Sequence record: OR805295.1
Strand: one strand, 5' to 3'
DNA length: 64,000 bases
Shown: positions 1 through 64,000 of the stretch, one piece after another
Layout: the number at the start of each line of letters is the position of its first letter
Position numbering within the stretch: the stretch's first letter is position 1
Program-made: the position numbers and the translations under genes
Notes under the pieces: generated by a model
What the model was told of the DNA's origin: nothing
The model's database searches: none
What the model saw: the letters and a program-made list of their open reading frames with translations, nothing else

Positions 1-27
1 ATGCACCCTTTTATTTTTTATTTAGAT

Positions 28-1596
28 ATGGCAGCAGAAGATTATTTAATTAAAAAGGCTTTTAAAAAGGTCTTATACACAGACAAACAGATAGAAGAAT
101 TAAAAAAATGCATGGATCCTATAAATGGTCCTATGTATTTTATGACAAATTTTGTCTACATTCAGCATCCTACAAAAGGTCGTCTGTTATTTAAACCGTT
201 TCCATACCAAGTAGGTTTATTAGAAGCGTTTCACAATTATAGATATTCTATAGCTATGCTAGGAAGGCAGCTAGGTAAATCTACTGTAGCTGGATCTTAT
301 TTACTATGGTACGCAATGTTCGTACCTGATAGTTTTATTTTAGTTGCATCGAAAACAGGAGGCGACGCCAAAGAGATTATGGGTCGAATTCGGTTTGCAT
401 ATGAAAGTTTGCCAGATCATATTAGGGCAGGTGCAATTACTTATAATAAACATAGTATAGAATTTGATAACGGATCTAAGATTAAATCAACTACTACTAC
501 CGAAAATACAGGTAGGGGAATGTCCATTTCGCTAGTATATTTAGATGAAATGGCATTCGTGCCGTACAATGTGGCTATAGAAATGTGGACTTCTCTATCA
601 CCCACATTATCCACTGGCGGTAAATGTATAATAACTTCTACGCCTAATACCGACGAGGATTTGTTTGCCGATATATGGCATAATGCAAACAAATTAACTG
701 ACGAATACGGAAATGAACGAAAAATAGGTGCTAATGGATTTAAGCCGTTTAAAGCTACTTGGAAAGATCATCCTGACAGAGATGAAAATTGGGCAACAAT
801 AGAGCGTGAAAAGATAGGGGAAGAAAGATTTCGTAGAGAACACGAAGTGGAGTTTATTTCTTTTGAAGAAACTCTTATAAATTCTATAAAATTAAATCAA
901 CTAGAATCTAAAACTCCTATAAGAAAAACAGGCCAAGTCCGTTGGTATGAAGAAATAAAGCCGACAAATACATATGTTGTTGGATTAGATCCATCTATGG
1001 GAGCAGGCGGTGACAATGCTGCAATACAAGTGTTAGAATTACCTACAATGAAACAAGTAGCTGAGTGGCAGCACAACAGAACACCAGTTGAAGGTCAAGT
1101 TAGGTTGTTAAATGAAATACTTACAGAAATACAAAACGCAGGTGTAGTAGAATTATACTGGTCGTTGGAATCTAATAATTTAGGAGAAGCTGCATTAGTG
1201 GTAATACGTGATACAGGAGAAGAATATTTTCCTGGAACATTTTTGCATGATCCTGTAAAACAAGCAGGGGCGAATAGTCGTAAAAGACAAGGTTTTCTTA
1301 CTACTAATCGGACAAAAATAGAAGCATGTTCTAGATTGAAATCCTTAATAGAAAATAATAAAATAAAAATATCATCTTCTGCATTGATTAGTGAATTAAA
1401 GAATTATGTACACAGAGGAGCCACGTTTGAAGCTCGACCAGGAACTACAGACGATTTGGTGTCTGCACTCATATTAACACTAAGGATGACTCAGTTTATT
1501 GCATTATGGGATGATAATACAAATGGTGCAATCAGTGCAAGTATAGAAGTCGTCGATGAGGATGACGATAGTATGCCCATGCCTTTCTTATTTTAA
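28..1596 (+). CDS. terL: Terminase large subunit (T4 gp17-like)
   Basis: Walker A LGRQLGKST, Walker B LVYLDEMAF, motif III ITST, RNase H-like nuclease GLDPS...DDLVSA. ATG at 28 preferred; ORF is open to the window edge. Confidence 0.95.
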   Translation: MAAEDYLIKKAFKKVLYTDKQIEELKKCMDPINGPMYFMTNFVYIQHPTKGRLLFKPFPYQVGLLEAFHNYRYSIAMLGRQLGKSTVAGSYLLWYAMFVPDSFILVASKTGGDAKEIMGRIRFAYESLPDHIRAGAITYNKHSIEFDNGSKIKSTTTTENTGRGMSISLVYLDEMAFVPYNVAIEMWTSLSPTLSTGGKCIITSTPNTDEDLFADIWHNANKLTDEYGNERKIGANGFKPFKATWKDHPDRDENWATIEREKIGEERFRREHEVEFISFEETLINSIKLNQLESKTPIRKTGQVRWYEEIKPTNTYVVGLDPSMGAGGDNAAIQVLELPTMKQVAEWQHNRTPVEGQVRLLNEILTEIQNAGVVELYWSLESNNLGEAALVVIRDTGEEYFPGTFLHDPVKQAGANSRKRQGFLTTNRTKIEACSRLKSLIENNKIKISSSALISELKNYVHRGATFEARPGTTDDLVSALILTLRMTQFIALWDDNTNGAISASIEVVDEDDDSMPMPFLF

Positions 1597-1627
1597 ACTA
1601 AATATAGTTAAATTGGATTTAGATTTA

Positions 1628-3118
1628 ATGAAACTATTTGAAGTGTTTACTTTATATGAAGATAAAGCAGAACTGATTGTGAAAAATCAAGGACCCAACC
1701 TCCTTACTGCTGCTAAAAATTATGGATCGAATATTCGTACGGCTGAAGAAATAATGAATGTTCTTAAGCGTGCAGATCCTACATCTAATCAGAAATATTT
1801 GCAATGGATTACTAATAGATTTATTGCAGGTGAATTTAGATTAGAAGATACTAATAGAATAAGGGCAGAACTTATATCATTCGAAAGATATAAACGTGTT
1901 TTACCGAAAAAAGATATAAATCAGTATAAAACACTAGGAGAATTGTATGCAGTAATTGACCCATTAAATGACGCAGCAACAGGCAACGATCTGATTGGTG
2001 TATCTAATAAACGAGTTAAAAAGCATGCATATAATGCCAAACGCCAAGAATTAATTTCGTCTGGTCAAGCAGATGTAATTTATAAAGGCCAAGAAGGAAT
2101 GCTAGTTAATCCCAAAACAGAAGAAGCAGCAATATTTTTCGGTCAAGGAACTAGGTGGTGTACAGCAGCAACTAGTAGTGATAATATGTTTAGTCACTAC
2201 CATAGTCAGGGACCGTTATATACTTGGTTAGGTTCGGATGGATTCAAAGCACAATTCCATTTAGAAACTAATCAATGGATGGATTCAAAAGACGAGCCTT
2301 TAGACAACGCTCAAATGTCTAAGCTATTGTTAATTCCTATAATTAAAAAATTGTACGACGACGGTATAATTAAATCTGAGAAATCACTTGTCGGCGATCG
2401 TGGCGGCTTCGATGACGAATATGATAATAGACTATCGGATGACTATTATTTCGACATGTGGGCTGATCGAAAATACCGTATTAAACGACATATTGAGAAA
2501 CACGGCATGTCTGAGTATTTAATAGATACACTTTCTGTTAAAGATCCTTTATTACCGTTGTTTGTTTTACCAGAACACTCAAAATACCCTGCGTCGAAAT
2601 CACTCGATGATTATTTTTTAAAATTATCCAAAATAGAACCGCTCGACCAATATAAAGAGATAAATGGGTATTTTGAGAGTGATATGTTACTTCGATTAAC
2701 TAGATACCTTGAAGATTCTACAGGGTCTCATTCTAAATCTTTAGATGATGCTGGATTTAATTTTGTTCGTCGATTACTGGACATAGGCGGAAAGGATTTT
2801 GATTTAATAATATCGAACTATCTAAAACATGTAGCTGAGAATTCTAAAACAAAACAATACCTTCTGTCTAATCTTCCGTTAGCTGTTGAGATTGCTAATT
2901 CGATCGAATGGCCAGAACTTATGACAGCAATTGAGCATGAGCTTAGCAATGCTAAAACACCAAAAGAAGAGAACGATGCAATAAAACTAGGCAGTGATTT
3001 AATGTTTAAATCTAATAGCCTGCCTGTATCTAAATGGTTTATTAATTTACTTAAAACTACAGATGCAGGTAAACGATACTTATCATCATTACCTGAGTAT
3101 GACAACACAAAACAATAA
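1628..3118 (+). CDS. Conserved jumbo-phage protein, probably virion/head-internal
   Basis: ORF track 1556; ATG at 1628 (MKLFEVF) follows ACTAAATA at 1597-1604. ADPTSNQKYLQWI and GTRWCTAA...NMFSHY motifs are typical of large-phage hypothetical proteins. Confidence 0.6.
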   Translation: MKLFEVFTLYEDKAELIVKNQGPNLLTAAKNYGSNIRTAEEIMNVLKRADPTSNQKYLQWITNRFIAGEFRLEDTNRIRAELISFERYKRVLPKKDINQYKTLGELYAVIDPLNDAATGNDLIGVSNKRVKKHAYNAKRQELISSGQADVIYKGQEGMLVNPKTEEAAIFFGQGTRWCTAATSSDNMFSHYHSQGPLYTWLGSDGFKAQFHLETNQWMDSKDEPLDNAQMSKLLLIPIIKKLYDDGIIKSEKSLVGDRGGFDDEYDNRLSDDYYFDMWADRKYRIKRHIEKHGMSEYLIDTLSVKDPLLPLFVLPEHSKYPASKSLDDYFLKLSKIEPLDQYKEINGYFESDMLLRLTRYLEDSTGSHSKSLDDAGFNFVRRLLDIGGKDFDLIISNYLKHVAENSKTKQYLLSNLPLAVEIANSIEWPELMTAIEHELSNAKTPKEENDAIKLGSDLMFKSNSLPVSKWFINLLKTTDAGKRYLSSLPEYDNTKQ

Positions 3119-3146
3119 ATACAATTAAAGTTTTGAGGTAAGAATT

Positions 3147-4715
3147 TTGATTAATTATAACAGAACTGCTAAAAAAATATTTTCTGTATTAAAAGGGCAC
3201 AGCTATCGGGTTAAAATGTATGACCTAACAGGCAATGAAGTGATAGACCCGGAAAAAGCTCGTCGATTTTATGTTCAATACCCGAACATGATGATAACAC
3301 TAGATGAAGACACCGGTGAAATTCGTATGAGCAAAAACAATAATATTTCTTTAACTGAATACGAAAGTACATTAGTTCAGTTAAAGAACATAGCAGTGCA
3401 TTACATGCTAAATTTTACCTTGAAAGACTTCGGGAGAGAAATAACACCGAGAGATTTTGCATACCAAGCAAAAGTTAAAAAGGAAAAAGAAATGTCTAAC
3501 GGATCTGTATCTGAATCTATATCTCCTCTGGCTGGTTCTAAAAAAACAAGTTATCAAACAATAGAAAATGTTAAAATACATGTAAAGCATAAGTCACATG
3601 TCGACGAAGAGATTAGGGGAGCTCGTTCTAGAAATATTTCTGCAATTTTTATAGAACACTCGGGAGAAAGGTTTCGTTTTCCTCACAATAACTTAGTTGG
3701 TGCCCGCGCCATGGCAAGACATATACAGCAAGGCGGCAATCAATACGATTCGATTGGTTCTTATATAATAGAAAGCTGTGCTAACTATACTAAGTTAAGA
3801 GAATTTATGAGATATATTCGTTCTAACAATCTTATAACAGAAGATAGCAACGATGTTATTGCTAATATTAAGGAAAGCATAGATAGTATAGCTACAGATT
3901 TAAAACGTCTATCTGGTGTAAATACCTACGGTATAGTAAAATCTAGGATCGAAGAAACGGAAGAAGCAGAATGCGATGTATCTGATGTAGATAAGTTTAA
4001 GGATATGTTTACTATTCGTAAGTTTGATGATAAGTTTACTGATGTTCTTCCTATAGTGAGTAAACTCGTTAAGGAAAAACAATCATATTTAAAGAAAATA
4101 GAAGAAGCAGTTTCTAAACAAATTTATATAGAGTCTATGCCTATTTTAGAAACTAATGCTATAATATATGAAAATCCTAATATTAAGTTAGGACATAGCT
4201 TACAAGAACTTAGTTCTAGAATATTAGAAAACACATTATTAGCTAATTATATTTCGTCAATGGGATCTAAGCTAATAAAAGAAAATACTTTAAATAAATT
4301 CGAATGTTCTATAATTAAATCATTTTTTGAAAACGTTAGTGTTAAAAAAGCAAATACTAATCAAACTAATGGGTTATTTGCAGAATCGATTAACGAATTT
4401 GGGATAAATATTCCTGACTTCCCGGATAATAATCCCTTTAATAAAAATAAAGACAACAAATACAGTAATTCAGATTCAAATTCAGATTCAAATTCAGATT
4501 CAGATTCAGATTCAGATTCAGATTCAGATTCAGATTCAAATTCAGATTTAGATTTAGATAAACACGCATCTGATCAAAAAGTAGATGCAAATGACACTGT
4601 CTCTAAAATTGATTTTATTATAAGCAATAGTCACGGAAGGTATAATGACAGAGAAAAATTACTAAAATTACCAGATGATGTTATTAACAGAATATATTCT
4701 AAAATTGCTAAATAA
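3147..4715 (+). CDS. Conserved hypothetical protein upstream of ssb, with a Ser-Asp repeat tail
   Basis: TTG start with GAGGT SD; 522 aa; SDSDSD tract near the C-terminus. Confidence 0.7.
   Translation: MINYNRTAKKIFSVLKGHSYRVKMYDLTGNEVIDPEKARRFYVQYPNMMITLDEDTGEIRMSKNNNISLTEYESTLVQLKNIAVHYMLNFTLKDFGREITPRDFAYQAKVKKEKEMSNGSVSESISPLAGSKKTSYQTIENVKIHVKHKSHVDEEIRGARSRNISAIFIEHSGERFRFPHNNLVGARAMARHIQQGGNQYDSIGSYIIESCANYTKLREFMRYIRSNNLITEDSNDVIANIKESIDSIATDLKRLSGVNTYGIVKSRIEETEEAECDVSDVDKFKDMFTIRKFDDKFTDVLPIVSKLVKEKQSYLKKIEEAVSKQIYIESMPILETNAIIYENPNIKLGHSLQELSSRILENTLLANYISSMGSKLIKENTLNKFECSIIKSFFENVSVKKANTNQTNGLFAESINEFGINIPDFPDNNPFNKNKDNKYSNSDSNSDSNSDSDSDSDSDSDSDSNSDLDLDKHASDQKVDANDTVSKIDFIISNSHGRYNDREKLLKLPDDVINRIYSKIAK
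4467..4559 (+). repeat. Coding 6-bp tandem repeat (TCAGAT/TCAAAT)n encoding Ser-Asp/Ser-Asn
   Basis: Directly visible, about 15 units. Confidence 0.95.
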
Positions 4716-4795
4716 AATTATTATAAAGATCATTGAAATGGATTCGAAATAAAATTAATTCTGTATACTTTGCATATTACACTAAAAATAAATGG

Positions 4796-4824
4796 TTGAC
4801 AAATAGATAACTGCATTATATAAT
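4796..4824 (+). promoter_or_regulatory. Consensus sigma70 promoter for gp32
   Basis: TTGACA (4796-4801), 17 bp spacer, TATAAT (4819-4824). Confidence 0.9.
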
Positions 4825-4837
4825 TACACCATAACTT

Positions 4838-4881
4838 AGTTTTGCAGCTAACCCGAGCAAAACTGTATTAAAAGGGTTTAG
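4838..4881 (+). promoter_or_regulatory. Predicted H-type RNA pseudoknot in the gp32 mRNA leader
   Basis: S1: AGUUUUGC 4838-45 / GCAAAACU 4857-64. S2: AACCC 4850-54 / GGGUU 4874-78. An A/U-rich stretch follows up to the ATG. Confidence 0.6.
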
Positions 4882-4915
4882 GATAAAATAAAAAAAATAT
4901 TAAGGATAATTCATT

Positions 4916-5902
4916 ATGGCTTCTCTTGCTGAACTACGTCAAAAATTAAAAGATCAAGAAACAAAACGTGGCACAAAATCATCTGGCAGTGCAGATAAAA
5001 GTAATTTCCCATTCTGGGACATGAATGAAAACGACAGTGCTACTGTAAGATTTCTTCCTGATGCAAACACTGATAATACCTTTTTCTGGGTAGAAAAACA
5101 ACAAATTAAAATTCCATTCAGTGGCATTGTAGGTATGAATAGTAAACCTACAGTTGTTACTGTACCGTGTGTAGAAATGTGGGGGGAATCTTGCCCTATT
5201 CATCAAGAAATCCGTCCGTGGTTTAAAGATCCTTCGTTAGAGAAATTAGCGCGTACTTATTGGAAGAAACGTTCTTATATTTTCCAAGGACTTGTTCGTA
5301 AGTCACCCCTTGTAGAACAAGAACTACCGGAGAATCCTATTCGCAAATTTACATTCGGAAGTCAGATTTTTAATCTAGTTAAATCGTCTCTATTAGACCC
5401 CGAAATGGAAAACATTCCCACTGATTATTTAAATGGTACTGATTTCCAGATAACTAAATTAATGAAGGGCCAATATGCCGATTACGCTACATCTAAATGG
5501 GCAAGGAAAGAATCTTCGTTAACTGAAGAAGAATTCCAAGCAATCCAAACATATGGTCTGTATGATTTAAGTAAATTTTTACCTGCTAAACCTGATGCAG
5601 AAGCATTAGCTGCTATATTCGAGATGTTCGAAGAATCAGTAGAAGGTAAAGAATATGATCCGCAGCGTTGGGGGAAATACTATCGCCCTTACGGGGTTGA
5701 AGTTCCTACTAATACTTCCGTAAGTGTACCTGTATCTAAACCAGAACCTAAGACTACGGTATCTAGTTCTTCAGTTATAGAAGACGATAACGATGATCTT
5801 CCTTGGGAAGATACTACTAAACCTGTAGAGCCTGTCAAATCTGCTTCTAATGCGCAAGATATAATTGCGCTCATCCGCGCCCGCCAAAACAGCGGCAACT
5901 AA
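4916..5902 (+). CDS. ssb: Single-stranded DNA-binding protein (T4 gp32-like)
   Basis: VRFLPD...FFW, CVEMWGESCPI Zn region, YADYATSKW, acidic tail; lies upstream of uvsX. Confidence 0.92.
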   Translation: MASLAELRQKLKDQETKRGTKSSGSADKSNFPFWDMNENDSATVRFLPDANTDNTFFWVEKQQIKIPFSGIVGMNSKPTVVTVPCVEMWGESCPIHQEIRPWFKDPSLEKLARTYWKKRSYIFQGLVRKSPLVEQELPENPIRKFTFGSQIFNLVKSSLLDPEMENIPTDYLNGTDFQITKLMKGQYADYATSKWARKESSLTEEEFQAIQTYGLYDLSKFLPAKPDAEALAAIFEMFEESVEGKEYDPQRWGKYYRPYGVEVPTNTSVSVPVSKPEPKTTVSSSSVIEDDNDDLPWEDTTKPVEPVKSASNAQDIIALIRARQNSGN

Positions 5903-5907
5903 ATAGG

Positions 5908-5935
5908 GAGAGGGGATCAGCGATCCCCTCTCTTT
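5908..5935 (+). terminator. Rho-independent terminator after gp32
   Basis: GAGAGGGGATC-AGC-GATCCCCTCTC followed by TTT. Confidence 0.8.
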
Positions 5936-6009
5936 AATATAACCTAAAATAGCCAAAAAGTACAACTACAATGTTGGAAGGACGGCAGTATTATAAAAAA
6001 GGACATTTT

Positions 6010-6255
6010 ATGACAAAACCATTCGATATTTCTAAATTTAGAAAAGATATTACTAAAAGTATCACTGGCATTAGTACAGGATTTAATGACCCAACTATTT
6101 GGATTAGTACCGGCAACTATACTCTTAATTATCTCATTAGTAGCGACTTTAATAAAGGCGTACCTATGGGTAAAGTAACTATGTTTGCTGGCGAGTCGGG
6201 TTGTTTGCCTGAAACTGCTAAAGTGAAAATTAGACTATCTAAGAAGCAATCTTAA
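6010..6255 (+). CDS. uvsX: UvsX/RecA N-extein (64 aa) fused to a 17-aa split-intein N fragment (6202-6252)
   Basis: RecA N-terminus ISTGNYTLNYLIS...GKVTMFAGESG, then CLPETAKVKIRLSKKQS and a stop codon. Confidence 0.92.
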   Translation: MTKPFDISKFRKDITKSITGISTGFNDPTIWISTGNYTLNYLISSDFNKGVPMGKVTMFAGESGCLPETAKVKIRLSKKQS

Positions 6256-6264
6256 CTGTCCAGT

Positions 6265-6304
6265 GTCTCCGTCGAGGATAAATACTTTTATCTAAAACGG
6301 AGAC
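6265..6304 (+). promoter_or_regulatory. SD-sequestering hairpin containing a late promoter, upstream of the endonuclease gene
   Basis: GTCTCCGT 6265-72 pairs with ACGGAGAC 6297-6304, which includes the SD GGAG. Inner stem GATAAA/TTTATC; GATAAATA at 6277-84. Confidence 0.75.
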
Positions 6305-6307
6305 TTT

Positions 6308-7741
6308 ATGGGAAATTACAATGTTCTTTCTACAAAAAACTTTAAGAAGCTATGTAATGAGTTAAACATAGTAACGATATCAGAAAAGTACATTTCTGAT
6401 ATACGTAAGATAGAAGATTCTGCTAAGAGCAAAGTGGATTCTGCATCTCAGCGTATGATATTAACTATGATAACTGTGAAAGTTCCCGACTTATATGATG
6501 CATATAACAGATACTATCAGCTCAGAACAGATGGTATTAGTACAAAAACTCAAGACAGTATTTCTTATATTTTTGGAAAAGACTTCCTCGAATCTGTTAA
6601 TTTACTAATCAGTAATAGATATAAAACTGCATTCCGTAAAGGAATGACAGTGGAAGAGGCATTTATAACACGTAATAAAGACTTTTCCAATAATGGTGTG
6701 TATTATAACCAGATGACTGATAAGCAAAAGAAACGTTTATCATTATTGCTTAGTGTGTATACACCAGAAAGGTTGGAGTTTTATAAAAAGACAATTTCGT
6801 TTTTTATTAAGTTAGATTTGACTAATTATGCAGGAAGAATGAAAAGACTGATGAAACTGGGATCTAGTACGTCTTTATATGCTAGCGTATTACGGTATGG
6901 TAAATCTGTCGGAAAAAGCACACATTCATCTGTATCTGCGGTAAAGAGAAACTATTTGCCTACTTCGATACAATATTGGATGGCAAAGGGGTTTGATGAA
7001 GATACTGCATTAGTGAAGATAAACGAACATCAACAGAAAGCAAGTGCCATGTCTTCCAAAAAACTAAAAGGCACTAGCGAATACTCTGTTCGATCAGTTG
7101 CATATTGGATTAAAAACGGGTATAGCGAAGAAGAGGCAAAAGGGAAAGTATCTAATATACAGAATACTTGGAAAAATGTATCTCAAGAAGAGCGTGATCG
7201 AAGAATAGAATCGTGGATGACTACAATGAGTCTTAAAACAGACGAGGAGAAATCTTTGATAAACCTTAAAAAAACTCACAGCCCGGAAGGGATAATGGCA
7301 AGGACAAATTGCGATTATGATATTGCATTTAAGCAAAGCGTTGATTTTTTTAAGAAACGAAATAATTCTTCTAAAGTATCTCAAGAACTATTTTGGGGAA
7401 TTGCCGAGGATATCGATACCGATGGAGTTTACTTTTCTGAACTAAACTACGAATACCCTGTTATGGGGAAAATAGTAGATTTCTATGATTCTAAAAGCAA
7501 AACAGTAATCGAATTTTATGGAAACTTTTGGCATGCAGATAGTACATATACTGATGACACACTGATATATGGAAAAACTGCTAAAGAAATAAGAGAATCG
7601 GACATTTACAGAGAAACGTTAATTAGATCATCTGATTTGGTTAGTGATTTTATAGTAGTTTGGGAAAAGGACTTTAGGAAGAATCCGAAAGAAACAATTA
7701 AAAATTTAGTTAATATTTTAAATAATAAAAGGAAATTTTAA
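6308..7741 (+). mobile_element. Free-standing homing endonuclease (Vsr/EDxHD/DUF559-like) between the split-intein halves
   Basis: C-terminal IVDFYD...VIEFYGNFWHAD...IVVWEKD; repeated YWxxxG(Y/F)xE(E/D)xA segments; position inside the fractured uvsX. Confidence 0.8.
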
Positions 7742-7744
7742 TAA

Positions 7745-9016
7745 ATGGAATACATCGAAAAGGAAGTAACAGTTAGTGAACTGAAGTCTCTCTACAGTAG
7801 TAATGAATACGAAATTGAGTTAGACACACCAGATGGCTGGCAAAAACTGGGATCTTGGTTCGATAAAGGCCCTCTTAGTATGGTGACGGTAGAAACGCAG
7901 GATGGGTTAGTTACTAGATGTGCAGTAAACCATATGATCGAAGTGGTAGACGGATCGGAAACTTTTTGGACACTTGCAAAAGACTTGTACGAAGGCCAAC
8001 AAGTGCTTACTGTAAACGGTGTCTCAACAATTAGTTCTGTAACTGAAAGTGGCATCGAAGAATGTTTCGATTTCGAAATACTCCACGAAAATCATCGTTA
8101 CTATGGTGATGGATTCTCTTCTCACAATAGTGGCAAATCGTATATAGTATCAGGAAACATTGTAAAAGATGCACAAGAAAAGGGAATTTTTGTTGTATTA
8201 CTTGATTCAGAAAATGCACTCGACGAATCTTGGCTACATGCACTAGGTGTAGACACCGGACCGGAAAAAATGTTACGCATCTCTGTATCGATGATAGATG
8301 ATGTAGCAAAAATTATTAGTGATTTTGTTAAAGATTACAAGACTAATTATGCCGAACTACCTAACAATGATCGACCGAAGGTGCTTTTTGTTATTGACTC
8401 GCTCGGAATGTTATTGACACCAACGGAAACTGCACAATTTCAAAATGGTGATATGAAAGGAGATATGGGCAGGAAAGCAAAACAATTAAAAGCATTGATT
8501 TCTAACTGTACAAATATGTTCGGCAACTTAGACATAGGCCTTGTTTGTACTAACCATACATATGCATCTCAAGATTTATTTCAGCCCGACGCTGTAATTT
8601 CGGGTGGCAGCGGCGCAGTCTATGCCGCGTCAATTGTAGTGGCAATGCAAAAGTTAAAGTTAAAAGAAGACGAAGCAGGTAATAAAATTTCTGAAGTAGC
8701 TGGTATTCGTGCAGTATGTAAAGTTGTGAAATCTCGATATGCAAAGCCGTTTGAGACAGTAAAAGTAAATATTCCATATGATACAGGTATGAGTCCGATA
8801 TCGGGTCTATTTGACTTGTTTGAAAAAACAGGTAAACTTGTAAAACAAGGCAATAGATATAAGTACATAACCAAAGATGGTACCGAAATGCTGTATTATA
8901 GGAAAGAATGGAATGATTACGATAAACTAAAAGTAATTATGAATGAATTTACAGACGAAGACCTAGGCAATGTCGTAGAAGTGGAAGAGGGTCATTTAGA
9001 AGAGTTCGATGAATAA
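7745..9016 (+). CDS. uvsX: Split-intein C fragment (128 aa, 7745-8128) fused to the UvsX/RecA C-extein
   Basis: Intein blocks CAVNH, CFDFEI and SSHN, then +1 Ser: SGKS..., LLDSENALD, FVIDSLG, ISGGSG and KSRY RecA motifs. Confidence 0.93.
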   Translation: MEYIEKEVTVSELKSLYSSNEYEIELDTPDGWQKLGSWFDKGPLSMVTVETQDGLVTRCAVNHMIEVVDGSETFWTLAKDLYEGQQVLTVNGVSTISSVTESGIEECFDFEILHENHRYYGDGFSSHNSGKSYIVSGNIVKDAQEKGIFVVLLDSENALDESWLHALGVDTGPEKMLRISVSMIDDVAKIISDFVKDYKTNYAELPNNDRPKVLFVIDSLGMLLTPTETAQFQNGDMKGDMGRKAKQLKALISNCTNMFGNLDIGLVCTNHTYASQDLFQPDAVISGGSGAVYAASIVVAMQKLKLKEDEAGNKISEVAGIRAVCKVVKSRYAKPFETVKVNIPYDTGMSPISGLFDLFEKTGKLVKQGNRYKYITKDGTEMLYYRKEWNDYDKLKVIMNEFTDEDLGNVVEVEEGHLEEFDE

Positions 9017-10844
9017 ATTATGCGAAACAGATCGTATTAATATTATCAAATTACACTTCGATGATTTAAAATCTGTATCTGAATTAAAGAAAATATATGG
9101 AGTCTCTTATGATGTCATTAAAACCATCATAAGAGATGAAACGAATCGTCTGCCGTTGCAAGAAACTGATATAAAAATTTTGAAATTTAAAAAACTTGTT
9201 TCAAAGGAGTTGTTATTTGAATTACATGTAATTAAAAAACAATCATTTAATGAAATAAGAAAAACTTATAAGATTAATGAACTTCATTTAAAACAAGTGT
9301 TTAATGATTATGGAATACCAATTGAAAAGTGTTTATATACTGCTACTAACAAGAAGCGTAAAACAAAAAAGCCTGAAGATTTTACTAAAGACTTTTTCGA
9401 ACACTTAGTATATAACGAAAGACGAACAATTAGTTGGATAAAAAATAATTATAACTTTAATTTTGAAGAACTAAAACATCATTTAACACATTTAAAAATC
9501 GATTATACTAATTCGTTGCCACCTGCTGTAAAACATCAACAAGATAAAATATCTAGAGAAACTCTAGCAGAAGAATTAAAAATTAAATCTATTGTTGATA
9601 TAATAAATGAATACGGAATTTCTAGAACTTATGTAGAAAGCGTTATAAAAGAATACAATATACAGTATTTTACAAAACCGAAACATTCTATATTAAGTGG
9701 TAAAGAATCAGAAATTTACCGGATGTATTATGATGAATGTATGACTACATACCAAATAGCAGAAAATTTAGGAGTATGTCAATACACCATATGGAAAATA
9801 ATGGCAGATAACGGATGGAAAACACGAGAACCGATTAAAAAAATTGATTTGATTTGGAATGATATAAAAGAAGAAGTTGTTAAATTAATAGACAACGGTT
9901 ATACATTAGCTGCTTTATGTGAAAAATACGAAATAACATCTATTACTGAAAAGTTAATAGAAGAAGGTATAAAATATACAAAGGGAAATATTTCTTCTGG
10001 TCATGCAGAAATATCTGAATATGTGCGTTCATTGGGATTTAATGTAATCGACAATGATCGTACTATTATATTTCCGCGAGAAATTGATATTTTTATTCCC
10101 GAACTTAACATAGGAATAGAATACAACGGATTATATTTTCATAGCACACGAACAGAAGGAAATGTAACAAAGCATAGAGAAAAATATAGCATATGTAAAC
10201 AAAAAGGTATTCGTTTAATACAAATTTTTGAAGATGAATTTATTCATAAGAAAGAACTAGTAAAGAGAAAATTAGCGCACATTTTAGGAAAATCTAATAA
10301 TAAATGTTATGCAAGGAATTGTATAGTTAAAGAAATATCGGTAGCAGACAAACGAAATTTCTTTAAAAAATATCACATACAAGAAGATTCTGCATCCTCG
10401 TATGCATATGGATTATATTATGATAATGAATTAGTTTGTGCTATGTCTTTTCTTAAAAAGAAGAAATGTACAGAACTAGTTAGATATGCATCTTCTATGC
10501 ACGTGGTCGGCGGATTTTCTAAGTTGTTGAAATATTGCATTAATAATAACAAAATAGATGTTATAAACACATATGCTGATCTCAGATGGTCGAATCCGAC
10601 AAATAATGTATATGTAAACAATGGGTTTGATATACTGTATGAGACTGATTTTAATTACACTTATGTGAGTAAAGAGGATTTTTCAAAAAGGCTTAATAGG
10701 CAAAAATTTATGAAACACAAGTTGAAAAACATTTTATCAGATTTCGATAAATCATTAACAGAAGAAGAGAATATGAAAAATAATGGATTTTATCGAGTAT
10801 ACGATGCTGGCCATTTAAAATTGCAATATAAGGTTAATAAATGA
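9009..10844 (+). mobile_element. Putative homing endonuclease (Hef-like, PD-(D/E)xK) with multiple N-terminal HTH-like repeats
   Basis: EIDIFIPELNIGIEYNGLYFHS...LIQIFEDEF, then a YARNC...HIQ...VRYAS...GGFSKLL...YDAG module. Confidence 0.7.
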
Positions 10845-11041
10845 TTACAGATGTTGAAGCAATAAATGAAATTTGGGCTGCCGTGCGACCATATATTAAG
10901 TCATCTGAGCGCATTCATGCAGCGGATGCGTTTATAGAAGTTTTAGATGAATACGGAATGCTCGATGTAGATATTCAAATGTTTGAAAAAGAACTTAAAA
11001 TAGCAGCAAAAACACATTTAGGTGAAGCAGATGACGACTAA
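10841..11041 (+). CDS. Hypothetical protein
   Basis: 66-aa ORF overlapping its neighbours in operon fashion. Confidence 0.6.
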   Translation: MITDVEAINEIWAAVRPYIKSSERIHAADAFIEVLDEYGMLDVDIQMFEKELKIAAKTHLGEADDD

Positions 11042-11357
11042 TTTAGAATTTAGTGACGAATTTCTATCAACTGTATCGTCGTTGAAAGCCAATATAGCAT
11101 CCAAAAATAAAGATGCTGTCATAGAACAATTAGACAAATTGTTAGATATGGTAACAAAAGATATGAATGCGGTTATATGGGTAATACAACCTGAAAATAT
11201 TAATAACCTACATATACTATGTTCCGATTCATTTAATATTCCTATTAGTCAATTTAGACTAAAACGAAGAATACCGTCAAAATCTCAACGAGCTCATTTA
11301 TTTTTAAAAGTAATTAGGATTGCACTTGCTGGAAAAGAAAATGAACAATTGGTATAA
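11022..11357 (+). CDS. Hypothetical protein
   Basis: 111-aa ORF filling the gap before uvsY. Confidence 0.5.
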   Translation: MKQMTTNLEFSDEFLSTVSSLKANIASKNKDAVIEQLDKLLDMVTKDMNAVIWVIQPENINNLHILCSDSFNIPISQFRLKRRIPSKSQRAHLFLKVIRIALAGKENEQLV

Positions 11358-11805
11358 CATTGTCTATGCAGATTTATCTAAGATACCCGATTTCATTTCT
11401 TTTTTCGAAAAGGAAATAGATATTTCTAAGTCTACAGAAATGTCTTTAAAGGGTAAAACGTTAGAGAAACATTGCGCAGAGTTGCCGGGTATAGTAGAGA
11501 ATAGATTTGCACAGCTTCAAGAAATTGAAGCTGTACTAGAATTACTTAATATTCAGTATAAACAAGAAAAAAGCGACAGATTCAAATTTTATCTACAGCA
11601 GTTTCCTAAAGCACTTTCTTCTAGGGATGCAGAGAAATATGCAGAAGGAGATCCACTTGTAGTAAACAGGGCAATATTAGTTAATGAAGTTGCATTGCTA
11701 AGAAACAAATATCTTTCGCTAATGAAGGGTTTAGATTCTAAGAATTGGATGGTAGGCCACATAGTTAAACTTCGTTGTGCAGGACTAGACGACGCACAAA
11801 TTTAA
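11341..11805 (+). CDS. uvsY: Recombination mediator (UvsY-like)
   Basis: Helical protein with ALSSRDAEKYAEG...KGLDSKNWMVGHIVKLRCAGL, between uvsX and uvsW. ATG at 11341 preferred. Confidence 0.7.
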   Translation: MNNWYNIVYADLSKIPDFISFFEKEIDISKSTEMSLKGKTLEKHCAELPGIVENRFAQLQEIEAVLELLNIQYKQEKSDRFKFYLQQFPKALSSRDAEKYAEGDPLVVNRAILVNEVALLRNKYLSLMKGLDSKNWMVGHIVKLRCAGLDDAQI

Positions 11806-11817
11806 ATAGGATTCGTA

Positions 11818-13269
11818 ATGGCAAAGGATTGCAAATTAGTAATAAAAGATGAAGTAAATATTGCATTTACTGGACTTGATATAAACACTCGTAGAAAACT
11901 ATCTGATTCGTTAAAATTCTTTTTACCTCATGCAAGACACCAACCTGCATACAAGTTAGGTAGATGGGATGGATGTATTAGATATTGTGATATAGCCGGA
12001 CGTTCGTATCTTAATTTTTTAGATATACTTATTCCTATTGTAGAAAATAGTGGTTATTATATAACCATAGAAGATAATAGACAACCGTTTTCGTGTAATT
12101 TTGAACCAATAGATGCTAACTCATATTCTCATATTACTTGGCCTGTAGGACATCAATATGAAGGGCAGAATATTGTTCTACGGGATTATCAAGTAGAGGC
12201 AGTGAATAATTACTTAGCTAATACACAGAGTATAGCAACATTGCCTACTGGTTTTGGAAAAACATTAGTTACTGCTGCATTAGCACATAAAGTAGAAAAG
12301 TATGGAAGAACAATAACAATTGTTCCATCCAAAGACTTAGTTACCCAAACGGAACGGGATTTTAAAAACTTCGGATTAGATACTGGCGTTTATTTCGGAG
12401 ATAGAAAAGAATTAGGCAAAACCCACACTATAGTTACCTGGCAAAGTATTGAAGCTATTTATAAACAAAGTAAAGCAGACGAAAATGCATTGACATTAGA
12501 AGAATTCATTGAAGGGGTAGTAGCAGTAGTAGTCGATGAAGCACATACCATTAAGGGTCAATCATTAAAAGAACATTTAACTTCTACATTTGCTAATGTT
12601 CCTATTCGATGGGCTATGACAGGAACCATACCGGAAGAGGAACATGCCGCCGCCGCCCTCATTGCATGCATAGGTCCTGTTACAAAAACTGTGAAAGCAA
12701 AAGAATTGCAAGAAGCAGGAATACTTAGTGAGTTGCATATAGAAGTCCTACAATTAAACGATTATCATACTTCACATCCGAACTATGCAGCCGAATTAAA
12801 ATTTCTTACTACAGACCCTACTCGTTTAAAATGGCTAGCCGAACATATAAAATCTCAAGAAGGTAATACGTTAGTGTTAGTTGATAGGCTGTCAAGCGGA
12901 GAAGAACTTCTTAAGCATATACCAGATGCTGCTTTTGTTAAAGGTGATTTAAAAAGTAAAGACAGAAGAACTGAATATAAATCAGTTACATCAGATACAG
13001 ATAAAATTATTATAGCAACCTTTGGGGTTGCATCTACTGGTATTGATATACCATACATACATAATGTATATTTATTAGAACCAGGAAAGTCTTTTATTAG
13101 GGTAATTCAGTCTATCGGTCGCGGTCTACGCAAGGCACCCGGAAAAGACTATGTATCTGTATTTGATATTACTTCTGTTGCAAAATATTCTGCAAGGCAT
13201 TTAACTAAAAGGAAAAAATTCTATAAAGAAGCAGAATATCCATTTTCTGTGAAAAAAATAGATTATTAA
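11818..13269 (+). CDS. uvsW: SF2 DNA helicase (UvsW-like)
   Basis: LRDYQ, PTGFGKT, VDEAH, TGT and QSIGRGLR motifs. Confidence 0.93.
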   Translation: MAKDCKLVIKDEVNIAFTGLDINTRRKLSDSLKFFLPHARHQPAYKLGRWDGCIRYCDIAGRSYLNFLDILIPIVENSGYYITIEDNRQPFSCNFEPIDANSYSHITWPVGHQYEGQNIVLRDYQVEAVNNYLANTQSIATLPTGFGKTLVTAALAHKVEKYGRTITIVPSKDLVTQTERDFKNFGLDTGVYFGDRKELGKTHTIVTWQSIEAIYKQSKADENALTLEEFIEGVVAVVVDEAHTIKGQSLKEHLTSTFANVPIRWAMTGTIPEEEHAAAALIACIGPVTKTVKAKELQEAGILSELHIEVLQLNDYHTSHPNYAAELKFLTTDPTRLKWLAEHIKSQEGNTLVLVDRLSSGEELLKHIPDAAFVKGDLKSKDRRTEYKSVTSDTDKIIIATFGVASTGIDIPYIHNVYLLEPGKSFIRVIQSIGRGLRKAPGKDYVSVFDITSVAKYSARHLTKRKKFYKEAEYPFSVKKIDY

Positions 13270-13270
13270 T

Positions 13271-13522
13271 ATGAATTTTTATCAAGACGGAATTTATATA
13301 AAATTAGATGCAGATTTAAATGAACAATCGAACTTATTTAAATTAAAATCAGAATTATATGTACATTCGTATCCTACCCCTGATTTTTATAGATATATAA
13401 AAAATGGTAAAACCATGTTAGGGGTAGTATATGTCGGTTCATTAGAAACTGTATTTCTTAATATTATTAGCGGAGACTTTGACAAAGAAAAATTTTGTGC
13501 TATAATAGAAAAATACAAATAA
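13271..13522 (+). CDS. Hypothetical protein
   Basis: 83-aa ORF abutting uvsW. Confidence 0.55.
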   Translation: MNFYQDGIYIKLDADLNEQSNLFKLKSELYVHSYPTPDFYRYIKNGKTMLGVVYVGSLETVFLNIISGDFDKEKFCAIIEKYK

Positions 13523-13532
13523 AGGTGTAATT

Positions 13533-14036
13533 TTGAAAATTTTATTAACCGAAAATGAATCATACGAATTAGATAGAGTCCCGGACGACATAGAGGATAT
13601 ACGGTATTGTATATTAGATTGTAATGATAAATCTAATGTAGATTTTTACTTTTTGCCTCTTATATTTTTAGAAAGTTTTTATTCTCCCGCAGTTGTACTC
13701 AAGATAGGAAAGTACAGTATACAAATGCCCTTAGATTGGTCTATACTAGTATGCGACGAAGAATATTCTGATTTGGAAGTAGTACCACTTACTAGTCTAA
13801 ATGACAGGGGGTTTCATACAATAGTATTTAATCCACTAAAACACATGGTGCCTGTTCCTTCTGAAATAACAATAACTAGTGTATTTACTGAAGTAAAGTG
13901 GTATTTCCCTAAATTAAAAAGTGGTGCTGTCCTAGTTATTCCTTTAGAAGACGGACCTAATCCGAATTGTGCATTGTTTGTAAAAGAAGGGAATAAAATT
14001 CCTGATCCTATAGATATCGCAGAGTTATTTAAATAA
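13533..14036 (+). CDS. Conserved hypothetical protein
   Basis: TTG start with AAGGTG SD; FLPLIFLESFYSP...QMPLDWS...WYFPKLK. Confidence 0.7.
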   Translation: MKILLTENESYELDRVPDDIEDIRYCILDCNDKSNVDFYFLPLIFLESFYSPAVVLKIGKYSIQMPLDWSILVCDEEYSDLEVVPLTSLNDRGFHTIVFNPLKHMVPVPSEITITSVFTEVKWYFPKLKSGAVLVIPLEDGPNPNCALFVKEGNKIPDPIDIAELFK

Positions 14037-14503
14037 TGGCAGAAGAAAGCATTTTACCGCTTTGGATGGAATTGCAAGCATTAGATTATAATGATAGAGA
14101 TTTTTATGACAAGTTAACCGATGAACAGAAGAAAGTATTTTCATCGTGGATTATAATGAGATATTCTAGTAATATAATCGGTGATAATGCAGATTGGGGT
14201 CTTATAATGACCAATGATATTGTAAATGTGGATTTTTCATTAATGTACAAGCATCCTAAACTGCAATGGATGCTATTGTCGTTGTGTGGAACTGGAAGAA
14301 AAGAACAACGTAAATGGATTGCCCCAAATAAAAAGAAAAAAAAGAATCCGAGGAAAGAATTTATTTTTAAAATTCATCCAAACGCAAAAGATGATGAAAT
14401 CGATATGCTTGCAGATTTGTACACTGATGCAGAATTAAAGGATATTATGTTATCCTACGGTTATGAAGATAAAGAAATAAAAGATATTTTAAAGAAGAAA
14501 TAA
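14036..14503 (+). CDS. Probable clamp-loader small subunit (gp62-like)
   Basis: FYDKLTDEQKK...WIIMRYSS...KHPKLQWMLL...KWIAP resembles the gp62 family; gp44 is at 60009. Confidence 0.55.
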   Translation: MAEESILPLWMELQALDYNDRDFYDKLTDEQKKVFSSWIIMRYSSNIIGDNADWGLIMTNDIVNVDFSLMYKHPKLQWMLLSLCGTGRKEQRKWIAPNKKKKKNPRKEFIFKIHPNAKDDEIDMLADLYTDAELKDIMLSYGYEDKEIKDILKKK

Positions 14504-14516
14504 TTCTAGTAAGTAT

Positions 14517-15224
14517 ATGCAAGCATCTAAGAAAAATAAAAAGGCAACATCGATGGCAAAGTGCGAGTTTTGTAGTAAAGAATTTAAGTCAGAACGAACA
14601 ATAGCTGCTCATTTGTGTGTTAAAAAGAAGAGGTTTGCAGAAAAAGACACAGTCGGGTCTAGACTGGGATTTAGGGTATTTCAGCGATTCTACGAACTAA
14701 CTACTTCTTCTAAAACACCTAAATCTTTTAGAGAATTTATTGATAGTAAATTTTATATAGATTTTGTTAAATTTGGAAGACACCTAATAGATATTAATCC
14801 TATTAACACAGATGAATACATAGATTTCATAATAAAGAACGCTATACCGCTGTCTGATTGGAAAAAAGACTATGTATATGTAAGATATCTTAAAGAATAT
14901 ACTCAGAAAGAACCTGCACAAAAAGCACTAGAACGAACTATAATCGAGATGGGTACTTGGTGTACTGAAAATAATGTAGATATTGTAGATTTTTTTGAAA
15001 AAGTTAATACAGTAGAGGCAGTATATCTTATTAAATCAGGAAAGCTTAGTCCGTGGGTGTTATATCTGGCATCTTCTTCTGATAAATTGTGGGTTAGAAT
15101 AAATGAAGAACAAGAAAAATTTATTCAAACTGCTGTAGATTTTGACTGGTGGCAAAAGAAATTTATTGCAAATAAGGATGATGTTGACTTTATAGTGTCT
15201 GTATTGACAGAGGCTAAGTTGTAA
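14517..15224 (+). CDS. Conserved protein with an N-terminal C2H2/C2HC-type zinc finger
   Basis: CEFCSKEFKSERTIAAHLC. Confidence 0.65.
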   Translation: MQASKKNKKATSMAKCEFCSKEFKSERTIAAHLCVKKKRFAEKDTVGSRLGFRVFQRFYELTTSSKTPKSFREFIDSKFYIDFVKFGRHLIDINPINTDEYIDFIIKNAIPLSDWKKDYVYVRYLKEYTQKEPAQKALERTIIEMGTWCTENNVDIVDFFEKVNTVEAVYLIKSGKLSPWVLYLASSSDKLWVRINEEQEKFIQTAVDFDWWQKKFIANKDDVDFIVSVLTEAKL

Positions 15225-15225
15225 T

Positions 15226-15828
15226 ATGGCAAAAGTAGTTACTGATGTTGATATTGACGTAGCAGATAGGTTAACAGTTTTGTCTGGACTACAACATATA
15301 TCTGCTAAATTAGACGGAGTAGGAAAGAAACATTTATCTGGTGTATATTTTCAACCCATTCCGTTTGATCCGGAACAAAACATGAGCAACATAGATTATA
15401 AAGTTGCAGAAGAATTAGGCTACATGAAGATTGATCTTCTTAACGTGAGTATATACGAACAAGTTAGATCAGAGGAACATCTAAAGAAATTAATAGATAA
15501 AGAACCCAACTGGTCTTATTTTGAACATAAACAGATAGTTCAAAATTTATTTCATTTAGGAAATTATGCTGATCTAGCAGTAGGAATGAAACCGAAAAGT
15601 GTAGAACAGTTAGCAATGTTGCTGGCTGTTATACGTCCGAGTAAGTATCATTTACAATATAAACCTTGGGATATTATTGCCAAAACTGTGTGGGATAAGC
15701 CCAGCGACGGGTCATATCATTTTAAAAAAGCACATGCCATTAGTTATGCACTTGCAATTGTTGTTCAGTTGAATTTATTAGAAGAAGAAGCAGAACAAGA
15801 ACCCGATCCATTTAAGTTATTTTCCTGA
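15226..15828 (+). CDS. dnaE: Miniature DNA polymerase III alpha (family C), C-terminal catalytic half
   Basis: In 200 aa: TDVDID (PDxDxD), KHLSGVY (HAxGV), KIDLL (KxDxL), LAVIRP (LxRPG), HFKKAHAISYA (FNKSHxxxY). Confidence 0.85.
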   Translation: MAKVVTDVDIDVADRLTVLSGLQHISAKLDGVGKKHLSGVYFQPIPFDPEQNMSNIDYKVAEELGYMKIDLLNVSIYEQVRSEEHLKKLIDKEPNWSYFEHKQIVQNLFHLGNYADLAVGMKPKSVEQLAMLLAVIRPSKYHLQYKPWDIIAKTVWDKPSDGSYHFKKAHAISYALAIVVQLNLLEEEAEQEPDPFKLFS

Positions 15829-16210
15829 TTAAAGATACTTGTCGTCTTTTTATTCTCTTTTTGAGCATATTGTTAAGAGAAGTACATGGTCCGAAAACTA
15901 TTTTTATATCTTTGTTTACTAGGGTTTTTAGGCAATATCTAAATTCTGCCATTTCGTTTGGCATGAATATATTTATTGGTAATATCCTAGAAGATTCCCA
16001 CCACCAACAGTCACCGCATTGAAGAAATATATCTTTGTGTTGACTGTTTTTTAATGATTTAAAATCATAAAAACTTATATATTTGTCATCCGAATTTTGA
16101 ATAATTCCTATATAGAAATTTTCTAAGTGTTGTATGCCACTCAAAAATGGAAATTTTTCAGATAATTCTGCTAACTCTTGATCTATTGTATTATTATTTG
16201 TGTTGTCCAT
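15812..16210 (-). CDS. Conserved hypothetical protein
   Basis: 132-aa minus-strand ORF (KFPFLS...WWWESSRILPINIF) with AATAAATA upstream on the minus strand (16230-37). Confidence 0.7.
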   Translation of the reverse strand: MDNTNNNTIDQELAELSEKFPFLSGIQHLENFYIGIIQNSDDKYISFYDFKSLKNSQHKDIFLQCGDCWWWESSRILPINIFMPNEMAEFRYCLKTLVNKDIKIVFGPCTSLNNMLKKRIKRRQVSLIRKIT

Positions 16211-16229
16211 GATTTTCTTCTCTCTTTAT

Positions 16230-16267
16230 TATTTATTCCTTTAACACTAACCGTTTTAATATAAATA
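16230..16267. promoter_or_regulatory. Divergent pair of T4-type late promoters
   Basis: AATAAATA on the - strand (16237-16230) and TATAAATA on the + strand (16260-16267). Confidence 0.6.
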
Positions 16268-16272
16268 CGTGT

Positions 16273-17142
16273 ATGACATTCCATACATTATATAAATATG
16301 ATAATTTTGTAGAACTGTTATATGATAACGGTATACTTTCTTGCAATTGTAAATTATTGGATAATAGACCTATGCATTCACAAACAATAAAACTATACAA
16401 AGGTGTAGATAATCAAGTAAAATTTAGGGTTTATAATCCTGATAGACGATTAGTAAACATTCATGGACTTTCTGTGTTTGCTAGTTTAATTAATACAGAA
16501 AATAAAGAACGAGTGCTAGTAAAACAGTGTGATATATATGAGCAGTCTCCTGGAATTTTTATATTGTCTATATTAGAAGGAGATCTAATAAATGTGCCTA
16601 ATGGATATTACACTTTGAGTATAATAGGACAAGAAGAATTTATTCCCGGCATATCTAATATAGACGGACTCCCTGTAATTAGTACGCCGTTTTATACAAA
16701 TACATCATCTGATATACAACTGTATGCAGAAGTTAGAGATAGTTTAGAAAAGGCGCCCATAGACACTATAGTTGCTACTGAATGGCGAAAAGTAATAAAC
16801 ACTGATTATACTTTTAATTATTACAATGCAGGTCCATTTCCATCTAATAGAGTAAAAAATTATAGATCAGGTGTGCATACTATTGCAATATATGCAGAAA
16901 ATTTCACAGGTAAATTTGAAGTATATGGTACATTAGACCAAATTCCTTCGCTAGAAGATGAATTTAGTTCTTGGTTTCCGATTAATTTAAGATCTATGTT
17001 TGATTATATTCAATTTAATAATTTCACCGGAATAATGCCATATACTTTTCAAGCAAATGTTCTTTGGTTAAAATTCCGTTGGTATCCGGATTCGACAATC
17101 CCAAACAATGGAGAAATTTCTAAAGTAATGTTAAGAAGTTAA
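16273..17142 (+). CDS. Hypothetical protein, probably late/virion
   Basis: 289 aa, beta-rich, directly after TATAAATA. Confidence 0.65.
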   Translation: MTFHTLYKYDNFVELLYDNGILSCNCKLLDNRPMHSQTIKLYKGVDNQVKFRVYNPDRRLVNIHGLSVFASLINTENKERVLVKQCDIYEQSPGIFILSILEGDLINVPNGYYTLSIIGQEEFIPGISNIDGLPVISTPFYTNTSSDIQLYAEVRDSLEKAPIDTIVATEWRKVINTDYTFNYYNAGPFPSNRVKNYRSGVHTIAIYAENFTGKFEVYGTLDQIPSLEDEFSSWFPINLRSMFDYIQFNNFTGIMPYTFQANVLWLKFRWYPDSTIPNNGEISKVMLRS

Positions 17143-17171
17143 TTGACAACGAAAAACGTGCATGCTATAAT
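17143..17171 (+). promoter_or_regulatory. Consensus sigma70 promoter for primase-helicase
   Basis: TTGACA, 17 bp, TATAAT. Confidence 0.9.
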
Positions 17172-17177
17172 GTGCGC

Positions 17178-18200
17178 GTGATTAGCGAACTTTTAAAACA
17201 AGAAATAACTTCTAGACTTCCGTATTTAAAGCCAGGAAACAAAGGATGGTTAGTTTGTAATTGTCCTTTGTGTGTCGCTATGGGTACAACTGCTGATAAG
17301 CGAAAACGGTTCGGTGTTATGTTTGAATCGGATGGAACAATAGGGGTCCATTGCTTTAACTGTACATTTGTAACAAAATGGACTCCGGGGGCTCTGATAG
17401 GAGAGAAAATAGAGTTCCTTCTACGACATATAGGTACATCCGATGATGATATTCGTAAACTTAAATTCCAGGCATTTAGAGAGAAAGAAGCAGGAGACAT
17501 ATTTAAAACTCCCGAACTAGAATTAAGTATTAAAACTAATTGGACTACTACTAGTCTTCCTAAAAATTCTAAACCTATATTAGAATGGTTAGAAATATCT
17601 CCTAATGATCCCAATCTTCTTAAATGTGCAATGTATGCCTTATCTAGAGGATTTCCGGATATGTCTAATATATACTGGTCACCCTCTCAGAAATTTTTAT
17701 GGAATAAACGAATAATACTTCCGTTCACATATAATGGAAAAGTTGTAGGATATTGCGGAAGATATTTTGAAGAACAACCAAATGAATTAGAAATAAGAAG
17801 ATATGAAAATAGATTCCCCGAACATTTTGTGTATGGGTTAGATTCCCAAAGATCCTACAATAGAAAATATGTTATACTAACGGAAGGAGTAATAGATGCT
17901 ATAATGGTAGATGGAGTATCTACCATGGGTTCTGTAAGTAAACATCAAGCAAATATAATAAACTCGCTAGGCAAAGAAATAATAGTATTGCCTGATTTTG
18001 ATAGTAACGGCAGTCATTTAGTAGATTCTGCTTTAGAATATAACTGGTATGTATCATTTCCTAATTGGGATAATAATATAAAAGATGCTAGTGAAGCATC
18101 CCAAAAATATGGAAGATTACTTACAGTTCAGAGTATTATATACGGTATCGAACGGAATTCTACTGCCATACGAATTAAAAGAAAAATAAAAGGAATATAG
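17178..18200 (+). CDS. DNA primase (T4 gp61/DnaG-like)
   Basis: Zn ribbon CPLC...HCFNC, TOPRIM TEGVIDA...PDFDSNG, KDA. GTG at 17178 preferred over 17172, which abuts the -10 box. Confidence 0.9.
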   Translation: MISELLKQEITSRLPYLKPGNKGWLVCNCPLCVAMGTTADKRKRFGVMFESDGTIGVHCFNCTFVTKWTPGALIGEKIEFLLRHIGTSDDDIRKLKFQAFREKEAGDIFKTPELELSIKTNWTTTSLPKNSKPILEWLEISPNDPNLLKCAMYALSRGFPDMSNIYWSPSQKFLWNKRIILPFTYNGKVVGYCGRYFEEQPNELEIRRYENRFPEHFVYGLDSQRSYNRKYVILTEGVIDAIMVDGVSTMGSVSKHQANIINSLGKEIIVLPDFDSNGSHLVDSALEYNWYVSFPNWDNNIKDASEASQKYGRLLTVQSIIYGIERNSTAIRIKRKIKGI

Positions 18201-18201
18201 T

Positions 18202-19641
18202 GTGAAACAAAACAAAGACGTAGTAAAGGATTATAATACTGGCGTAGAAGATTTGTTTATAAAATTTTTCTTAACTGACCCAGAATTGTTTATTAGATGC
18301 CGATCTATAATACAACGAGACCACTATTCGGATAAGATTAACCAAAAAGTTATAGATTTTCTAAATGAACATGCAGATAAACATAGTACTCTTCCTACTG
18401 TAGAACAAGTATCTGCCATAACAGGAAAATCATTTGAGTTATTAGATAACATACATGATAGCCACAAAAATTGGTTTTTAGAAGAATACGAAACATTTGC
18501 TAGGCATAAACAACTAGAGAATGTGATATTAGAGTCTCCTGATTTATTAGTTACCGGCAGGTACGGAGAAGTTGAACAAAAAGTTAAGAATGCAGTTTCT
18601 ATTGCATTAGTTAAAGATTTAGGTACTGATTATTTTGGAGATCCACTGTCCAGACTTAATGCCATTAAAGACAGAAAATCGTTAGTGTCAACTGGCATGA
18701 AAGATTTAGATGCAAAACTGTACGGTGGTTTTGAGCGCGGAGCTCTAAATATTTTTGCAGGACAATCAGGTGCCGGCAAATCTATATTCCTACAAAATAT
18801 AGGATTAAATTGGGCTATAGCAGGACTTAACGTAGTTTACCTTAGTTTAGAATTAAGCGAAAACTTATGTTCTATGCGCATAGATTCTATGAACACAGGC
18901 ATTGATACAAAAGAAGTTTTACGCAGGGTAGATGACGTAGCTATAAAAGTTATTGAATCTAAAAAGAAAACTAAAGGCTCCCTTCGAATTAAGCAATTAC
19001 CTAACGGTTGTACAGCCAACGATATACGTTCTTATATAAAAGAGTACGAAATTCAAACAGGATTAAAAGTAGATGCAATAATGTTAGACTATTTGGATTT
19101 GTGTATGCCCATAAGTAAAAAGGTAAGTCCATCGGATCTGTTTGTTAAAGACAAATACGTTTCTGAAGAATTAAGGAACTTAGCAGTCGAGCTTCAAATT
19201 CTATTAGTCACTGCATCGCAGTTAAACAGAAATTCACACGAATCTGTAGATTTCGGACATGAACACATTTCTGGAGGTATTTCTAAGATTAATACTGCCG
19301 ATAACGTAATAGCTATTTTTACAACGCAAGCTATGAGAGAAAATGGAAGATATCAAATTCAATTTCTTAAAACACGTTCGTCGTCGGGTGTCGGGCAGAA
19401 AGTAGATCTTGCGTTTGATCAAAGAACACTAAGATTATCTGATTTAGATCCAGAACAAGCTAGCGCATTATCTGAGAATACAAGGAGTGTTATTGATAAA
19501 CTCCGCGCAGATAGGTCATTAGACACACCTAATAATAAAGATACTCATGTACAAAAGACACCTGCTATTGAACAAAAACCGGTAGAATCTATGGTAGAAA
19601 AAAGTGCCCGGCTTCGTAATCTACTTAGCGGCAACAGATAA
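18202..19641 (+). CDS. Replicative helicase (gp41/DnaB-like)
   Basis: FAGQSGAGKS, LSLEL, MLDYLDL, TASQLNR, ISKINTADNV, KTRSS. Confidence 0.93.
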   Translation: MKQNKDVVKDYNTGVEDLFIKFFLTDPELFIRCRSIIQRDHYSDKINQKVIDFLNEHADKHSTLPTVEQVSAITGKSFELLDNIHDSHKNWFLEEYETFARHKQLENVILESPDLLVTGRYGEVEQKVKNAVSIALVKDLGTDYFGDPLSRLNAIKDRKSLVSTGMKDLDAKLYGGFERGALNIFAGQSGAGKSIFLQNIGLNWAIAGLNVVYLSLELSENLCSMRIDSMNTGIDTKEVLRRVDDVAIKVIESKKKTKGSLRIKQLPNGCTANDIRSYIKEYEIQTGLKVDAIMLDYLDLCMPISKKVSPSDLFVKDKYVSEELRNLAVELQILLVTASQLNRNSHESVDFGHEHISGGISKINTADNVIAIFTTQAMRENGRYQIQFLKTRSSSGVGQKVDLAFDQRTLRLSDLDPEQASALSENTRSVIDKLRADRSLDTPNNKDTHVQKTPAIEQKPVESMVEKSARLRNLLSGNR

Positions 19642-19681
19642 TAGTAATAGTAGATAAATATAACGAATAGGGGATACTGAT

Positions 19682-19921
19682 GTGAGTACTAGACGTAGTA
19701 TTTTAGAAGAACTTAATAATTATGTTCCTTCTAAGAGCAAAGAAGAATTGATAGAATATAGAGCAGAACATATAATACAATCTGCAATTCATCTAATTGA
19801 GTATATCGAATCTAATTACTCTGATGCAGACGCAGAGCAATTAGAAAAAAAATTACTTAGTAGTATCAAATACAAGGATGCTAAACGATTTAGTAAGTCA
19901 GTGAGAAAACTTAAGGAATAA
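19682..19921 (+). CDS. Conserved hypothetical protein
   Basis: GTG start with GGGG SD, after GATAAATA (19653-60). Confidence 0.65.
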   Translation: MSTRRSILEELNNYVPSKSKEELIEYRAEHIIQSAIHLIEYIESNYSDADAEQLEKKLLSSIKYKDAKRFSKSVRKLKE

Positions 19922-19923
19922 TA

Positions 19924-20535
19924 ATGAAAAAAGTATTCGAAGCTAGTACATTTGACGATTTCATTGGGTTAAACAGTCCAGTAGCACAACAGAGCAGCTA
20001 TATGCATGAAGCACCGGATGTATCTGATGCAGAATCTTCTTCTAAAAAGAAGATAGCTTCTAAACAACCTAATAAAAAAGCGCCTACTAAACGTACTACT
20101 AAAGAAGTCGTTAAACAATTTGTTAAAAAAGCAAGTGAAGACAATGCAAAAGTGGGTCCAGAAAAAAAAGAAACTGATCCAGAATATGTAAAGCAGTTTC
20201 TTATAGGTTTAGGATATCCGGAAGAGCAGGTGCAAGATATAATTCAAGGTAAATTAAAAGTCCAAACAAAAATACCTGAAATTATTCCAGATACACAAAA
20301 ACTAGAAACAAAACCTGAACAACCTAAACAAACACAACGACCAGCACCCACTCGCGCTCCCGAGCCAAGACCTGACATAGCAGGCGAACTTAACTCCTAC
20401 ACTAAAGCTAATACATTTGAATTGACTCCAGAACAACAGGAAGACATGGAGCGTATTCAAAGATTTGTAACATCAGGTGTGTTAAATAAAAGACAACTTC
20501 TTACGCTAATACGAGAATTAGAAAACGATGACTAA
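19924..20535 (+). CDS. Hypothetical protein, probably head-internal
   Basis: 203 aa, charged and low complexity; N-terminus MKKVFEAS. Confidence 0.6.
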   Translation: MKKVFEASTFDDFIGLNSPVAQQSSYMHEAPDVSDAESSSKKKIASKQPNKKAPTKRTTKEVVKQFVKKASEDNAKVGPEKKETDPEYVKQFLIGLGYPEEQVQDIIQGKLKVQTKIPEIIPDTQKLETKPEQPKQTQRPAPTRAPEPRPDIAGELNSYTKANTFELTPEQQEDMERIQRFVTSGVLNKRQLLTLIRELENDD

Positions 20536-21727
20536 TAAAACTTTTAAAAGATTTTTATCTACAGAAAAATCTAAACAGGAATTAAAAGATCTAAACCGTC
20601 TCTATGAATCTGTGCGTAACGATATTTCGGAGTTTACTACAATCATAGAGGCATTTATTTCGCCAGGAGAAATAGTAAATATATTCAACATTGCTTCTAA
20701 GAAAAGAGGATCTGGTAAAGGATTTTTAGGATCCTTTACTTCTGATAACAGAAGTGCATCAAATGCTGCCAATCAAGTTAAACAGCGAATAGAGCCTGTA
20801 ATAGACCAAATATATGATCAGGCAGAACAAACTGAAATATCACATGAAGTTCAGTCAGATGATAAAGAAACTGCCGAAGAAGCTCAACGTAAACTTAATA
20901 AACAGGCAATAAAAGATAAAGTAGATATAAAGACTGCGTTATCTGGCCAAAGACGAGCAGCAGATGTTAATAAAATGGTAGATTATTTAATGAGGCAGCT
21001 ATCTAATTCTGCCGCCGCTGCATTTATATCATCTACTTTATCTGCCGCCGCAGAATCTGCTAAAAAAGGAACAGTAGCAAACGAAATATTTGCTATGTTA
21101 TCATTTGCACTAGATAAAGTCAATAAAGAATTAGATGATACTTCCTCTACAAATGAATCTATTATAAACGAAGGACCATTAGATTTTTTATCGAGGGCTT
21201 GGTCTAGAGTCACAGACACTATCGGTAATTCAAATGTAGGACAAAATGCATCTAATAAGCTAGATGTATTAAAGGGACAATTAGGTCTAAATGGCGGCCG
21301 TGGTGAAGTTGATGCAGATATACTAAAACGAGTATGGAAGAATAAATATCACGGTTCTACTGATAGTGCAGATATAGAGCAAATTCTCAAAGATTTTAAA
21401 TTTAGTGATAGAGAAATCAAAAATATATTCAAAGAAGCAGGAATTACAAAAGAAGAAGATTATAATGAAGAATTGGTTAGGGTAGCATCTCTTATTAAGA
21501 AAGCAGGGTTGCGAGCGCCCGTACTATCATGGCTAAAAAGAAACCAATCTAGATTGTATAAACTTCTTCCTGAAAGTATCGAATCTCCTATAATGGAAAA
21601 GTCTACTTTATCTGACAAAGATGTTTTAGATATTATTACTCAATTAACTTCTGAGACTGAACACCGAGATACCAATGAACTCGATCCAGATAATGAATCT
21701 AAACGGTTAAATAGAAAACATCGGTAA
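20528..21727 (+). CDS. Hypothetical protein, probably virion-internal
   Basis: 399 aa, helical, with several L/I-x-E sites (SIINEG, PIMEKS). Confidence 0.6.
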   Translation: MTNKTFKRFLSTEKSKQELKDLNRLYESVRNDISEFTTIIEAFISPGEIVNIFNIASKKRGSGKGFLGSFTSDNRSASNAANQVKQRIEPVIDQIYDQAEQTEISHEVQSDDKETAEEAQRKLNKQAIKDKVDIKTALSGQRRAADVNKMVDYLMRQLSNSAAAAFISSTLSAAAESAKKGTVANEIFAMLSFALDKVNKELDDTSSTNESIINEGPLDFLSRAWSRVTDTIGNSNVGQNASNKLDVLKGQLGLNGGRGEVDADILKRVWKNKYHGSTDSADIEQILKDFKFSDREIKNIFKEAGITKEEDYNEELVRVASLIKKAGLRAPVLSWLKRNQSRLYKLLPESIESPIMEKSTLSDKDVLDIITQLTSETEHRDTNELDPDNESKRLNRKHR

Positions 21728-21740
21728 TATTATTTTCTAT

Positions 21741-21787
21741 AAAAATCCCGTTACTGCTTGACGCAATAACGGGATTTTTGCTATTAT
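21741..21787 (+). terminator. Terminator hairpin with a sigma70 -35 box in its loop
   Basis: AAAAATCCCGTTA...TAACGGGATTTTT; TTGACG at 21758-63, 18 bp, TATTAT at 21782-87. Confidence 0.7.
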
Positions 21788-21811
21788 AACTTCGAATAAT
21801 AAGGTAATAGT

Positions 21812-23152
21812 ATGAATATTGCAGAAATACAAAAACACAAAGGGATTAAACATTTAGATAACTTAACACTCACAGAATTAGTATCATTTGTTAATTCCAT
21901 GCATGAAGCTACTATAACAGAAAAAATAGACGGTTACTATTTATGTATGGGGTTAGATAATATAGGTTTATTCACATCTAGGGAAGGTAAGGGCGGAACT
22001 AGAATTTATAATATTTCTGCATTAGAAAAGACATTTAAGAATGTATACCATATAATAGCCCACACCTTGTTAGAACAAAATAAAGATATTTTAATTAAAA
22101 GTGGATTATCAGTTGGAGATATATATGAAATTGAAGTATTATACGGGAAGATACCCAACGTAATTGAATATGACGGCATCAATCGAATTGTATTTTTAAG
22201 AAATTTAAACGGCAATTCGTTTGATTGTGTATCTACAGCAATGAATAACATAAGAGATTGTGTTGAGTTGTCTATACCTGTAGTAAATGACAATGGTGTA
22301 GGTTTTACTGAAGAGACGAGCATAACAGAATGGGAATTTTCTAAATTAGAAAGTATAAAACTATCTAATCTTAATCTTCAATTAGATACAATTTTAAAAG
22401 ATATAGTAGACTTTGCTAGTTCTCCTTCTAAAATAGAAGGGATGACTAATTTAAAGTCAATTGAACTTAAAGTGACCAGTAGGTTAAATAGCGAGAAGGT
22501 TACTGAAGATAGCAAACAACTCATTAAAGATAATAGAGAGTATATTTTCAACAAAACAAAAGAGTTTTCTTCTAAGTTAAAAGAACGTATATTAAATGAT
22601 ATATCTTTAAAATCTAATTTCGGTGCTACTTTTGTAGAAGGATATGTAATACGTACACCTAGTATGCAAGTAAAAATTGTAGATAAGACTTTATTTACTG
22701 AAGTAAATGAATTTTATCATATGTACAGTAATGCACTTTGTAGATTGGCAACGAATGATAATATCTCCGGACAAACTTCTCTATTTAGTGAAACTTTTAT
22801 AAAAGTAGGCAAAGTCCTCGGCAATAAAAATCTAGGCACAGTTAGGCGCAAACAAGTAAACATTGATGATAGAATTCTAAATAATATAGATAAAAATGTA
22901 ATATTAGGAATACTATCTGAATCTATAAACGAGCTAGACACTTTTACTAAATCTTATTTAAACAGATACAAAGATATGGAAAAAGTGGTATATAAATCGT
23001 ATATGAAATATACATTTAGATATAACGATTCTGTTCATACAAAAACATTAGAAGCAATTTCTAATCTTAGGAATAGATTGTATAATGCGAAAGAAATAGT
23101 TAGTAATTCTAGTTCTGTAAAAGAATTATTTAACAAGTTGGCGTCTATATAG
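21812..23152 (+). CDS. Ligase-superfamily covalent nucleotidyltransferase (RNA ligase-like)
   Basis: Motif I TEKIDG, motif III EIEVL, motif IV EGYVIR, motif V VKIV. Confidence 0.6.
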   Translation: MNIAEIQKHKGIKHLDNLTLTELVSFVNSMHEATITEKIDGYYLCMGLDNIGLFTSREGKGGTRIYNISALEKTFKNVYHIIAHTLLEQNKDILIKSGLSVGDIYEIEVLYGKIPNVIEYDGINRIVFLRNLNGNSFDCVSTAMNNIRDCVELSIPVVNDNGVGFTEETSITEWEFSKLESIKLSNLNLQLDTILKDIVDFASSPSKIEGMTNLKSIELKVTSRLNSEKVTEDSKQLIKDNREYIFNKTKEFSSKLKERILNDISLKSNFGATFVEGYVIRTPSMQVKIVDKTLFTEVNEFYHMYSNALCRLATNDNISGQTSLFSETFIKVGKVLGNKNLGTVRRKQVNIDDRILNNIDKNVILGILSESINELDTFTKSYLNRYKDMEKVVYKSYMKYTFRYNDSVHTKTLEAISNLRNRLYNAKEIVSNSSSVKELFNKLASI

Positions 23153-24172
23153 ATGGCACATTTAAGTAAAACTCAACTATTAAAAAGAAATAATTGGGAT
23201 ATATTTCTTAATAAAATAGAAAATAGAGAGTATTTTACACTAGTAAATGGTAGTAAAATAAAATTAGGATATAAGTCTACTGTAGCTAATTCTAAATTTG
23301 TTAAATTTTTACGTTCTTCGGGTTTAGAGAAGTCGCTAGAATCGTTAAAAAATGGGAATAAAATTGTATTCCCGTCCGGTAGTGATACTGTAGCCCTTTC
23401 TGAAATATTAAAATCTAGTGAATTTGGCGGAAAACCCGGAAGCAAACAGTTATTAGAAAGGCAAGAACATTCCTTTGTATCTATAATAAATAATGAAACA
23501 AGTAGTTGCCCTGTCACTATTAATGCTAATTTAAAAATAGAAAATGTTACAAATGCATATAAATATAGTGGGAGAAACAGTTTAGGAAAAGAACCGTACA
23601 CTGATGTTGTTCTTAATACAGTTAACGGAGCGTGCTACAATATAAGTATGAAAGGTGTTACGTCACCGTCTATAGCAGGCGGCGGTCTAGCAGGCATAAA
23701 CGTAATAGCACCCGGATTTATGAACGAACCGTTGCAATGTGCTATAGAATACTTTAAAAACAAAGGATATAAACAGGGTCACGAATTTTCTAAAAATGAC
23801 CCAGCGGATGTATTTTATAAAATTCCAGTTTCTGTTGCTACTAAGATAGTAAAAGGTACAAAAGAAATGGGAGGACCCATAGATTATCTATACATAGGTC
23901 CCATGGATGTAAAATATTCTGTTACAGATAATGTAATTACATTTAATGGTAAATTTTTAACTGTTTCTGATTTAATAAATTCGGAAGAATTATATATTAG
24001 GATTAGGCGACGGTCAAATGACCAGACACTAACATATATTGATGTAGATACATTTGGATATCCTAGCTTATTTACTAGTCAATCCGAGCCTAACAGACGG
24101 ATAGAAGTTTATAAGAAATCCCAAATGCCAAGGAACGCAACAATAATTAATAAGGGTTTACAATGCGATTAG
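23153..24172 (+). CDS. Putative PD-(D/E)xK (restriction-endonuclease fold) protein
   Basis: ERQE...EPYTDVVL...NISMKG pattern. Confidence 0.45.
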   Translation: MAHLSKTQLLKRNNWDIFLNKIENREYFTLVNGSKIKLGYKSTVANSKFVKFLRSSGLEKSLESLKNGNKIVFPSGSDTVALSEILKSSEFGGKPGSKQLLERQEHSFVSIINNETSSCPVTINANLKIENVTNAYKYSGRNSLGKEPYTDVVLNTVNGACYNISMKGVTSPSIAGGGLAGINVIAPGFMNEPLQCAIEYFKNKGYKQGHEFSKNDPADVFYKIPVSVATKIVKGTKEMGGPIDYLYIGPMDVKYSVTDNVITFNGKFLTVSDLINSEELYIRIRRRSNDQTLTYIDVDTFGYPSLFTSQSEPNRRIEVYKKSQMPRNATIINKGLQCD

Positions 24173-24408
24173 ATGAAATACAAAGTAAAACTCCTGTATC
24201 CGATATTACTAAGGATATAGCTTTCGATAAGAGTTTATATCAAAAGGTCATTAAAATAATTAATAAGAGAATTAAATTAGGCGACCTCGGCGCCAGCGCA
24301 GCGAAACGGTCTGTAATAAAACGCTGGAAAACAGGCGATCGCATTGCGCAAGGTTATAATGCAGATTTAAGTAAAATAAATCTATCAATATCGGACGTAT
24401 TAAAATAA
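24163..24408 (+). CDS. Hypothetical protein
   Basis: 81 aa; starts MRLDEI. Confidence 0.55.
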   Translation: MRLDEIQSKTPVSDITKDIAFDKSLYQKVIKIINKRIKLGDLGASAAKRSVIKRWKTGDRIAQGYNADLSKINLSISDVLK

Positions 24409-25121
24409 TGAGCGGAAATGCATTTGGTCAATTAGAACCGGTGAGCTTATCGGTATTACCAGATATAGTGTTGTCGTTAGAAAGTATTCTTAGTTTATCT
24501 TTATCGAATAATTATTTAGGATCTACTGGAAAATTTCCAGTAACAGGTGATATAGATTTAGCAATAGATAAAGATTATATAACGTTATCTGATTTTAAAT
24601 CTTTATTATTATCTTCGTTTGGTCAAGAAAATGTAATCCAACATGGCGGACAGCCATCTTTCTCTGTTAAATATCAGCACACTGATACTAAATATTATCA
24701 GGTAGATTTTATGCACGGGGAAGTTAATTGGCTAAAATTATATTATTTTAGAGATGAAAACTCAGCATACAAAGGATCTCATAGAAATTTAGCAATTTCT
24801 GGAATTTTCCAAACACAATTCTTGGATCCCACTACTGATTATGTTTCTAGATATATATGGTCGCCTGTTAGGGGTATGGTACGAATAAATCGATATTACG
24901 ATACATCTATACCTGACGTTACTATATCGCAAACTACTCATCCTACTTTAATAAAATATGTACTAGGGGCTAATATAAATTCTTTAGAGGATTTATATAA
25001 TTTTATTCCGTATTATGAAGGAGATCCAGAAGCGACGTATTCTGCTATAGCAAATAATTTTAAAAATGCTAATATAGTGGACGGTTTTGTATTTCCTACA
25101 GAAATACAAAAATATATTTAG
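24408..25121 (+). CDS. Pol-beta superfamily nucleotidyltransferase
   Basis: LGSTGK...GDIDLAID...QVDFM (GS, DxD and third Asp). Confidence 0.7.
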   Translation: MSGNAFGQLEPVSLSVLPDIVLSLESILSLSLSNNYLGSTGKFPVTGDIDLAIDKDYITLSDFKSLLLSSFGQENVIQHGGQPSFSVKYQHTDTKYYQVDFMHGEVNWLKLYYFRDENSAYKGSHRNLAISGIFQTQFLDPTTDYVSRYIWSPVRGMVRINRYYDTSIPDVTISQTTHPTLIKYVLGANINSLEDLYNFIPYYEGDPEATYSAIANNFKNANIVDGFVFPTEIQKYI

Positions 25122-25128
25122 GATTTTT

Positions 25129-25560
25129 ATGTCTAGTTATCAATCACGTTTTGACAAAATTATGTCGTCTATAGACAATACAACTAATATAAAAGTAGAC
25201 TGGGATGACATAAAAAACAATGGAACTCAAGCAGAATTTCATAGAAAGCACAAAGGCGAAGTTATATTTGGGTACAACTTCGGCGGAAAATTTTACTATA
25301 AACACGGCAATGTAATTAAGTCACTTCCATATCCCGGTCTAGAAGAGAGTGTATCTTTGCAAGAAAGTAGACCTACTAGATTAATAGACCTTATTTCTAG
25401 TATAGGAAAGAGTGATTTTATAAAAGATATAGTTTCTATAAAATCTACAGCTAATGGCATAGTTGCGTTAGTTAGTACAACGGATGGAAATGCATATGAA
25501 ATAACTCTCATTCCGGCAGAATACTCTACAAAATTTCCGGAAAAAACTAATAAACAATAG
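25129..25560 (+). CDS. Hypothetical protein
   Basis: ATG at 25129 with AGGA SD preferred over 25087. Confidence 0.55.
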   Translation: MSSYQSRFDKIMSSIDNTTNIKVDWDDIKNNGTQAEFHRKHKGEVIFGYNFGGKFYYKHGNVIKSLPYPGLEESVSLQESRPTRLIDLISSIGKSDFIKDIVSIKSTANGIVALVSTTDGNAYEITLIPAEYSTKFPEKTNKQ

Positions 25561-25626
25561 AAAAAGATAAATAACTATAGCTACAAAGGAAACTTTGTAT
25601 AAATTAATTAATGGAGAATATTTAAC

Positions 25627-25929
25627 ATGGTACAAAAAGTACATGGCGGCATCTTAGCAGGTACTAACTTAACTGGTCATCTGCAATATCTAAAAATCGA
25701 AGTTGCTAGCGTTGACGTAAACCCGCAATTACCTAACAGCGTAGCAGAACAAGTATATCGCACTGTTTCTTTAAAATCGACTCTAGTTATTATAGAATTC
25801 GATGCCGGTGTAATGCATGTTGCTGTAGAAAATGCTGGCGACGGCTGGACCAAGGCAGACCTAGAAGCTGCATTAACTGCTGCTGGTTTGACTGGTACTG
25901 TTACTGTAGGTAAGTTTACTGTAGTTTAA
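25627..25929 (+). CDS. Small late/virion protein
   Basis: GGAG SD; GATAAATA at 25566; followed by a strong terminator, suggesting high expression. Confidence 0.65.
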   Translation: MVQKVHGGILAGTNLTGHLQYLKIEVASVDVNPQLPNSVAEQVYRTVSLKSTLVIIEFDAGVMHVAVENAGDGWTKADLEAALTAAGLTGTVTVGKFTVV

Positions 25930-25952
25930 TATAGTTAACTTAAATGAAACTT

Positions 25953-25980
25953 GAAAGGGCTTATTAAGCCCTTTCTTGTT
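25953..25980 (+). terminator. Rho-independent terminator
   Basis: GAAAGGGCTT-ATT-AAGCCCTTTC-TTGTT. Confidence 0.8.
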
Positions 25981-26047
25981 CTTAGTGTGTAGAAAAAACT
26001 TTACATATGCGATAAATACCTATATAATATGTGTATAGGTAATAGCA

Positions 26048-26512
26048 ATGACACAAAAAATTCATGGTACTAGTAGTGCCCAACAAAATCTAACTGCCGA
26101 TGTACCCTATTTTATTGTATATGCGCAATCCGATAAGGCATATACTGATCCCGAAAACGCAGAAGGGATAAACATCTTAGTAACAAATAATATACATGAT
26201 ATAAGCCAAAAGAATTTCGAAATACTTCTTCAAAGTATAGGTCTCAGAGCTATGCCAGTTATAATGAATAATCCTGTTCCTGTTGCTAATTTAGCTGCAT
26301 ATGGTGCCCCTACATTAATTGGCGAAGGATTTGTATGGAAATTTGCATGCGAAATGCCAGAAGTGTTTACTAATTATAACCCATACGGTACACCCGGAAC
26401 AACTGGGTTATTAGTAGACGAACTAGATGGTATTATATTGCCGTCGGGTACCATTATAAGAACATATGGGTCAGGTTTAAACATAGAATTTGTGAGATCT
26501 TCATTATTATGA
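26048..26512 (+). CDS. Late/virion protein, paralog-like to 25627
   Basis: MTQKIHG...QNLT matches MVQKVHG...TNLT; GATAAATA at 26011. Confidence 0.65.
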   Translation: MTQKIHGTSSAQQNLTADVPYFIVYAQSDKAYTDPENAEGINILVTNNIHDISQKNFEILLQSIGLRAMPVIMNNPVPVANLAAYGAPTLIGEGFVWKFACEMPEVFTNYNPYGTPGTTGLLVDELDGIILPSGTIIRTYGSGLNIEFVRSSLL

Positions 26513-27135
26513 ATAAAATAAAATTAGAACAAATATTAAAAGAACAATTCGGTTTAAACGAACTAGAATTACGTTCATTTATGAAATATATTTCATTTAA
26601 GGATTTTGTGGCATTAACTGAGAGTCAAGACCACATAGATTCTGACATTATAAAACATATAGTAGAATCGTTAGATAATAGTTATTCTGCTGTAAGGGAT
26701 ACTTCGATTGCACCAAATCAACAACAAAAAATTACTGCTGCTGATTTAACTAATTTAAAAGATACTCCTAATTTTAAGAAATTAAAAACTGGTGATAAAC
26801 TTACAATTGCTAATCCCGAATCCGGAAATCCTAAAGATGTAACAGTAAAAAATAAAACAATAGCAGGCAATACTATTACTATTAATACTTCCGACGGCGG
26901 TTCAATTGTTCAATCGGGCGATAGTATAATTCCGGTTACTCCTAATATGTCTGCAGACGATGCAACAAAAGAAATCGATCGTATAAAAAAATTAGCCGGT
27001 ATATCTAATGATTCGGCTGTAGATGAATCATCATTTATGTCATCTGCTGCTATAAGTGGTGTAGTAACTCCATTAGGTGAAATAAAACGCAGACATAAGA
27101 AACCTAAAAAGCCCGGTCCCAAACCAAAAAAGTAA
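26509..27135 (+). CDS. Hypothetical protein (late block)
   Basis: 208-aa ORF. Confidence 0.6.
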   Translation: MNKIKLEQILKEQFGLNELELRSFMKYISFKDFVALTESQDHIDSDIIKHIVESLDNSYSAVRDTSIAPNQQQKITAADLTNLKDTPNFKKLKTGDKLTIANPESGNPKDVTVKNKTIAGNTITINTSDGGSIVQSGDSIIPVTPNMSADDATKEIDRIKKLAGISNDSAVDESSFMSSAAISGVVTPLGEIKRRHKKPKKPGPKPKK

Positions 27136-27136
27136 T

Positions 27137-27592
27137 ATGCCTAAAAAAATAAACAAAAAGAAAATATTAGAGACATTTGATGAAGTAATATCATCTACTA
27201 TACTATCATTAAATGAAGATGAGTTAGAATTATTAGCAGATAAAAAGAATGAATCTGTATATGGTAGTTATGTAATTAAATATAAAAATGATAAGTGGAT
27301 AATAGTTAATTCCGATACAGCAAGAAAAGAAAACATTTCTTTTAACTTATACAGTACGGCATACTGCTATGCTATGTGTATGGAAAAGAATTTAATAAAC
27401 GGAAAAAGAAAAGTTCTAAATTGGGAATCTAGTTACACAAAACATTTAAATGATATAGTTCATTATTCGTATTCTAAACGATTTGCTAATTTAGAAGATA
27501 CTTGTATGTATGATGACAGAATTTCTGTTGCTAAACACAACATAGTTAAGCTAAAGCGCGCAATTAGATCCTTTAGGTTATCTAATAAATAA
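27137..27592 (+). CDS. Hypothetical protein (late block)
   Basis: 151-aa ORF. Confidence 0.6.
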   Translation: MPKKINKKKILETFDEVISSTILSLNEDELELLADKKNESVYGSYVIKYKNDKWIIVNSDTARKENISFNLYSTAYCYAMCMEKNLINGKRKVLNWESSYTKHLNDIVHYSYSKRFANLEDTCMYDDRISVAKHNIVKLKRAIRSFRLSNK

Positions 27593-27628
27593 TGATAAAT
27601 ATATACAAAATTATAAGGTAATTTAGCT

Positions 27629-28816
27629 ATGTTTTTGAAAGACGTTAAAATTACAGAATCAAAAAAATTTAAGAAAATAAATTCGATGTTAAAATCGAGT
27701 TACGGTGTATCGTTATCTGAGTCGGCGTCTGTCGAAGAACTAGAAAAACTCAAAGAATCTGTTGTAAAATCAATTATTAATAATAGAATCAATAATATTT
27801 CTGCATCGTCACCCGAGCATGCTAAATGCATTTTAATGAAAGAAGGCATTGACACTTTGTTAGAAATGCATAGATCGGTAGATGGCAGGGTAGATTCGGC
27901 ATCGTATAATAATGTATTATCTACTCTATTTAAAGATGCAGTAAATTTATTAAAACAAGGTGATGACATAGACGATGCTATGAGATCCACATTAAATTCG
28001 TATCGTTCTAGCTCATACAGATTTAAAGACGACGATATAGCATTAGATTTAAGAGCTAGATTGGAACATTATTTAAATTCTAACTCAGATGATACTATGT
28101 TAACTGATTCGTATGATTGGTCAACTGTATCGCAATCTCAACGAGATGCAGCAAACGAATTATTGAAACAAAAAGGAAGTAAATTGGCTGATTTAGAATT
28201 AGAGCCATACGGCGACCGAGCAGACTTTGAACGCCATGGTCGTGAAATATACAAACATCCCAGCCTAACTAAAGGTATTTCAGTGAAAGAATCTAGAAAA
28301 TTAAATGAAAACGAAGTAGAACAAGCAGAAGTAGTTATTGCTGCTAAAGGTTTCGGTCAAGAACTGCAAACTATGGTAGAAAAGTTAGGCAGACTTATGA
28401 ACGAAGACTTAGGTGCAGTATCTGATCAAATGCGTCAAACTTACGGCGCCGCTACAGCAAATAGATTCCAGTCAGAATTACTTGCTGATTTCAATAGTAT
28501 AGTAGACACCTTACGCAGTACAAAAGACCGCATCGATAATGCAGTAGATATGCTTTCTACTGGAAGTACATATACCGATATGGATGGAATAGAAACTGCT
28601 GGCACCGATGTCGATATGGATGATCAACTAGAAATAGGCGACGATTTAGGACTGGGAATAGAGGATAATTTCGGTGCAGCCGACACTGAAGAACCGTTAG
28701 GGCGTTCCATGAAAGAATCTAACTCAACAAGAAGTAATAAACTAAAAAAATTATCTGAAAGTTTAGTTTCATTACAGGCATCTATAGATAAATTGAAATC
28801 TTCTAGGAAACAATAA
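27629..28816 (+). CDS. Probable prohead core/scaffold-type protein
   Basis: GATAAATA at 27594; acidic coiled-coil; many I/L/V/M-x-E(S) sites (ITES, LSES, VKES, LNENE, MKES). Function is inferred. Confidence 0.45.
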   Translation: MFLKDVKITESKKFKKINSMLKSSYGVSLSESASVEELEKLKESVVKSIINNRINNISASSPEHAKCILMKEGIDTLLEMHRSVDGRVDSASYNNVLSTLFKDAVNLLKQGDDIDDAMRSTLNSYRSSSYRFKDDDIALDLRARLEHYLNSNSDDTMLTDSYDWSTVSQSQRDAANELLKQKGSKLADLELEPYGDRADFERHGREIYKHPSLTKGISVKESRKLNENEVEQAEVVIAAKGFGQELQTMVEKLGRLMNEDLGAVSDQMRQTYGAATANRFQSELLADFNSIVDTLRSTKDRIDNAVDMLSTGSTYTDMDGIETAGTDVDMDDQLEIGDDLGLGIEDNFGAADTEEPLGRSMKESNSTRSNKLKKLSESLVSLQASIDKLKSSRKQ

Positions 28817-29131
28817 GTGAAGATTAAAGATATATTAGTCGAATCAGACGAATATGTAGATAGACTAGAAAGTTCTTTGTTTGATATTATAACGGCAGCA
28901 AAAGCTGCCGGTTTGTCCACTATTAGTACAAAAAGGGTAACAGACAAATTAATTTCTATGGGTTATTCTGTTACACCTGATCAAGTTGTTTCTCAATTAG
29001 AAAATGTACCCGGCATTACTAGTGTAAATGGGCAAGTCATAACAATAGGTAACACAACAGATATTACTGACAAAGAAGATGATAAGTTTTCTAAAGAAGT
29101 ATCTAAATTAGCTATGCAGGATCTAAAATAA
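28817..29131 (+). CDS. Conserved hypothetical protein
   Basis: GTG start; MKIKDILVES. Confidence 0.65.
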   Translation: MKIKDILVESDEYVDRLESSLFDIITAAKAAGLSTISTKRVTDKLISMGYSVTPDQVVSQLENVPGITSVNGQVITIGNTTDITDKEDDKFSKEVSKLAMQDLK

Positions 29132-29466
29132 TGAGTTGTGGATCTGGATTTATACGTGCTGAAGATGCAAGGATAATGAGTAGAGATAATAAAACTATCT
29201 TTACAGAAATATGCGGAATTCAGCAAGCAATACTAACAGCAATAGACATGAAGCAACTAAGCGTCTATGTTAAATCGGGTACACCTATAACTAATGACAC
29301 ACTCGATGAAGATTACTATAAAGTATTTATGAAACAAAAAACAGATAGGGCCATCACCGATCAGTTCGAATTCATAACACAATACTTTACTGATTTGGGA
29401 TATGTAATCAAACTTCAGTTAAATCCTAACACTCAATCTAGCCTTCAGTGGTATATTACTTGGTAA
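29131..29466 (+). CDS. Hypothetical protein
   Basis: 111-aa ORF coupled to the previous gene. Confidence 0.6.
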   Translation: MSCGSGFIRAEDARIMSRDNKTIFTEICGIQQAILTAIDMKQLSVYVKSGTPITNDTLDEDYYKVFMKQKTDRAITDQFEFITQYFTDLGYVIKLQLNPNTQSSLQWYITW

Positions 29467-29493
29467 TATACCACTAATTTTCATTGTCTGTTC

Positions 29494-29522
29494 TTGACAT
29501 ATTTATAGCCTTATATTATAAT
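29494..29522 (+). promoter_or_regulatory. Consensus sigma70 promoter
   Basis: TTGACA, 17 bp, TATAAT; ATG 7 nt downstream. Confidence 0.9.
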
Positions 29523-29529
29523 ACAGGCT

Positions 29530-30195
29530 ATGTTAATACAAAAATTCAATTATACTTTTTGCGATCGTGTAGATTCTCCGGCAGGTAGAAAATACAAAAC
29601 ACCAGACGGAAAATTATTGCCTTCTGTTACTACTATATTAGATTTTGTTACCGATAAGTCATTTCTAACTGATTGGCGTGAAAGGGAAGGTGAAGAAAAC
29701 GCAGCTAAAATAACAGAGTCGTCTTCATACACAGGAACGCATTTGCACCAAAACTTAGAAAATTTTCTTAACGGTAGTTCCGAAATTAACGGAAATCCTA
29801 TGGCTAAAATGATGTTTGGTTTAATTAAACAGAACGGACTGAAACATCTATCAGAAGCATGGGGTACTGAAGTCCCATTATATTATCCTGAATTATATGC
29901 AGGTACTACAGACTTGGTCGGTGTATATAAGGATAAAGAATCAATAATAGATTTTAAAAATGCAAGAAATGTTAGGAAAAAAGAATGGATTGAAAATTAT
30001 TTTAAGCAATTAGTTGCATATGCAGAAGCTCACAACATCATGTATGGAACTAATATAACTACTGGTGTTATACTTATGGCAACACAAACAGGAATGTTTC
30101 AGGAATTTATCATAGAAGCAGATGAATATTCTGAATATAAGAATATGTGGTTTGATGATGTTATGAGATATTATACTGAAGTAGTATTGGCATAA
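29530..30195 (+). CDS. PD-(D/E)xK exonuclease (RecB/Cas4-like phage family)
   Basis: LPSVTTIL, GTHLH, YAGTTDL...IIDFK, QLVAYA. Confidence 0.85.
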   Translation: MLIQKFNYTFCDRVDSPAGRKYKTPDGKLLPSVTTILDFVTDKSFLTDWREREGEENAAKITESSSYTGTHLHQNLENFLNGSSEINGNPMAKMMFGLIKQNGLKHLSEAWGTEVPLYYPELYAGTTDLVGVYKDKESIIDFKNARNVRKKEWIENYFKQLVAYAEAHNIMYGTNITTGVILMATQTGMFQEFIIEADEYSEYKNMWFDDVMRYYTEVVLA

Positions 30196-30226
30196 ATATA
30201 ATACAAAATAAAATGGAATTTTTAGC

Positions 30227-31426
30227 ATGGCCGATCCGTATTTAACACAAGATATAATAGTAGCACGAATAGAAAACAGAAGAGGTCGTCGTGTTAACTT
30301 GCCGCAACCACTAAGACCGGGAGAACTCGGTTGGTGTATGGATACTAAGCAATTATTTATTGGCGTGTCTGACGAAGATGCAGTAGCAGCCGTTGAATTG
30401 TTTAGGGGAGAACCTCTTGGATCCCAAGATTTAGTTAACCAAACGTTATTACACAATATTTTTACTTTTGTATCGGAGCCAACTACATTAACTGATGCTG
30501 AAAAGCAAAATCTAGCAGAATTGGCTAAATTCCCGCAGCTATACTATGTTTCTGATACTAACAGAGAAAGCATTAATGAATACGAACGAAATATAGAGAT
30601 TATTCGTAGTGTTAAGACGTCTGTACTTCAGTCAACAGGTAGCGCCTCAGATATTAGATATACATTAATGTATTCGTGGACTATTGATTCCTCTGATCAG
30701 TATACGTTTAAATTTTTTGCAGGATGCCAACCGCCTGATTCGTTTAATCTGACAACTATAGCTAACAATTCGTATATTATAGATAATACTGTAAACTCTG
30801 CATACAATAACGGTATAGTAATGGACGCAGGGATATTATTTACTGATACTGTATACGAATCTGCTAGTTTAAGTGTATTAATAAATGAATATATTACTAC
30901 AGACAGTGACAAAGCATATGTAACTACAAAACAAAACGTAGAAATACTAACAGAATACTTTAAAACTACTAGTAGTACAGATGTAATAGTAAATAGTCCT
31001 ATAACATACGAATTAGAGCCTTCTAATTCGTTTACTTTAGTAAAAACTATAGATATAATAAACGGCGGTAACTACGAAACTAGTCCAATGACGTTTGATG
31101 GTTCGGTATCTGATACATTTAATATAGATTATTCTATAAGTTTTGATGACATGCAAGGTCCAGTTATGGGCAACGATGGCAGGTTTGTTCAAACCGGAAC
31201 ATTAAATATTATTTTATCTAAAGGATCAGAAACTGTAGTTGTTTCAGATACATCTGTTGAGCACAGATCTTCAGTGGGATACGACGCTGATGTAGATTTT
31301 AGTGGAGAATATGTAGCACCTAACACAGTAAATATAACATACAGGCATAATTTTCCGTCGAGGGTACTTCTTAAATTAACTACAAAGCGTTGGATTTCGT
31401 GGGATAACGAATCAGTTCAGAATTAA
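30227..31426 (+). CDS. Virion structural protein (tail/baseplate-associated)
   Basis: N-terminal LRPGELGWCMDTKQLFIG motif typical of tail-fibre/tropism-determinant-like N-termini; CATAAATA at 30191. Confidence 0.6.
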   Translation: MADPYLTQDIIVARIENRRGRRVNLPQPLRPGELGWCMDTKQLFIGVSDEDAVAAVELFRGEPLGSQDLVNQTLLHNIFTFVSEPTTLTDAEKQNLAELAKFPQLYYVSDTNRESINEYERNIEIIRSVKTSVLQSTGSASDIRYTLMYSWTIDSSDQYTFKFFAGCQPPDSFNLTTIANNSYIIDNTVNSAYNNGIVMDAGILFTDTVYESASLSVLINEYITTDSDKAYVTTKQNVEILTEYFKTTSSTDVIVNSPITYELEPSNSFTLVKTIDIINGGNYETSPMTFDGSVSDTFNIDYSISFDDMQGPVMGNDGRFVQTGTLNIILSKGSETVVVSDTSVEHRSSVGYDADVDFSGEYVAPNTVNITYRHNFPSRVLLKLTTKRWISWDNESVQN

Positions 31427-31442
31427 CAAATAGAAATAATAA

Positions 31443-31877
31443 ATGACAGATTGGAATAATCTCCGGGCAGATAAACGGATTGCTGCCTGGAGACAGCATA
31501 GACTCTCCTTAAAAACTCTACCCATTAATCAAGCATTACTAGAAATTGCAAACTTTTTTGCAGATATGCCATTAGGCCCTAGAACTATTGATTTTTATAA
31601 TCCTAATACTTGGCCAGACCCGTGGGACATTCTTGCTGATATTAAATTTTGTGAAAATTCTATATCATTAATGATGTACTACACTGTTATTTCTGTATTC
31701 CCTGATACAAATATTAAAATGTATGTCATAGATGATACAGAACAAAGATTTATGGTACCTGTTGTGGATGGTATGGTATTAAATTATTATCCAAGAGATG
31801 TAATAGAATTAAATAATCTAACAAATATAACTGTAATAGATATTTACAGTAAAGAACACATAAGAGAACTAAACTAA
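31443..31877 (+). CDS. Conserved hypothetical protein
   Basis: 144 aa; WPDPWDIL...FCENSISLMMYYT. Confidence 0.65.
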   Translation: MTDWNNLRADKRIAAWRQHRLSLKTLPINQALLEIANFFADMPLGPRTIDFYNPNTWPDPWDILADIKFCENSISLMMYYTVISVFPDTNIKMYVIDDTEQRFMVPVVDGMVLNYYPRDVIELNNLTNITVIDIYSKEHIRELN

Positions 31878-31885
31878 GGAAATAT

Positions 31886-34171
31886 ATGAAAGGGATTTTT
31901 GTTATTAAACGTGACGGTACCAAAGAAGAATTTGATCCAGAAAAAATTCATAAAATTTTATATTGGGCAACTGAGGGTCTAACAGGTGTATCTGTGTCTC
32001 ATTTAGAAATGAAGGCACAACTGCAATTATACCCCGGCATCACAACTGATACTATTCATGAAATTTTAATTGCTGCTGCACATGAATTAATTTCTGAAGA
32101 AAGTCCTAATTACCAATGGGTTGCAGCAAGGCTTCGACTGTTTCAAATTAGAAAAGAAGCATTAGGTCAGTATGATACAATTCCTGTTTATGATTTAGTA
32201 CAAAGAAATATAAAGCTAGGATATTATACAAAAGAGCTGTTAGATTGGTATACAAAGGAAGAATGGGATCATTTCGATAATGTAATAGATCATTCGAGGG
32301 ATTTTAACCATGCTTATGCAGGTATGGAACAATTTCGTGGAAAATATTTAGTTCAAGATAGAGTTACTAAGAAAGTATTTGAAACCCCTCAATACCTAAA
32401 TCTTTTAGTTGCAGCAACTATGTTCCATAAATATACAGGAAAAGAACGAGTTGCTATAGTAAAAGAATGTTATGATTTATTAAGTACTGGTGTAATTTCC
32501 TTGCCAACACCCATTATGGCAGGTCTTAGAACCTCTGTAAAACAATTTAGTTCATGTGTATTAATCGAAACTGATGATAGCTTAGATTCCATAAATGCTA
32601 CAACTAGTTCTATTGTTAAATATATTAGTCAAAAGGCAGGGATAGGCATACACGGCGGTCATATACGTGCATTAGGGGCAAAGATAAGAAATGGTGATAC
32701 AAAACATACTGGCGTAACTCCGTTTTATAGAATGTTCCAGGCTGCTGTTAAATCTTGTTCTCAAGGCGGCGTCCGCGGCGGCGCTGCTACACTTTCTGCT
32801 CCCTATTGGCATCTAGAAATTGAAACAATTCTTAATCTTAAAAATAATAAAGGAACTGAAGAGAATTCAGTCAGACACATGGATTATTGCATACTGTTTA
32901 ACAGATTTGCATATTCTAGATTGTTAGAAAATGGTAATATAACATTATTCAGTCCGAACGAAGTGCCTGATTTACAAAAAGCGTTTTATGATGATCAAAA
33001 AGAATTTGAACGTCTTTATGTAAAATACGAAAATACTAAGGGAATTATTAAGCATACTATTAGTGCCGAAGAACTGTTTGATAAGTTTATAACAGAACGA
33101 AAAGAAACTGGCCGTATATATTTAATGAATATTGATCATGCAAATGATCATGGTGCATTTATTCCCGAATTTGCACCGATTAAAATGACAAATTTGTGTA
33201 CCGAAATTACACTTGCAACTAAACCTCTTAAACATGTATATGATGAAGAAGGTGAAATAGCGTTATGTACACTTGCAGCAATTAATTTAGGTTTAGTTAA
33301 GAAAAAAGAAGATTTGCAACGACCTGCCGAAATATTAGTGAGAGGTTTAAACGAGTTACTAGATTATCAAAATTATCCGATTCCTGCCGCAAAAAATTCT
33401 ACACTTAAATATCGTCCGTTGGGAATAGGAGTTATTAATCTTGCATATTGGTTAGCTAAAAATAATTTCAAATATACTGATAACAGCGGATTAGAAGCAT
33501 GGGATGAGTTAATGGAAGCATTCCAGTATTATTTAATTAAAGCTAGTTCGGATATAGCAAAAGAAAAAAATGCTACAATACCGGGATGGGATAATATAAA
33601 ATATAGCAGGAATATTTTCCCTATAGATACTTATAAAACAAGTGTAGACCAATTAGTTAAAAATGTACAAAGAATGCCATGGGATGAACTGAGAGAACAA
33701 GTAGCACAATATGGCATGTATAATAGTAATCTATCTAGTTTTATGCCATCAGAGACATCTGCGCAAATAAGTAATGCAACTAATGGCATAGAACCGCCTA
33801 GAGCATTCATTAGTGTAAAAGGATCGGGCGAAGGTAGACTTAAACAAGTGGTACCTGGATTCCCTAAACTAAAGAATAGATACGAACTGTTATGGGATAT
33901 GAAGAGTTGTACTGGTTATTTAAATCTAGTAGCAGTTGCACAGAAATATCTAGATCAGGCAATTTCTACAAATACATTTTATAATCCAGAACACTACGAG
34001 AATGATGAAATTCCGAAATCAGTAATGATCAAAGATCTGCTATATGCATATAAAATGGGTTTAAAAACACTTTATTACCATAATACATACGATGGTCAAA
34101 CAGACGACGTAGAGGCTGATATTTCATCTGCTATTACTGACGAAGAAGATTGCGATTCTTGCAAAATATAA
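31886..34171 (+). CDS. nrdA: Ribonucleotide reductase class Ia, alpha subunit, with ATP cone
   Basis: VIKRDG ATP cone, FSSCVL, TNLCTEI, PSETSAQI, C-terminal CDSCKI; no intein. Confidence 0.97.
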   Translation: MKGIFVIKRDGTKEEFDPEKIHKILYWATEGLTGVSVSHLEMKAQLQLYPGITTDTIHEILIAAAHELISEESPNYQWVAARLRLFQIRKEALGQYDTIPVYDLVQRNIKLGYYTKELLDWYTKEEWDHFDNVIDHSRDFNHAYAGMEQFRGKYLVQDRVTKKVFETPQYLNLLVAATMFHKYTGKERVAIVKECYDLLSTGVISLPTPIMAGLRTSVKQFSSCVLIETDDSLDSINATTSSIVKYISQKAGIGIHGGHIRALGAKIRNGDTKHTGVTPFYRMFQAAVKSCSQGGVRGGAATLSAPYWHLEIETILNLKNNKGTEENSVRHMDYCILFNRFAYSRLLENGNITLFSPNEVPDLQKAFYDDQKEFERLYVKYENTKGIIKHTISAEELFDKFITERKETGRIYLMNIDHANDHGAFIPEFAPIKMTNLCTEITLATKPLKHVYDEEGEIALCTLAAINLGLVKKKEDLQRPAEILVRGLNELLDYQNYPIPAAKNSTLKYRPLGIGVINLAYWLAKNNFKYTDNSGLEAWDELMEAFQYYLIKASSDIAKEKNATIPGWDNIKYSRNIFPIDTYKTSVDQLVKNVQRMPWDELREQVAQYGMYNSNLSSFMPSETSAQISNATNGIEPPRAFISVKGSGEGRLKQVVPGFPKLKNRYELLWDMKSCTGYLNLVAVAQKYLDQAISTNTFYNPEHYENDEIPKSVMIKDLLYAYKMGLKTLYYHNTYDGQTDDVEADISSAITDEEDCDSCKI

Positions 34172-34224
34172 TATAAAAAGGGAACATTGTTCCCTTTATT
34201 ACACACAATATAAGGATAACATAC

Positions 34225-35364
34225 ATGAAATTTAAAACATTTGAACCAGAACAGTTTGATGCTACTAAAGAAGCTATGTTCTTCGGTCGGCCAATAAACG
34301 TATCTAGGTTTGATAGACAAAAATATTCATTTTTCGAAAAGCAAACTAGAAAACAGATAGGTTTCTTCTGGGTACCAGAAGAAATAGCAATGGATCAAGA
34401 TAAAGATGATTTTCATCGCAAATTAGACGCAGCCGGCAAACATATTTTTACATCAAATCTCAGTTATCAGATTTTGCTAGATTCTGTTCAGGGTAGAGCA
34501 CCTAATATTGCACTTACTCCGTTTGTGTCTATTCCGGAATTAGAAGGATTTATTCTTGCATGGACTTTTATGGAAAGTATACATTCGAGAAGTTATTCTC
34601 ACTTAATTAGGAATGTGTATCATGATCCAAAAGATGTGTTAGATAATGTAGTAAAAATAGAACCTATCATCGAACGTGCCAGCGCAGTTACAAAATACTA
34701 TGACGAGTTCATAGAATATGGTAATTGGTACAATATGCTAGGATATGGTAATCATATTGTAAACGGTAAAGAAATAGATATAAATCCGAAAAAATTGATG
34801 ACATTATTCTATAAAATGATGGTAGCCATAAACATACTAGAAGGTGTCAGATTTTATGTTTCGTTTGCATGTACATGGGCATATAGTGAATCGTTAAAAT
34901 TAATGAATAAATCTGCAAAAATAATTAAAATGATTTGCAGAGACGAAAACGTACACTTGGCAGTTACTACTACTATTCTTAAAAAGTTTGCAGATGGCTC
35001 AGAAGGCGAAGCATGGAAACAAATTGCAGAAAATTGCAAAGATGAAGTTTATGCTATGTATGAAGAAGCTGTTCAACAAGAACGCGAATGGGCAGATTAT
35101 TTGTTTAAAGATGGTTCTATTGTAGGTTTATCGTCTGCCATACTAAAACAGTATGTTGAGTTTATTGCAGATAGACGTTTGCATGCATTAGGTATGCAAA
35201 AAATATACAAACATGCTAGTAATCCACTTCCGTGGACAGAGCATTGGATTGGTTCTAAAACAACCCAAGTAGCGCCGCAAGAAGAGGAAATTACTTCGTA
35301 TACTCAGGGCGGAGTAAAAAATGATATTTCTGAAATTTATAATACAGGATTTAGTTTAGACTAA
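34225..35364 (+). CDS. nrdB: Ribonucleotide reductase class Ia, beta subunit
   Basis: FFWVPEE, DSVQGR, ESIHSRSY, LEGVRFY, RDENVH. Confidence 0.96.
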   Translation: MKFKTFEPEQFDATKEAMFFGRPINVSRFDRQKYSFFEKQTRKQIGFFWVPEEIAMDQDKDDFHRKLDAAGKHIFTSNLSYQILLDSVQGRAPNIALTPFVSIPELEGFILAWTFMESIHSRSYSHLIRNVYHDPKDVLDNVVKIEPIIERASAVTKYYDEFIEYGNWYNMLGYGNHIVNGKEIDINPKKLMTLFYKMMVAINILEGVRFYVSFACTWAYSESLKLMNKSAKIIKMICRDENVHLAVTTTILKKFADGSEGEAWKQIAENCKDEVYAMYEEAVQQEREWADYLFKDGSIVGLSSAILKQYVEFIADRRLHALGMQKIYKHASNPLPWTEHWIGSKTTQVAPQEEEITSYTQGGVKNDISEIYNTGFSLD

Positions 35365-35388
35365 ATAAATTAAAATACAGGAGTTCAT

Positions 35389-36411
35389 ATGCCAGAAGCA
35401 GTAAGATTAGGGGATATATGTAGCGGTCATCAAATTGGATATCCACCGCGCCCGAATGTTCAGGGTAGTCCTAACGTATTCGTGAATAATTTGCCAGAAC
35501 ACAGAGTAACAGATAAGTGGGATGTGCATTGCAGTCCCGCTGGGTCCTGTCACAATAGTACGATGGCAGTAGGATCCCCTAACGTCTGGGTAAATAATCT
35601 TCCTGCTGCTAGGCTAGGCGATTTAGTCGGTTGTACTTCGTTGGCAGCTCAGGGTAGTCCCAACGTTTTTATTAATAACGGCAACACTGATCCTATAATA
35701 GTAGATGATGTAATATTACCTAAAGACCAGAATGAATATATCAACGCAGTAGGAATTCTTCCTTGCGGTCCTTTAGATTATCAGGAAGGCGATCCTATTG
35801 CAGACGAATATGAAACAAATTCGGGGGGAGGACATTATCCTCCCCTACCCCAAACAACACCACCGCCGCCCATATCTAAACCTCCTGTAGATGAAAATAA
35901 TAATATTCCCCCGGCGCGTCCGCCGATACCCACAGAATGTCCGGTCATAACAGGTAGCATAGATTATTCTATTAGATTAAGTCCTAATTTTACAATAGGG
36001 GATTTATCTATAAAAGCCACATTTCCTCATGCTATAAAAGCACAACGTGGTCTAACTGTAAATGAAATAGTATGTAATCTTAAAAGTTTGGCAGAGCATT
36101 GCTTAGAACCTATTATAGCACAATATCCGGGAGCTAGAATAAATTCCGGTTTCAGGAATGTACAAAACGGCAAGTCTGATCACGAAAAGGGTTTTGCTGC
36201 CGATTTACAATGGCCAGGAAAGTCGTATGATCAATTATGGCAAATGGTTTTGTGGGTAAAAGATAATGTCCCGTACAAACAACTTATATGGGAGCATGGC
36301 AACATGCCTTGGATACACATTGCATACGCAAGGACCGGCGAAACGTCTGCTACTAGGGTAATGACTATGTATCAGAATCAATATAGTCCCGGATTAAAGA
36401 AAATGCGTTAA
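35389..36411 (+). CDS. PAAR domain (gp5.4-like) fused via a Pro-rich linker to a peptidase M15 (Zn D,D-/L,D-peptidase fold)
   Basis: Residues 1-97: AVRLGD...H...GSPNVFVN...AARLGD...C...GSPNVFIN. C-terminus: LSPNF, SGFR, SDH, AAD, WIH. Confidence 0.88.
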   Translation: MPEAVRLGDICSGHQIGYPPRPNVQGSPNVFVNNLPEHRVTDKWDVHCSPAGSCHNSTMAVGSPNVWVNNLPAARLGDLVGCTSLAAQGSPNVFINNGNTDPIIVDDVILPKDQNEYINAVGILPCGPLDYQEGDPIADEYETNSGGGHYPPLPQTTPPPPISKPPVDENNNIPPARPPIPTECPVITGSIDYSIRLSPNFTIGDLSIKATFPHAIKAQRGLTVNEIVCNLKSLAEHCLEPIIAQYPGARINSGFRNVQNGKSDHEKGFAADLQWPGKSYDQLWQMVLWVKDNVPYKQLIWEHGNMPWIHIAYARTGETSATRVMTMYQNQYSPGLKKMR

Positions 36412-36452
36412 CTAAATACATTAACTAGACACAAACACACAAGGAGAAAAAA

Positions 36453-36677
36453 ATGTCTGCTAGTAAAACACCGTACGAAATTAGACTTAATATTTTAGAA
36501 CTTGCTTATAAAATCGTAAGAGATAAAAAACAAGCAGATTATATAAGTAAAAGCATACATTCGTCTGGAAGTGTTGTCATAACAGAATGTATAGACATTT
36601 CGGCAGATGAAGTAATAGAAGTAGCAAAAAAGCTTAATTCGTTTATTTCTACGTCTGAAAAGAGACTAAATGGTTAA
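36453..36677 (+). CDS. Hypothetical protein
   Basis: AAGGAG SD; ACTAAATA at 36411. Confidence 0.65.
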   Translation: MSASKTPYEIRLNILELAYKIVRDKKQADYISKSIHSSGSVVITECIDISADEVIEVAKKLNSFISTSEKRLNG

Positions 36678-36885
36678 AATCCAAATACCTATACTAGATG
36701 AAAATAAACGCGACATGATGTTGTGGTGTTCTGAGAACGTTAGTCCTGCAGATTATTATATCATGTCGTCGTATGATAGTGAAAATTACAGAATATGTAT
36801 TACTTTTGCGTTCTTTGAAGAAAGTGATGCACTTATGTTTATGTTATACTTTTCTATCCCTGACAGTAATATTTATAGACATTGA
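36670..36885 (+). CDS. Small protein of the WCxEN...FxFxxxxxAxxFxL paralog family
   Basis: LWCSEN...FAFFEESDALMFML. Confidence 0.6.
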   Translation: MVKIQIPILDENKRDMMLWCSENVSPADYYIMSSYDSENYRICITFAFFEESDALMFMLYFSIPDSNIYRH

Positions 36886-36910
36886 CTTGCTACTACAACA
36901 GTTGTATAAT
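36882..36910 (+). promoter_or_regulatory. sigma70 promoter
   Basis: TTGACT, 17 bp, TATAAT, with extended -10 TG. Confidence 0.85.
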
Positions 36911-36942
36911 GTAACTATATTAGTACAACTGGATGAATAAAC

Positions 36943-37704
36943 ATGAACTTAGCACACTGTACTTCAGGCTATTCGAAAATGCTAGTTATTAGTGATATTC
37001 ATTCGGCAGCTGACAAACTAAAACAAGCGTTAGACTATGCAACTAAACATGACATGTTTGTTGTATTTCTCGGCGATTTAGTCGACGGTGTAGTTAATGC
37101 AAAACCTATGGAAACTCTATTAATGGTAAAATCAGTAATAGAGAGTAACTGCGGTGCATTAATTATAGGAAATCATGATGACAAATTCTATCGCTGGGCG
37201 CAAGGCAACGAAGTTGTGTTGGGTAACCAACAGCAATCTACATTAGAAAGCATAGGCGATTATTTAATTTCTGAATTTTCCGATTGCATAACAGACATTA
37301 TAACCAATTGCAATGCATACTACTATGCATATTTAAACAATTGGTTATTTGCTCACGGTGCAGTAGCAGAATCAATGTGGGATTATCCTGTAGCAGTATC
37401 GAAGTACGAGAGGTATATGTTACTGTACGGTCAAACCAATGGTCAACGTGATAATACAGGCTTTCCCGTTAGACTTTATAGTTGGACGGATTATGTCCCT
37501 TCGGGTAAATGGTGTATAGTAGGACACGATAGAGCACCTTTTCACGGAAAGAAAATAACACACCCCGTAATACATGTAAACAATAATAAAGGTAGGACTA
37601 TCTTTATGGACACGTCGTGCGGGAAAATACCGGAAGGTAAGCTTAGTTGTGCAATATTGGATATACAATCTGTTATTAGATTAGAGAAATTTATAGCAAT
37701 ATGA
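36943..37704 (+). CDS. Calcineurin-like metallophosphoesterase (Pnkp phosphatase-domain-like)
   Basis: SDIH, GDLVDG, GNHD, AHG, LYGQT...G.PVR..W, GHD, DTSCG. Confidence 0.82.
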   Translation: MNLAHCTSGYSKMLVISDIHSAADKLKQALDYATKHDMFVVFLGDLVDGVVNAKPMETLLMVKSVIESNCGALIIGNHDDKFYRWAQGNEVVLGNQQQSTLESIGDYLISEFSDCITDIITNCNAYYYAYLNNWLFAHGAVAESMWDYPVAVSKYERYMLLYGQTNGQRDNTGFPVRLYSWTDYVPSGKWCIVGHDRAPFHGKKITHPVIHVNNNKGRTIFMDTSCGKIPEGKLSCAILDIQSVIRLEKFIAI

Positions 37705-38069
37705 AATACTTGGCTGTAGTTGGCAGTAGAGGGTACATAGATTCTGACTTTATATTCTTGGTATTGGATGCACTTTTTACAGAATATATGTACGAAGGTA
37801 TAGTATCGGGCGGATGTAAAAATAGTCCCGATGAAATAGCTGCTATATACGCAAACTTAAATAATATACCATTACTAGAAATAAAACCAGACTGGAAACA
37901 ATACGGTAAATCTGCAGGTTTCAAAAGAAATGTAGAAATATGGGATAACGCACATTCTGGTGTTGCATTCTGGGATGGCGTCAGTAAAGGAACAAAACAC
38001 AGCTTCTATATAGCTAAAAGTCAAAATAAAGATATAATAATTTTTAAAGGAAAGGAGTTGTATGAATGA
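37701..38069 (+). CDS. SLOG-superfamily protein (YspA/DUF2493-like)
   Basis: LAVVGSRG, IVSGG, PDWKQYGKSAGFKRN, FWDGVSKGT. Confidence 0.8.
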   Translation: MKYLAVVGSRGYIDSDFIFLVLDALFTEYMYEGIVSGGCKNSPDEIAAIYANLNNIPLLEIKPDWKQYGKSAGFKRNVEIWDNAHSGVAFWDGVSKGTKHSFYIAKSQNKDIIIFKGKELYE

Positions 38070-38382
38070 TAGTTTTATGTTCTATGGCCAAATAATTAAT
38101 TTTGTTGTTTTTGCCATAGTGGTTATTGTATCGTTTATTAAGATGATTTATATTATAGCTGACGATGAAACTGAAGACACTTTATCTGAAAAAATAAACA
38201 AACATCTGTTCGATTGGTTTTGGTTAGCAATAGGACAATTTTTATTCTGTTTTATTCCGTTATTATACACTGCATTCTGGGCAATTATTGTATTACAACA
38301 CGTATTGGTTTTTATAACAAAACAAATAATAAATTCGAACTATATTCGAAAATACAGAACATTTAACAAACTTAAAAAATAA
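38062..38382 (+). CDS. Small membrane protein
   Basis: Two hydrophobic segments. Confidence 0.6.
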   Translation: MNDSFMFYGQIINFVVFAIVVIVSFIKMIYIIADDETEDTLSEKINKHLFDWFWLAIGQFLFCFIPLLYTAFWAIIVLQHVLVFITKQIINSNYIRKYRTFNKLKK

Positions 38383-39278
38383 TGAATAATTACGATCCGC
38401 AATATTTAAACATAATTAAAACTATTTTAGATACAGGTATAGATAGGGATGATAGGACCGGAATAGGATCCAGGGCTATTTGGGGTGCAAATATGCACAT
38501 AAACTTAGCAGAAGGATTTCCTATTCAAACTTCACGACGTGCATCATTAAGAATTGCATTTGAAGAACTTATGTGGATGCTAAGAGGGCAAGTAGATTCT
38601 ACAATTTTAAAAAATAAAAACATTAACATCTGGGAAGGAAATACTACTAGAGAATTTTTAGATAGTAGAAAATTAAATTATTTGCCAGTAGGCCATATCG
38701 GCAAAGGATATGGATTCCAGATGAGAAATTTTGGAGGTCATTATTCTACTGTAAACGGAATCACAGATTACAGTAAACTTGACAATACTGGCATAGATCA
38801 GATAAAAAATTTAATAGAATCTTTAACTAAGGATCCACACTCTAGAAGACACATTGTTTTACACTGGAATCCTACCCAATTAGATGATGCTGCCTTACCT
38901 AGTTGTCATTTATATCATCAGTACCAAATTCTTGATGGAAAATTAAATAGTAGTTTTGTTGCAAGAAGTCAAGATATATGCTTCGGCACACCCACTAATA
39001 TAATGTTTTATTCTCTATTAAATCATTTTATAGCAAATGTACTCGGAATAGAACCGGGAATATTATACTATTCTGGAATGGATGTCCATATTTACAACAA
39101 CCAAATGGACATGGCAAAAGAATTAATAACCAGGACCTGGCATGACTTACCTAAGCTTATAATTAAAAAGGATTTAAAGACTTTAGATGATATATTGTCA
39201 CTTGAATTCGAAGATATAGAACTAGAAAATTACAAATGTAATCCAGATGTTTCTAATAAACCCAGGATGGCTATATAA
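38382..39278 (+). CDS. thyA: Thymidylate synthase
   Basis: DRTGIG, EELMWM, LPSCH, RSQD, PTNIMFY (dUMP-specific Asn), DVHIY. Confidence 0.93.
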   Translation: MNNYDPQYLNIIKTILDTGIDRDDRTGIGSRAIWGANMHINLAEGFPIQTSRRASLRIAFEELMWMLRGQVDSTILKNKNINIWEGNTTREFLDSRKLNYLPVGHIGKGYGFQMRNFGGHYSTVNGITDYSKLDNTGIDQIKNLIESLTKDPHSRRHIVLHWNPTQLDDAALPSCHLYHQYQILDGKLNSSFVARSQDICFGTPTNIMFYSLLNHFIANVLGIEPGILYYSGMDVHIYNNQMDMAKELITRTWHDLPKLIIKKDLKTLDDILSLEFEDIELENYKCNPDVSNKPRMAI

Positions 39279-39589
39279 TGAAAACTCCGATCAATGTAAC
39301 ATACGATATAGTTGATGTAGTGGAAACTTTAAAAAAAGTAGAGCAATTATTATCTACGCCAGATATTGTAGACATTTTAGAAAAAGAAAATATAATGGAT
39401 AAATTAAAAGGCGAAGATCATGTATATACATCTGAGTCTTTGCTAAGTATGCTAACTACTATGTGTGCTCGCATAAATGAAATTCAAACAGATATATCAT
39501 TGATAAAAAATACAGTTAATTCTATCAAAGATGCAATTGTATCAATGCCTAAAACAACCCCGTTGCCTCATATTCCGCATTTATTTTAA
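39278..39589 (+). CDS. Hypothetical protein
   Basis: 103-aa ORF. Confidence 0.55.
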   Translation: MKTPINVTYDIVDVVETLKKVEQLLSTPDIVDILEKENIMDKLKGEDHVYTSESLLSMLTTMCARINEIQTDISLIKNTVNSIKDAIVSMPKTTPLPHIPHLF

Positions 39590-39638
39590 CTATGTAGTTA
39601 ATGTTGTTAAAACGTATCTAAATATCTTTGTCATTAGG

Positions 39639-39667
39639 TTGACACGGAAGAAAACGTATAGTATACT
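39639..39667 (+). promoter_or_regulatory. sigma70 promoter for folE-queD-clpX
   Basis: TTGACA, 17 bp, TATACT. Confidence 0.85.
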
Positions 39668-39737
39668 ATACAAATAATTAAAGCAAAGTGCAGGCGGCAC
39701 TTTGCTTATCAAACTAAAATGATTTCAGGAGGAAATC

Positions 39738-40427
39738 GTGTCGTTAAACAAAACTAAAACTGATGCCGAACTAGGCAAAAAAGTACAGCAATATTTAATC
39801 CAACAAGGAGTAGAAACTCCTATGCAAGAGCAGACTCTAAACGTTAAAGAGCGGATAGATAAAATTGAATCTCATTTTGTTGAAATTATGAATGCACTTG
39901 CGTTGGATCTTTCTGACGATAGTCTTGCAGAAACGCCTCGCCGAGTAGCAAAAATGTATGTATCTGAGATATTCTATGGGTTGGATTATGAGGCATTTCC
40001 TAAATGCACCACTATTGAAAATAAATTTAATGCAAATGAAATGGTCTTAGTAAAAGATATAGATTTATATTCTCAGTGCGAACATCATATTTTACCAATA
40101 ATTTCTGGATCATCTTCTGGTCGAGGTGGAATATCGGTTGCTTATATTCCTAAAAATAAAGTAATAGGTCTCTCTAAATTAAATAGAGTGGCAGAATTTT
40201 TCTGCAAGCGACCTCAAGTTCAAGAACGACTCACATTGCAAATATTTCATGCATTACAGTATATTCTGGAAACAGACGATGTTGCTGTTTTGATTAACGG
40301 AAGGCATCTGTGTGTGGAATCTAGGGGCGTAGAAGATACAAGTTCGAGTACGATAACTTCTAAATTAAGTGGTGCATTTAGCAACGATCCTGCCACCCGT
40401 GCAGAATTTATGTCTCTTGTAAAATAA
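39738..40427 (+). CDS. folE: GTP cyclohydrolase I
   Basis: ETPRRVAKM, SQCEHHILP, GLSKLNR, RPQVQERL, HLCVESRG; GTG start with AGGAGG SD. Confidence 0.96.
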   Translation: MSLNKTKTDAELGKKVQQYLIQQGVETPMQEQTLNVKERIDKIESHFVEIMNALALDLSDDSLAETPRRVAKMYVSEIFYGLDYEAFPKCTTIENKFNANEMVLVKDIDLYSQCEHHILPIISGSSSGRGGISVAYIPKNKVIGLSKLNRVAEFFCKRPQVQERLTLQIFHALQYILETDDVAVLINGRHLCVESRGVEDTSSSTITSKLSGAFSNDPATRAEFMSLVK

Positions 40428-40431
40428 CAAA

Positions 40432-40464
40432 AACTACTATGGATAGATACTATCCATAGTAGTT
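40432..40464. repeat. Perfect 15-bp inverted repeat between folE and queD
   Basis: AACTACTATGGATAG-ATA-CTATCCATAGTAGTT, no U tract. Confidence 0.9.
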
Positions 40465-40494
40465 ACACATAGCATATTAATAAGGAATATAAAA

Positions 40495-41013
40495 TTGTGG
40501 CAGATTAATAAAAGTTTCAGTTTTGCATATGCTCACAGAGTCCATAATCAACACTTAGATGCAGATTTAGTTGAAGACACCAAATGCAAATGCAGGCATT
40601 TACACGGACATACAGGTAAAGTAGTTATTCATTTAACTGGAACTTCTTTAGTAAACGGTATGGTAACTGATTTTAAGCATTTAGGTTTTCTTAAAAAATT
40701 TATAGATGACGTAATCGACCATAAGTTTATTATAGATGCAAACGATCCTAATTTTAGTAAGATAACCAATGCATCTAAATATTCTACTATAAGTTTTGAG
40801 CACTATGGAATATTCGATACATCTGAAGAGACAGTAGAACACGAAAAGGAACATGCAGATAGTTTTGTAATAGTAGATTTTGTTCCTACTGCAGAAAATT
40901 TAGCTAAATGGATTTGGGAATATGCTGAAAGCATTTTAGAACAAAAAGGTATAACTGTTTCTAAAGTAGAATGGTGGGAAACTGATAAAGCTTGTGCAAC
41001 ATATATTGCATAA
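40495..41013 (+). CDS. queD: 6-carboxytetrahydropterin synthase / PTPS family, copy 1
   Basis: YAHRVH, CKCRHLHGH, MVTDF, DHKF, PTAENLA, WWET. Confidence 0.88.
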   Translation: MWQINKSFSFAYAHRVHNQHLDADLVEDTKCKCRHLHGHTGKVVIHLTGTSLVNGMVTDFKHLGFLKKFIDDVIDHKFIIDANDPNFSKITNASKYSTISFEHYGIFDTSEETVEHEKEHADSFVIVDFVPTAENLAKWIWEYAESILEQKGITVSKVEWWETDKACATYIA

Positions 41014-41030
41014 TATAAAGGTAGATATAA

Positions 41031-42257
41031 ATGTCGAAAGAAACATGCTCTTATTGCAATAAAGGCAAAGATGATGTGTCTAAGTTGTTTCGTAGCCCTG
41101 CTAAATATGGATCAAATGTATATATATGTGACCAGTGTGTAACTCAGTGCAACAATTTTTTAGAAACTGCTGAAACAAATGATCGGGAATCTAATAAATT
41201 AGAAATAAAATACACACCTGAAGAACTAAAGGAATTGCTAGATAAAGACATTGTAGGGCAAGATCACGCAAAAGAATTACTAAGTCTAGCAGTGTATAAT
41301 CATTATAAACGGGTAAACTATAACACTACTGAACATGATGTAGAGTTATCTAAATCTAACATAATGCTACTGGGACCTTCAGGCAGCGGTAAGACATTTT
41401 TAATATCTAGTATATCTAAATTGTTAAACATACCTTTTGTTTCTGTAGATTCTACTTCGCTAACAGAGGCAGGATATGTCGGAGATCATGTAGAGACTAT
41501 ATTTACTAGATTAATCGCAGAAGCAAATGGTGACATAGAACTAGCGCAACGTGGAATCGTATTTATAGATGAAATAGATAAGAAACGTTCTAAAAAAGGA
41601 ACAAATTCTGCAGGATCTGATGTTTCCGGCGAAGGCGTCCAACAGTCTTTACTTCGGGTGCTAGAAGGAACAACGATTAAATTAGAACTAAATTCTAACA
41701 GTATGTTTAGTCCTAGACAGGAAATTATGTTTGACACAACTAACGTTTTGTTTATAGTTGGCGGCGCATTTATAGGATTAGATGCAGTAATAAATAAAAG
41801 ACTTAGTTCTACTAAATCTCAAATGGGATTTGGTTCCGAAGCTGGTAAACCCATAGAAGGTAGTTTATTCTATGTAGAACCGGAAGATTTGTATACATAC
41901 GGTTTTATAAGAGAATTTGTAGGGAGATTTCCTGTTCTTATTGCGTTTCATGATGTAACAGAGACTATGCTTCGTCGAATTCTAGTAGAGCCTAAAAGTT
42001 CTATACTTAAACAATATCAAACTATGTTTAAATTAGATAACATTGAATTAGAATTCGATGAAGATTTTATAAAATCTGTTGCTACTACAGCGTTTAATAG
42101 GAAAACAGGCGCTCGTGGTTTAAGAACTATTTTAGAAAAAGAACTATCTAGTATAGCATATAGATTGCCTTCTATAAGACGAGAAGGGTTTAGCAAGATT
42201 ATTATACACGAACTAGGAAAACATAATTTCATAAAAGGGCAAAATGAAGACATTTAA
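41031..42257 (+). CDS. clpX: ATP-dependent Clp protease ATPase subunit ClpX
   Basis: CSYC...CDQC zinc-binding domain, GPSGSGKT, GYVG, IDEIDK, VSGEGVQQSLL, GARGLR. Confidence 0.95.
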   Translation: MSKETCSYCNKGKDDVSKLFRSPAKYGSNVYICDQCVTQCNNFLETAETNDRESNKLEIKYTPEELKELLDKDIVGQDHAKELLSLAVYNHYKRVNYNTTEHDVELSKSNIMLLGPSGSGKTFLISSISKLLNIPFVSVDSTSLTEAGYVGDHVETIFTRLIAEANGDIELAQRGIVFIDEIDKKRSKKGTNSAGSDVSGEGVQQSLLRVLEGTTIKLELNSNSMFSPRQEIMFDTTNVLFIVGGAFIGLDAVINKRLSSTKSQMGFGSEAGKPIEGSLFYVEPEDLYTYGFIREFVGRFPVLIAFHDVTETMLRRILVEPKSSILKQYQTMFKLDNIELEFDEDFIKSVATTAFNRKTGARGLRTILEKELSSIAYRLPSIRREGFSKIIIHELGKHNFIKGQNEDI

Positions 42258-42450
42258 TATAATTACTGGTCTTACTGTAGAAGTAAGACACGATAACTTT
42301 AACCAAGCACTTAGAACTTTTACTAAAAAGGTTCAAAATTCAGGAAAATTAAAAGAAGTTCGAGAACGCGAATTCTATGAAAAGCCTTCTGTAAAAAAGA
42401 CAAAAGCTAAAAAAGCAGCAATTCAACGCCAGAAAAAGAAAAAAATATAA
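42244..42450 (+). CDS. rpsU: Ribosomal protein bS21
   Basis: VEVR...ALRTFTKK...EVREREFYEKPS. Confidence 0.88.
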   Translation: MKTFNIITGLTVEVRHDNFNQALRTFTKKVQNSGKLKEVREREFYEKPSVKKTKAKKAAIQRQKKKKI

Positions 42451-42452
42451 TA

Positions 42453-42788
42453 ATGGATCTTTGCAGGATTTTAAATAATGAACTTATGTTTTGCAGAAAT
42501 CGCAGGAATAAACTCTATTATGGCCTACGGCAATTGAATAAAGTTGACATCCCTGTAGATCCTGCAGATTCTTTACTTATTTCCAGCATAAAAATGGATA
42601 TAGAACAGCTCCAATCGTATAAAGATGCTATATCCGAATGCAGTAGACTTGAACAACGTATAATCTGTATAGATAAAACTATGCAGTATATCCGTCGGTA
42701 TTGCAATCATAAGTTTGTGTATCACAATACTAATTATCATACAAATACAGATGCAGAAAAATGCATTTATTGCGGATTAATAATTTAA
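42453..42788 (+). CDS. Hypothetical protein
   Basis: 111 aa; C-terminal CNH...CIYC. Confidence 0.55.
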   Translation: MDLCRILNNELMFCRNRRNKLYYGLRQLNKVDIPVDPADSLLISSIKMDIEQLQSYKDAISECSRLEQRIICIDKTMQYIRRYCNHKFVYHNTNYHTNTDAEKCIYCGLII

Positions 42789-42789
42789 T

Positions 42790-43260
42790 ATGGCATATTT
42801 TTCAACTAAGAGATTTGGACCTATTTCCACTGGCCATCGTCAATGGAAAGATACGGGTCATTGCAGCAGAATACACGGATACGGAAGAACAGTGAAGATT
42901 GTTTTTTCTGCTACTACATTAGATGATAAATTGTGGGTAGTAGATTTCGGTGGATTGAAAGATTTTAGGAAATGGCTGGAAGAACAATGGGATCATAATG
43001 TTTTAGTTGCATCTGACGATCCCAAGTTAAATATCCTTAAACAAATGGAACAAGAAGGTCTAGTTAAATTAAATATAATGGATGTTAAAAAAGGCCATGG
43101 TCCCGGAATAGAAGGTTCATGTAAGCATCTGTTTGACTATTTGAATCCCATTATAGAAAAACAATCTGGCGGAAGATGTTGGGTCCATAGTATAGAAATA
43201 TGGGAACACGAAAACAATTCCGCTATATACGAAACATATAAGTCAACATTTAAAAGATAA
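42790..43260 (+). CDS. queD: QueD/PTPS-family protein, copy 2 (HGY variant)
   Basis: TGHRQW, HCSRIHGY, WVVDFGGLK, DH, EHENNSA. Confidence 0.8.
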   Translation: MAYFSTKRFGPISTGHRQWKDTGHCSRIHGYGRTVKIVFSATTLDDKLWVVDFGGLKDFRKWLEEQWDHNVLVASDDPKLNILKQMEQEGLVKLNIMDVKKGHGPGIEGSCKHLFDYLNPIIEKQSGGRCWVHSIEIWEHENNSAIYETYKSTFKR

Positions 43261-43267
43261 ATAACAT

Positions 43268-43346
43268 TAGTATTCCATGAGGAATACTATACAACGAGTG
43301 CCTTATTGGGCTCACACTATATCTTGCGTAAAGGAGATTAAAAATG
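43268..43346 (+). promoter_or_regulatory. ROSE-like RNA thermometer in the hsp20 leader
   Basis: Three hairpins after GATAAATA (43256-63); the last is AUCUUGC-GUAAA-GGAGAU, with a bulged G opposite the SD. Confidence 0.55.
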
Positions 43347-43775
43347 CAAAAACATGTTATAATGTCATCTAACCTAGCTAATTATAGATATGCACTAGGT
43401 GCAACTGATTTACTTAATACTATTACTAATGAACTTAGTAGCCAGAAGTTTCCTCCCCATAATTTGATAAAGAATGCAGACGGTAGCTATTGTCTTGAAT
43501 TAGCTCTTGCCGGTTATGATAAATCCGAGCTAGATGTTTATGTAGATAGCAGAGAACGACTGTTAGTAATAGAAACAAAACCGGAACGAATTTTTAAAAC
43601 TGAAGTAGAATACGAACACAAAGGTATTTCTAGTAAAGATTTTTCTGTCAAATTCAGGCTTGTAGACGATCTTATAAATATATCTTCGTGCGGTATGAAA
43701 AATGGCATTCTAACAATAAAAATTCAACCGCCAAGTCCCGCAGAATCACAACGAAAAGTAATTGATATAGAATAA
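43344..43775 (+). CDS. Small heat-shock protein (Hsp20/IbpA-like)
   Basis: FPPHNLIK, LELALAGY, YEHKGISS, NGILTI. Confidence 0.92.
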   Translation: MQKHVIMSSNLANYRYALGATDLLNTITNELSSQKFPPHNLIKNADGSYCLELALAGYDKSELDVYVDSRERLLVIETKPERIFKTEVEYEHKGISSKDFSVKFRLVDDLINISSCGMKNGILTIKIQPPSPAESQRKVIDIE

Positions 43776-43786
43776 TGTTTACAAAT

Positions 43787-43815
43787 AAAAAGCTGGTATT
43801 CCAGCTTTTTATTTT
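43787..43815 (+). terminator. Rho-independent terminator
   Basis: AAAAGCTGG-TATTC-CCAGCTTTT-TATTTT. Confidence 0.8.
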
Positions 43816-43889
43816 GCTATATAACTTGACGACACTGTTTAAACATATATAATAATGTGTATCAATTACGATCAACTTGGGATTTAAAA

Positions 43890-44192
43890 ATGACTGTAAA
43901 GGTAGCTAATAAAGTTGAAACTTCGTCTACTGTATTTCAACCTAAGAAATATAATGTAGTTTTCCACAACGATAACAAAACCACTATGGAATTTGTTATG
44001 CAATTGTTAGTGTATATATATGACTACGATGCATCTAGCGCATACAATACAATGATGGAAGTGCATGAACGCGGCGCAAAGATTGTAGGCAGCTATACAA
44101 AAGAAATTGCAGAATCGAAACAGTCTAAATCTGTTCAACTTGCTATTAACAACGGTTATCCTGATTTTAAAGTAACTGTAGAAGAATCGTAA
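43890..44192 (+). CDS. clpS: Clp protease adaptor ClpS
   Basis: YNVVFHNDNKTTMEFV...MMEVHERG...YTKEIAE; promoter TTGACG-16-TATAAT at 43826-53. Confidence 0.9.
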   Translation: MTVKVANKVETSSTVFQPKKYNVVFHNDNKTTMEFVMQLLVYIYDYDASSAYNTMMEVHERGAKIVGSYTKEIAESKQSKSVQLAINNGYPDFKVTVEES

Positions 44193-44266
44193 TACAGCAA
44201 AAACGGGGGTAGACACCTGCCCCCTTCCCTATTATAATAAATAAAGCATATAGGGATATAAGAATT

Positions 44267-44815
44267 ATGAATGATTCCATAAAGAAATACATATCTATTG
44301 CAGAAGCTGCATCGTCCGTAAAGAAAATTCCTATCCCGTATTCCGTAAGTAGTCTTAGTCCTACTTTCTCTAAAGATTTAGTAGAACTACATTACGGAAC
44401 ACTCTATTCTAATTACATATCTTCAGTAAACAAAGACCCTAGTAATAAATTTTCATTTGCAGGTGCATACTTGCATGGGATTTATTTTAGTCAATTTACT
44501 GATTCTCAAAAAAGATATTCTCCTTCCGGGATATTGTTAAAAGATATAAAATCTAAATTTACTTCATTTTCTAAATTTAAAAATGAGGTTATATCTGCAT
44601 GCATGGATGTTCATGGTTCCGGATGGATTTATGTTTCTAATACCCTTGTAATAAAGGAAATCCCAAATCACGAAGTAAGAGACGATATATTCTTACTTAT
44701 TGATTGTTGGGAGCATGCATATATGCTCGATTATAAAGCAGACAAGAAGTCATACTACGAGAATATATGGAATATATTTAATTGGGAATATCTGGAGGGT
44801 ATGTATTCTCAATAA
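44267..44815 (+). CDS. sod: Fe/Mn superoxide dismutase
   Basis: LHYG, YLHGIYF, GSGW, DCWEHAY metal ligands; AATAAATA at 44236. Confidence 0.88.
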   Translation: MNDSIKKYISIAEAASSVKKIPIPYSVSSLSPTFSKDLVELHYGTLYSNYISSVNKDPSNKFSFAGAYLHGIYFSQFTDSQKRYSPSGILLKDIKSKFTSFSKFKNEVISACMDVHGSGWIYVSNTLVIKEIPNHEVRDDIFLLIDCWEHAYMLDYKADKKSYYENIWNIFNWEYLEGMYSQ

Positions 44816-44834
44816 ATAACTTCGGTGAATACTT

Positions 44835-45119
44835 ATGAGAACTAAAAAGCATTGGGATGAATGCCTCTTTTCTTTATCTTATGAAACTGCACAACACATG
44901 GCATTTGAATTAAAGGAATTTGCCAAGCAAGCAGGATTTAATCCAAACGGTATTAAAGTATTGTCGAAAAAACAAATTCATAAATATGTAAAAGCTGATG
45001 CAGCTATTATGTGGGGCGAAGGTCCAGAGTGTTGGGCTAATTCGTTATTGTTTAAAGATTTATTAGGAGTATACGTATCTACCTATAAGGGTAACACAAT
45101 TCTATTTCATGACAGGTAA
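44835..45119 (+). CDS. Hypothetical protein
   Basis: 94 aa; IMWGEGPECWA. Confidence 0.6.
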   Translation: MRTKKHWDECLFSLSYETAQHMAFELKEFAKQAGFNPNGIKVLSKKQIHKYVKADAAIMWGEGPECWANSLLFKDLLGVYVSTYKGNTILFHDR

Positions 45120-45128
45120 TGCAAATAA

Positions 45129-45422
45129 ATGATAGATATACACACTATTGGAAAAGATTACACAGTAATCAATAAAAGAAATGGTGTATCTGTAACAGTT
45201 AGTGTGGTATTTTATAAAGATATTTTACGCAATATAAAACCATATTCTATAACTCAACCTATAGACCAATATGTAATTTATGTTTGTGAACAAATTAAAC
45301 CAACTAAACCATATCACTGGCATACTAATTATTCGGAAACTATTAACTTAGAACATTTAATAAAAGAAACATTACAGAATAATAAACAATTATTAATAAT
45401 ACAAGATTTATATACAGACTGA
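45129..45422 (+). CDS. Hypothetical protein
   Basis: 97-aa ORF. Confidence 0.55.
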   Translation: MIDIHTIGKDYTVINKRNGVSVTVSVVFYKDILRNIKPYSITQPIDQYVIYVCEQIKPTKPYHWHTNYSETINLEHLIKETLQNNKQLLIIQDLYTD

Positions 45423-45489
45423 TATGGATAGCTTTTGCAACAAGAAGCTTGAAGATCGACACAAACGCATGACGTAATAAGGATTATAA

Positions 45490-45717
45490 ATGAAAACATT
45501 TGATTTTACTTTTGGAGTATATAGAGCTAAACAGTGTGAATGGAAAGGAAATTCTAAAACACAATGCGGAGCAAAACCTATAGAAGGCAAAGCATATTGT
45601 TTAGAACACTTTAAAAAGGCATATGTTAATATTTCTGAAGAAATGTTAGATAAACAAACAGAAGCACAGTTAAAGAAATTAGAAAAAGAAATGCCTGTGG
45701 TAATCGAAGAAGAGTAA
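45490..45717 (+). CDS. Small Zn-binding protein resembling the GcrA C-terminal motif
   Basis: CEW...CG...G.AYCLEH...AY. Confidence 0.5.
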   Translation: MKTFDFTFGVYRAKQCEWKGNSKTQCGAKPIEGKAYCLEHFKKAYVNISEEMLDKQTEAQLKKLEKEMPVVIEEE

Positions 45718-45748
45718 AAACAATCCCCGCAATTGCGGGGATTGTTTT
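45717..45748. terminator. Bidirectional terminator
   Basis: AAAACAATCCCCGC-AATT-GCGGGGATTGTTTT. Confidence 0.8.
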
Positions 45749-45762
45749 ATAAGGAGATAAAA

Positions 45763-46407
45763 TTGGAACTTAAAACAAATGAACAGAAATCTATAATAGG
45801 AACATTTGCAACTTTAATGTTAACTAGAATATTTGCAGCCGCCGGCGCATATTTAGCATTAACTATGCCGATTCTTAATATGAATTTACTTGTGTGTATA
45901 TTTTCATATTTTGCTATAATGTTTATTATAGATTGTATTAGAACAAATGTGTATGTGTCTATTGTAGGGAGTGTATTTTTATTATTTTGGCAAGGAATAA
46001 CATTAGGGAATGGATTAACTGCGTTACTAGGGGAAGTAGCGCCATTATTAGTTTTAGTTATGTTTACTATAAGTTCGTTTTTATATATGTTTCTTTGTGC
46101 AAACGCAATTATGTCAAAACACATTTTTAGTTTCGCGTCGTCATTTAATGTTTCTATAGCAATGACTTTGCTTGTGACCATAGTAATGTCTATACTATTA
46201 GATCTATCAGTCAGTTATTGTATAGGCAGTATGATAATAAACGTGATTAATTGCGTGGTAATACTCAAAACATTAGAAGATTGTATAAACGAAAAATGTG
46301 AAAATATATCTATGCAAAAACTATCTACAACTGTAGTATTATTTTGGTACGATACAATAATGGAGTCTATAGAGAAACTTTTAAAACTATTTACATATAA
46401 GCGGTAA
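45763..46407 (+). CDS. Polytopic membrane protein, BI-1/YccA-like
   Basis: About 7 hydrophobic segments; C-terminal LFWYDTIM...LLKLF; TTG start at 45763 with AAGGAG SD. Confidence 0.5.
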   Translation: MELKTNEQKSIIGTFATLMLTRIFAAAGAYLALTMPILNMNLLVCIFSYFAIMFIIDCIRTNVYVSIVGSVFLLFWQGITLGNGLTALLGEVAPLLVLVMFTISSFLYMFLCANAIMSKHIFSFASSFNVSIAMTLLVTIVMSILLDLSVSYCIGSMIINVINCVVILKTLEDCINEKCENISMQKLSTTVVLFWYDTIMESIEKLLKLFTYKR

Positions 46408-46447
46408 ACAGTTATATTACACACATAACCCCTTATAGGATCAAATA

Positions 46448-48178
46448 ATGCAACATATTGTTAAGTTCATAAAAAATAACAGATTTATTATTTTATTTCT
46501 TGTAATATGCATAACTGGATTTGCGTTAACGATTAATTACAAGCCGACTAGTGTGTCTATAAACACCTTTTTATCAGACGCAACGAGCGGTAAAATAATT
46601 AGTGTTAAATTAAAAGAAGATGGACAAACACTACAGTATGTTACTAATACATCAGACAGAAGAAAAGTAACATTCCCCGGAGATACCAGTAAATTAATAG
46701 AATCATTTCTTAAAGCAGGTGTTCCTGTAGTAACTGAAGAACCTTCTACCCCTAGTCCATTCCTTACTAGTTTGGTGTCTGGACTTATAGTAATGTTAGT
46801 ATTTTTAATTTTAATGGTATTCGTTTTGAAGCGAATGGGTCCTGGTTCTTCATTAGATGCAAAAAGTAAATCCAAACTTCGCAAGATAGAACCAAAAGAC
46901 ATTGAAGTAACGTTTAACGATGTAGCTGGTCATACTCACGAAATAAATGAAGTAAAAGAGTTAGTTGATTTTATTGCTCATCGATCTAAGTATTCTAGCA
47001 TGGGAATAGATGTGCCTCGTGGAATTCTAATGCACGGCAGTCCGGGCGTCGGGAAAACACTTTTAGCAAAGGCAATGGCAAAAGAGGCAAATGTTAATTT
47101 TTTCTATGTTGCTGGATCTGAGTTTAATGATACATTTGTCGGTGTAGGTGCAAACCGTGTAACAGATATGTTTAAAAAAGCAAAGGAAGCTGCGCCGTGC
47201 ATTATTTTCATAGACGAAATTGATGCACTTGCACAACAACGTTCTACTAAAATATCTAATGGGTCAGACCAAACACTCAATCAGTTATTAGTAGAAATGG
47301 ATGGAATGCAAGATAACGATGGTATTACAATTCTTGCAGCTACTAATAGACTAGATATATTAGACCCGGCTGTTATTCGTCCTAAACGATTTGACAGAAT
47401 TGTTCAACTAAGTTTACCCGATGTGGGGATTAGACAGAAGATTTTAGAAATAAATGCAAATGGAAAAACATTTGAAGACAATGTAGATTTTTCAGTAATA
47501 GCAAAAGGAACTCCGGGATTCTCTGGTGCTGAGTTGGCTAAACTAGTCAATGAGGCTGCAATCTATGCAGTGAGGTCTGGACAAACTGTAATTACCCAAG
47601 AGCATATAGAACGAGCAAAAGATAAGGTGTTAATGGGTGAAAATTCGACAAAGAAATATACCCAGGAAGAATTGCTTCGTACTGCATACCATGAAGCCGG
47701 TCATGCAATATCAGGTGTAATTTACAAATCCAATGATAACTTGCATAAAGTATCTATCATTCCTCGAGGTCTAGCACTAGGTGTAACTGTATTTCTTCCT
47801 AACGAAGAGCCTTCTGTTAGCAAAGAGCAGCTCATGAATAAATTAGTTACTTTAATGGCAGGCCGTGCAGCAGAAGAACTCATATACGGTGAGTCTGCAA
47901 TATCCACCGGCGCAAGTTCAGATATAAAGAGAGCAACTGAACTTGCAGTATACATGACTACATCGTGTGGTTTCGGTAGTATAGGACCGGTTGCGACATC
48001 GACCCTGTCTAGTTTGCAATCTAGTGCAGAACAAGATGCAGCAATTCTAGTAAAAGATGCGTACAATAAGGCTATAACATTACTTTCGGATAAAAAGGCT
48101 GAATTAAAACTTGTAGCAGACTTGTTAATGGAAAAAGAAACAATAGATTGTGCAGAAGTAGAACAAGTTCTTGCATAA
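46448..48178 (+). CDS. ftsH: ATP-dependent zinc metalloprotease FtsH
   Basis: Two TM helices, GSPGVGKT, FIDEID, TLNQLLVEMDG, HEAGH, GASSD. Confidence 0.96.
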   Translation: MQHIVKFIKNNRFIILFLVICITGFALTINYKPTSVSINTFLSDATSGKIISVKLKEDGQTLQYVTNTSDRRKVTFPGDTSKLIESFLKAGVPVVTEEPSTPSPFLTSLVSGLIVMLVFLILMVFVLKRMGPGSSLDAKSKSKLRKIEPKDIEVTFNDVAGHTHEINEVKELVDFIAHRSKYSSMGIDVPRGILMHGSPGVGKTLLAKAMAKEANVNFFYVAGSEFNDTFVGVGANRVTDMFKKAKEAAPCIIFIDEIDALAQQRSTKISNGSDQTLNQLLVEMDGMQDNDGITILAATNRLDILDPAVIRPKRFDRIVQLSLPDVGIRQKILEINANGKTFEDNVDFSVIAKGTPGFSGAELAKLVNEAAIYAVRSGQTVITQEHIERAKDKVLMGENSTKKYTQEELLRTAYHEAGHAISGVIYKSNDNLHKVSIIPRGLALGVTVFLPNEEPSVSKEQLMNKLVTLMAGRAAEELIYGESAISTGASSDIKRATELAVYMTTSCGFGSIGPVATSTLSSLQSSAEQDAAILVKDAYNKAITLLSDKKAELKLVADLLMEKETIDCAEVEQVLA

Positions 48179-48205
48179 TATTAAGTAATTAAATAAGGCA
48201 CTATT

Positions 48206-49576
48206 ATGATTCGTACAATTTTAGACGAAATCGGAAATACTACTAAACGAACTACTAAATTAGCTATTCTAGAAAGAAACAAGGATAATGACACATTAAA
48301 AAAAGTAATACATTTGGCATTAAATCCATTTATTAACTTTTATATAAAGAAAATACCAGAATTCACGCGAACAGATACTATTCTTACCTTAGAACAAGCA
48401 CTAACCGAATTATCTGTTCTATCTGATAGAATAAAAACAGGTAATGCTGCAATATTGCATCTAACATATATTCTTTCTAGTTTAACAGATGACGATGCAA
48501 ATGTAATTATTCGGATTATTAGAAAGGATTTACGCGCAGGGATACAAGATGCTACAGTTAATAAAATATGGAAGGATCTAGTACCTAAATATCCGTGCTT
48601 GCTAGCAGAACCTGCAACAGAAAATCTTCTTAGTAAATGTAAATTACCATATTATTCTCAGATAAAATCAGACGGAACTAGAATTAATATTCATGTTAGT
48701 AAATCCGGAATTGTTTCATTTTATGGAAGATCGGGTAAATCATACGATTTTAAAGATATTTTAGATGACGCATTTGTTTCGCTAATTAAATATTTTGACG
48801 AAGATATGGTTTTTGATGGCGAATTAATAGTTGTAGATTCTAATGATAATATACTCCCCAGACGGACAGGAAACGGTATCATAAGTAAAGCACAAAGTGA
48901 TACCATTACAGATAATGAAATAAAGAATGTAAGAGCAATTCTTTGGGATTGTATTCCTCTTAGATGTTTTAATGAACATAAATGCACTACACCCTATTCT
49001 AGTAGATTTAATAGTTTATCGAATGCAATACATAAATTGCAAGTAGATGATGATTATATAGAAAGTAAAATATATAATACTATTTTAGGAAATACAGGGC
49101 AAATTAGGTTAGCAGAAACTCGTCTCCTTTATAGCAAAGAGGAAGTAAAAATCTTCTTCGACGAAGCAATATCTAGAAACGAAGAAGGCATAATGGTAAA
49201 ATGTCCTGATAGTATATGGGAAAATAAACGAAGTAAGTTAGTATTAAAATATAAATCAGAAAAAGTATGCGAATTAATTGTAACTGGGTTTAATTACGGA
49301 ACAGTAGGTACCAAAACAGAACATAAAGTTGGATCATTAATATGTGAAAGTTCAGACGGTAAGGTAATAGTCAACATATCCGGTTTAACTGACAGCGAAC
49401 GCGATGATGCAACAGCAAATTTTGAAAATAAATGGAAACATAGCATAGTGAGTGTTATGTATAATGAAAGAATTAAAAGCGTAGACCGAATGGATATTGA
49501 TTCGCTTTTTCTTCCTAGATTTTTAGAAATAAGAACAGATAAATCTGAAGCAGATTCTAGCAAAGATATAAAATAA
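48206..49576 (+). CDS. lig: ATP-dependent DNA ligase (T4 gp30-like)
   Basis: KSDGTR, FDGEL, EEGIMVK, KYK, SLFLPRF. Confidence 0.93.
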   Translation: MIRTILDEIGNTTKRTTKLAILERNKDNDTLKKVIHLALNPFINFYIKKIPEFTRTDTILTLEQALTELSVLSDRIKTGNAAILHLTYILSSLTDDDANVIIRIIRKDLRAGIQDATVNKIWKDLVPKYPCLLAEPATENLLSKCKLPYYSQIKSDGTRINIHVSKSGIVSFYGRSGKSYDFKDILDDAFVSLIKYFDEDMVFDGELIVVDSNDNILPRRTGNGIISKAQSDTITDNEIKNVRAILWDCIPLRCFNEHKCTTPYSSRFNSLSNAIHKLQVDDDYIESKIYNTILGNTGQIRLAETRLLYSKEEVKIFFDEAISRNEEGIMVKCPDSIWENKRSKLVLKYKSEKVCELIVTGFNYGTVGTKTEHKVGSLICESSDGKVIVNISGLTDSERDDATANFENKWKHSIVSVMYNERIKSVDRMDIDSLFLPRFLEIRTDKSEADSSKDIK

Positions 49577-49585
49577 GGATATTTT

Positions 49586-49747
49586 ATGATAAACGTAGGC
49601 GACGATGTTATTATTAAAACCGAATTTGGCGAGACAAGCGGCATTGTTATAAAATTTATATCTAATAAAACTATTGCTATAGTAGAATTAGAAGACGGCA
49701 ACGAAATAGAAATAGGCAAAGGCGACTTAGAGTTGAGTAATAAATAA
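49586..49747 (+). CDS. 53-aa SH3/KOW-like small protein (absent from the ORF track)
   Basis: AAGGA SD; MINVGDDVIIKTEFGETSGIVIKFISNKTIAIVELEDGNEIEIGKGDLELSNK. Confidence 0.65.
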   Translation: MINVGDDVIIKTEFGETSGIVIKFISNKTIAIVELEDGNEIEIGKGDLELSNK

Positions 49748-49766
49748 TAAAAAAGGATAAATTATT

Positions 49767-50276
49767 ATGACATTACCTTCTTCGGGATCTCTTTCTACAC
49801 AGCAAATTAACGTTGAATTAGGAAATCCACAAGATGCTCGGTTAGATGTAAACGCTGCCGAAATGAGGATATTATGTGGTGCAGCAACTACAGGGCAAGT
49901 AAGTATTGCTGGCGCATATGGTAGAATGCCAACAGGACAATATATATTAACTTCTGCTCAGTTGCAAGCTGCACCGAATGCCCAGTATGGATATAGAGTG
50001 TTTGCAACAGGTTCTAAAATAAACAATATTGTTTTTAAAGGATACAATTTAACTATAGTTGCATGGAATGATTACGATAAAGTACTAGGAATAGGTGTCG
50101 ACCAAACTAATGCACCAACCAACTTAGTAACTAATTTCTGGAGTTCTGTAACCGGTTATTTAGGTGCGCCAACACAATATACTTCAGATTTAGGAGGTAA
50201 TACAGTATACGGATGGACCTGGAATGGTACAAATCCATTCCCTGTATCTTCAGTTCAAATGGTGCAAATTGTGTAA
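49767..50276 (+). CDS. Probable tail-fibre-associated virion protein
   Basis: MTLPSSGSLSTQQINVELG...VSIAGAYG N-terminus; late motif at 49739. Confidence 0.55.
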   Translation: MTLPSSGSLSTQQINVELGNPQDARLDVNAAEMRILCGAATTGQVSIAGAYGRMPTGQYILTSAQLQAAPNAQYGYRVFATGSKINNIVFKGYNLTIVAWNDYDKVLGIGVDQTNAPTNLVTNFWSSVTGYLGAPTQYTSDLGGNTVYGWTWNGTNPFPVSSVQMVQIV

Positions 50277-50278
50277 AA

Positions 50279-50305
50279 TAAAAGGGCATTGAGCCCTTTT
50301 ATTTT
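50279..50305 (+). terminator. Rho-independent terminator
   Basis: AAAGGGC-ATTGA-GCCCTTT-TATTTT. Confidence 0.7.
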
Positions 50306-50372
50306 ATCATAATTGTGTATATATTTTATATATTTGGTGTTATAATGTATACAATAACAAGAGAATATTATA

Positions 50373-51146
50373 ATGACACCACGTTTAAAGGAATTACTAG
50401 AATCACTTATAATTTTAGATACAGAAACTACACATTTAGATACTCGTGTAGCAGAAATAATAGAATTAGGTATAGCGTCTTATACTAACAAATGGACTTA
50501 TAGTAGTGAATTATTTAAACCCAGAGTCAATCATGCGCAAATAACTCCTAAAATAAGTTCTATAACTGGCATAACAGATCGTATGGTAGAAGGAAAACCT
50601 ACTTTTGCTGATGTAGTCGACCAATACAAATCTATTACAAACTGCCAACTAATAGTTGCACACAATGCTCCGTATGATAAAAAGGTACTAGAGAGATATA
50701 ACATAGCATCTAGCACTAATTGGTTGTGTACTTTAAAACTTGCACGATATGCATATCAAACTGATCCTACTTTTGAAGAATTTAAATTATCTTATCTAAG
50801 ATATAAATTAATGTTAGATATTCCTGACGATTTCGTAGCGCATAGAGCAGGAGAAGATGCATATATGTGCGGTGTATTATTAGAACGAATAGTAACCGAT
50901 TTAGAGTCTAAGAATAAATTAGATAGTGATATGCCGTATGCAGATCAACTTATAGAAATATCTAATAAGCCGTTAATGCTTTCGTCTATGCCATTTGGCA
51001 AACATAAAGATAAACCCTTAGATGAAGTTCCGATGGACTATTGGATTTGGGCATTAAATAATTTAGATGCATTAGACGAAACAAAACCCGAATATAATAG
51101 AGACTTAGCGTATACATTAGAACAATATTTGAGCGACAAGATATAA
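50373..51146 (+). CDS. DEDDh 3'-5' exonuclease (DnaQ/ExoX-like) with C-terminal MPFGKH domain
   Basis: LDTETT, HNAPYD, HRAGEDA, MPFGKHK...DYWIW. Confidence 0.88.
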   Translation: MTPRLKELLESLIILDTETTHLDTRVAEIIELGIASYTNKWTYSSELFKPRVNHAQITPKISSITGITDRMVEGKPTFADVVDQYKSITNCQLIVAHNAPYDKKVLERYNIASSTNWLCTLKLARYAYQTDPTFEEFKLSYLRYKLMLDIPDDFVAHRAGEDAYMCGVLLERIVTDLESKNKLDSDMPYADQLIEISNKPLMLSSMPFGKHKDKPLDEVPMDYWIWALNNLDALDETKPEYNRDLAYTLEQYLSDKI

Positions 51147-51170
51147 AAATGCCCCGTACGGGGCATTTTT
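51145..51170. terminator. Bidirectional terminator between convergent genes
   Basis: AAAAATGCCCC-GTAC-GGGGCATTTTT. Confidence 0.85.
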
Positions 51171-51540
51171 ATCTATCCATAATATTTCCAGGACCATATG
51201 GAATATCGTTGTATTGTTTATAACTAGGATCTATTTTTTGGTAAGGCTCAAACGGTAATCCTGCACGTTCTTTTGCCATTTGTAAACCTCTAAAACCGGG
51301 AGATTGTGTATCGTCGTTTTTTGGATGATTATTAAATGGTTTATTGGCAGGATTTTTCGGAATAGTTTTAAATACAGGAGTCGGTCCGTCACCTGTCATA
51401 CCCAAAACAGCATATCTCTTAATCTGTTTTTGATTATTAGTATATAATTCTGGATTGTAAAATGCATCAATGTCAGTGTTTGCAGCACCGTACAATTCTA
51501 TATGTGTTTTATTTTCTAGTATTATTTCTTTTATTTTCAT
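51169..51540 (-). CDS. Hypothetical late protein (MKIKEIILE...)
   Basis: ATG at 51540, 6 nt after GATAAATA on the - strand (51553-51546). Confidence 0.65.
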   Translation of the reverse strand: MKIKEIILENKTHIELYGAANTDIDAFYNPELYTNNQKQIKRYAVLGMTGDGPTPVFKTIPKNPANKPFNNHPKNDDTQSPGFRGLQMAKERAGLPFEPYQKIDPSYKQYNDIPYGPGNIMDR

Positions 51541-51636
51541 AACAATATTTATCATACTAAACTTTAATTATAACTAGACGATGTATAATAACATTGCTAT
51601 TATATACACAACGTAAACAAACACAGGACTTATTAT

Positions 51637-52308
51637 ATGAGCTACAATTATACAGCACAAGGACAATATCCTACCGAAGCTGGTTTGATTCCCATGGTTG
51701 TCGAAAATAACGGCAACGGCGAACGTAGCTGGGATATTTATTCCCGTCTTCTAAAAGAGCGCATTGTTTTTCTTAATGGTCCAGTTCGCGACGAGATGGC
51801 ATCCGTAATTGTTGCCCAGCTTCTTTTCCTCGAATCGGAATCGGCAGAACAGCCCGTTTCGATGTATATTAACTCTCCGGGCGGCAGCGTTACTGCTGGT
51901 TTGTCTATTTATAACACGATGGAATATATTTCGTGTCCCGTTAATACCATCGTGTTAGGCCAAGCATGCAGTATGGGGTCTTTCCTAGCACAAGCAGGTA
52001 CTCCGGGGCATCGTTATGTGTCTAGCGAATCCCGCACTATGATTCATCGAGCCAGCGGCGGCTTCGGGGGATTCGGCGGCACAACTCAACAAGTTGAGTT
52101 AGGAATCGAAGATGCTGTCCGCCATGCGGCAGAACTATCTAAAATTAACAAGCGTCTCACCGAGCTGTATGTCCATCATAACACTGCCGGCAAGACGTTC
52201 GACGAATTTATCGAAATTATGAAATTCGACACATTCCTCTCTGCTCAAGAAGCAGTTGAGTTCGGGTTGGCAGACAAAGTATTCCGCACTAAAGCTGACC
52301 TGAAGTAA
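51637..52308 (+). CDS. clpP: ATP-dependent Clp protease proteolytic subunit
   Basis: [22 protein letters not shown]; catalytic triad ACSMG / MIHR / DTFL. Confidence 0.96.
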
Positions 52309-52334
52309 CTATTCACTGTAGCTGGTGATAATTT

Positions 52335-52360
52335 AAGGGGACTTCGGTCCCCTTTTTTTT
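52335..52360 (+). terminator. Rho-independent terminator (UUCG loop)
   Basis: AAGGGGAC-TTCG-GTCCCCTT-TTTTTT. Confidence 0.9.
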
Positions 52361-52433
52361 GCTTGAGCATTATTTGTTTAAGGCAATTTAAATAACACTA
52401 TATAAATGTCGTGTGTAGTGTTTTAAATGCATT

Positions 52434-52460
52434 AAAAACCCCGCATTATGCGGGGTTTTT
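52434..52460. terminator. Bidirectional terminator
   Basis: AAAAACCCCGCA-TTA-TGCGGGGTTTTT. Confidence 0.85.
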
Positions 52461-52518
52461 AGTAATTGTGTTACAGCACAAACACATAAACATTATACGC
52501 TAAATTGTGTTAAAAATG

Positions 52519-52749
52519 CTACTCGTCTATGTAATATTTAATGCGTTGAAATACCAACTCATCATATTCTTTAAATCTTACACGGGTTCCTAGCCTAACA
52601 CATTTGTTTATTCCGAGCTCTGCTACTACATCTATAGCATCTTTTATATTTTTAAACTGTAATTGGTTGTTTTCCCAAGAATTCCAGTTTGTAATATATG
52701 TTTTTGCATGCATATAAGATTCGCCGTATGTTTTTTGCTCTTCAGACAT
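52519..52749 (-). CDS. Hypothetical protein
   Basis: 76-aa minus-strand ORF with AGGA SD, ending before the terminator. Confidence 0.6.
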   Translation of the reverse strand: MSEEQKTYGESYMHAKTYITNWNSWENNQLQFKNIKDAIDVVAELGINKCVRLGTRVRFKEYDELVFQRIKYYIDE

Positions 52750-52836
52750 TGTATTTTCCTATATATTAAACGAAAACAACTTGCTTTTGTATAAAATTAT
52801 GTTATAATTCTAGCATAATAAAAAGGAGTAAGTCAA

Positions 52837-53094
52837 ATGGATTTTAGTAATCTTCCTAAGAAACAATACACCACTACAGGAAACTATGTACAGGCTACTA
52901 CTATTTTTAAAAATAAAAATACAGAATGGACTTTTGTAGATCTAGAACTAGATTTATCTGATATTGTAAATAAATCTTTGGTAATTTGGTGTGATGAAAA
53001 CGTAGAATCTAAATGGACCATGCTCGGCGGATCTAAATTTGGATTCGAAGATGGCTCGGAAGCGCTAATGTTCAAATTACAGTTTGGACTTTAA
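52837..53094 (+). CDS. Small protein of the WCxEN paralog family
   Basis: IWCDEN...FGFEDGSEALMFKL; AAGGAG SD; extended -10 promoter at 52800-08. Confidence 0.7.
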   Translation: MDFSNLPKKQYTTTGNYVQATTIFKNKNTEWTFVDLELDLSDIVNKSLVIWCDENVESKWTMLGGSKFGFEDGSEALMFKLQFGL

Positions 53095-53109
53095 TAGGAG
53101 CTAATAACA

Positions 53110-53310
53110 ATGATGAGCCTAGATGATAAATTGCAAATTATAAATTCTTCTAGTTTAGAAGATTTGTATATTTTCCAAGAAACTTACAGTAAGCTATTAG
53201 AAGATAATAGGTATTGTTATGATAAAGATGTTGAAATACTTTGTTCAACAACTAATGAGCGTATTAGGCAAATCTCACGAGAATTCATCAACAATACTCA
53301 TAGATCCTAA
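53110..53310 (+). CDS. Hypothetical protein
   Basis: AGGAG SD; 66 aa. Confidence 0.55.
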   Translation: MMSLDDKLQIINSSSLEDLYIFQETYSKLLEDNRYCYDKDVEILCSTTNERIRQISREFINNTHRS

Positions 53311-53476
53311 TCCCCACACTGCAGAAACATTACACAAACTTATACTCTGGTGTAATGAAAATTGTAGATATAAATGGGAATTAGATGTAGAACATAATTC
53401 AGGTAAAATTACTAGATATATATTTACTTTTAGAAATAAAGAAGAAGCAGTAACATTTGGATTAATACATAAATGA
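53219..53476 (+). CDS. Small protein of the WCxEN paralog family
   Basis: LWCNEN...FTFRNKEEAVTFGL; true start may be downstream. Confidence 0.6.
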   Translation: MIKMLKYFVQQLMSVLGKSHENSSTILIDPNPHTAETLHKLILWCNENCRYKWELDVEHNSGKITRYIFTFRNKEEAVTFGLIHK

Positions 53477-54507
53477 TTAGAATACCGGAAGAAATTTTTG
53501 TAGGAACTAGAATTCCCAATACATCAGGAACACAAAAAACTAACCAAATTCCTGCAGGTGGAATGTGTCCTTACGAAAAAACAAGACACCAGAAAATGGA
53601 GTCTATAAATAGATATTATAAAAATAGCACTACTGTATACGCAAACCAGCCCTTGCCGGGATTTACTATAATTAAATCATCAACTTGGCGAGGAAATACT
53701 AGTCTGTGGACTGTATGTGATCCTAGAGGGTTTACAATAGAGATAAGCTCAAACAACATTACTTCTATTCTAAGTTGTGGCAGCATCTCAGAAGGATTAA
53801 TCCAAGACAAATGTGTGTGGGGATATGATTCTGGCGAAAACGTGTTAATACCAGAATCGTCTAGTCTATATAAATCTGCCAGAGAAAATACTAAACTATT
53901 AGAGTCGAAAATTAAATTATCCGAAGTTCCTATAGGATCTTGGGTGAAATTAAAATCTAAAGTAGAGTGCGTATATCTAGGATCATTTAATTTTATAGAA
54001 CTTTGCGGACAATATTATTATCAAACTAAGAGTCATTCATATGAATTACTATCTACTGCAAAGAAAAAATTGCTCTTTGCAAAAATAGATAATATTAATA
54101 ATACATTAACATATTTTATAGAATCTACAAATAAGATTGCAACTGTAGGTAATGTATTAGATGAGTTTAGTGACAAAGATGTAAATAGGGATAATTTTAA
54201 TAAAATTGCATCAGATCAATACACTAAACTAGACAAATACGATTGTATTGTGCCTTTTAATATCTTTGGTGCATTTAACAAAAAAGTAGAAATAGAAAAT
54301 GTAAATGTATCTAGTGATATAGACGAACATGCATATTCTATAAAATTAATGTACCACGTAATGGGACATTTTACACTTGGTAGACGCAATTATAATTATT
54401 ATATATTTAAACCGGATGGCACGCATAAATTATCTGTAGAATGGAATTCTAGAAATCCATTGCCAAGTACAACAGAACACGGATATTTGAATATTAAATT
54501 TAAATAA
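53473..54507 (+). CDS. Conserved phage hypothetical protein
   Basis: DPRGFTIEIS...GLIQDKCVWG...NVLIP. Confidence 0.65.
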   Translation: MIRIPEEIFVGTRIPNTSGTQKTNQIPAGGMCPYEKTRHQKMESINRYYKNSTTVYANQPLPGFTIIKSSTWRGNTSLWTVCDPRGFTIEISSNNITSILSCGSISEGLIQDKCVWGYDSGENVLIPESSSLYKSARENTKLLESKIKLSEVPIGSWVKLKSKVECVYLGSFNFIELCGQYYYQTKSHSYELLSTAKKKLLFAKIDNINNTLTYFIESTNKIATVGNVLDEFSDKDVNRDNFNKIASDQYTKLDKYDCIVPFNIFGAFNKKVEIENVNVSSDIDEHAYSIKLMYHVMGHFTLGRRNYNYYIFKPDGTHKLSVEWNSRNPLPSTTEHGYLNIKFK

Positions 54508-54983
54508 TGAACATATTAGATAAAAAATGGAAAACCAGGTTAATAGAATTAACTAAATTAATAGCGTCTTGGTCTAAAGATCCATCTACTAAAACGGGTG
54601 CATTAATTGTAACTAAAACCGGAGAACCTGTTAGTTTTGGGTTTAATGGGTTTCCGAAGGGAGTAGATGACGACGAATCTCTTTATAATAATAGAGAGTT
54701 TAAGTTATTAGCGTGCGAGCACGCAGAACGAAATGCAATATATCAAGCCACTGTATCATTAAAAGGATGTGTTTTATATACAACTCATCATCCGTGTGCA
54801 TCTTGTGCAAGGGCTATTATTCAGTCCGGTATAACACATGTTATAATAGACGAATCTATATTAATACAAGACACTGGATATAATGACCGATGGACAGAAG
54901 AATTAAAAGTATCTAAATGGCTATTTAATCAAGCAAACGTAACAGTATTAACGTCAGGGGATGACAATGAGCACAAACAATAA
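54507..54983 (+). CDS. dCMP deaminase
   Basis: SKDPSTKTGA, GFNGFP, HAERNAI, PCASCARAII. Confidence 0.93.
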   Translation: MNILDKKWKTRLIELTKLIASWSKDPSTKTGALIVTKTGEPVSFGFNGFPKGVDDDESLYNNREFKLLACEHAERNAIYQATVSLKGCVLYTTHHPCASCARAIIQSGITHVIIDESILIQDTGYNDRWTEELKVSKWLFNQANVTVLTSGDDNEHKQ

Positions 54984-55368
54984 TTATACTAAATTTGTAC
55001 AGAAACTACTTAGTGAACCGAGTTCTAATTTCGATGCATATATTGATGCACTAAAAAAGCTCAAAGCAAATGGCTGTAAGATAGAAACATTAGATACTGC
55101 AAGCCAGGGTATGCTAGCAGAATCGGGTGAATTTGGGGAAATTGTTAAGAAACTTAAATATCAAGGAAAAGAATATACAGATGATGTGGTATATCATCTA
55201 AAACGAGAATTAGGCGACGTAATGTTCTATGTTGTTTCGGCTTGTATTGCACTCGATATTTCCCTAGATGAAATAATCGGCATGAACGTGGAAAAACTAG
55301 AGGCACGGTATCCGGGAGGAAAATTTAATGTCTATGAATCCGAAGTTCGGAAAGAATCCGATATATAA
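54961..55368 (+). CDS. mazG: MazG-like NTP pyrophosphohydrolase
   Basis: AESGEFGEIVKK...ELGDVMFY...NVEKLEARYP. Confidence 0.88.
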   Translation: MTMSTNNNYTKFVQKLLSEPSSNFDAYIDALKKLKANGCKIETLDTASQGMLAESGEFGEIVKKLKYQGKEYTDDVVYHLKRELGDVMFYVVSACIALDISLDEIIGMNVEKLEARYPGGKFNVYESEVRKESDI

Positions 55369-55765
55369 CAATATTTATAAAGATATAAGTGGTCAAAGCG
55401 ACGTATCTAGTGATCCATTTAAATTATATAATAATCCGTTAATGACTCATTTTGATGTAGCAGAACACATATGTTTTGTCAAAACAGTATGCGGAAGGAT
55501 TGTACCGTTATGCAATATATTAGAACTTTCTGAAAAAGTTACAGTAGATTGCGACGTAGGAATTGTGGATATAATCTCAGATAACCAAGCGCAGCTTTAT
55601 ATAAATTGCAAAACACAGGGAGGATCTGCATGGTATGGTGTTGATGTGTCACCTGATAATTATAGAGAATGTTTAGGTGAGGAATTCTATTATCAAAATT
55701 ATGCTATAGTGAAACATGCAATTATCTTGGCTTGGACAAAATATATGTTGCAACATGCGCAGTAA
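55328..55765 (+). CDS. Hypothetical protein
   Basis: 145-aa ORF; start uncertain. Confidence 0.5.
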   Translation: MSMNPKFGKNPIYNNIYKDISGQSDVSSDPFKLYNNPLMTHFDVAEHICFVKTVCGRIVPLCNILELSEKVTVDCDVGIVDIISDNQAQLYINCKTQGGSAWYGVDVSPDNYRECLGEEFYYQNYAIVKHAIILAWTKYMLQHAQ

Positions 55766-55812
55766 TAATATATTATAAGTACAAATCAACATAACTACCG
55801 GGTATCAACGCA

Positions 55813-56082
55813 ATGTCTACGAACAGCAACGCCAAGGATGTTAAGTTCGAAATCGACTTCGACGACGTTGAGCAGTTTAATAAATTTGTTTCTTTTATGA
55901 ACAGTCAGTTTGGTCATGGTAGAAAAAATTGGTCGGCAGGATCGCCGCGGTATTCTATTAAACGGATTCTCTCGCAGCGTTCTGCCCGGTTTGTTAGAAC
56001 TAAAAAGCCGTTTCCGGTTCGTGTGTACAATACCGACATGGATGCTGAACATATTCTTGTTCTAATAAAACTTTGTTTATAA
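55813..56082 (+). CDS. Hypothetical protein
   Basis: 89 aa; locally GC-richer. Confidence 0.6.
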   Translation: MSTNSNAKDVKFEIDFDDVEQFNKFVSFMNSQFGHGRKNWSAGSPRYSIKRILSQRSARFVRTKKPFPVRVYNTDMDAEHILVLIKLCL

Positions 56083-56096
56083 TAAAAGGTAAAGGA

Positions 56097-56357
56097 ATGA
56101 AAGTATTAGTCACGGAAGACTCAACAATAATACCACTAAACACAATTGCCGAAGTTAAGTACCAGAAATCCACGGAAGAGTATGTAGTTTCTTTTATATC
56201 TGGAAAAATTAGAATAGAAATTCTAACAAAATATGGGCGTACTCATATAGTAAATTTAAGGGATCAATCGAATATAGATGCATCATTTGCTACTGCTAGT
56301 GATGAAGTTATTTATAAAAAATTTCTAGATTCGTGGATTTTGTCGCTGAAACCTTAG
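56097..56357 (+). CDS. Hypothetical protein
   Basis: ATG at 56097 preferred. Confidence 0.55.
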   Translation: MKVLVTEDSTIIPLNTIAEVKYQKSTEEYVVSFISGKIRIEILTKYGRTHIVNLRDQSNIDASFATASDEVIYKKFLDSWILSLKP

Positions 56358-56377
56358 GCAACTTTTTGAAAAGAAAG

Positions 56378-56590
56378 ATGCTAAAAATTACGATTAAATC
56401 TGATTATAATAATACAAGAAAAATTAGAAAATGGCTATTTACTGAGTTTAGAAATGATATAGGGTGGCACGACATGTTTAAAGACGGAGAACGATACGAA
56501 GTATTTTATTTTAATTCACCCGAATCTGAAATAATAGCTAGGATAAAATACCCATATATATTTATTAATGGAATATCAGAAAGAACATGA
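56378..56590 (+). CDS. Hypothetical protein, possibly a distant member of the small paralog family
   Basis: IRKWL...FYFNSPESEIIARIKY. Confidence 0.5.
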   Translation: MLKITIKSDYNNTRKIRKWLFTEFRNDIGWHDMFKDGERYEVFYFNSPESEIIARIKYPYIFINGISERT

Positions 56591-56922
56591 AAAAATTATA
56601 TTCCGATTATTTAGTATCTGAAGATAATCCCTTGATGTACATGAGCACTAAACCTGTTTATTATAGTAGATGGTCGCCTGCTTGTAAGGATTACTCTAGT
56701 GATGAAATAGATTCATATAGAAGAAAAATAGTTAATATAATAAAAGACATGCGCCGGACTTCTGAATTCGTCGGAGTAGCTATAGACGCCAATGACTTCA
56801 AATATATTGCTTTTAAGAATCACGACGATGCTGTGTATTTTACTCTAAGTGTTGGATCTGAATTTACTAGAGTATATGCATGGCGCACTGGTTTACTTTT
56901 TCATATAACGACAAATGACTAA
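56587..56922 (+). CDS. Hypothetical protein
   Basis: IAFKNHDDAVYFTL motif shared with the small family. Confidence 0.55.
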   Translation: MKKLYSDYLVSEDNPLMYMSTKPVYYSRWSPACKDYSSDEIDSYRRKIVNIIKDMRRTSEFVGVAIDANDFKYIAFKNHDDAVYFTLSVGSEFTRVYAWRTGLLFHITTND

Positions 56923-57217
56923 ACACTGGGACCTATCAAAGTATTCTGTAGATATAGGCGGCGAAGACGGAAATGTATTTTTCCTTGTGGCAAGAATAAA
57001 ACGAATAATACAAGAATTATATTCTTCAGAAGATTCTATAATATTTGCTAAAATGGCTTGGTTTAAAGATTATGAAGCCATTGGGATCGATGCGAAACCG
57101 ACATACTCAGATATACTAAACAGAATTATAGAACTTACAAATATTACCTACATTAGTACATATAAATTGCCACTAGACGACGTACATTATACGCTTTATA
57201 CTACGCATATACTTTAA
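56915..57217 (+). CDS. Hypothetical protein
   Basis: DIGGEDGNVFFLV motif; 100 aa. Confidence 0.55.
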   Translation: MTKHWDLSKYSVDIGGEDGNVFFLVARIKRIIQELYSSEDSIIFAKMAWFKDYEAIGIDAKPTYSDILNRIIELTNITYISTYKLPLDDVHYTLYTTHIL

Positions 57218-57239
57218 TAACCGCCGCTGGAGACATGCA

Positions 57240-57740
57240 ATGGCAACTGTGAACCAAAAAAATACTTCTGTAAATGCCCAAGCTACCGATGCAAATGCAG
57301 ATCCACTAGCGCACCGCAAGGTAATCGGGGAAAAAGAGAAAAAAGCTATTGCTCGTAAAATGCGAGTATTGCGACTGAAATATTTTTTCGCCGAATTAAA
57401 GGAAAAAATTTGCAGTATTCGTTTTACTAAACATCATCTAATTCATTGGCGAAATACTATGTGGCTCAACGCTGCATTTTTTCTCCGCGGCTTAGTAGGG
57501 ATTATGACCTTCGGCCTTGTTGAGTTAGAACTAACTGGCAAACCGTCTACTTACCGAGCTGTTTCTGCTGCTGTGCTCCGAGAGAACCTGGAGCGACAGC
57601 TAGCAGAGACAGAAGCATATAAGTCCGGAGAACAAGTCCTAGTAGGTACTAGTAGTTCGGATTCAAAACGGCAAACAGTTGCCGATGCGAGTGAAGATGA
57701 GTTGGACGACTGGCTCAAGCACTTTTCCGGACGCAGCTAA
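57240..57740 (+). CDS. Hypothetical protein
   Basis: GGAG SD; 166 aa; GC-richer than background. Confidence 0.6.
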   Translation: MATVNQKNTSVNAQATDANADPLAHRKVIGEKEKKAIARKMRVLRLKYFFAELKEKICSIRFTKHHLIHWRNTMWLNAAFFLRGLVGIMTFGLVELELTGKPSTYRAVSAAVLRENLERQLAETEAYKSGEQVLVGTSSSDSKRQTVADASEDELDDWLKHFSGRS

Positions 57741-57755
57741 GACCTGCATAGTTGT

Positions 57756-57795
57756 AAAAGGGCACTTGACAAGTGCCCTTTTTTTGCCATATAAT
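57756..57795 (+). terminator. Terminator whose loop is a sigma70 -35 box
   Basis: AAAAGGGCACTT-GAC-AAGTGCCCTTTTTTT; TTGACA at 57766-71, 18 bp, TATAAT at 57790-95. Confidence 0.8.
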
Positions 57796-57815
57796 ATAGG
57801 AAAAGGAATTTCTAT

Positions 57816-58112
57816 ATGATTAACGGCGATTGGTCTAAATTAACAGATGAAGAATTGCAGTCTAGATTGATGAAAGCAAGGGAATATTTAAATCAAGCAC
57901 ATATGGCTGGCCATCATACATTAATACACAGTGTAGAAATAACACTGGCACAACTAGAAGAAGAATACGAATACAGGATGACCAAGGCACGTAATGAGCA
58001 ATTAACAAAAGAAAATATGGCAAAAGGTATAGATCCCCTTGCTCCTATTAATTTAGGTAAAGTATCGGGTGACCCAACTGCATTAGACCGTATAACAAAA
58101 AGGAACAAATAA
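57816..58112 (+). CDS. Hypothetical coiled-coil protein
   Basis: 98 aa; AAGGA SD. Confidence 0.6.
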   Translation: MINGDWSKLTDEELQSRLMKAREYLNQAHMAGHHTLIHSVEITLAQLEEEYEYRMTKARNEQLTKENMAKGIDPLAPINLGKVSGDPTALDRITKRNK

Positions 58113-58820
58113 ATGTTTGCTGACGTACAAGGGTTTTATTCTTTTAAAAGAAAATTTAAAACACACGTTCTTACTTCTGTATTAAAAGAAACTGAATGGG
58201 AAATTATAATTGGATTCGTTCCTGCAAAGGATGCAAGCAACGGAGAAGATTTAATTGATTTTGAAGTTCAAAAAAATATAATAGATTACTGGATTTCTAA
58301 TTACGTAGAAGGCAGTATTATCGTCGATATGAGCGATACTAGAATTTCTATGTTGTATGATATAGCAGAAAATAACATAATAGGTGTTCCTAGTTTTCCT
58401 AAAGATTTAAAAACACTAGCAATGGTTTTTCATTCTAAGATTTCATCTATAACAGATGGTAAGCTATCTATAGGTGACATTATTATATCAGACGATAGTA
58501 ATTTTAGTTACACATTCGGAAAACATGTAGATGAAATATATGATCTTCCTACAATAGACGATATGTTTCCTAATGAAGATGAAAAACCTATATGGGACGT
58601 GCCGTGGTGGGATAGGGTTGATGTAGATACATTTGATTATGTTCCTGATTTAGAAAATCGTACATTAGAAGAAGTACAAATGTCTGTTTGTACAAGACAT
58701 GTGTTAAATGATATTAACGATAAGTTCGAAGCTGCAATAAAAGAAGAATTGGGTATAAATGTAGAAACTGAAGACAATGTTGTAGACATAGTTGATGTTT
58801 TAAATGAACGACAAATATAA
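58113..58820 (+). CDS. Conserved hypothetical protein (acidic)
   Basis: 235 aa; PWWDRVDVDTFD; overlaps the start of the dnaE N-half. Confidence 0.65.
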   Translation: MFADVQGFYSFKRKFKTHVLTSVLKETEWEIIIGFVPAKDASNGEDLIDFEVQKNIIDYWISNYVEGSIIVDMSDTRISMLYDIAENNIIGVPSFPKDLKTLAMVFHSKISSITDGKLSIGDIIISDDSNFSYTFGKHVDEIYDLPTIDDMFPNEDEKPIWDVPWWDRVDVDTFDYVPDLENRTLEEVQMSVCTRHVLNDINDKFEAAIKEELGINVETEDNVVDIVDVLNERQI

Positions 58821-59313
58821 TAGAAAAGAAATAACTATAACAACAGGCATAAATATCCTTTTGCAAGGGAACCAGCTGGGAGATCCACTCTTTGTTGACA
58901 ATGAAGACATAAACAAGTATAATATGCACGTAGAACAAGTATTAGGGTTGCATAAACTTAATACGACGAAACACTTAACTTGTTCTGTTGATGAATTTCA
59001 TGAAAAAATGTCTTCAGAATGGTTTATGCCACCGGAATTTAAAAATATAGATATAGATTCTTTTATATTAAATTTATGTGACACTGATGCACAAAAAGAA
59101 AGAGTATTAATGGAACTGAAACTCTTTCAAGAACGCAGTTTATACAATATGCTAAGATTTATGATATATTTTGTATCATATATGAGGGAAAATTGCCTTA
59201 TCTGGGGTGTGGGTCGCGGGTCTAGTGTTGCGTCTTATGTATTATTTTTAATAGGCGTGCATAAAGTAGATTCACTAAAATATAATTTAGATATAAAAGA
59301 ATTTCTAAAATAA
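58804..59313 (+). CDS. dnaE: Miniature DNA polymerase III alpha (family C), N-terminal palm half
   Basis: RVLMELKLF...LIWGVGRGSSVASYVLFLIGVHKVDSLKYNLDIKEFLK matches DnaE GPGRGSxAGSLVAYxLxITxxDPLxYxLLFERFLN. Confidence 0.85.
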   Translation: MNDKYNRKEITITTGINILLQGNQLGDPLFVDNEDINKYNMHVEQVLGLHKLNTTKHLTCSVDEFHEKMSSEWFMPPEFKNIDIDSFILNLCDTDAQKERVLMELKLFQERSLYNMLRFMIYFVSYMRENCLIWGVGRGSSVASYVLFLIGVHKVDSLKYNLDIKEFLK

Positions 59314-59325
59314 AAGGAGTTAATT

Positions 59326-59667
59326 ATGCAAAAAAAATCTAACAATGGCGTATTAGTAGATATGGATTCACTCCGTATTCAAAATGAAAATGTAGTTGCA
59401 GTGGGAAACATGAATGTTAACGCAAAAGGCGACAAGTTGGGTCCAGGCGGCGAAATTATAGAAACTGCCGCCGAGCGAGTTCACAGATACCATTCTGAAC
59501 ATCAAACAGAAACTGCAACAGCTTCTATCAAACCCAATCTAGATGAAGAAGATGAGCACGAAGAAGTAGTACAACCTAAAAAAGTTACAAAAGAAAAACG
59601 TAAGAAAGAAATTATAGATGACGAAGGGAACATTACTATAACAGAAGATAGTAATAAAGATATTTAA
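59326..59667 (+). CDS. Conserved hypothetical protein
   Basis: VDMDSLRIQNE...AVGNMNVNAKGDKLGPGG. Confidence 0.65.
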   Translation: MQKKSNNGVLVDMDSLRIQNENVVAVGNMNVNAKGDKLGPGGEIIETAAERVHRYHSEHQTETATASIKPNLDEEDEHEEVVQPKKVTKEKRKKEIIDDEGNITITEDSNKDI

Positions 59668-59668
59668 A

Positions 59669-59995
59669 ATGAATATAATACCACTTCATAACAATATTAT
59701 TGTAACTAATTTTAAAAAAGGCGAACGCACGGTAGGCGGTATTATTTTTACAGATGATAACGGTAAGTCACACGGCATCCGCGCTCGATGGGCACAAGTA
59801 TCCCATATAAGAGAAGATCAAAAAGATACATTTGTTGTAGGCCAATGGGTGTTAATTAAGCACGGTCGTTGGTCCCGTCCAGTACACACTACAGATCAAA
59901 ATGTATATTACTGTGCTGAAATAGATTCTATTTTATTGGTATCTGATGAAGAGCCAGAAGACAATATAATAGTAGAAACACGAGTTTATAATTAA
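59669..59995 (+). CDS. groES: Co-chaperonin GroES-like (gp31-type)
   Basis: IIPLHNNIIV...GERTVGGII...VGQWVLI...DSILLV. Confidence 0.8.
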   Translation: MNIIPLHNNIIVTNFKKGERTVGGIIFTDDNGKSHGIRARWAQVSHIREDQKDTFVVGQWVLIKHGRWSRPVHTTDQNVYYCAEIDSILLVSDEEPEDNIIVETRVYN

Positions 59996-60008
59996 GGCAT
60001 AATATCTA

Positions 60009-60938
60009 ATGAAAGAATTATGGACAGAAAAATATCGTCCTAAAAAAGTAGAAGATTACGTATTTACTAGTGAACAGCAAAAGAAGCAAGTACAAAGTTG
60101 GATAGACAATAAAAGTATTGGAAATCTTTTGCTTACTGGTACGCCCGGTGTAGGCAAAACTACTTTAGCTAGGTTACTGTTAAATGAATTAGGAGTAATG
60201 GATGCCGATTGTCTGTTCATTAACGCATCTAGAGATAACGGTGTAGATTTTATTAGGGACACAGTTAGTGGGTTTGCTTCTACATTACCGTTCGGTGATT
60301 TTAAATATATTATACTAGACGAGTGTGACCATTTAAGTATAAATGCACAAGCAACACTTCGCGGAATATTAGAGCAATATTCAAATTCTTGTAGATTTAT
60401 TCTCACAGGTAATTATCAAAATAAAATTATCCCTGCATTACACAGTCGTTGTCAGAGTTTCCACGTAGAAAAAGTAGATGAAGTCGAATTTACTACACGA
60501 ATGGCGACTATACTTTTAAATGAAGGCATTAGTTTTGAATTAGAAGTGTTAGACGATTTCGTAAAATCTACGTATCCTGATCTTAGAAAATGCATTAATG
60601 TACTTCAGCAGAATACAACTAGTGGTGTATTAGAAATACCGCAAGCATCTAGTGTAACAACAGAAGATTATAAGATTAGTGCAATTGCTCTGTTTAAAAA
60701 TGGAAAATATTCCGAAGCAAGGCAACTTATATGTAAACAAATACGACAAGAAGAGTATGATGATATGTATAGGTTTATGTATGATAATTTAGATCTTTGG
60801 GGTGATACTGATGATCAAAAAGATAGTGCAATTCTTATTATTAGAAATGGCTTATCTAAACACTCATTAGTTGCTGATCCGGAAATAAACTTATCAGCAA
60901 CAATTATAGAACTAGAACGAAACAGACGAGGACTTTAA
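60009..60938 (+). CDS. Clamp-loader large subunit (gp44/RFC-like AAA+)
   Basis: WTEKYRP, GTPGVGKT, INAS, LDECD, SRC. Confidence 0.93.
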   Translation: MKELWTEKYRPKKVEDYVFTSEQQKKQVQSWIDNKSIGNLLLTGTPGVGKTTLARLLLNELGVMDADCLFINASRDNGVDFIRDTVSGFASTLPFGDFKYIILDECDHLSINAQATLRGILEQYSNSCRFILTGNYQNKIIPALHSRCQSFHVEKVDEVEFTTRMATILLNEGISFELEVLDDFVKSTYPDLRKCINVLQQNTTSGVLEIPQASSVTTEDYKISAIALFKNGKYSEARQLICKQIRQEEYDDMYRFMYDNLDLWGDTDDQKDSAILIIRNGLSKHSLVADPEINLSATIIELERNRRGL

Positions 60939-60939
60939 T

Positions 60940-61302
60940 ATGGTTTCAACTAAACGAGCATACATTGTACTGACTCATCGATATTCACTAAAGAAATACA
61001 CTAAAGACCAATGGGAAGTAACAGAAGAGTGTTCATTTCTTAATAAATTGCCGAATTCTGTGTTGCTTCAATCGTCTGTTATTTTAGATGCAAAGACAGA
61101 AACTGTATATAAAAATAGAACAGAAGGCAATGCATCATATAACGAAATTGCAAAATATGTTGCCGAAAAATATCCCATTCAGTTTGGGCAATTTTATAGC
61201 CTTTTAGGTAAAGAGAATCCATTTGCAATAAAAGAATCAAATACTGCCAGCGAAGAAACCACAGAACCCGAAAATAGCGAGACAGAATCTAGTGAGCAAT
61301 AA
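60940..61302 (+). CDS. Hypothetical protein
   Basis: 120-aa ORF. Confidence 0.6.
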   Translation: MVSTKRAYIVLTHRYSLKKYTKDQWEVTEECSFLNKLPNSVLLQSSVILDAKTETVYKNRTEGNASYNEIAKYVAEKYPIQFGQFYSLLGKENPFAIKESNTASEETTEPENSETESSEQ

Positions 61303-61888
61303 TCTTATACTAGTAGATGTTGATGGTGTACTTTTAAAATGGTATCCCGAATTTTTAAATTTTTTGAAATCTAAAAACCTTATACCGCAAGATAGTAATA
61401 TTGTTGCATCTACGTATGATATGGCATCTGACTTAAAATTAGATAAAGATGCCATTAATGAACTTATAACAGAGTTTAATAATTCTAGTGCAATGCGATA
61501 TCTGTCTCCCATGGATAACGCAGTAGATGCTATTAATAAATTAAAAGATAAAGGATTTAGTTTTGTTGCTATTAGTAGCTTAAGTGGGAAAGAACATGCA
61601 CTAGATAATAGAAAATACAATATCTCTGAAGTATTCGGCAAAGAAGTGTTTGATGAAGTCCACTGCATAGAGCCTGGACTAAGTAAAGAAGAATTGTTAA
61701 AGAAATATTCTAAAGATGCAATTCTCTGGATAGAAGACCATCCAGGTAACGCAGAATTAGGTCACAAACTCGGTATAAAAACTGTTCTTGCACTTCATCC
61801 TCATAATACAAATGTAAAAACTTCTAAAAATATTATAAGGATTGATATAGACAAACTTTGGACCGAAATAGAAAATATTGTAAACTAA
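61292..61888 (+). CDS. HAD-family 5'(3')-deoxyribonucleotidase-like phosphatase
   Basis: LVDVDGVL, ISS, K, WIEDH. Confidence 0.8.
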   Translation: MSNNLILVDVDGVLLKWYPEFLNFLKSKNLIPQDSNIVASTYDMASDLKLDKDAINELITEFNNSSAMRYLSPMDNAVDAINKLKDKGFSFVAISSLSGKEHALDNRKYNISEVFGKEVFDEVHCIEPGLSKEELLKKYSKDAILWIEDHPGNAELGHKLGIKTVLALHPHNTNVKTSKNIIRIDIDKLWTEIENIVN

Positions 61889-61890
61889 CA

Positions 61891-61972
61891 AAAATAAAAC
61901 CCTAACTAGTTAGGGTTTTATTTTGGGTTTAATAATTAAACAAAATAAAAGGGGCATATGCCCCTTTTATTT
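61891..61972. terminator. Two tandem bidirectional terminators between convergent genes
   Basis: AAAATAAAACCCTAAC-TA-GTTAGGGTTTTATTTT and AAATAAAAGGGGCA-TA-TGCCCCTTTTATTT. Confidence 0.85.
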
Positions 61973-62744
61973 AATTAATGTCCTTATACATTTCTAAGAT
62001 ATCTTCAATCAGTGGATGACGTTTAATATCCTTTGAAGTAAATTTAATGACACTTATGTGTTTATTGCCGCCTGCTCTATCGAGTCTTTCTAAGAAATCT
62101 TTTAGTCCATTTATTTCGAAGCCCCGATCATGTTGCTCTATATCACCAGTAACAATCATTTTACAATTCTCACCTATTCTTGAAAAAAGCATTTTAGACA
62201 TGTTAGGCGTTGTATTCTGTATTTCGTCTGCTAATATAACACAATTTTTAAATGTTCTGCCTCTCATATATGCAAGGGGAGCAATTTCTATAATTTCTTC
62301 CATAAGCATTTGTTCTATTTCGACAGGGGAATAATATTCTTTAAACACATCCATTATTGGTATTACCCAAGGAGCCATTTTATCTATTAGCGTGCCTGGC
62401 AAAAAACCGTGTTCTTCGTCGACTGATACTGCTGGCCTAGTAATTACAATCTTATCGCATTTACCTTCTTTATATGCTTTAATTGCATACATAGATGCTA
62501 GTAATGTTTTTCCAGAACCCGCCGGACCTGTTGCAAATACAATGTGCTGTGTATCGTCTTCCAACGCGTCTACATATTCTTCTTGTGCTAAGCTTTTTGG
62601 TATTAGCTTAACTTCTTGTTTTCTTTGTATAGATCTTACTTGTTTAGTATTAGTAGACGGCTGAACAACATTGTTAGTTACTAGATGAAAGGTACTGTTA
62701 GGACCTTCGCTTGCTCGAGCTTTGCGCTTATCACGTTGTTTCAA
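61971..62744 (-). CDS. phoH: PhoH-family ATPase
   Basis: GPAGSGKT, TRPAV, GFLPG, AYMRGRTF, DEIQN, TGDIEQHD, RHPLI; TTG start with GGGAG SD. Confidence 0.95.
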   Translation of the reverse strand: MKQRDKRKARASEGPNSTFHLVTNNVVQPSTNTKQVRSIQRKQEVKLIPKSLAQEEYVDALEDDTQHIVFATGPAGSGKTLLASMYAIKAYKEGKCDKIVITRPAVSVDEEHGFLPGTLIDKMAPWVIPIMDVFKEYYSPVEIEQMLMEEIIEIAPLAYMRGRTFKNCVILADEIQNTTPNMSKMLFSRIGENCKMIVTGDIEQHDRGFEINGLKDFLERLDRAGGNKHISVIKFTSKDIKRHPLIEDILEMYKDIN

Positions 62745-62920
62745 AAGTATGACTCCCGGTTAAAATCTTATTTTTAGTGTGATAATATGTATAAAGACCT
62801 AATCTTTACATTGTTATTTATGTGTGTTATTATACATTAAGACTTAAGAAAAATCTACATCTAATTTTAAATATTAAGATTAATGTGTAGATAAATATAA
62901 TATATTATTTGGATAGTAAA

Positions 62921-63442
62921 ATGAACAAACACAATGCAGATACTGCTAGAGAGAATTTAGTTCAAATAGCAGGAAACAATAAAGTATTAGATATGCTCAT
63001 AGAATTAGAAAAAACATTAGATAACTGTAATGTTTTTTCTTATGCAAATTGGAATAAAGGAGAATTAGTTGCCGGACCCTTTATTTCTAGATATTGGGTT
63101 ACTACTACTTGGATGTACAATGAAAAAGATATGCCAGATCCCGATGCAGGATTGCGTTTACTAAAATACGGTTGCAAAGTAAAGTACGAAAGGGATGTTT
63201 TTTTAGAACCAAAAAAAGTAACAGGTAGACCTGACTACGAAAACCCATCCACTAAGCAAGCAAAAATAGAAGAATTGCCTATTTGGTTAGTGACAATAAC
63301 TATGCCTAGGAAATTTATAGACGAAGCAATAATAGATGGCATGCAGGATTTCTCTAACGTAGATGATATAGATCCTAGCGCAATAGCCGATGTAGAAGCA
63401 GCAGGCGAAAACGGAATAAACGATGTAGATGGAAATCTATAA
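62921..63442 (+). CDS. Conserved hypothetical protein
   Basis: NWNKGELVAGP..SRYWV...MPDPDAGLRL; GATAAATA at 62890. Confidence 0.7.
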   Translation: MNKHNADTARENLVQIAGNNKVLDMLIELEKTLDNCNVFSYANWNKGELVAGPFISRYWVTTTWMYNEKDMPDPDAGLRLLKYGCKVKYERDVFLEPKKVTGRPDYENPSTKQAKIEELPIWLVTITMPRKFIDEAIIDGMQDFSNVDDIDPSAIADVEAAGENGINDVDGNL

Positions 63443-63471
63443 AATTATTCCATATTATAAAGGGGTATATA

Positions 63472-64000
63472 ATGTTAGCTAGACACTCATTAAAAGGAAC
63501 CGTATTACCTATAATTTCGGTGGATGAGTATATGCCTAAATCTGGAACACAGGAAGAAGTTATAGTCATTGCATTCTATACCATTGACGAAGACCCTGCG
63601 TTTGATTTAGACGATTTTATAGAAAAAAGTTTTATAGAAGTATTAGATGTTGATGTAAGTCCCAATCCCGACGAAAACGGAAATTATTTAGTATTTGTAG
63701 AATTAAAAAGAAAAGCAGGCTTCTTTGAAAAATTTTACAAGATTATAAAAGATGTAGAAAATGTTTCTGGAAAACAAGACTGGGTAGTGAAGGCATATCT
63801 TTGTAACGAATTACTACCATACAATGACGAAAGACTATTAGATTATATAATATTACTAGATGACGAAGAAGCATCAATAACAGAAAGTGTAATATCTATG
63901 CTTACTGACAGTGATATATCTTCTGCTCACATAGATGATTCTAGAATATACATATCTAATTCTCATAGAACAGTAAGTTTTGAGCCATTGTATATAGGCG
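63472..64000 (+). CDS. Conserved hypothetical protein, truncated by the window end (absent from the ORF track)
   Basis: AGGGG SD; MLARHSLKGTVLPIISVDEYMPKSG...DVSPNPDENGNYLVFVE; open to the end. Confidence 0.7.
   Translation, partial: MLARHSLKGTVLPIISVDEYMPKSGTQEEVIVIAFYTIDEDPAFDLDDFIEKSFIEVLDVDVSPNPDENGNYLVFVELKRKAGFFEKFYKIIKDVENVSGKQDWVVKAYLCNELLPYNDERLLDYIILLDDEEASITESVISMLTDSDISSAHIDDSRIYISNSHRTVSFEPLYIG

What the first reader, a model, noticed from the sequence alone, without database searches (positions are those of the whole stretch)
58113..60938. N-terminal half of the split mini-DnaE sits in a separate operon with GroES and the gp44 clamp loader
Seen: a 169-aa ORF carrying the DnaE GRGS palm segment and stopping at the FLN-equivalent, preceded by an overlapping conserved acidic ORF and followed by groES and gp44. 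The other half (15226) lies two genes from the gp62-like subunit, so each polymerase half is linked to one clamp-loader subunit. The first ~60 aa do not look like a PHP domain. Inference: an ancestral replication cluster was split by rearrangement while the polymerase survived as a non-covalent heterodimer.
Basis: partly seen in the sequence, partly recalled or inferred. Interest (0 to 1): 0.75.

Follow-up and report, generated by a model that had tools for sequence, protein, structure and literature searches.

The report
Split mini-DnaE polymerase, N-terminal half
This jumbo phage encodes a miniature bacterial-type DNA polymerase core as two separate small proteins from genes 43 kb apart, each next to a clamp-loader gene; the split enzyme was already described in 2021, so only the conserved gene neighbourhoods and one rare fused form are new here.

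Summary
The window is bases 1-64000 of Pseudomonas phage Paride (PA5oct-like, group 2.2 jumbo phage). ORF 58804-59313 (169 aa) carries the DnaE GRGS palm segment and stops at the FLN-equivalent. ORF 15226-15828 (200 aa) continues about six residues later with the DxDxD metal-binding strand, the third catalytic Asp and minimal fingers motifs.

The core is already known. Iyer et al. 2021 (PMC7824862) described this [quoted passage not shown] beside a family B polymerase. GenBank already labels both Paride ORFs "DNA polymerase".

New here:
- N-half > small conserved ORF > GroES-like > gp44 is found in 50 of 50 informative IMG/VR loci and in four divergent isolates.
- The C-half sits in a fixed block: UvsW-like helicase, gp62-like candidate, zinc-finger ORF, C-half, convergent ORF, primase, DnaB.
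- The halves are never within 10 kb of each other (0 of 160 loci).
- One metagenomic fused form (375 aa) exists. It lies at the C-half locus and nests among split forms, so the fusion looks secondary.

An obligate non-covalent heterodimer is well supported. An ancestral cluster broken by rearrangement is not.

The parts
57766..57795 (+). Perfect sigma-70 consensus promoter (TTGACA-18-TATAAT) in the 75-nt gap before ORF 57816; likely start of the transcription unit
   Evidence: 12 of 12 match. An RNA-seq contig of a near-identical strain starts at 57801, 6 nt after the -10 box. PA5oct promoters are of the TTGAC/TATAATA type (PMC7318152).
57816..58112 (+). 98-aa ORF, first gene of the cluster, function unknown
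58113..58820 (+). 235-aa acidic ORF that overlaps the N-half start by 17 nt; fast-evolving; distant T-fold/PTPS-like lead only
   Evidence: pI 4.21. Homolog in Atu_ph07 gp317 at E 1e-6. Found in 3 of 76 IMG/VR loci. Atlas search.
58804..59313 (+). N-terminal half of the split minimal Pol III alpha (mini-DnaE): helical N-terminal part plus the GRGS nucleotide-binding loop; ends at the FLN-equivalent
   Evidence: PF07733 E 1.1e-8; phrog_11127 E 6.6e-46. 5542 stand-alone homologs of about 170 aa. Invariant R100, G135, G137, R138, G139, S140. AF2 pLDDT 89.5, and the top PDB folds are Pol III alpha chains. Aligns to E. coli alpha 322-392.
59212..59223 (+). Codons of the GRGS motif (residues 137-140)
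   Evidence: Invariant columns in A1; aligned to GPGRGS of Taq Pol III alpha.
59326..59667 (+). 113-aa conserved small ORF (phrog_14844), always between the N-half and GroES; conserved N-terminal 60 aa followed by a charged tail
   Evidence: phrog_14844 E 4.3e-11. Atu_ph07 E 6e-6, Vibrio phage E 2e-14. Present in 77 of 80 IMG/VR loci.
59669..59995 (+). GroES / T4 gp31-like co-chaperonin
   Evidence: Cpn10 E 1.7e-4, 22.0 bits against a cut-off of 21.1; phrog_931 and phrog_3188. Present in 73 of 80 loci.
60009..60938 (+). gp44-type AAA+ clamp-loader large subunit
   Evidence: phrog_168 E 2.4e-81; Pfam AAA, DNA_pol3_delta2 and Gp44_lid. 31% identity to T4 gp44 at E 9e-28.
60940..61302 (+). 120-aa ORF after gp44; conserved in Atu_ph07, absent in 121Q; not shown to be gp62
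61292..61888 (+). HAD-like phosphatase (phrog_420), last gene of the co-directional cluster
61891..61972 (.). Two strong hairpins with T-runs between the cluster and the convergent phoH gene; likely bidirectional terminators
   Evidence: RNA-seq contig coverage ends at about 61794-61922.
15226..15828 (+). C-terminal half of the mini-DnaE: DxDxD strand (D7, D9, D11; nt 15244-15258), third Asp D70 (nt 15433-15435), and fingers motifs RP.K (137-140) and K167/H170
   Evidence: phrog_11778 E 1.7e-63. Invariant columns. Motif-by-motif alignment to M. tuberculosis DnaE1 413-424, 566-665 and 773-788. AF2 pLDDT 89.3, and the top 13 PDB folds are C-family polymerases.
14517..15224 (+). C2H2 zinc-finger protein (phrog_11058) directly upstream of the C-half; GenBank start is 14553
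   Evidence: phrog_11058 E 9e-61. Atu_ph07 gp077 E 6e-43. Present in 59 of 59 informative IMG/VR loci.
14036..14503 (+). Candidate gp62-like clamp-loader small subunit (phrog_11758 family)
   Evidence: Atlas neighbours include clusters carrying PF16790. Two of 68 members hit phrog_225, the T4 gp62 family. Negative in Pfam and hhalign. Present in 58 of 59 loci.
15812..16210 (-). Convergent 132-aa ORF (phrog_11637) overlapping the 3' end of the C-half; marks the C-half locus, including next to the fused form
   Evidence: Present in 77 of 80 loci. Homolog next to fused P0318 at E 2e-7.

Best explanation
ORF 58804-59313 is the N-terminal subunit of the split minimal Pol III alpha (C-family, Pol-beta-like nucleotidyltransferase) that characterises group 2.2 jumbo phages. 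ORF 15226-15828 is its C-terminal subunit.

Proposed mechanism (inferred). The two proteins assemble non-covalently. The segment leading into GRGS in the N-half pairs with the five-stranded sheet of the C-half to complete the palm. The N-half supplies the GS loop that holds the triphosphate of the incoming dNTP. The C-half supplies the three metal-binding aspartates (D7/D9/D11 and D70) and a cut-down fingers module (RP.K, K..H) that contacts the dNTP and the template.

The enzyme has no PHP, thumb, beta-binding or OB domain. It most likely acts as an accessory, low-processivity DNA polymerase (gap filling, repair, or a specialised step of replication) beside the phage's family B replicase.

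The split is ancient. It predates the radiation of the family, and each gene is fixed in its own collinear replication module. The N-half is co-transcribed with a small conserved ORF, a GroES-like co-chaperonin and gp44. The C-half lies behind a gp62-like candidate and a zinc-finger protein, and ahead of primase and DnaB.
For: Shown:
- Identity of the window and of the group (PMC10761892).
- Family assignment of both halves.
- The two halves cover contiguous DnaE sequence with a gap of only about 6 residues: the N-half ends at M. tuberculosis DnaE1 residue 406 and the C-half starts at 413.
- The GS loop and all three Asp positions are invariant across 120-sequence alignments.
- Both families are very large and uniform in length: 5542 and 1050 hits, about 170 and 190 aa.
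- Record counts per genus are near-identical in isolate genomes: Escherichia 34/34, Pseudomonas 11/11, Erwinia 8/8, Xanthomonas 4/4, Yersinia 4/4.
- A natural fusion, P0318, joins them in the expected order with a 9-aa linker.
- Synteny holds in Atu_ph07, Vibrio phage 2.275.O, 121Q and RaK2 and in 160 IMG/VR loci.
- RNA-seq contigs span 57705-61794 and 57801-61003.
- A family B polymerase is present in PA5oct-like phages (PMC6892783).
- The published description is the same (PMC7824862).
Against: - There is no biochemical or structural evidence for the complex or for polymerase activity, here or in the searchable literature.
- No complex model was run.
- Fold matches to Pol III alpha are weak in E-value (0.06 and 0.003), as expected for fragments.
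- Without a thumb and with most of the fingers missing, templated synthesis is not assured.
- Gene neighbourhoods are part of genome-wide collinearity and do not prove a functional tie to the clamp loader.
- RNA-seq contigs cannot prove a single transcript.
Confidence: 0.75

Rival explanations
1. The halves once lay in one replication cluster with gp44 and gp62, for example N-half ... gp44 | gp62-like, zinc finger, C-half. A single rearrangement then separated them, leaving each half with one clamp-loader subunit.
For: Each half is tightly and almost universally linked to one candidate clamp-loader gene. In T4, genes 44 and 62 are adjacent. A single breakpoint between them would give today's two blocks.
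Against: No sampled genome keeps the blocks together: 0 of 160 IMG/VR loci within 10 kb, and isolates are 30-224 kb apart. The only adjacent or fused case is nested among split forms, sits at the C-half locus and lacks the zinc-finger neighbour, so it looks secondary. gp62 identity is weak.
Confidence: 0.15
2. Never-fused relic (Iyer et al.). The two-protein minimal enzyme reflects the ancestral, pre-fusion state of the Pol III catalytic module. It is not a reduced and broken bacterial DnaE.
For: In the outgroup-rooted C-half tree the basal lineages are all stand-alone C-halves, and the fusion is derived. No accessory DnaE domains are present in any member. This view is published.
Against: The break falls inside the core Pol-beta fold, between the GS helix and the DxD strand. 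That is an unlikely boundary for two independently evolved proteins. The GRGS segment is about 40% identical to bacterial DnaE, which fits descent from a full-length enzyme by domain loss. Rooting with two very long outgroup branches is fragile.
Confidence: 0.25
3. The reconstituted palm is not a templated DNA polymerase. It is another kind of nucleotidyltransferase: terminal transferase, primer or tail addition, or synthesis of a nucleotide signal or decoy used in phage-host conflict.
For: The thumb, most of the fingers, and the beta-binding, HhH and OB domains are absent. Many minimal Pol-beta-fold enzymes are template-independent (established knowledge of the superfamily).
Against: The retained fingers motifs (RP.K, and F.K.H...Y aligned to NKSHAAGY of DnaE1) are the C-family dNTP/template contacts. 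The genes sit only in replication modules.
Confidence: 0.12
4. The ORFs are decaying fragments of a broken dnaE gene with no joint function.
For: Small size, and a split inside the fold.
Against: There are thousands of homologs of constant length with invariant catalytic residues. Synteny is conserved across phages of Pseudomonas, Agrobacterium, Vibrio, Escherichia and Klebsiella. The region is covered in RNA-seq.
Confidence: 0.02

Closest known systems
Split minimal DNA polymerase III alpha of group 2.2 jumbo phages (Iyer, Anantharaman, Krishnan, Burroughs, Aravind 2021, Viruses 13:63; PHROGs 11127 + 11778)
   Same: It is the same thing. It has an N-terminal NTP-binding protein and a C-terminal Mg- and template-binding protein. 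Their genes are distantly located, and they accompany a family B polymerase. Paride is placed in group 2.2 by its describers.
   Different: Nothing differs in kind. Three points added here were not found in the searched passages of that paper: the invariant neighbourhoods of each half, the weak gp62-like identity of the C-half neighbour, and one derived fused form.
Bacterial DnaE / Pol III alpha (E. coli 2HNH/5FKU, Taq 2HPI/3E0D, M. tuberculosis DnaE1 5LEW)
   Same: Pol-beta-like palm with GRGS, DxDxD and a third Asp; fingers motifs RPGP-like and KSH-like; these are the top fold matches for both halves.
   Different: 369 aa in two chains against about 1160 aa in one. It has no PHP, thumb, beta-binding, HhH, OB or tau-binding domains. 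It is not the main replicase.
Cyanobacterial split DnaE joined by a split intein
   Same: The catalytic subunit is encoded by two distant genes.
   Different: The break point is different. There are no intein fragments: the N-half aligns to DnaE up to its last residues and the C-half from residue 4. The halves cannot be spliced, so they must act as a non-covalent pair.
T4 gp44/gp62 clamp loader with gp31 co-chaperonin
   Same: The gp44 homolog is clear (31% identity to T4 gp44). The GroES/gp31-like protein is marginal but specific.
   Different: The genes for the two clamp-loader subunits are not adjacent. The gp62-like candidate lies 45.5 kb upstream of gp44 and is barely recognisable by sequence.

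Membership tests
C-family DNA polymerase (DnaE / Pol III alpha) | Pol-beta-like palm: GS nucleotide-binding loop, DxD strand and a third catalytic Asp | tested here: met
   GRGS 137-140 in the N-half; D7/D9/D11 and D70 in the C-half. All are invariant and align to the DnaE motifs. The feature is met only by the two ORFs together.
C-family DNA polymerase (DnaE / Pol III alpha) | N-terminal PHP domain | tested here: not met
   No PF02811 hit. Only about 95 residues precede the aligned palm segment, and they are mostly helical in the AF2 model.
C-family DNA polymerase (DnaE / Pol III alpha) | Thumb, full fingers, beta-clamp-binding, HhH and OB domains in one polypeptide of about 1100 aa | tested here: not met
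   The C-half jumps from DnaE1 residue 424 to 566 within about 40 residues and ends shortly after the KSH helix. The two chains total 369 aa.
C-family DNA polymerase (DnaE / Pol III alpha) | Template-directed DNA synthesis | not testable with these tools
   This needs biochemistry. None was found in the literature searched.
Split minimal Pol III alpha of group 2.2 jumbo phages | Two stand-alone proteins (about 170 and 190 aa) from distant genes in one genome | tested here: met
   58804-59313 and 15226-15828 are 43 kb apart. The same pair occurs in related phages 30-224 kb apart.
Split minimal Pol III alpha of group 2.2 jumbo phages | Accompanied by a family B polymerase and a T4-like replisome | tested here: inconclusive
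   gp44, primase, DnaB, SSB and UvsX are in the window. PolB and gp45 are not. PolB is reported for the near-identical MIJ3 (PMC6892783).
Intein-joined split DnaE | Split-intein fragments at the break | tested here: not met
   The N-half aligns to DnaE to its end and the C-half from residue 4. There is no spare sequence.
T4 gp62 clamp-loader small subunit (PF16790 / phrog_225), for ORF 14036-14503 | Sequence or profile similarity to gp62 | tested here: inconclusive
   For: Atlas neighbours include clusters carrying PF16790 (score 0.94, TM 0.70), and 2 of 68 family members hit phrog_225 at E 0.0038. Against: 0 of 68 members hit Pfam, hhalign to T4 gp62 gives probability 0.2%, and T4 gp62 was not among the PDB profile hits at E<=10.
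GroES / Cpn10 (T4 gp31-like), for ORF 59669-59995 | Cpn10 profile match above the curated cut-off | tested here: met
   22.0 bits against a cut-off of 21.1, which is marginal; also phrog_931 and phrog_3188.
RFC/gp44 AAA+ clamp loader, for ORF 60009-60938 | AAA+ module with a gp44-type lid; similarity to T4 gp44 | tested here: met
   phrog_168 E 2.4e-81; Pfam AAA, DNA_pol3_delta2 and Gp44_lid; tblastn with T4 gp44 at E 9e-28.

The most novel reading that the evidence does not exclude
The mini-polymerase is physically built into the clamp-loader machinery, as Pol III alpha is tethered to the tau/gamma complex in bacteria. The N-half would assemble with gp44 (and the small ORF 59326 or the GroES-like protein), and the C-half with the gp62-like subunit and the zinc-finger protein. 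The active site would then form only when a complete clamp loader assembles on DNA. This would be a phage 'holoenzyme' that couples a bacterial-type catalytic core to an archaeo-eukaryotic-type clamp loader, and it would explain why each half has stayed next to one clamp-loader gene throughout the family.
Probability: 0.08. Interest if true: 0.75.

Novelty: already known. Interest (0 to 1): 0.3.

Why it matters
A 369-residue, two-chain version of the bacterial replicase core would be the smallest known C-family polymerase. It bears on how Pol III evolved, whether as a relic or by reduction, and it is a compact scaffold for enzymology. It has never been tested biochemically.

- The partner genes are defined.
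- A natural single-chain form, P0318, is available for expression.
- The conserved neighbours point to candidate interaction partners: the small ORF 59326, the zinc-finger ORF 14517 and the gp62-like ORF 14036.

The discovery itself belongs to Iyer et al. 2021, so the finding is confirmatory.

Tried and rejected
- **Intein trans-splicing.** Rejected: there is no spare sequence at the break.
- **PHP remnant in the first 60-95 aa.** Rejected: no Pfam hit, and the region is short and mostly helical.
- **ORF 60940-61302, directly after gp44, as the gp62 equivalent.** No support in PDB, PHROGs or the Atlas, and it is absent in 121Q.
- **Direct proof that 14036-14503 is gp62-like.** Pfam, a PDB profile search and hhalign against T4 gp62 were all negative. 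Only the Atlas and two weak phrog_225 hits support it.
- **C-terminal tail of the Paride C-half (…PDPFKLFS) as a conserved clamp-binding motif.** It is not conserved: 30 of 192 tails are hydrophobic or aromatic.
- **More fused forms.** None in IMG/VR. The JGI metagenome scan returned only full-length DnaEs. Hits 151-368 of the representative search could not be listed.
- **The two 235-aa ORFs upstream of each half.** One is acidic (pI 4.2) and the other is a basic zinc-finger protein (pI 8.9). They belong to different families, so the equal length is coincidence.
- **Pseudogene fragments.** Rejected on conservation.
Full report
**Identity of the window**

tblastn of both ORFs gives 100% matches at the same coordinates in Pseudomonas phage Paride, OR805295.1 (287,267 bp; Arenbergviridae, Wroclawvirus). 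Matches to PA5oct, MIJ3 and their relatives are 98-100% identical. Its describers place Paride in 'group 2.2' of jumbo phages (PMC10761892). GenBank already labels both ORFs 'DNA polymerase'.

**Observation**

ORF 58804-59313 (169 aa) matches Pfam PF07733 DNA_pol3_alpha over profile positions 21-94 (E 1.1e-8). It matches phrog_11127, a 171-position 'DNA polymerase' family, end to end (E 6.6e-46). A profile of 120 homologs aligns its last 70 residues to E. coli alpha 322-392 and to Taq alpha 410-454 (GPGRGS...ERFL).

ORF 15226-15828 (200 aa) matches phrog_11778 (E 1.7e-63). Its profile aligns motif by motif to M. tuberculosis DnaE1:
- TDVDIDxxDR to PDIDIDFDDR (413-424);
- GYxKIDLLN...IRPxK to GLLKMDFLG...YRPGP (566-665);
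- YxFKKSHAxSYA to YAFNKSHAAGYG (773-788).

The N-half ends at DnaE1 residue 406 and the C-half begins at 413. The two ORFs are therefore a clean cut in the loop between the helix after the GS motif and the DxD strand.

Invariant columns across 120-sequence alignments are R100, G135, G137, R138, G139 and S140 in the N-half. In the C-half they include D7, D9, D11, K68, D70, N73, R137, P138, K140, K167 and H170. From established knowledge of C-family polymerases (E. coli D401, D403, D555), these are the metal-binding and dNTP-binding positions.

AF2 models are confident (pLDDT 89.5 and 89.3). The best PDB fold matches for both are Pol III alpha chains, with modest scores as expected for fragments. 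In the isolated N-half model, DSSP assigns no strand around the GRGS loop. The C-half has a five-stranded sheet. This fits a palm that is completed only in the complex (inference).

- A conserved 113-aa ORF (59326-59667, phrog_14844) lies between the N-half and the GroES-like gene.
- The overlapping upstream ORF 58113-58820 is acidic (pI 4.21), but it is detectably conserved only in Atu_ph07 and in 3 of 76 IMG/VR loci.
- No PHP domain is present.

**Prior knowledge**

Iyer et al. [quoted passage not shown] It accompanies a family B polymerase. They suggest it helps in synthesis of one strand or in repair, and they read it as a model of the ancestral enzyme.

PA5oct-like phages carry a PolB interrupted by an intein/HNH element (PMC6892783). 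PolB and gp45 lie outside this window. A full-text search found no later or experimental work. The core of the finding is therefore already known.

**Neighbourhoods**

The N-half block is: upstream ORF, N-half, phrog_14844 ORF, GroES-like, 0-5 inserted genes, gp44, then (small ORF) HAD phosphatase and PhoH. The N-half-to-gp44 core of this block (N-half, small ORF, GroES-like, inserts, gp44) is present in Paride, Atu_ph07, Vibrio phage 2.275.O and 121Q; the flanking members are not all present in every genome.

Among 80 IMG/VR N-half loci, 50 have at least 6 kb downstream. All 50 carry the small ORF, the GroES-like gene and gp44 on the same strand. The gp44 start lies a median 2.06 kb after the N-half end. 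None of the 80 contains a C-half.

The C-half block is: UvsW-like helicase, phrog_11279 ORF, 14036 family, zinc-finger ORF, C-half, convergent phrog_11637 ORF, structural-like ORF, primase, DnaB. It is present in Paride, Atu_ph07, the Vibrio phage and RaK2.

Among 80 IMG/VR C-half loci, none contains an N-half, gp44 or a GroES-like gene. Of the 59 loci with more than 3 kb upstream, 59 have the zinc-finger ORF and 58 have the 14036 family; 53 of those 58 lie within 3 kb.

**Is it an operon?**

The genes from 57816 to 61888 are separated by -17 to +13 nt. A perfect sigma-70 consensus lies at 57766-57795, and strong hairpins lie at 61891-61972. RNA-seq contigs of a roughly 98-99% identical strain cover 57705-61794 as one piece. 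Another piece covers 57801-61003 and starts 6 nt after the -10 box. This fits one transcription unit, but contigs cannot prove a single transcript.

**gp62-like claim**

ORF 14036-14503 has no Pfam, PDB or hhalign support. Its Atlas neighbours include clusters in which 11-13% of members carry PF16790 Phage_clamp_A (feature score 0.94, 225 of 256 shared features; structural TM 0.70). Two of 68 family members hit phrog_225, the family of T4 gp62, with best E 0.0038. Given the prior hypothesis, this is weak but specific support. The ORF directly after gp44 (60940-61302) shows no such signal and is missing in 121Q.

**Fused form**

A search of 1.84 billion representative proteins with the C-half gave 368 hits. 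Among the 150 listed, all but one are stand-alone or truncated C-halves. The exception is P0318 (375 aa), whose residues 189-372 match the C-half. Its N-terminal part is 43% identical to the N-half over residues 70-169, ending ...IKEFIK. A 9-residue linker follows, then ADFDIDT....

P0318 lies on a single 2.4-kb metagenome contig. The convergent downstream ORF there is homologous to Paride 15812-16210 (E 2e-7), so the fused gene occupies the C-half locus.

Its C-part groups (SH-aLRT 95) with the stand-alone C-halves P0302 and P0339. P0339 has the zinc-finger gene immediately upstream, which is the usual context. With two full-length DnaEs as outgroup, P0318 sits eight nodes deep among stand-alone forms, with supports of 94, 86, 75, 83, 86 and 95 along the path. 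The fusion is therefore most likely secondary.

Three cautions apply: the tree came from a quick search, the outgroup branches are long, and there is only one contig. No relatives of the fused form were found in IMG/VR or in JGI metagenomes.

**Interpretation**

An obligate heterodimer is well supported by four points:
- a complementary, composite active site;
- no intein;
- near-identical record counts per genus in isolate genomes (Escherichia 34/34, Pseudomonas 11/11, Erwinia 8/8, Xanthomonas 4/4, Yersinia 4/4);
- a natural fusion in the expected order.

The separation is universal in the sampled diversity and the only joined form looks derived. A single breakpoint between gp44 and a gp62-like gene would neatly produce today's two blocks, so the idea stays possible but untested. 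Whether the enzyme is a relic or a reduced DnaE cannot be decided here.

**Function**

Catalytic residues are invariant across the sampled members of both families, which argues for an active nucleotidyltransferase. The retained C-family fingers motifs and the exclusive residence in replication modules argue for templated DNA synthesis as an accessory to PolB. The loss of the thumb and of the processivity domains leaves room for a non-canonical activity.

**Verdict**

The object is already described. The additions made here are modest but useful: universal synteny, a weak gp62 link and one derived fusion.

Noticed in passing
window 58895-58923 (+): A second perfect sigma-70 consensus (TTGACA-17-TATAAT) lies inside the N-half ORF, ending at codon 40. 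It could drive extra transcription of the downstream genes. The conserved core of the N-half in Rak2-like phages starts only at about residue 66. In the RNA-seq strain, position 58902 reads C instead of T.
   Followed up: partly
window 13479-13506 and 17143-17171 (+): Two more perfect consensus promoters lie just upstream of ORF 13533 and of the primase gene. They bracket the C-half block.
   Followed up: no
window 15796-15828 (C-terminus of the C-half): The Paride-type C-half ends in an acidic stretch followed by PDPFKLFS, which resembles a clamp-binding tail. It is specific to this lineage: only 30 of 192 family tails are hydrophobic or aromatic.
   Followed up: partly
window 58113-58820; also 39822-43260: The acidic ORF upstream of the N-half has a distant T-fold / 6-pyruvoyl-tetrahydropterin-synthase-like lead in the Atlas (feature score 0.84; TM 0.59 measured through a neighbour's model). 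The same window carries an annotated GTP cyclohydrolase and two QueD-like genes.
   Followed up: partly
window 5971-10844: By GenBank annotation, the UvsX-like recombinase appears in two pieces (5971-6255 and 7745-9016). A 477-aa hypothetical ORF lies between them and a homing-endonuclease gene follows. This looks like another interrupted replication/recombination gene, alongside the intein-split PolB reported for MIJ3.
   Followed up: no
window 50373-51146: This ORF is annotated 'DNA polymerase exonuclease subunit' (DnaQ/epsilon-like). RaK2 has a similar gene directly before the UvsW-like helicase of the C-half block. It is a candidate proofreader for a polymerase that lacks PHP.
   Followed up: no
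window 46448-48178: A 576-aa hypothetical protein has a Walker-A region that matches T4 gp44 residues 42-84 (E 6e-6), so the window holds a second AAA+-type ATPase.
   Followed up: no
L176:8366-12382: A metagenomic full-length DnaE is encoded as two adjacent ORFs: a PHP part of 382 aa and a polymerase core of 933 aa. This is a different split point in the same enzyme family.
   Followed up: no
window 57240-57740: In the RNA-seq contig tables, the word depth over this 166-aa ORF is 3 to 200 times higher than over the cluster that follows. The drop falls at about 57800.
   Followed up: no
window 13533-14036: This 167-aa ORF (phrog_11279) is a constant member of the C-half block (57 of 80 loci). 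It has no detectable family in Pfam or the PDB.
   Followed up: partly
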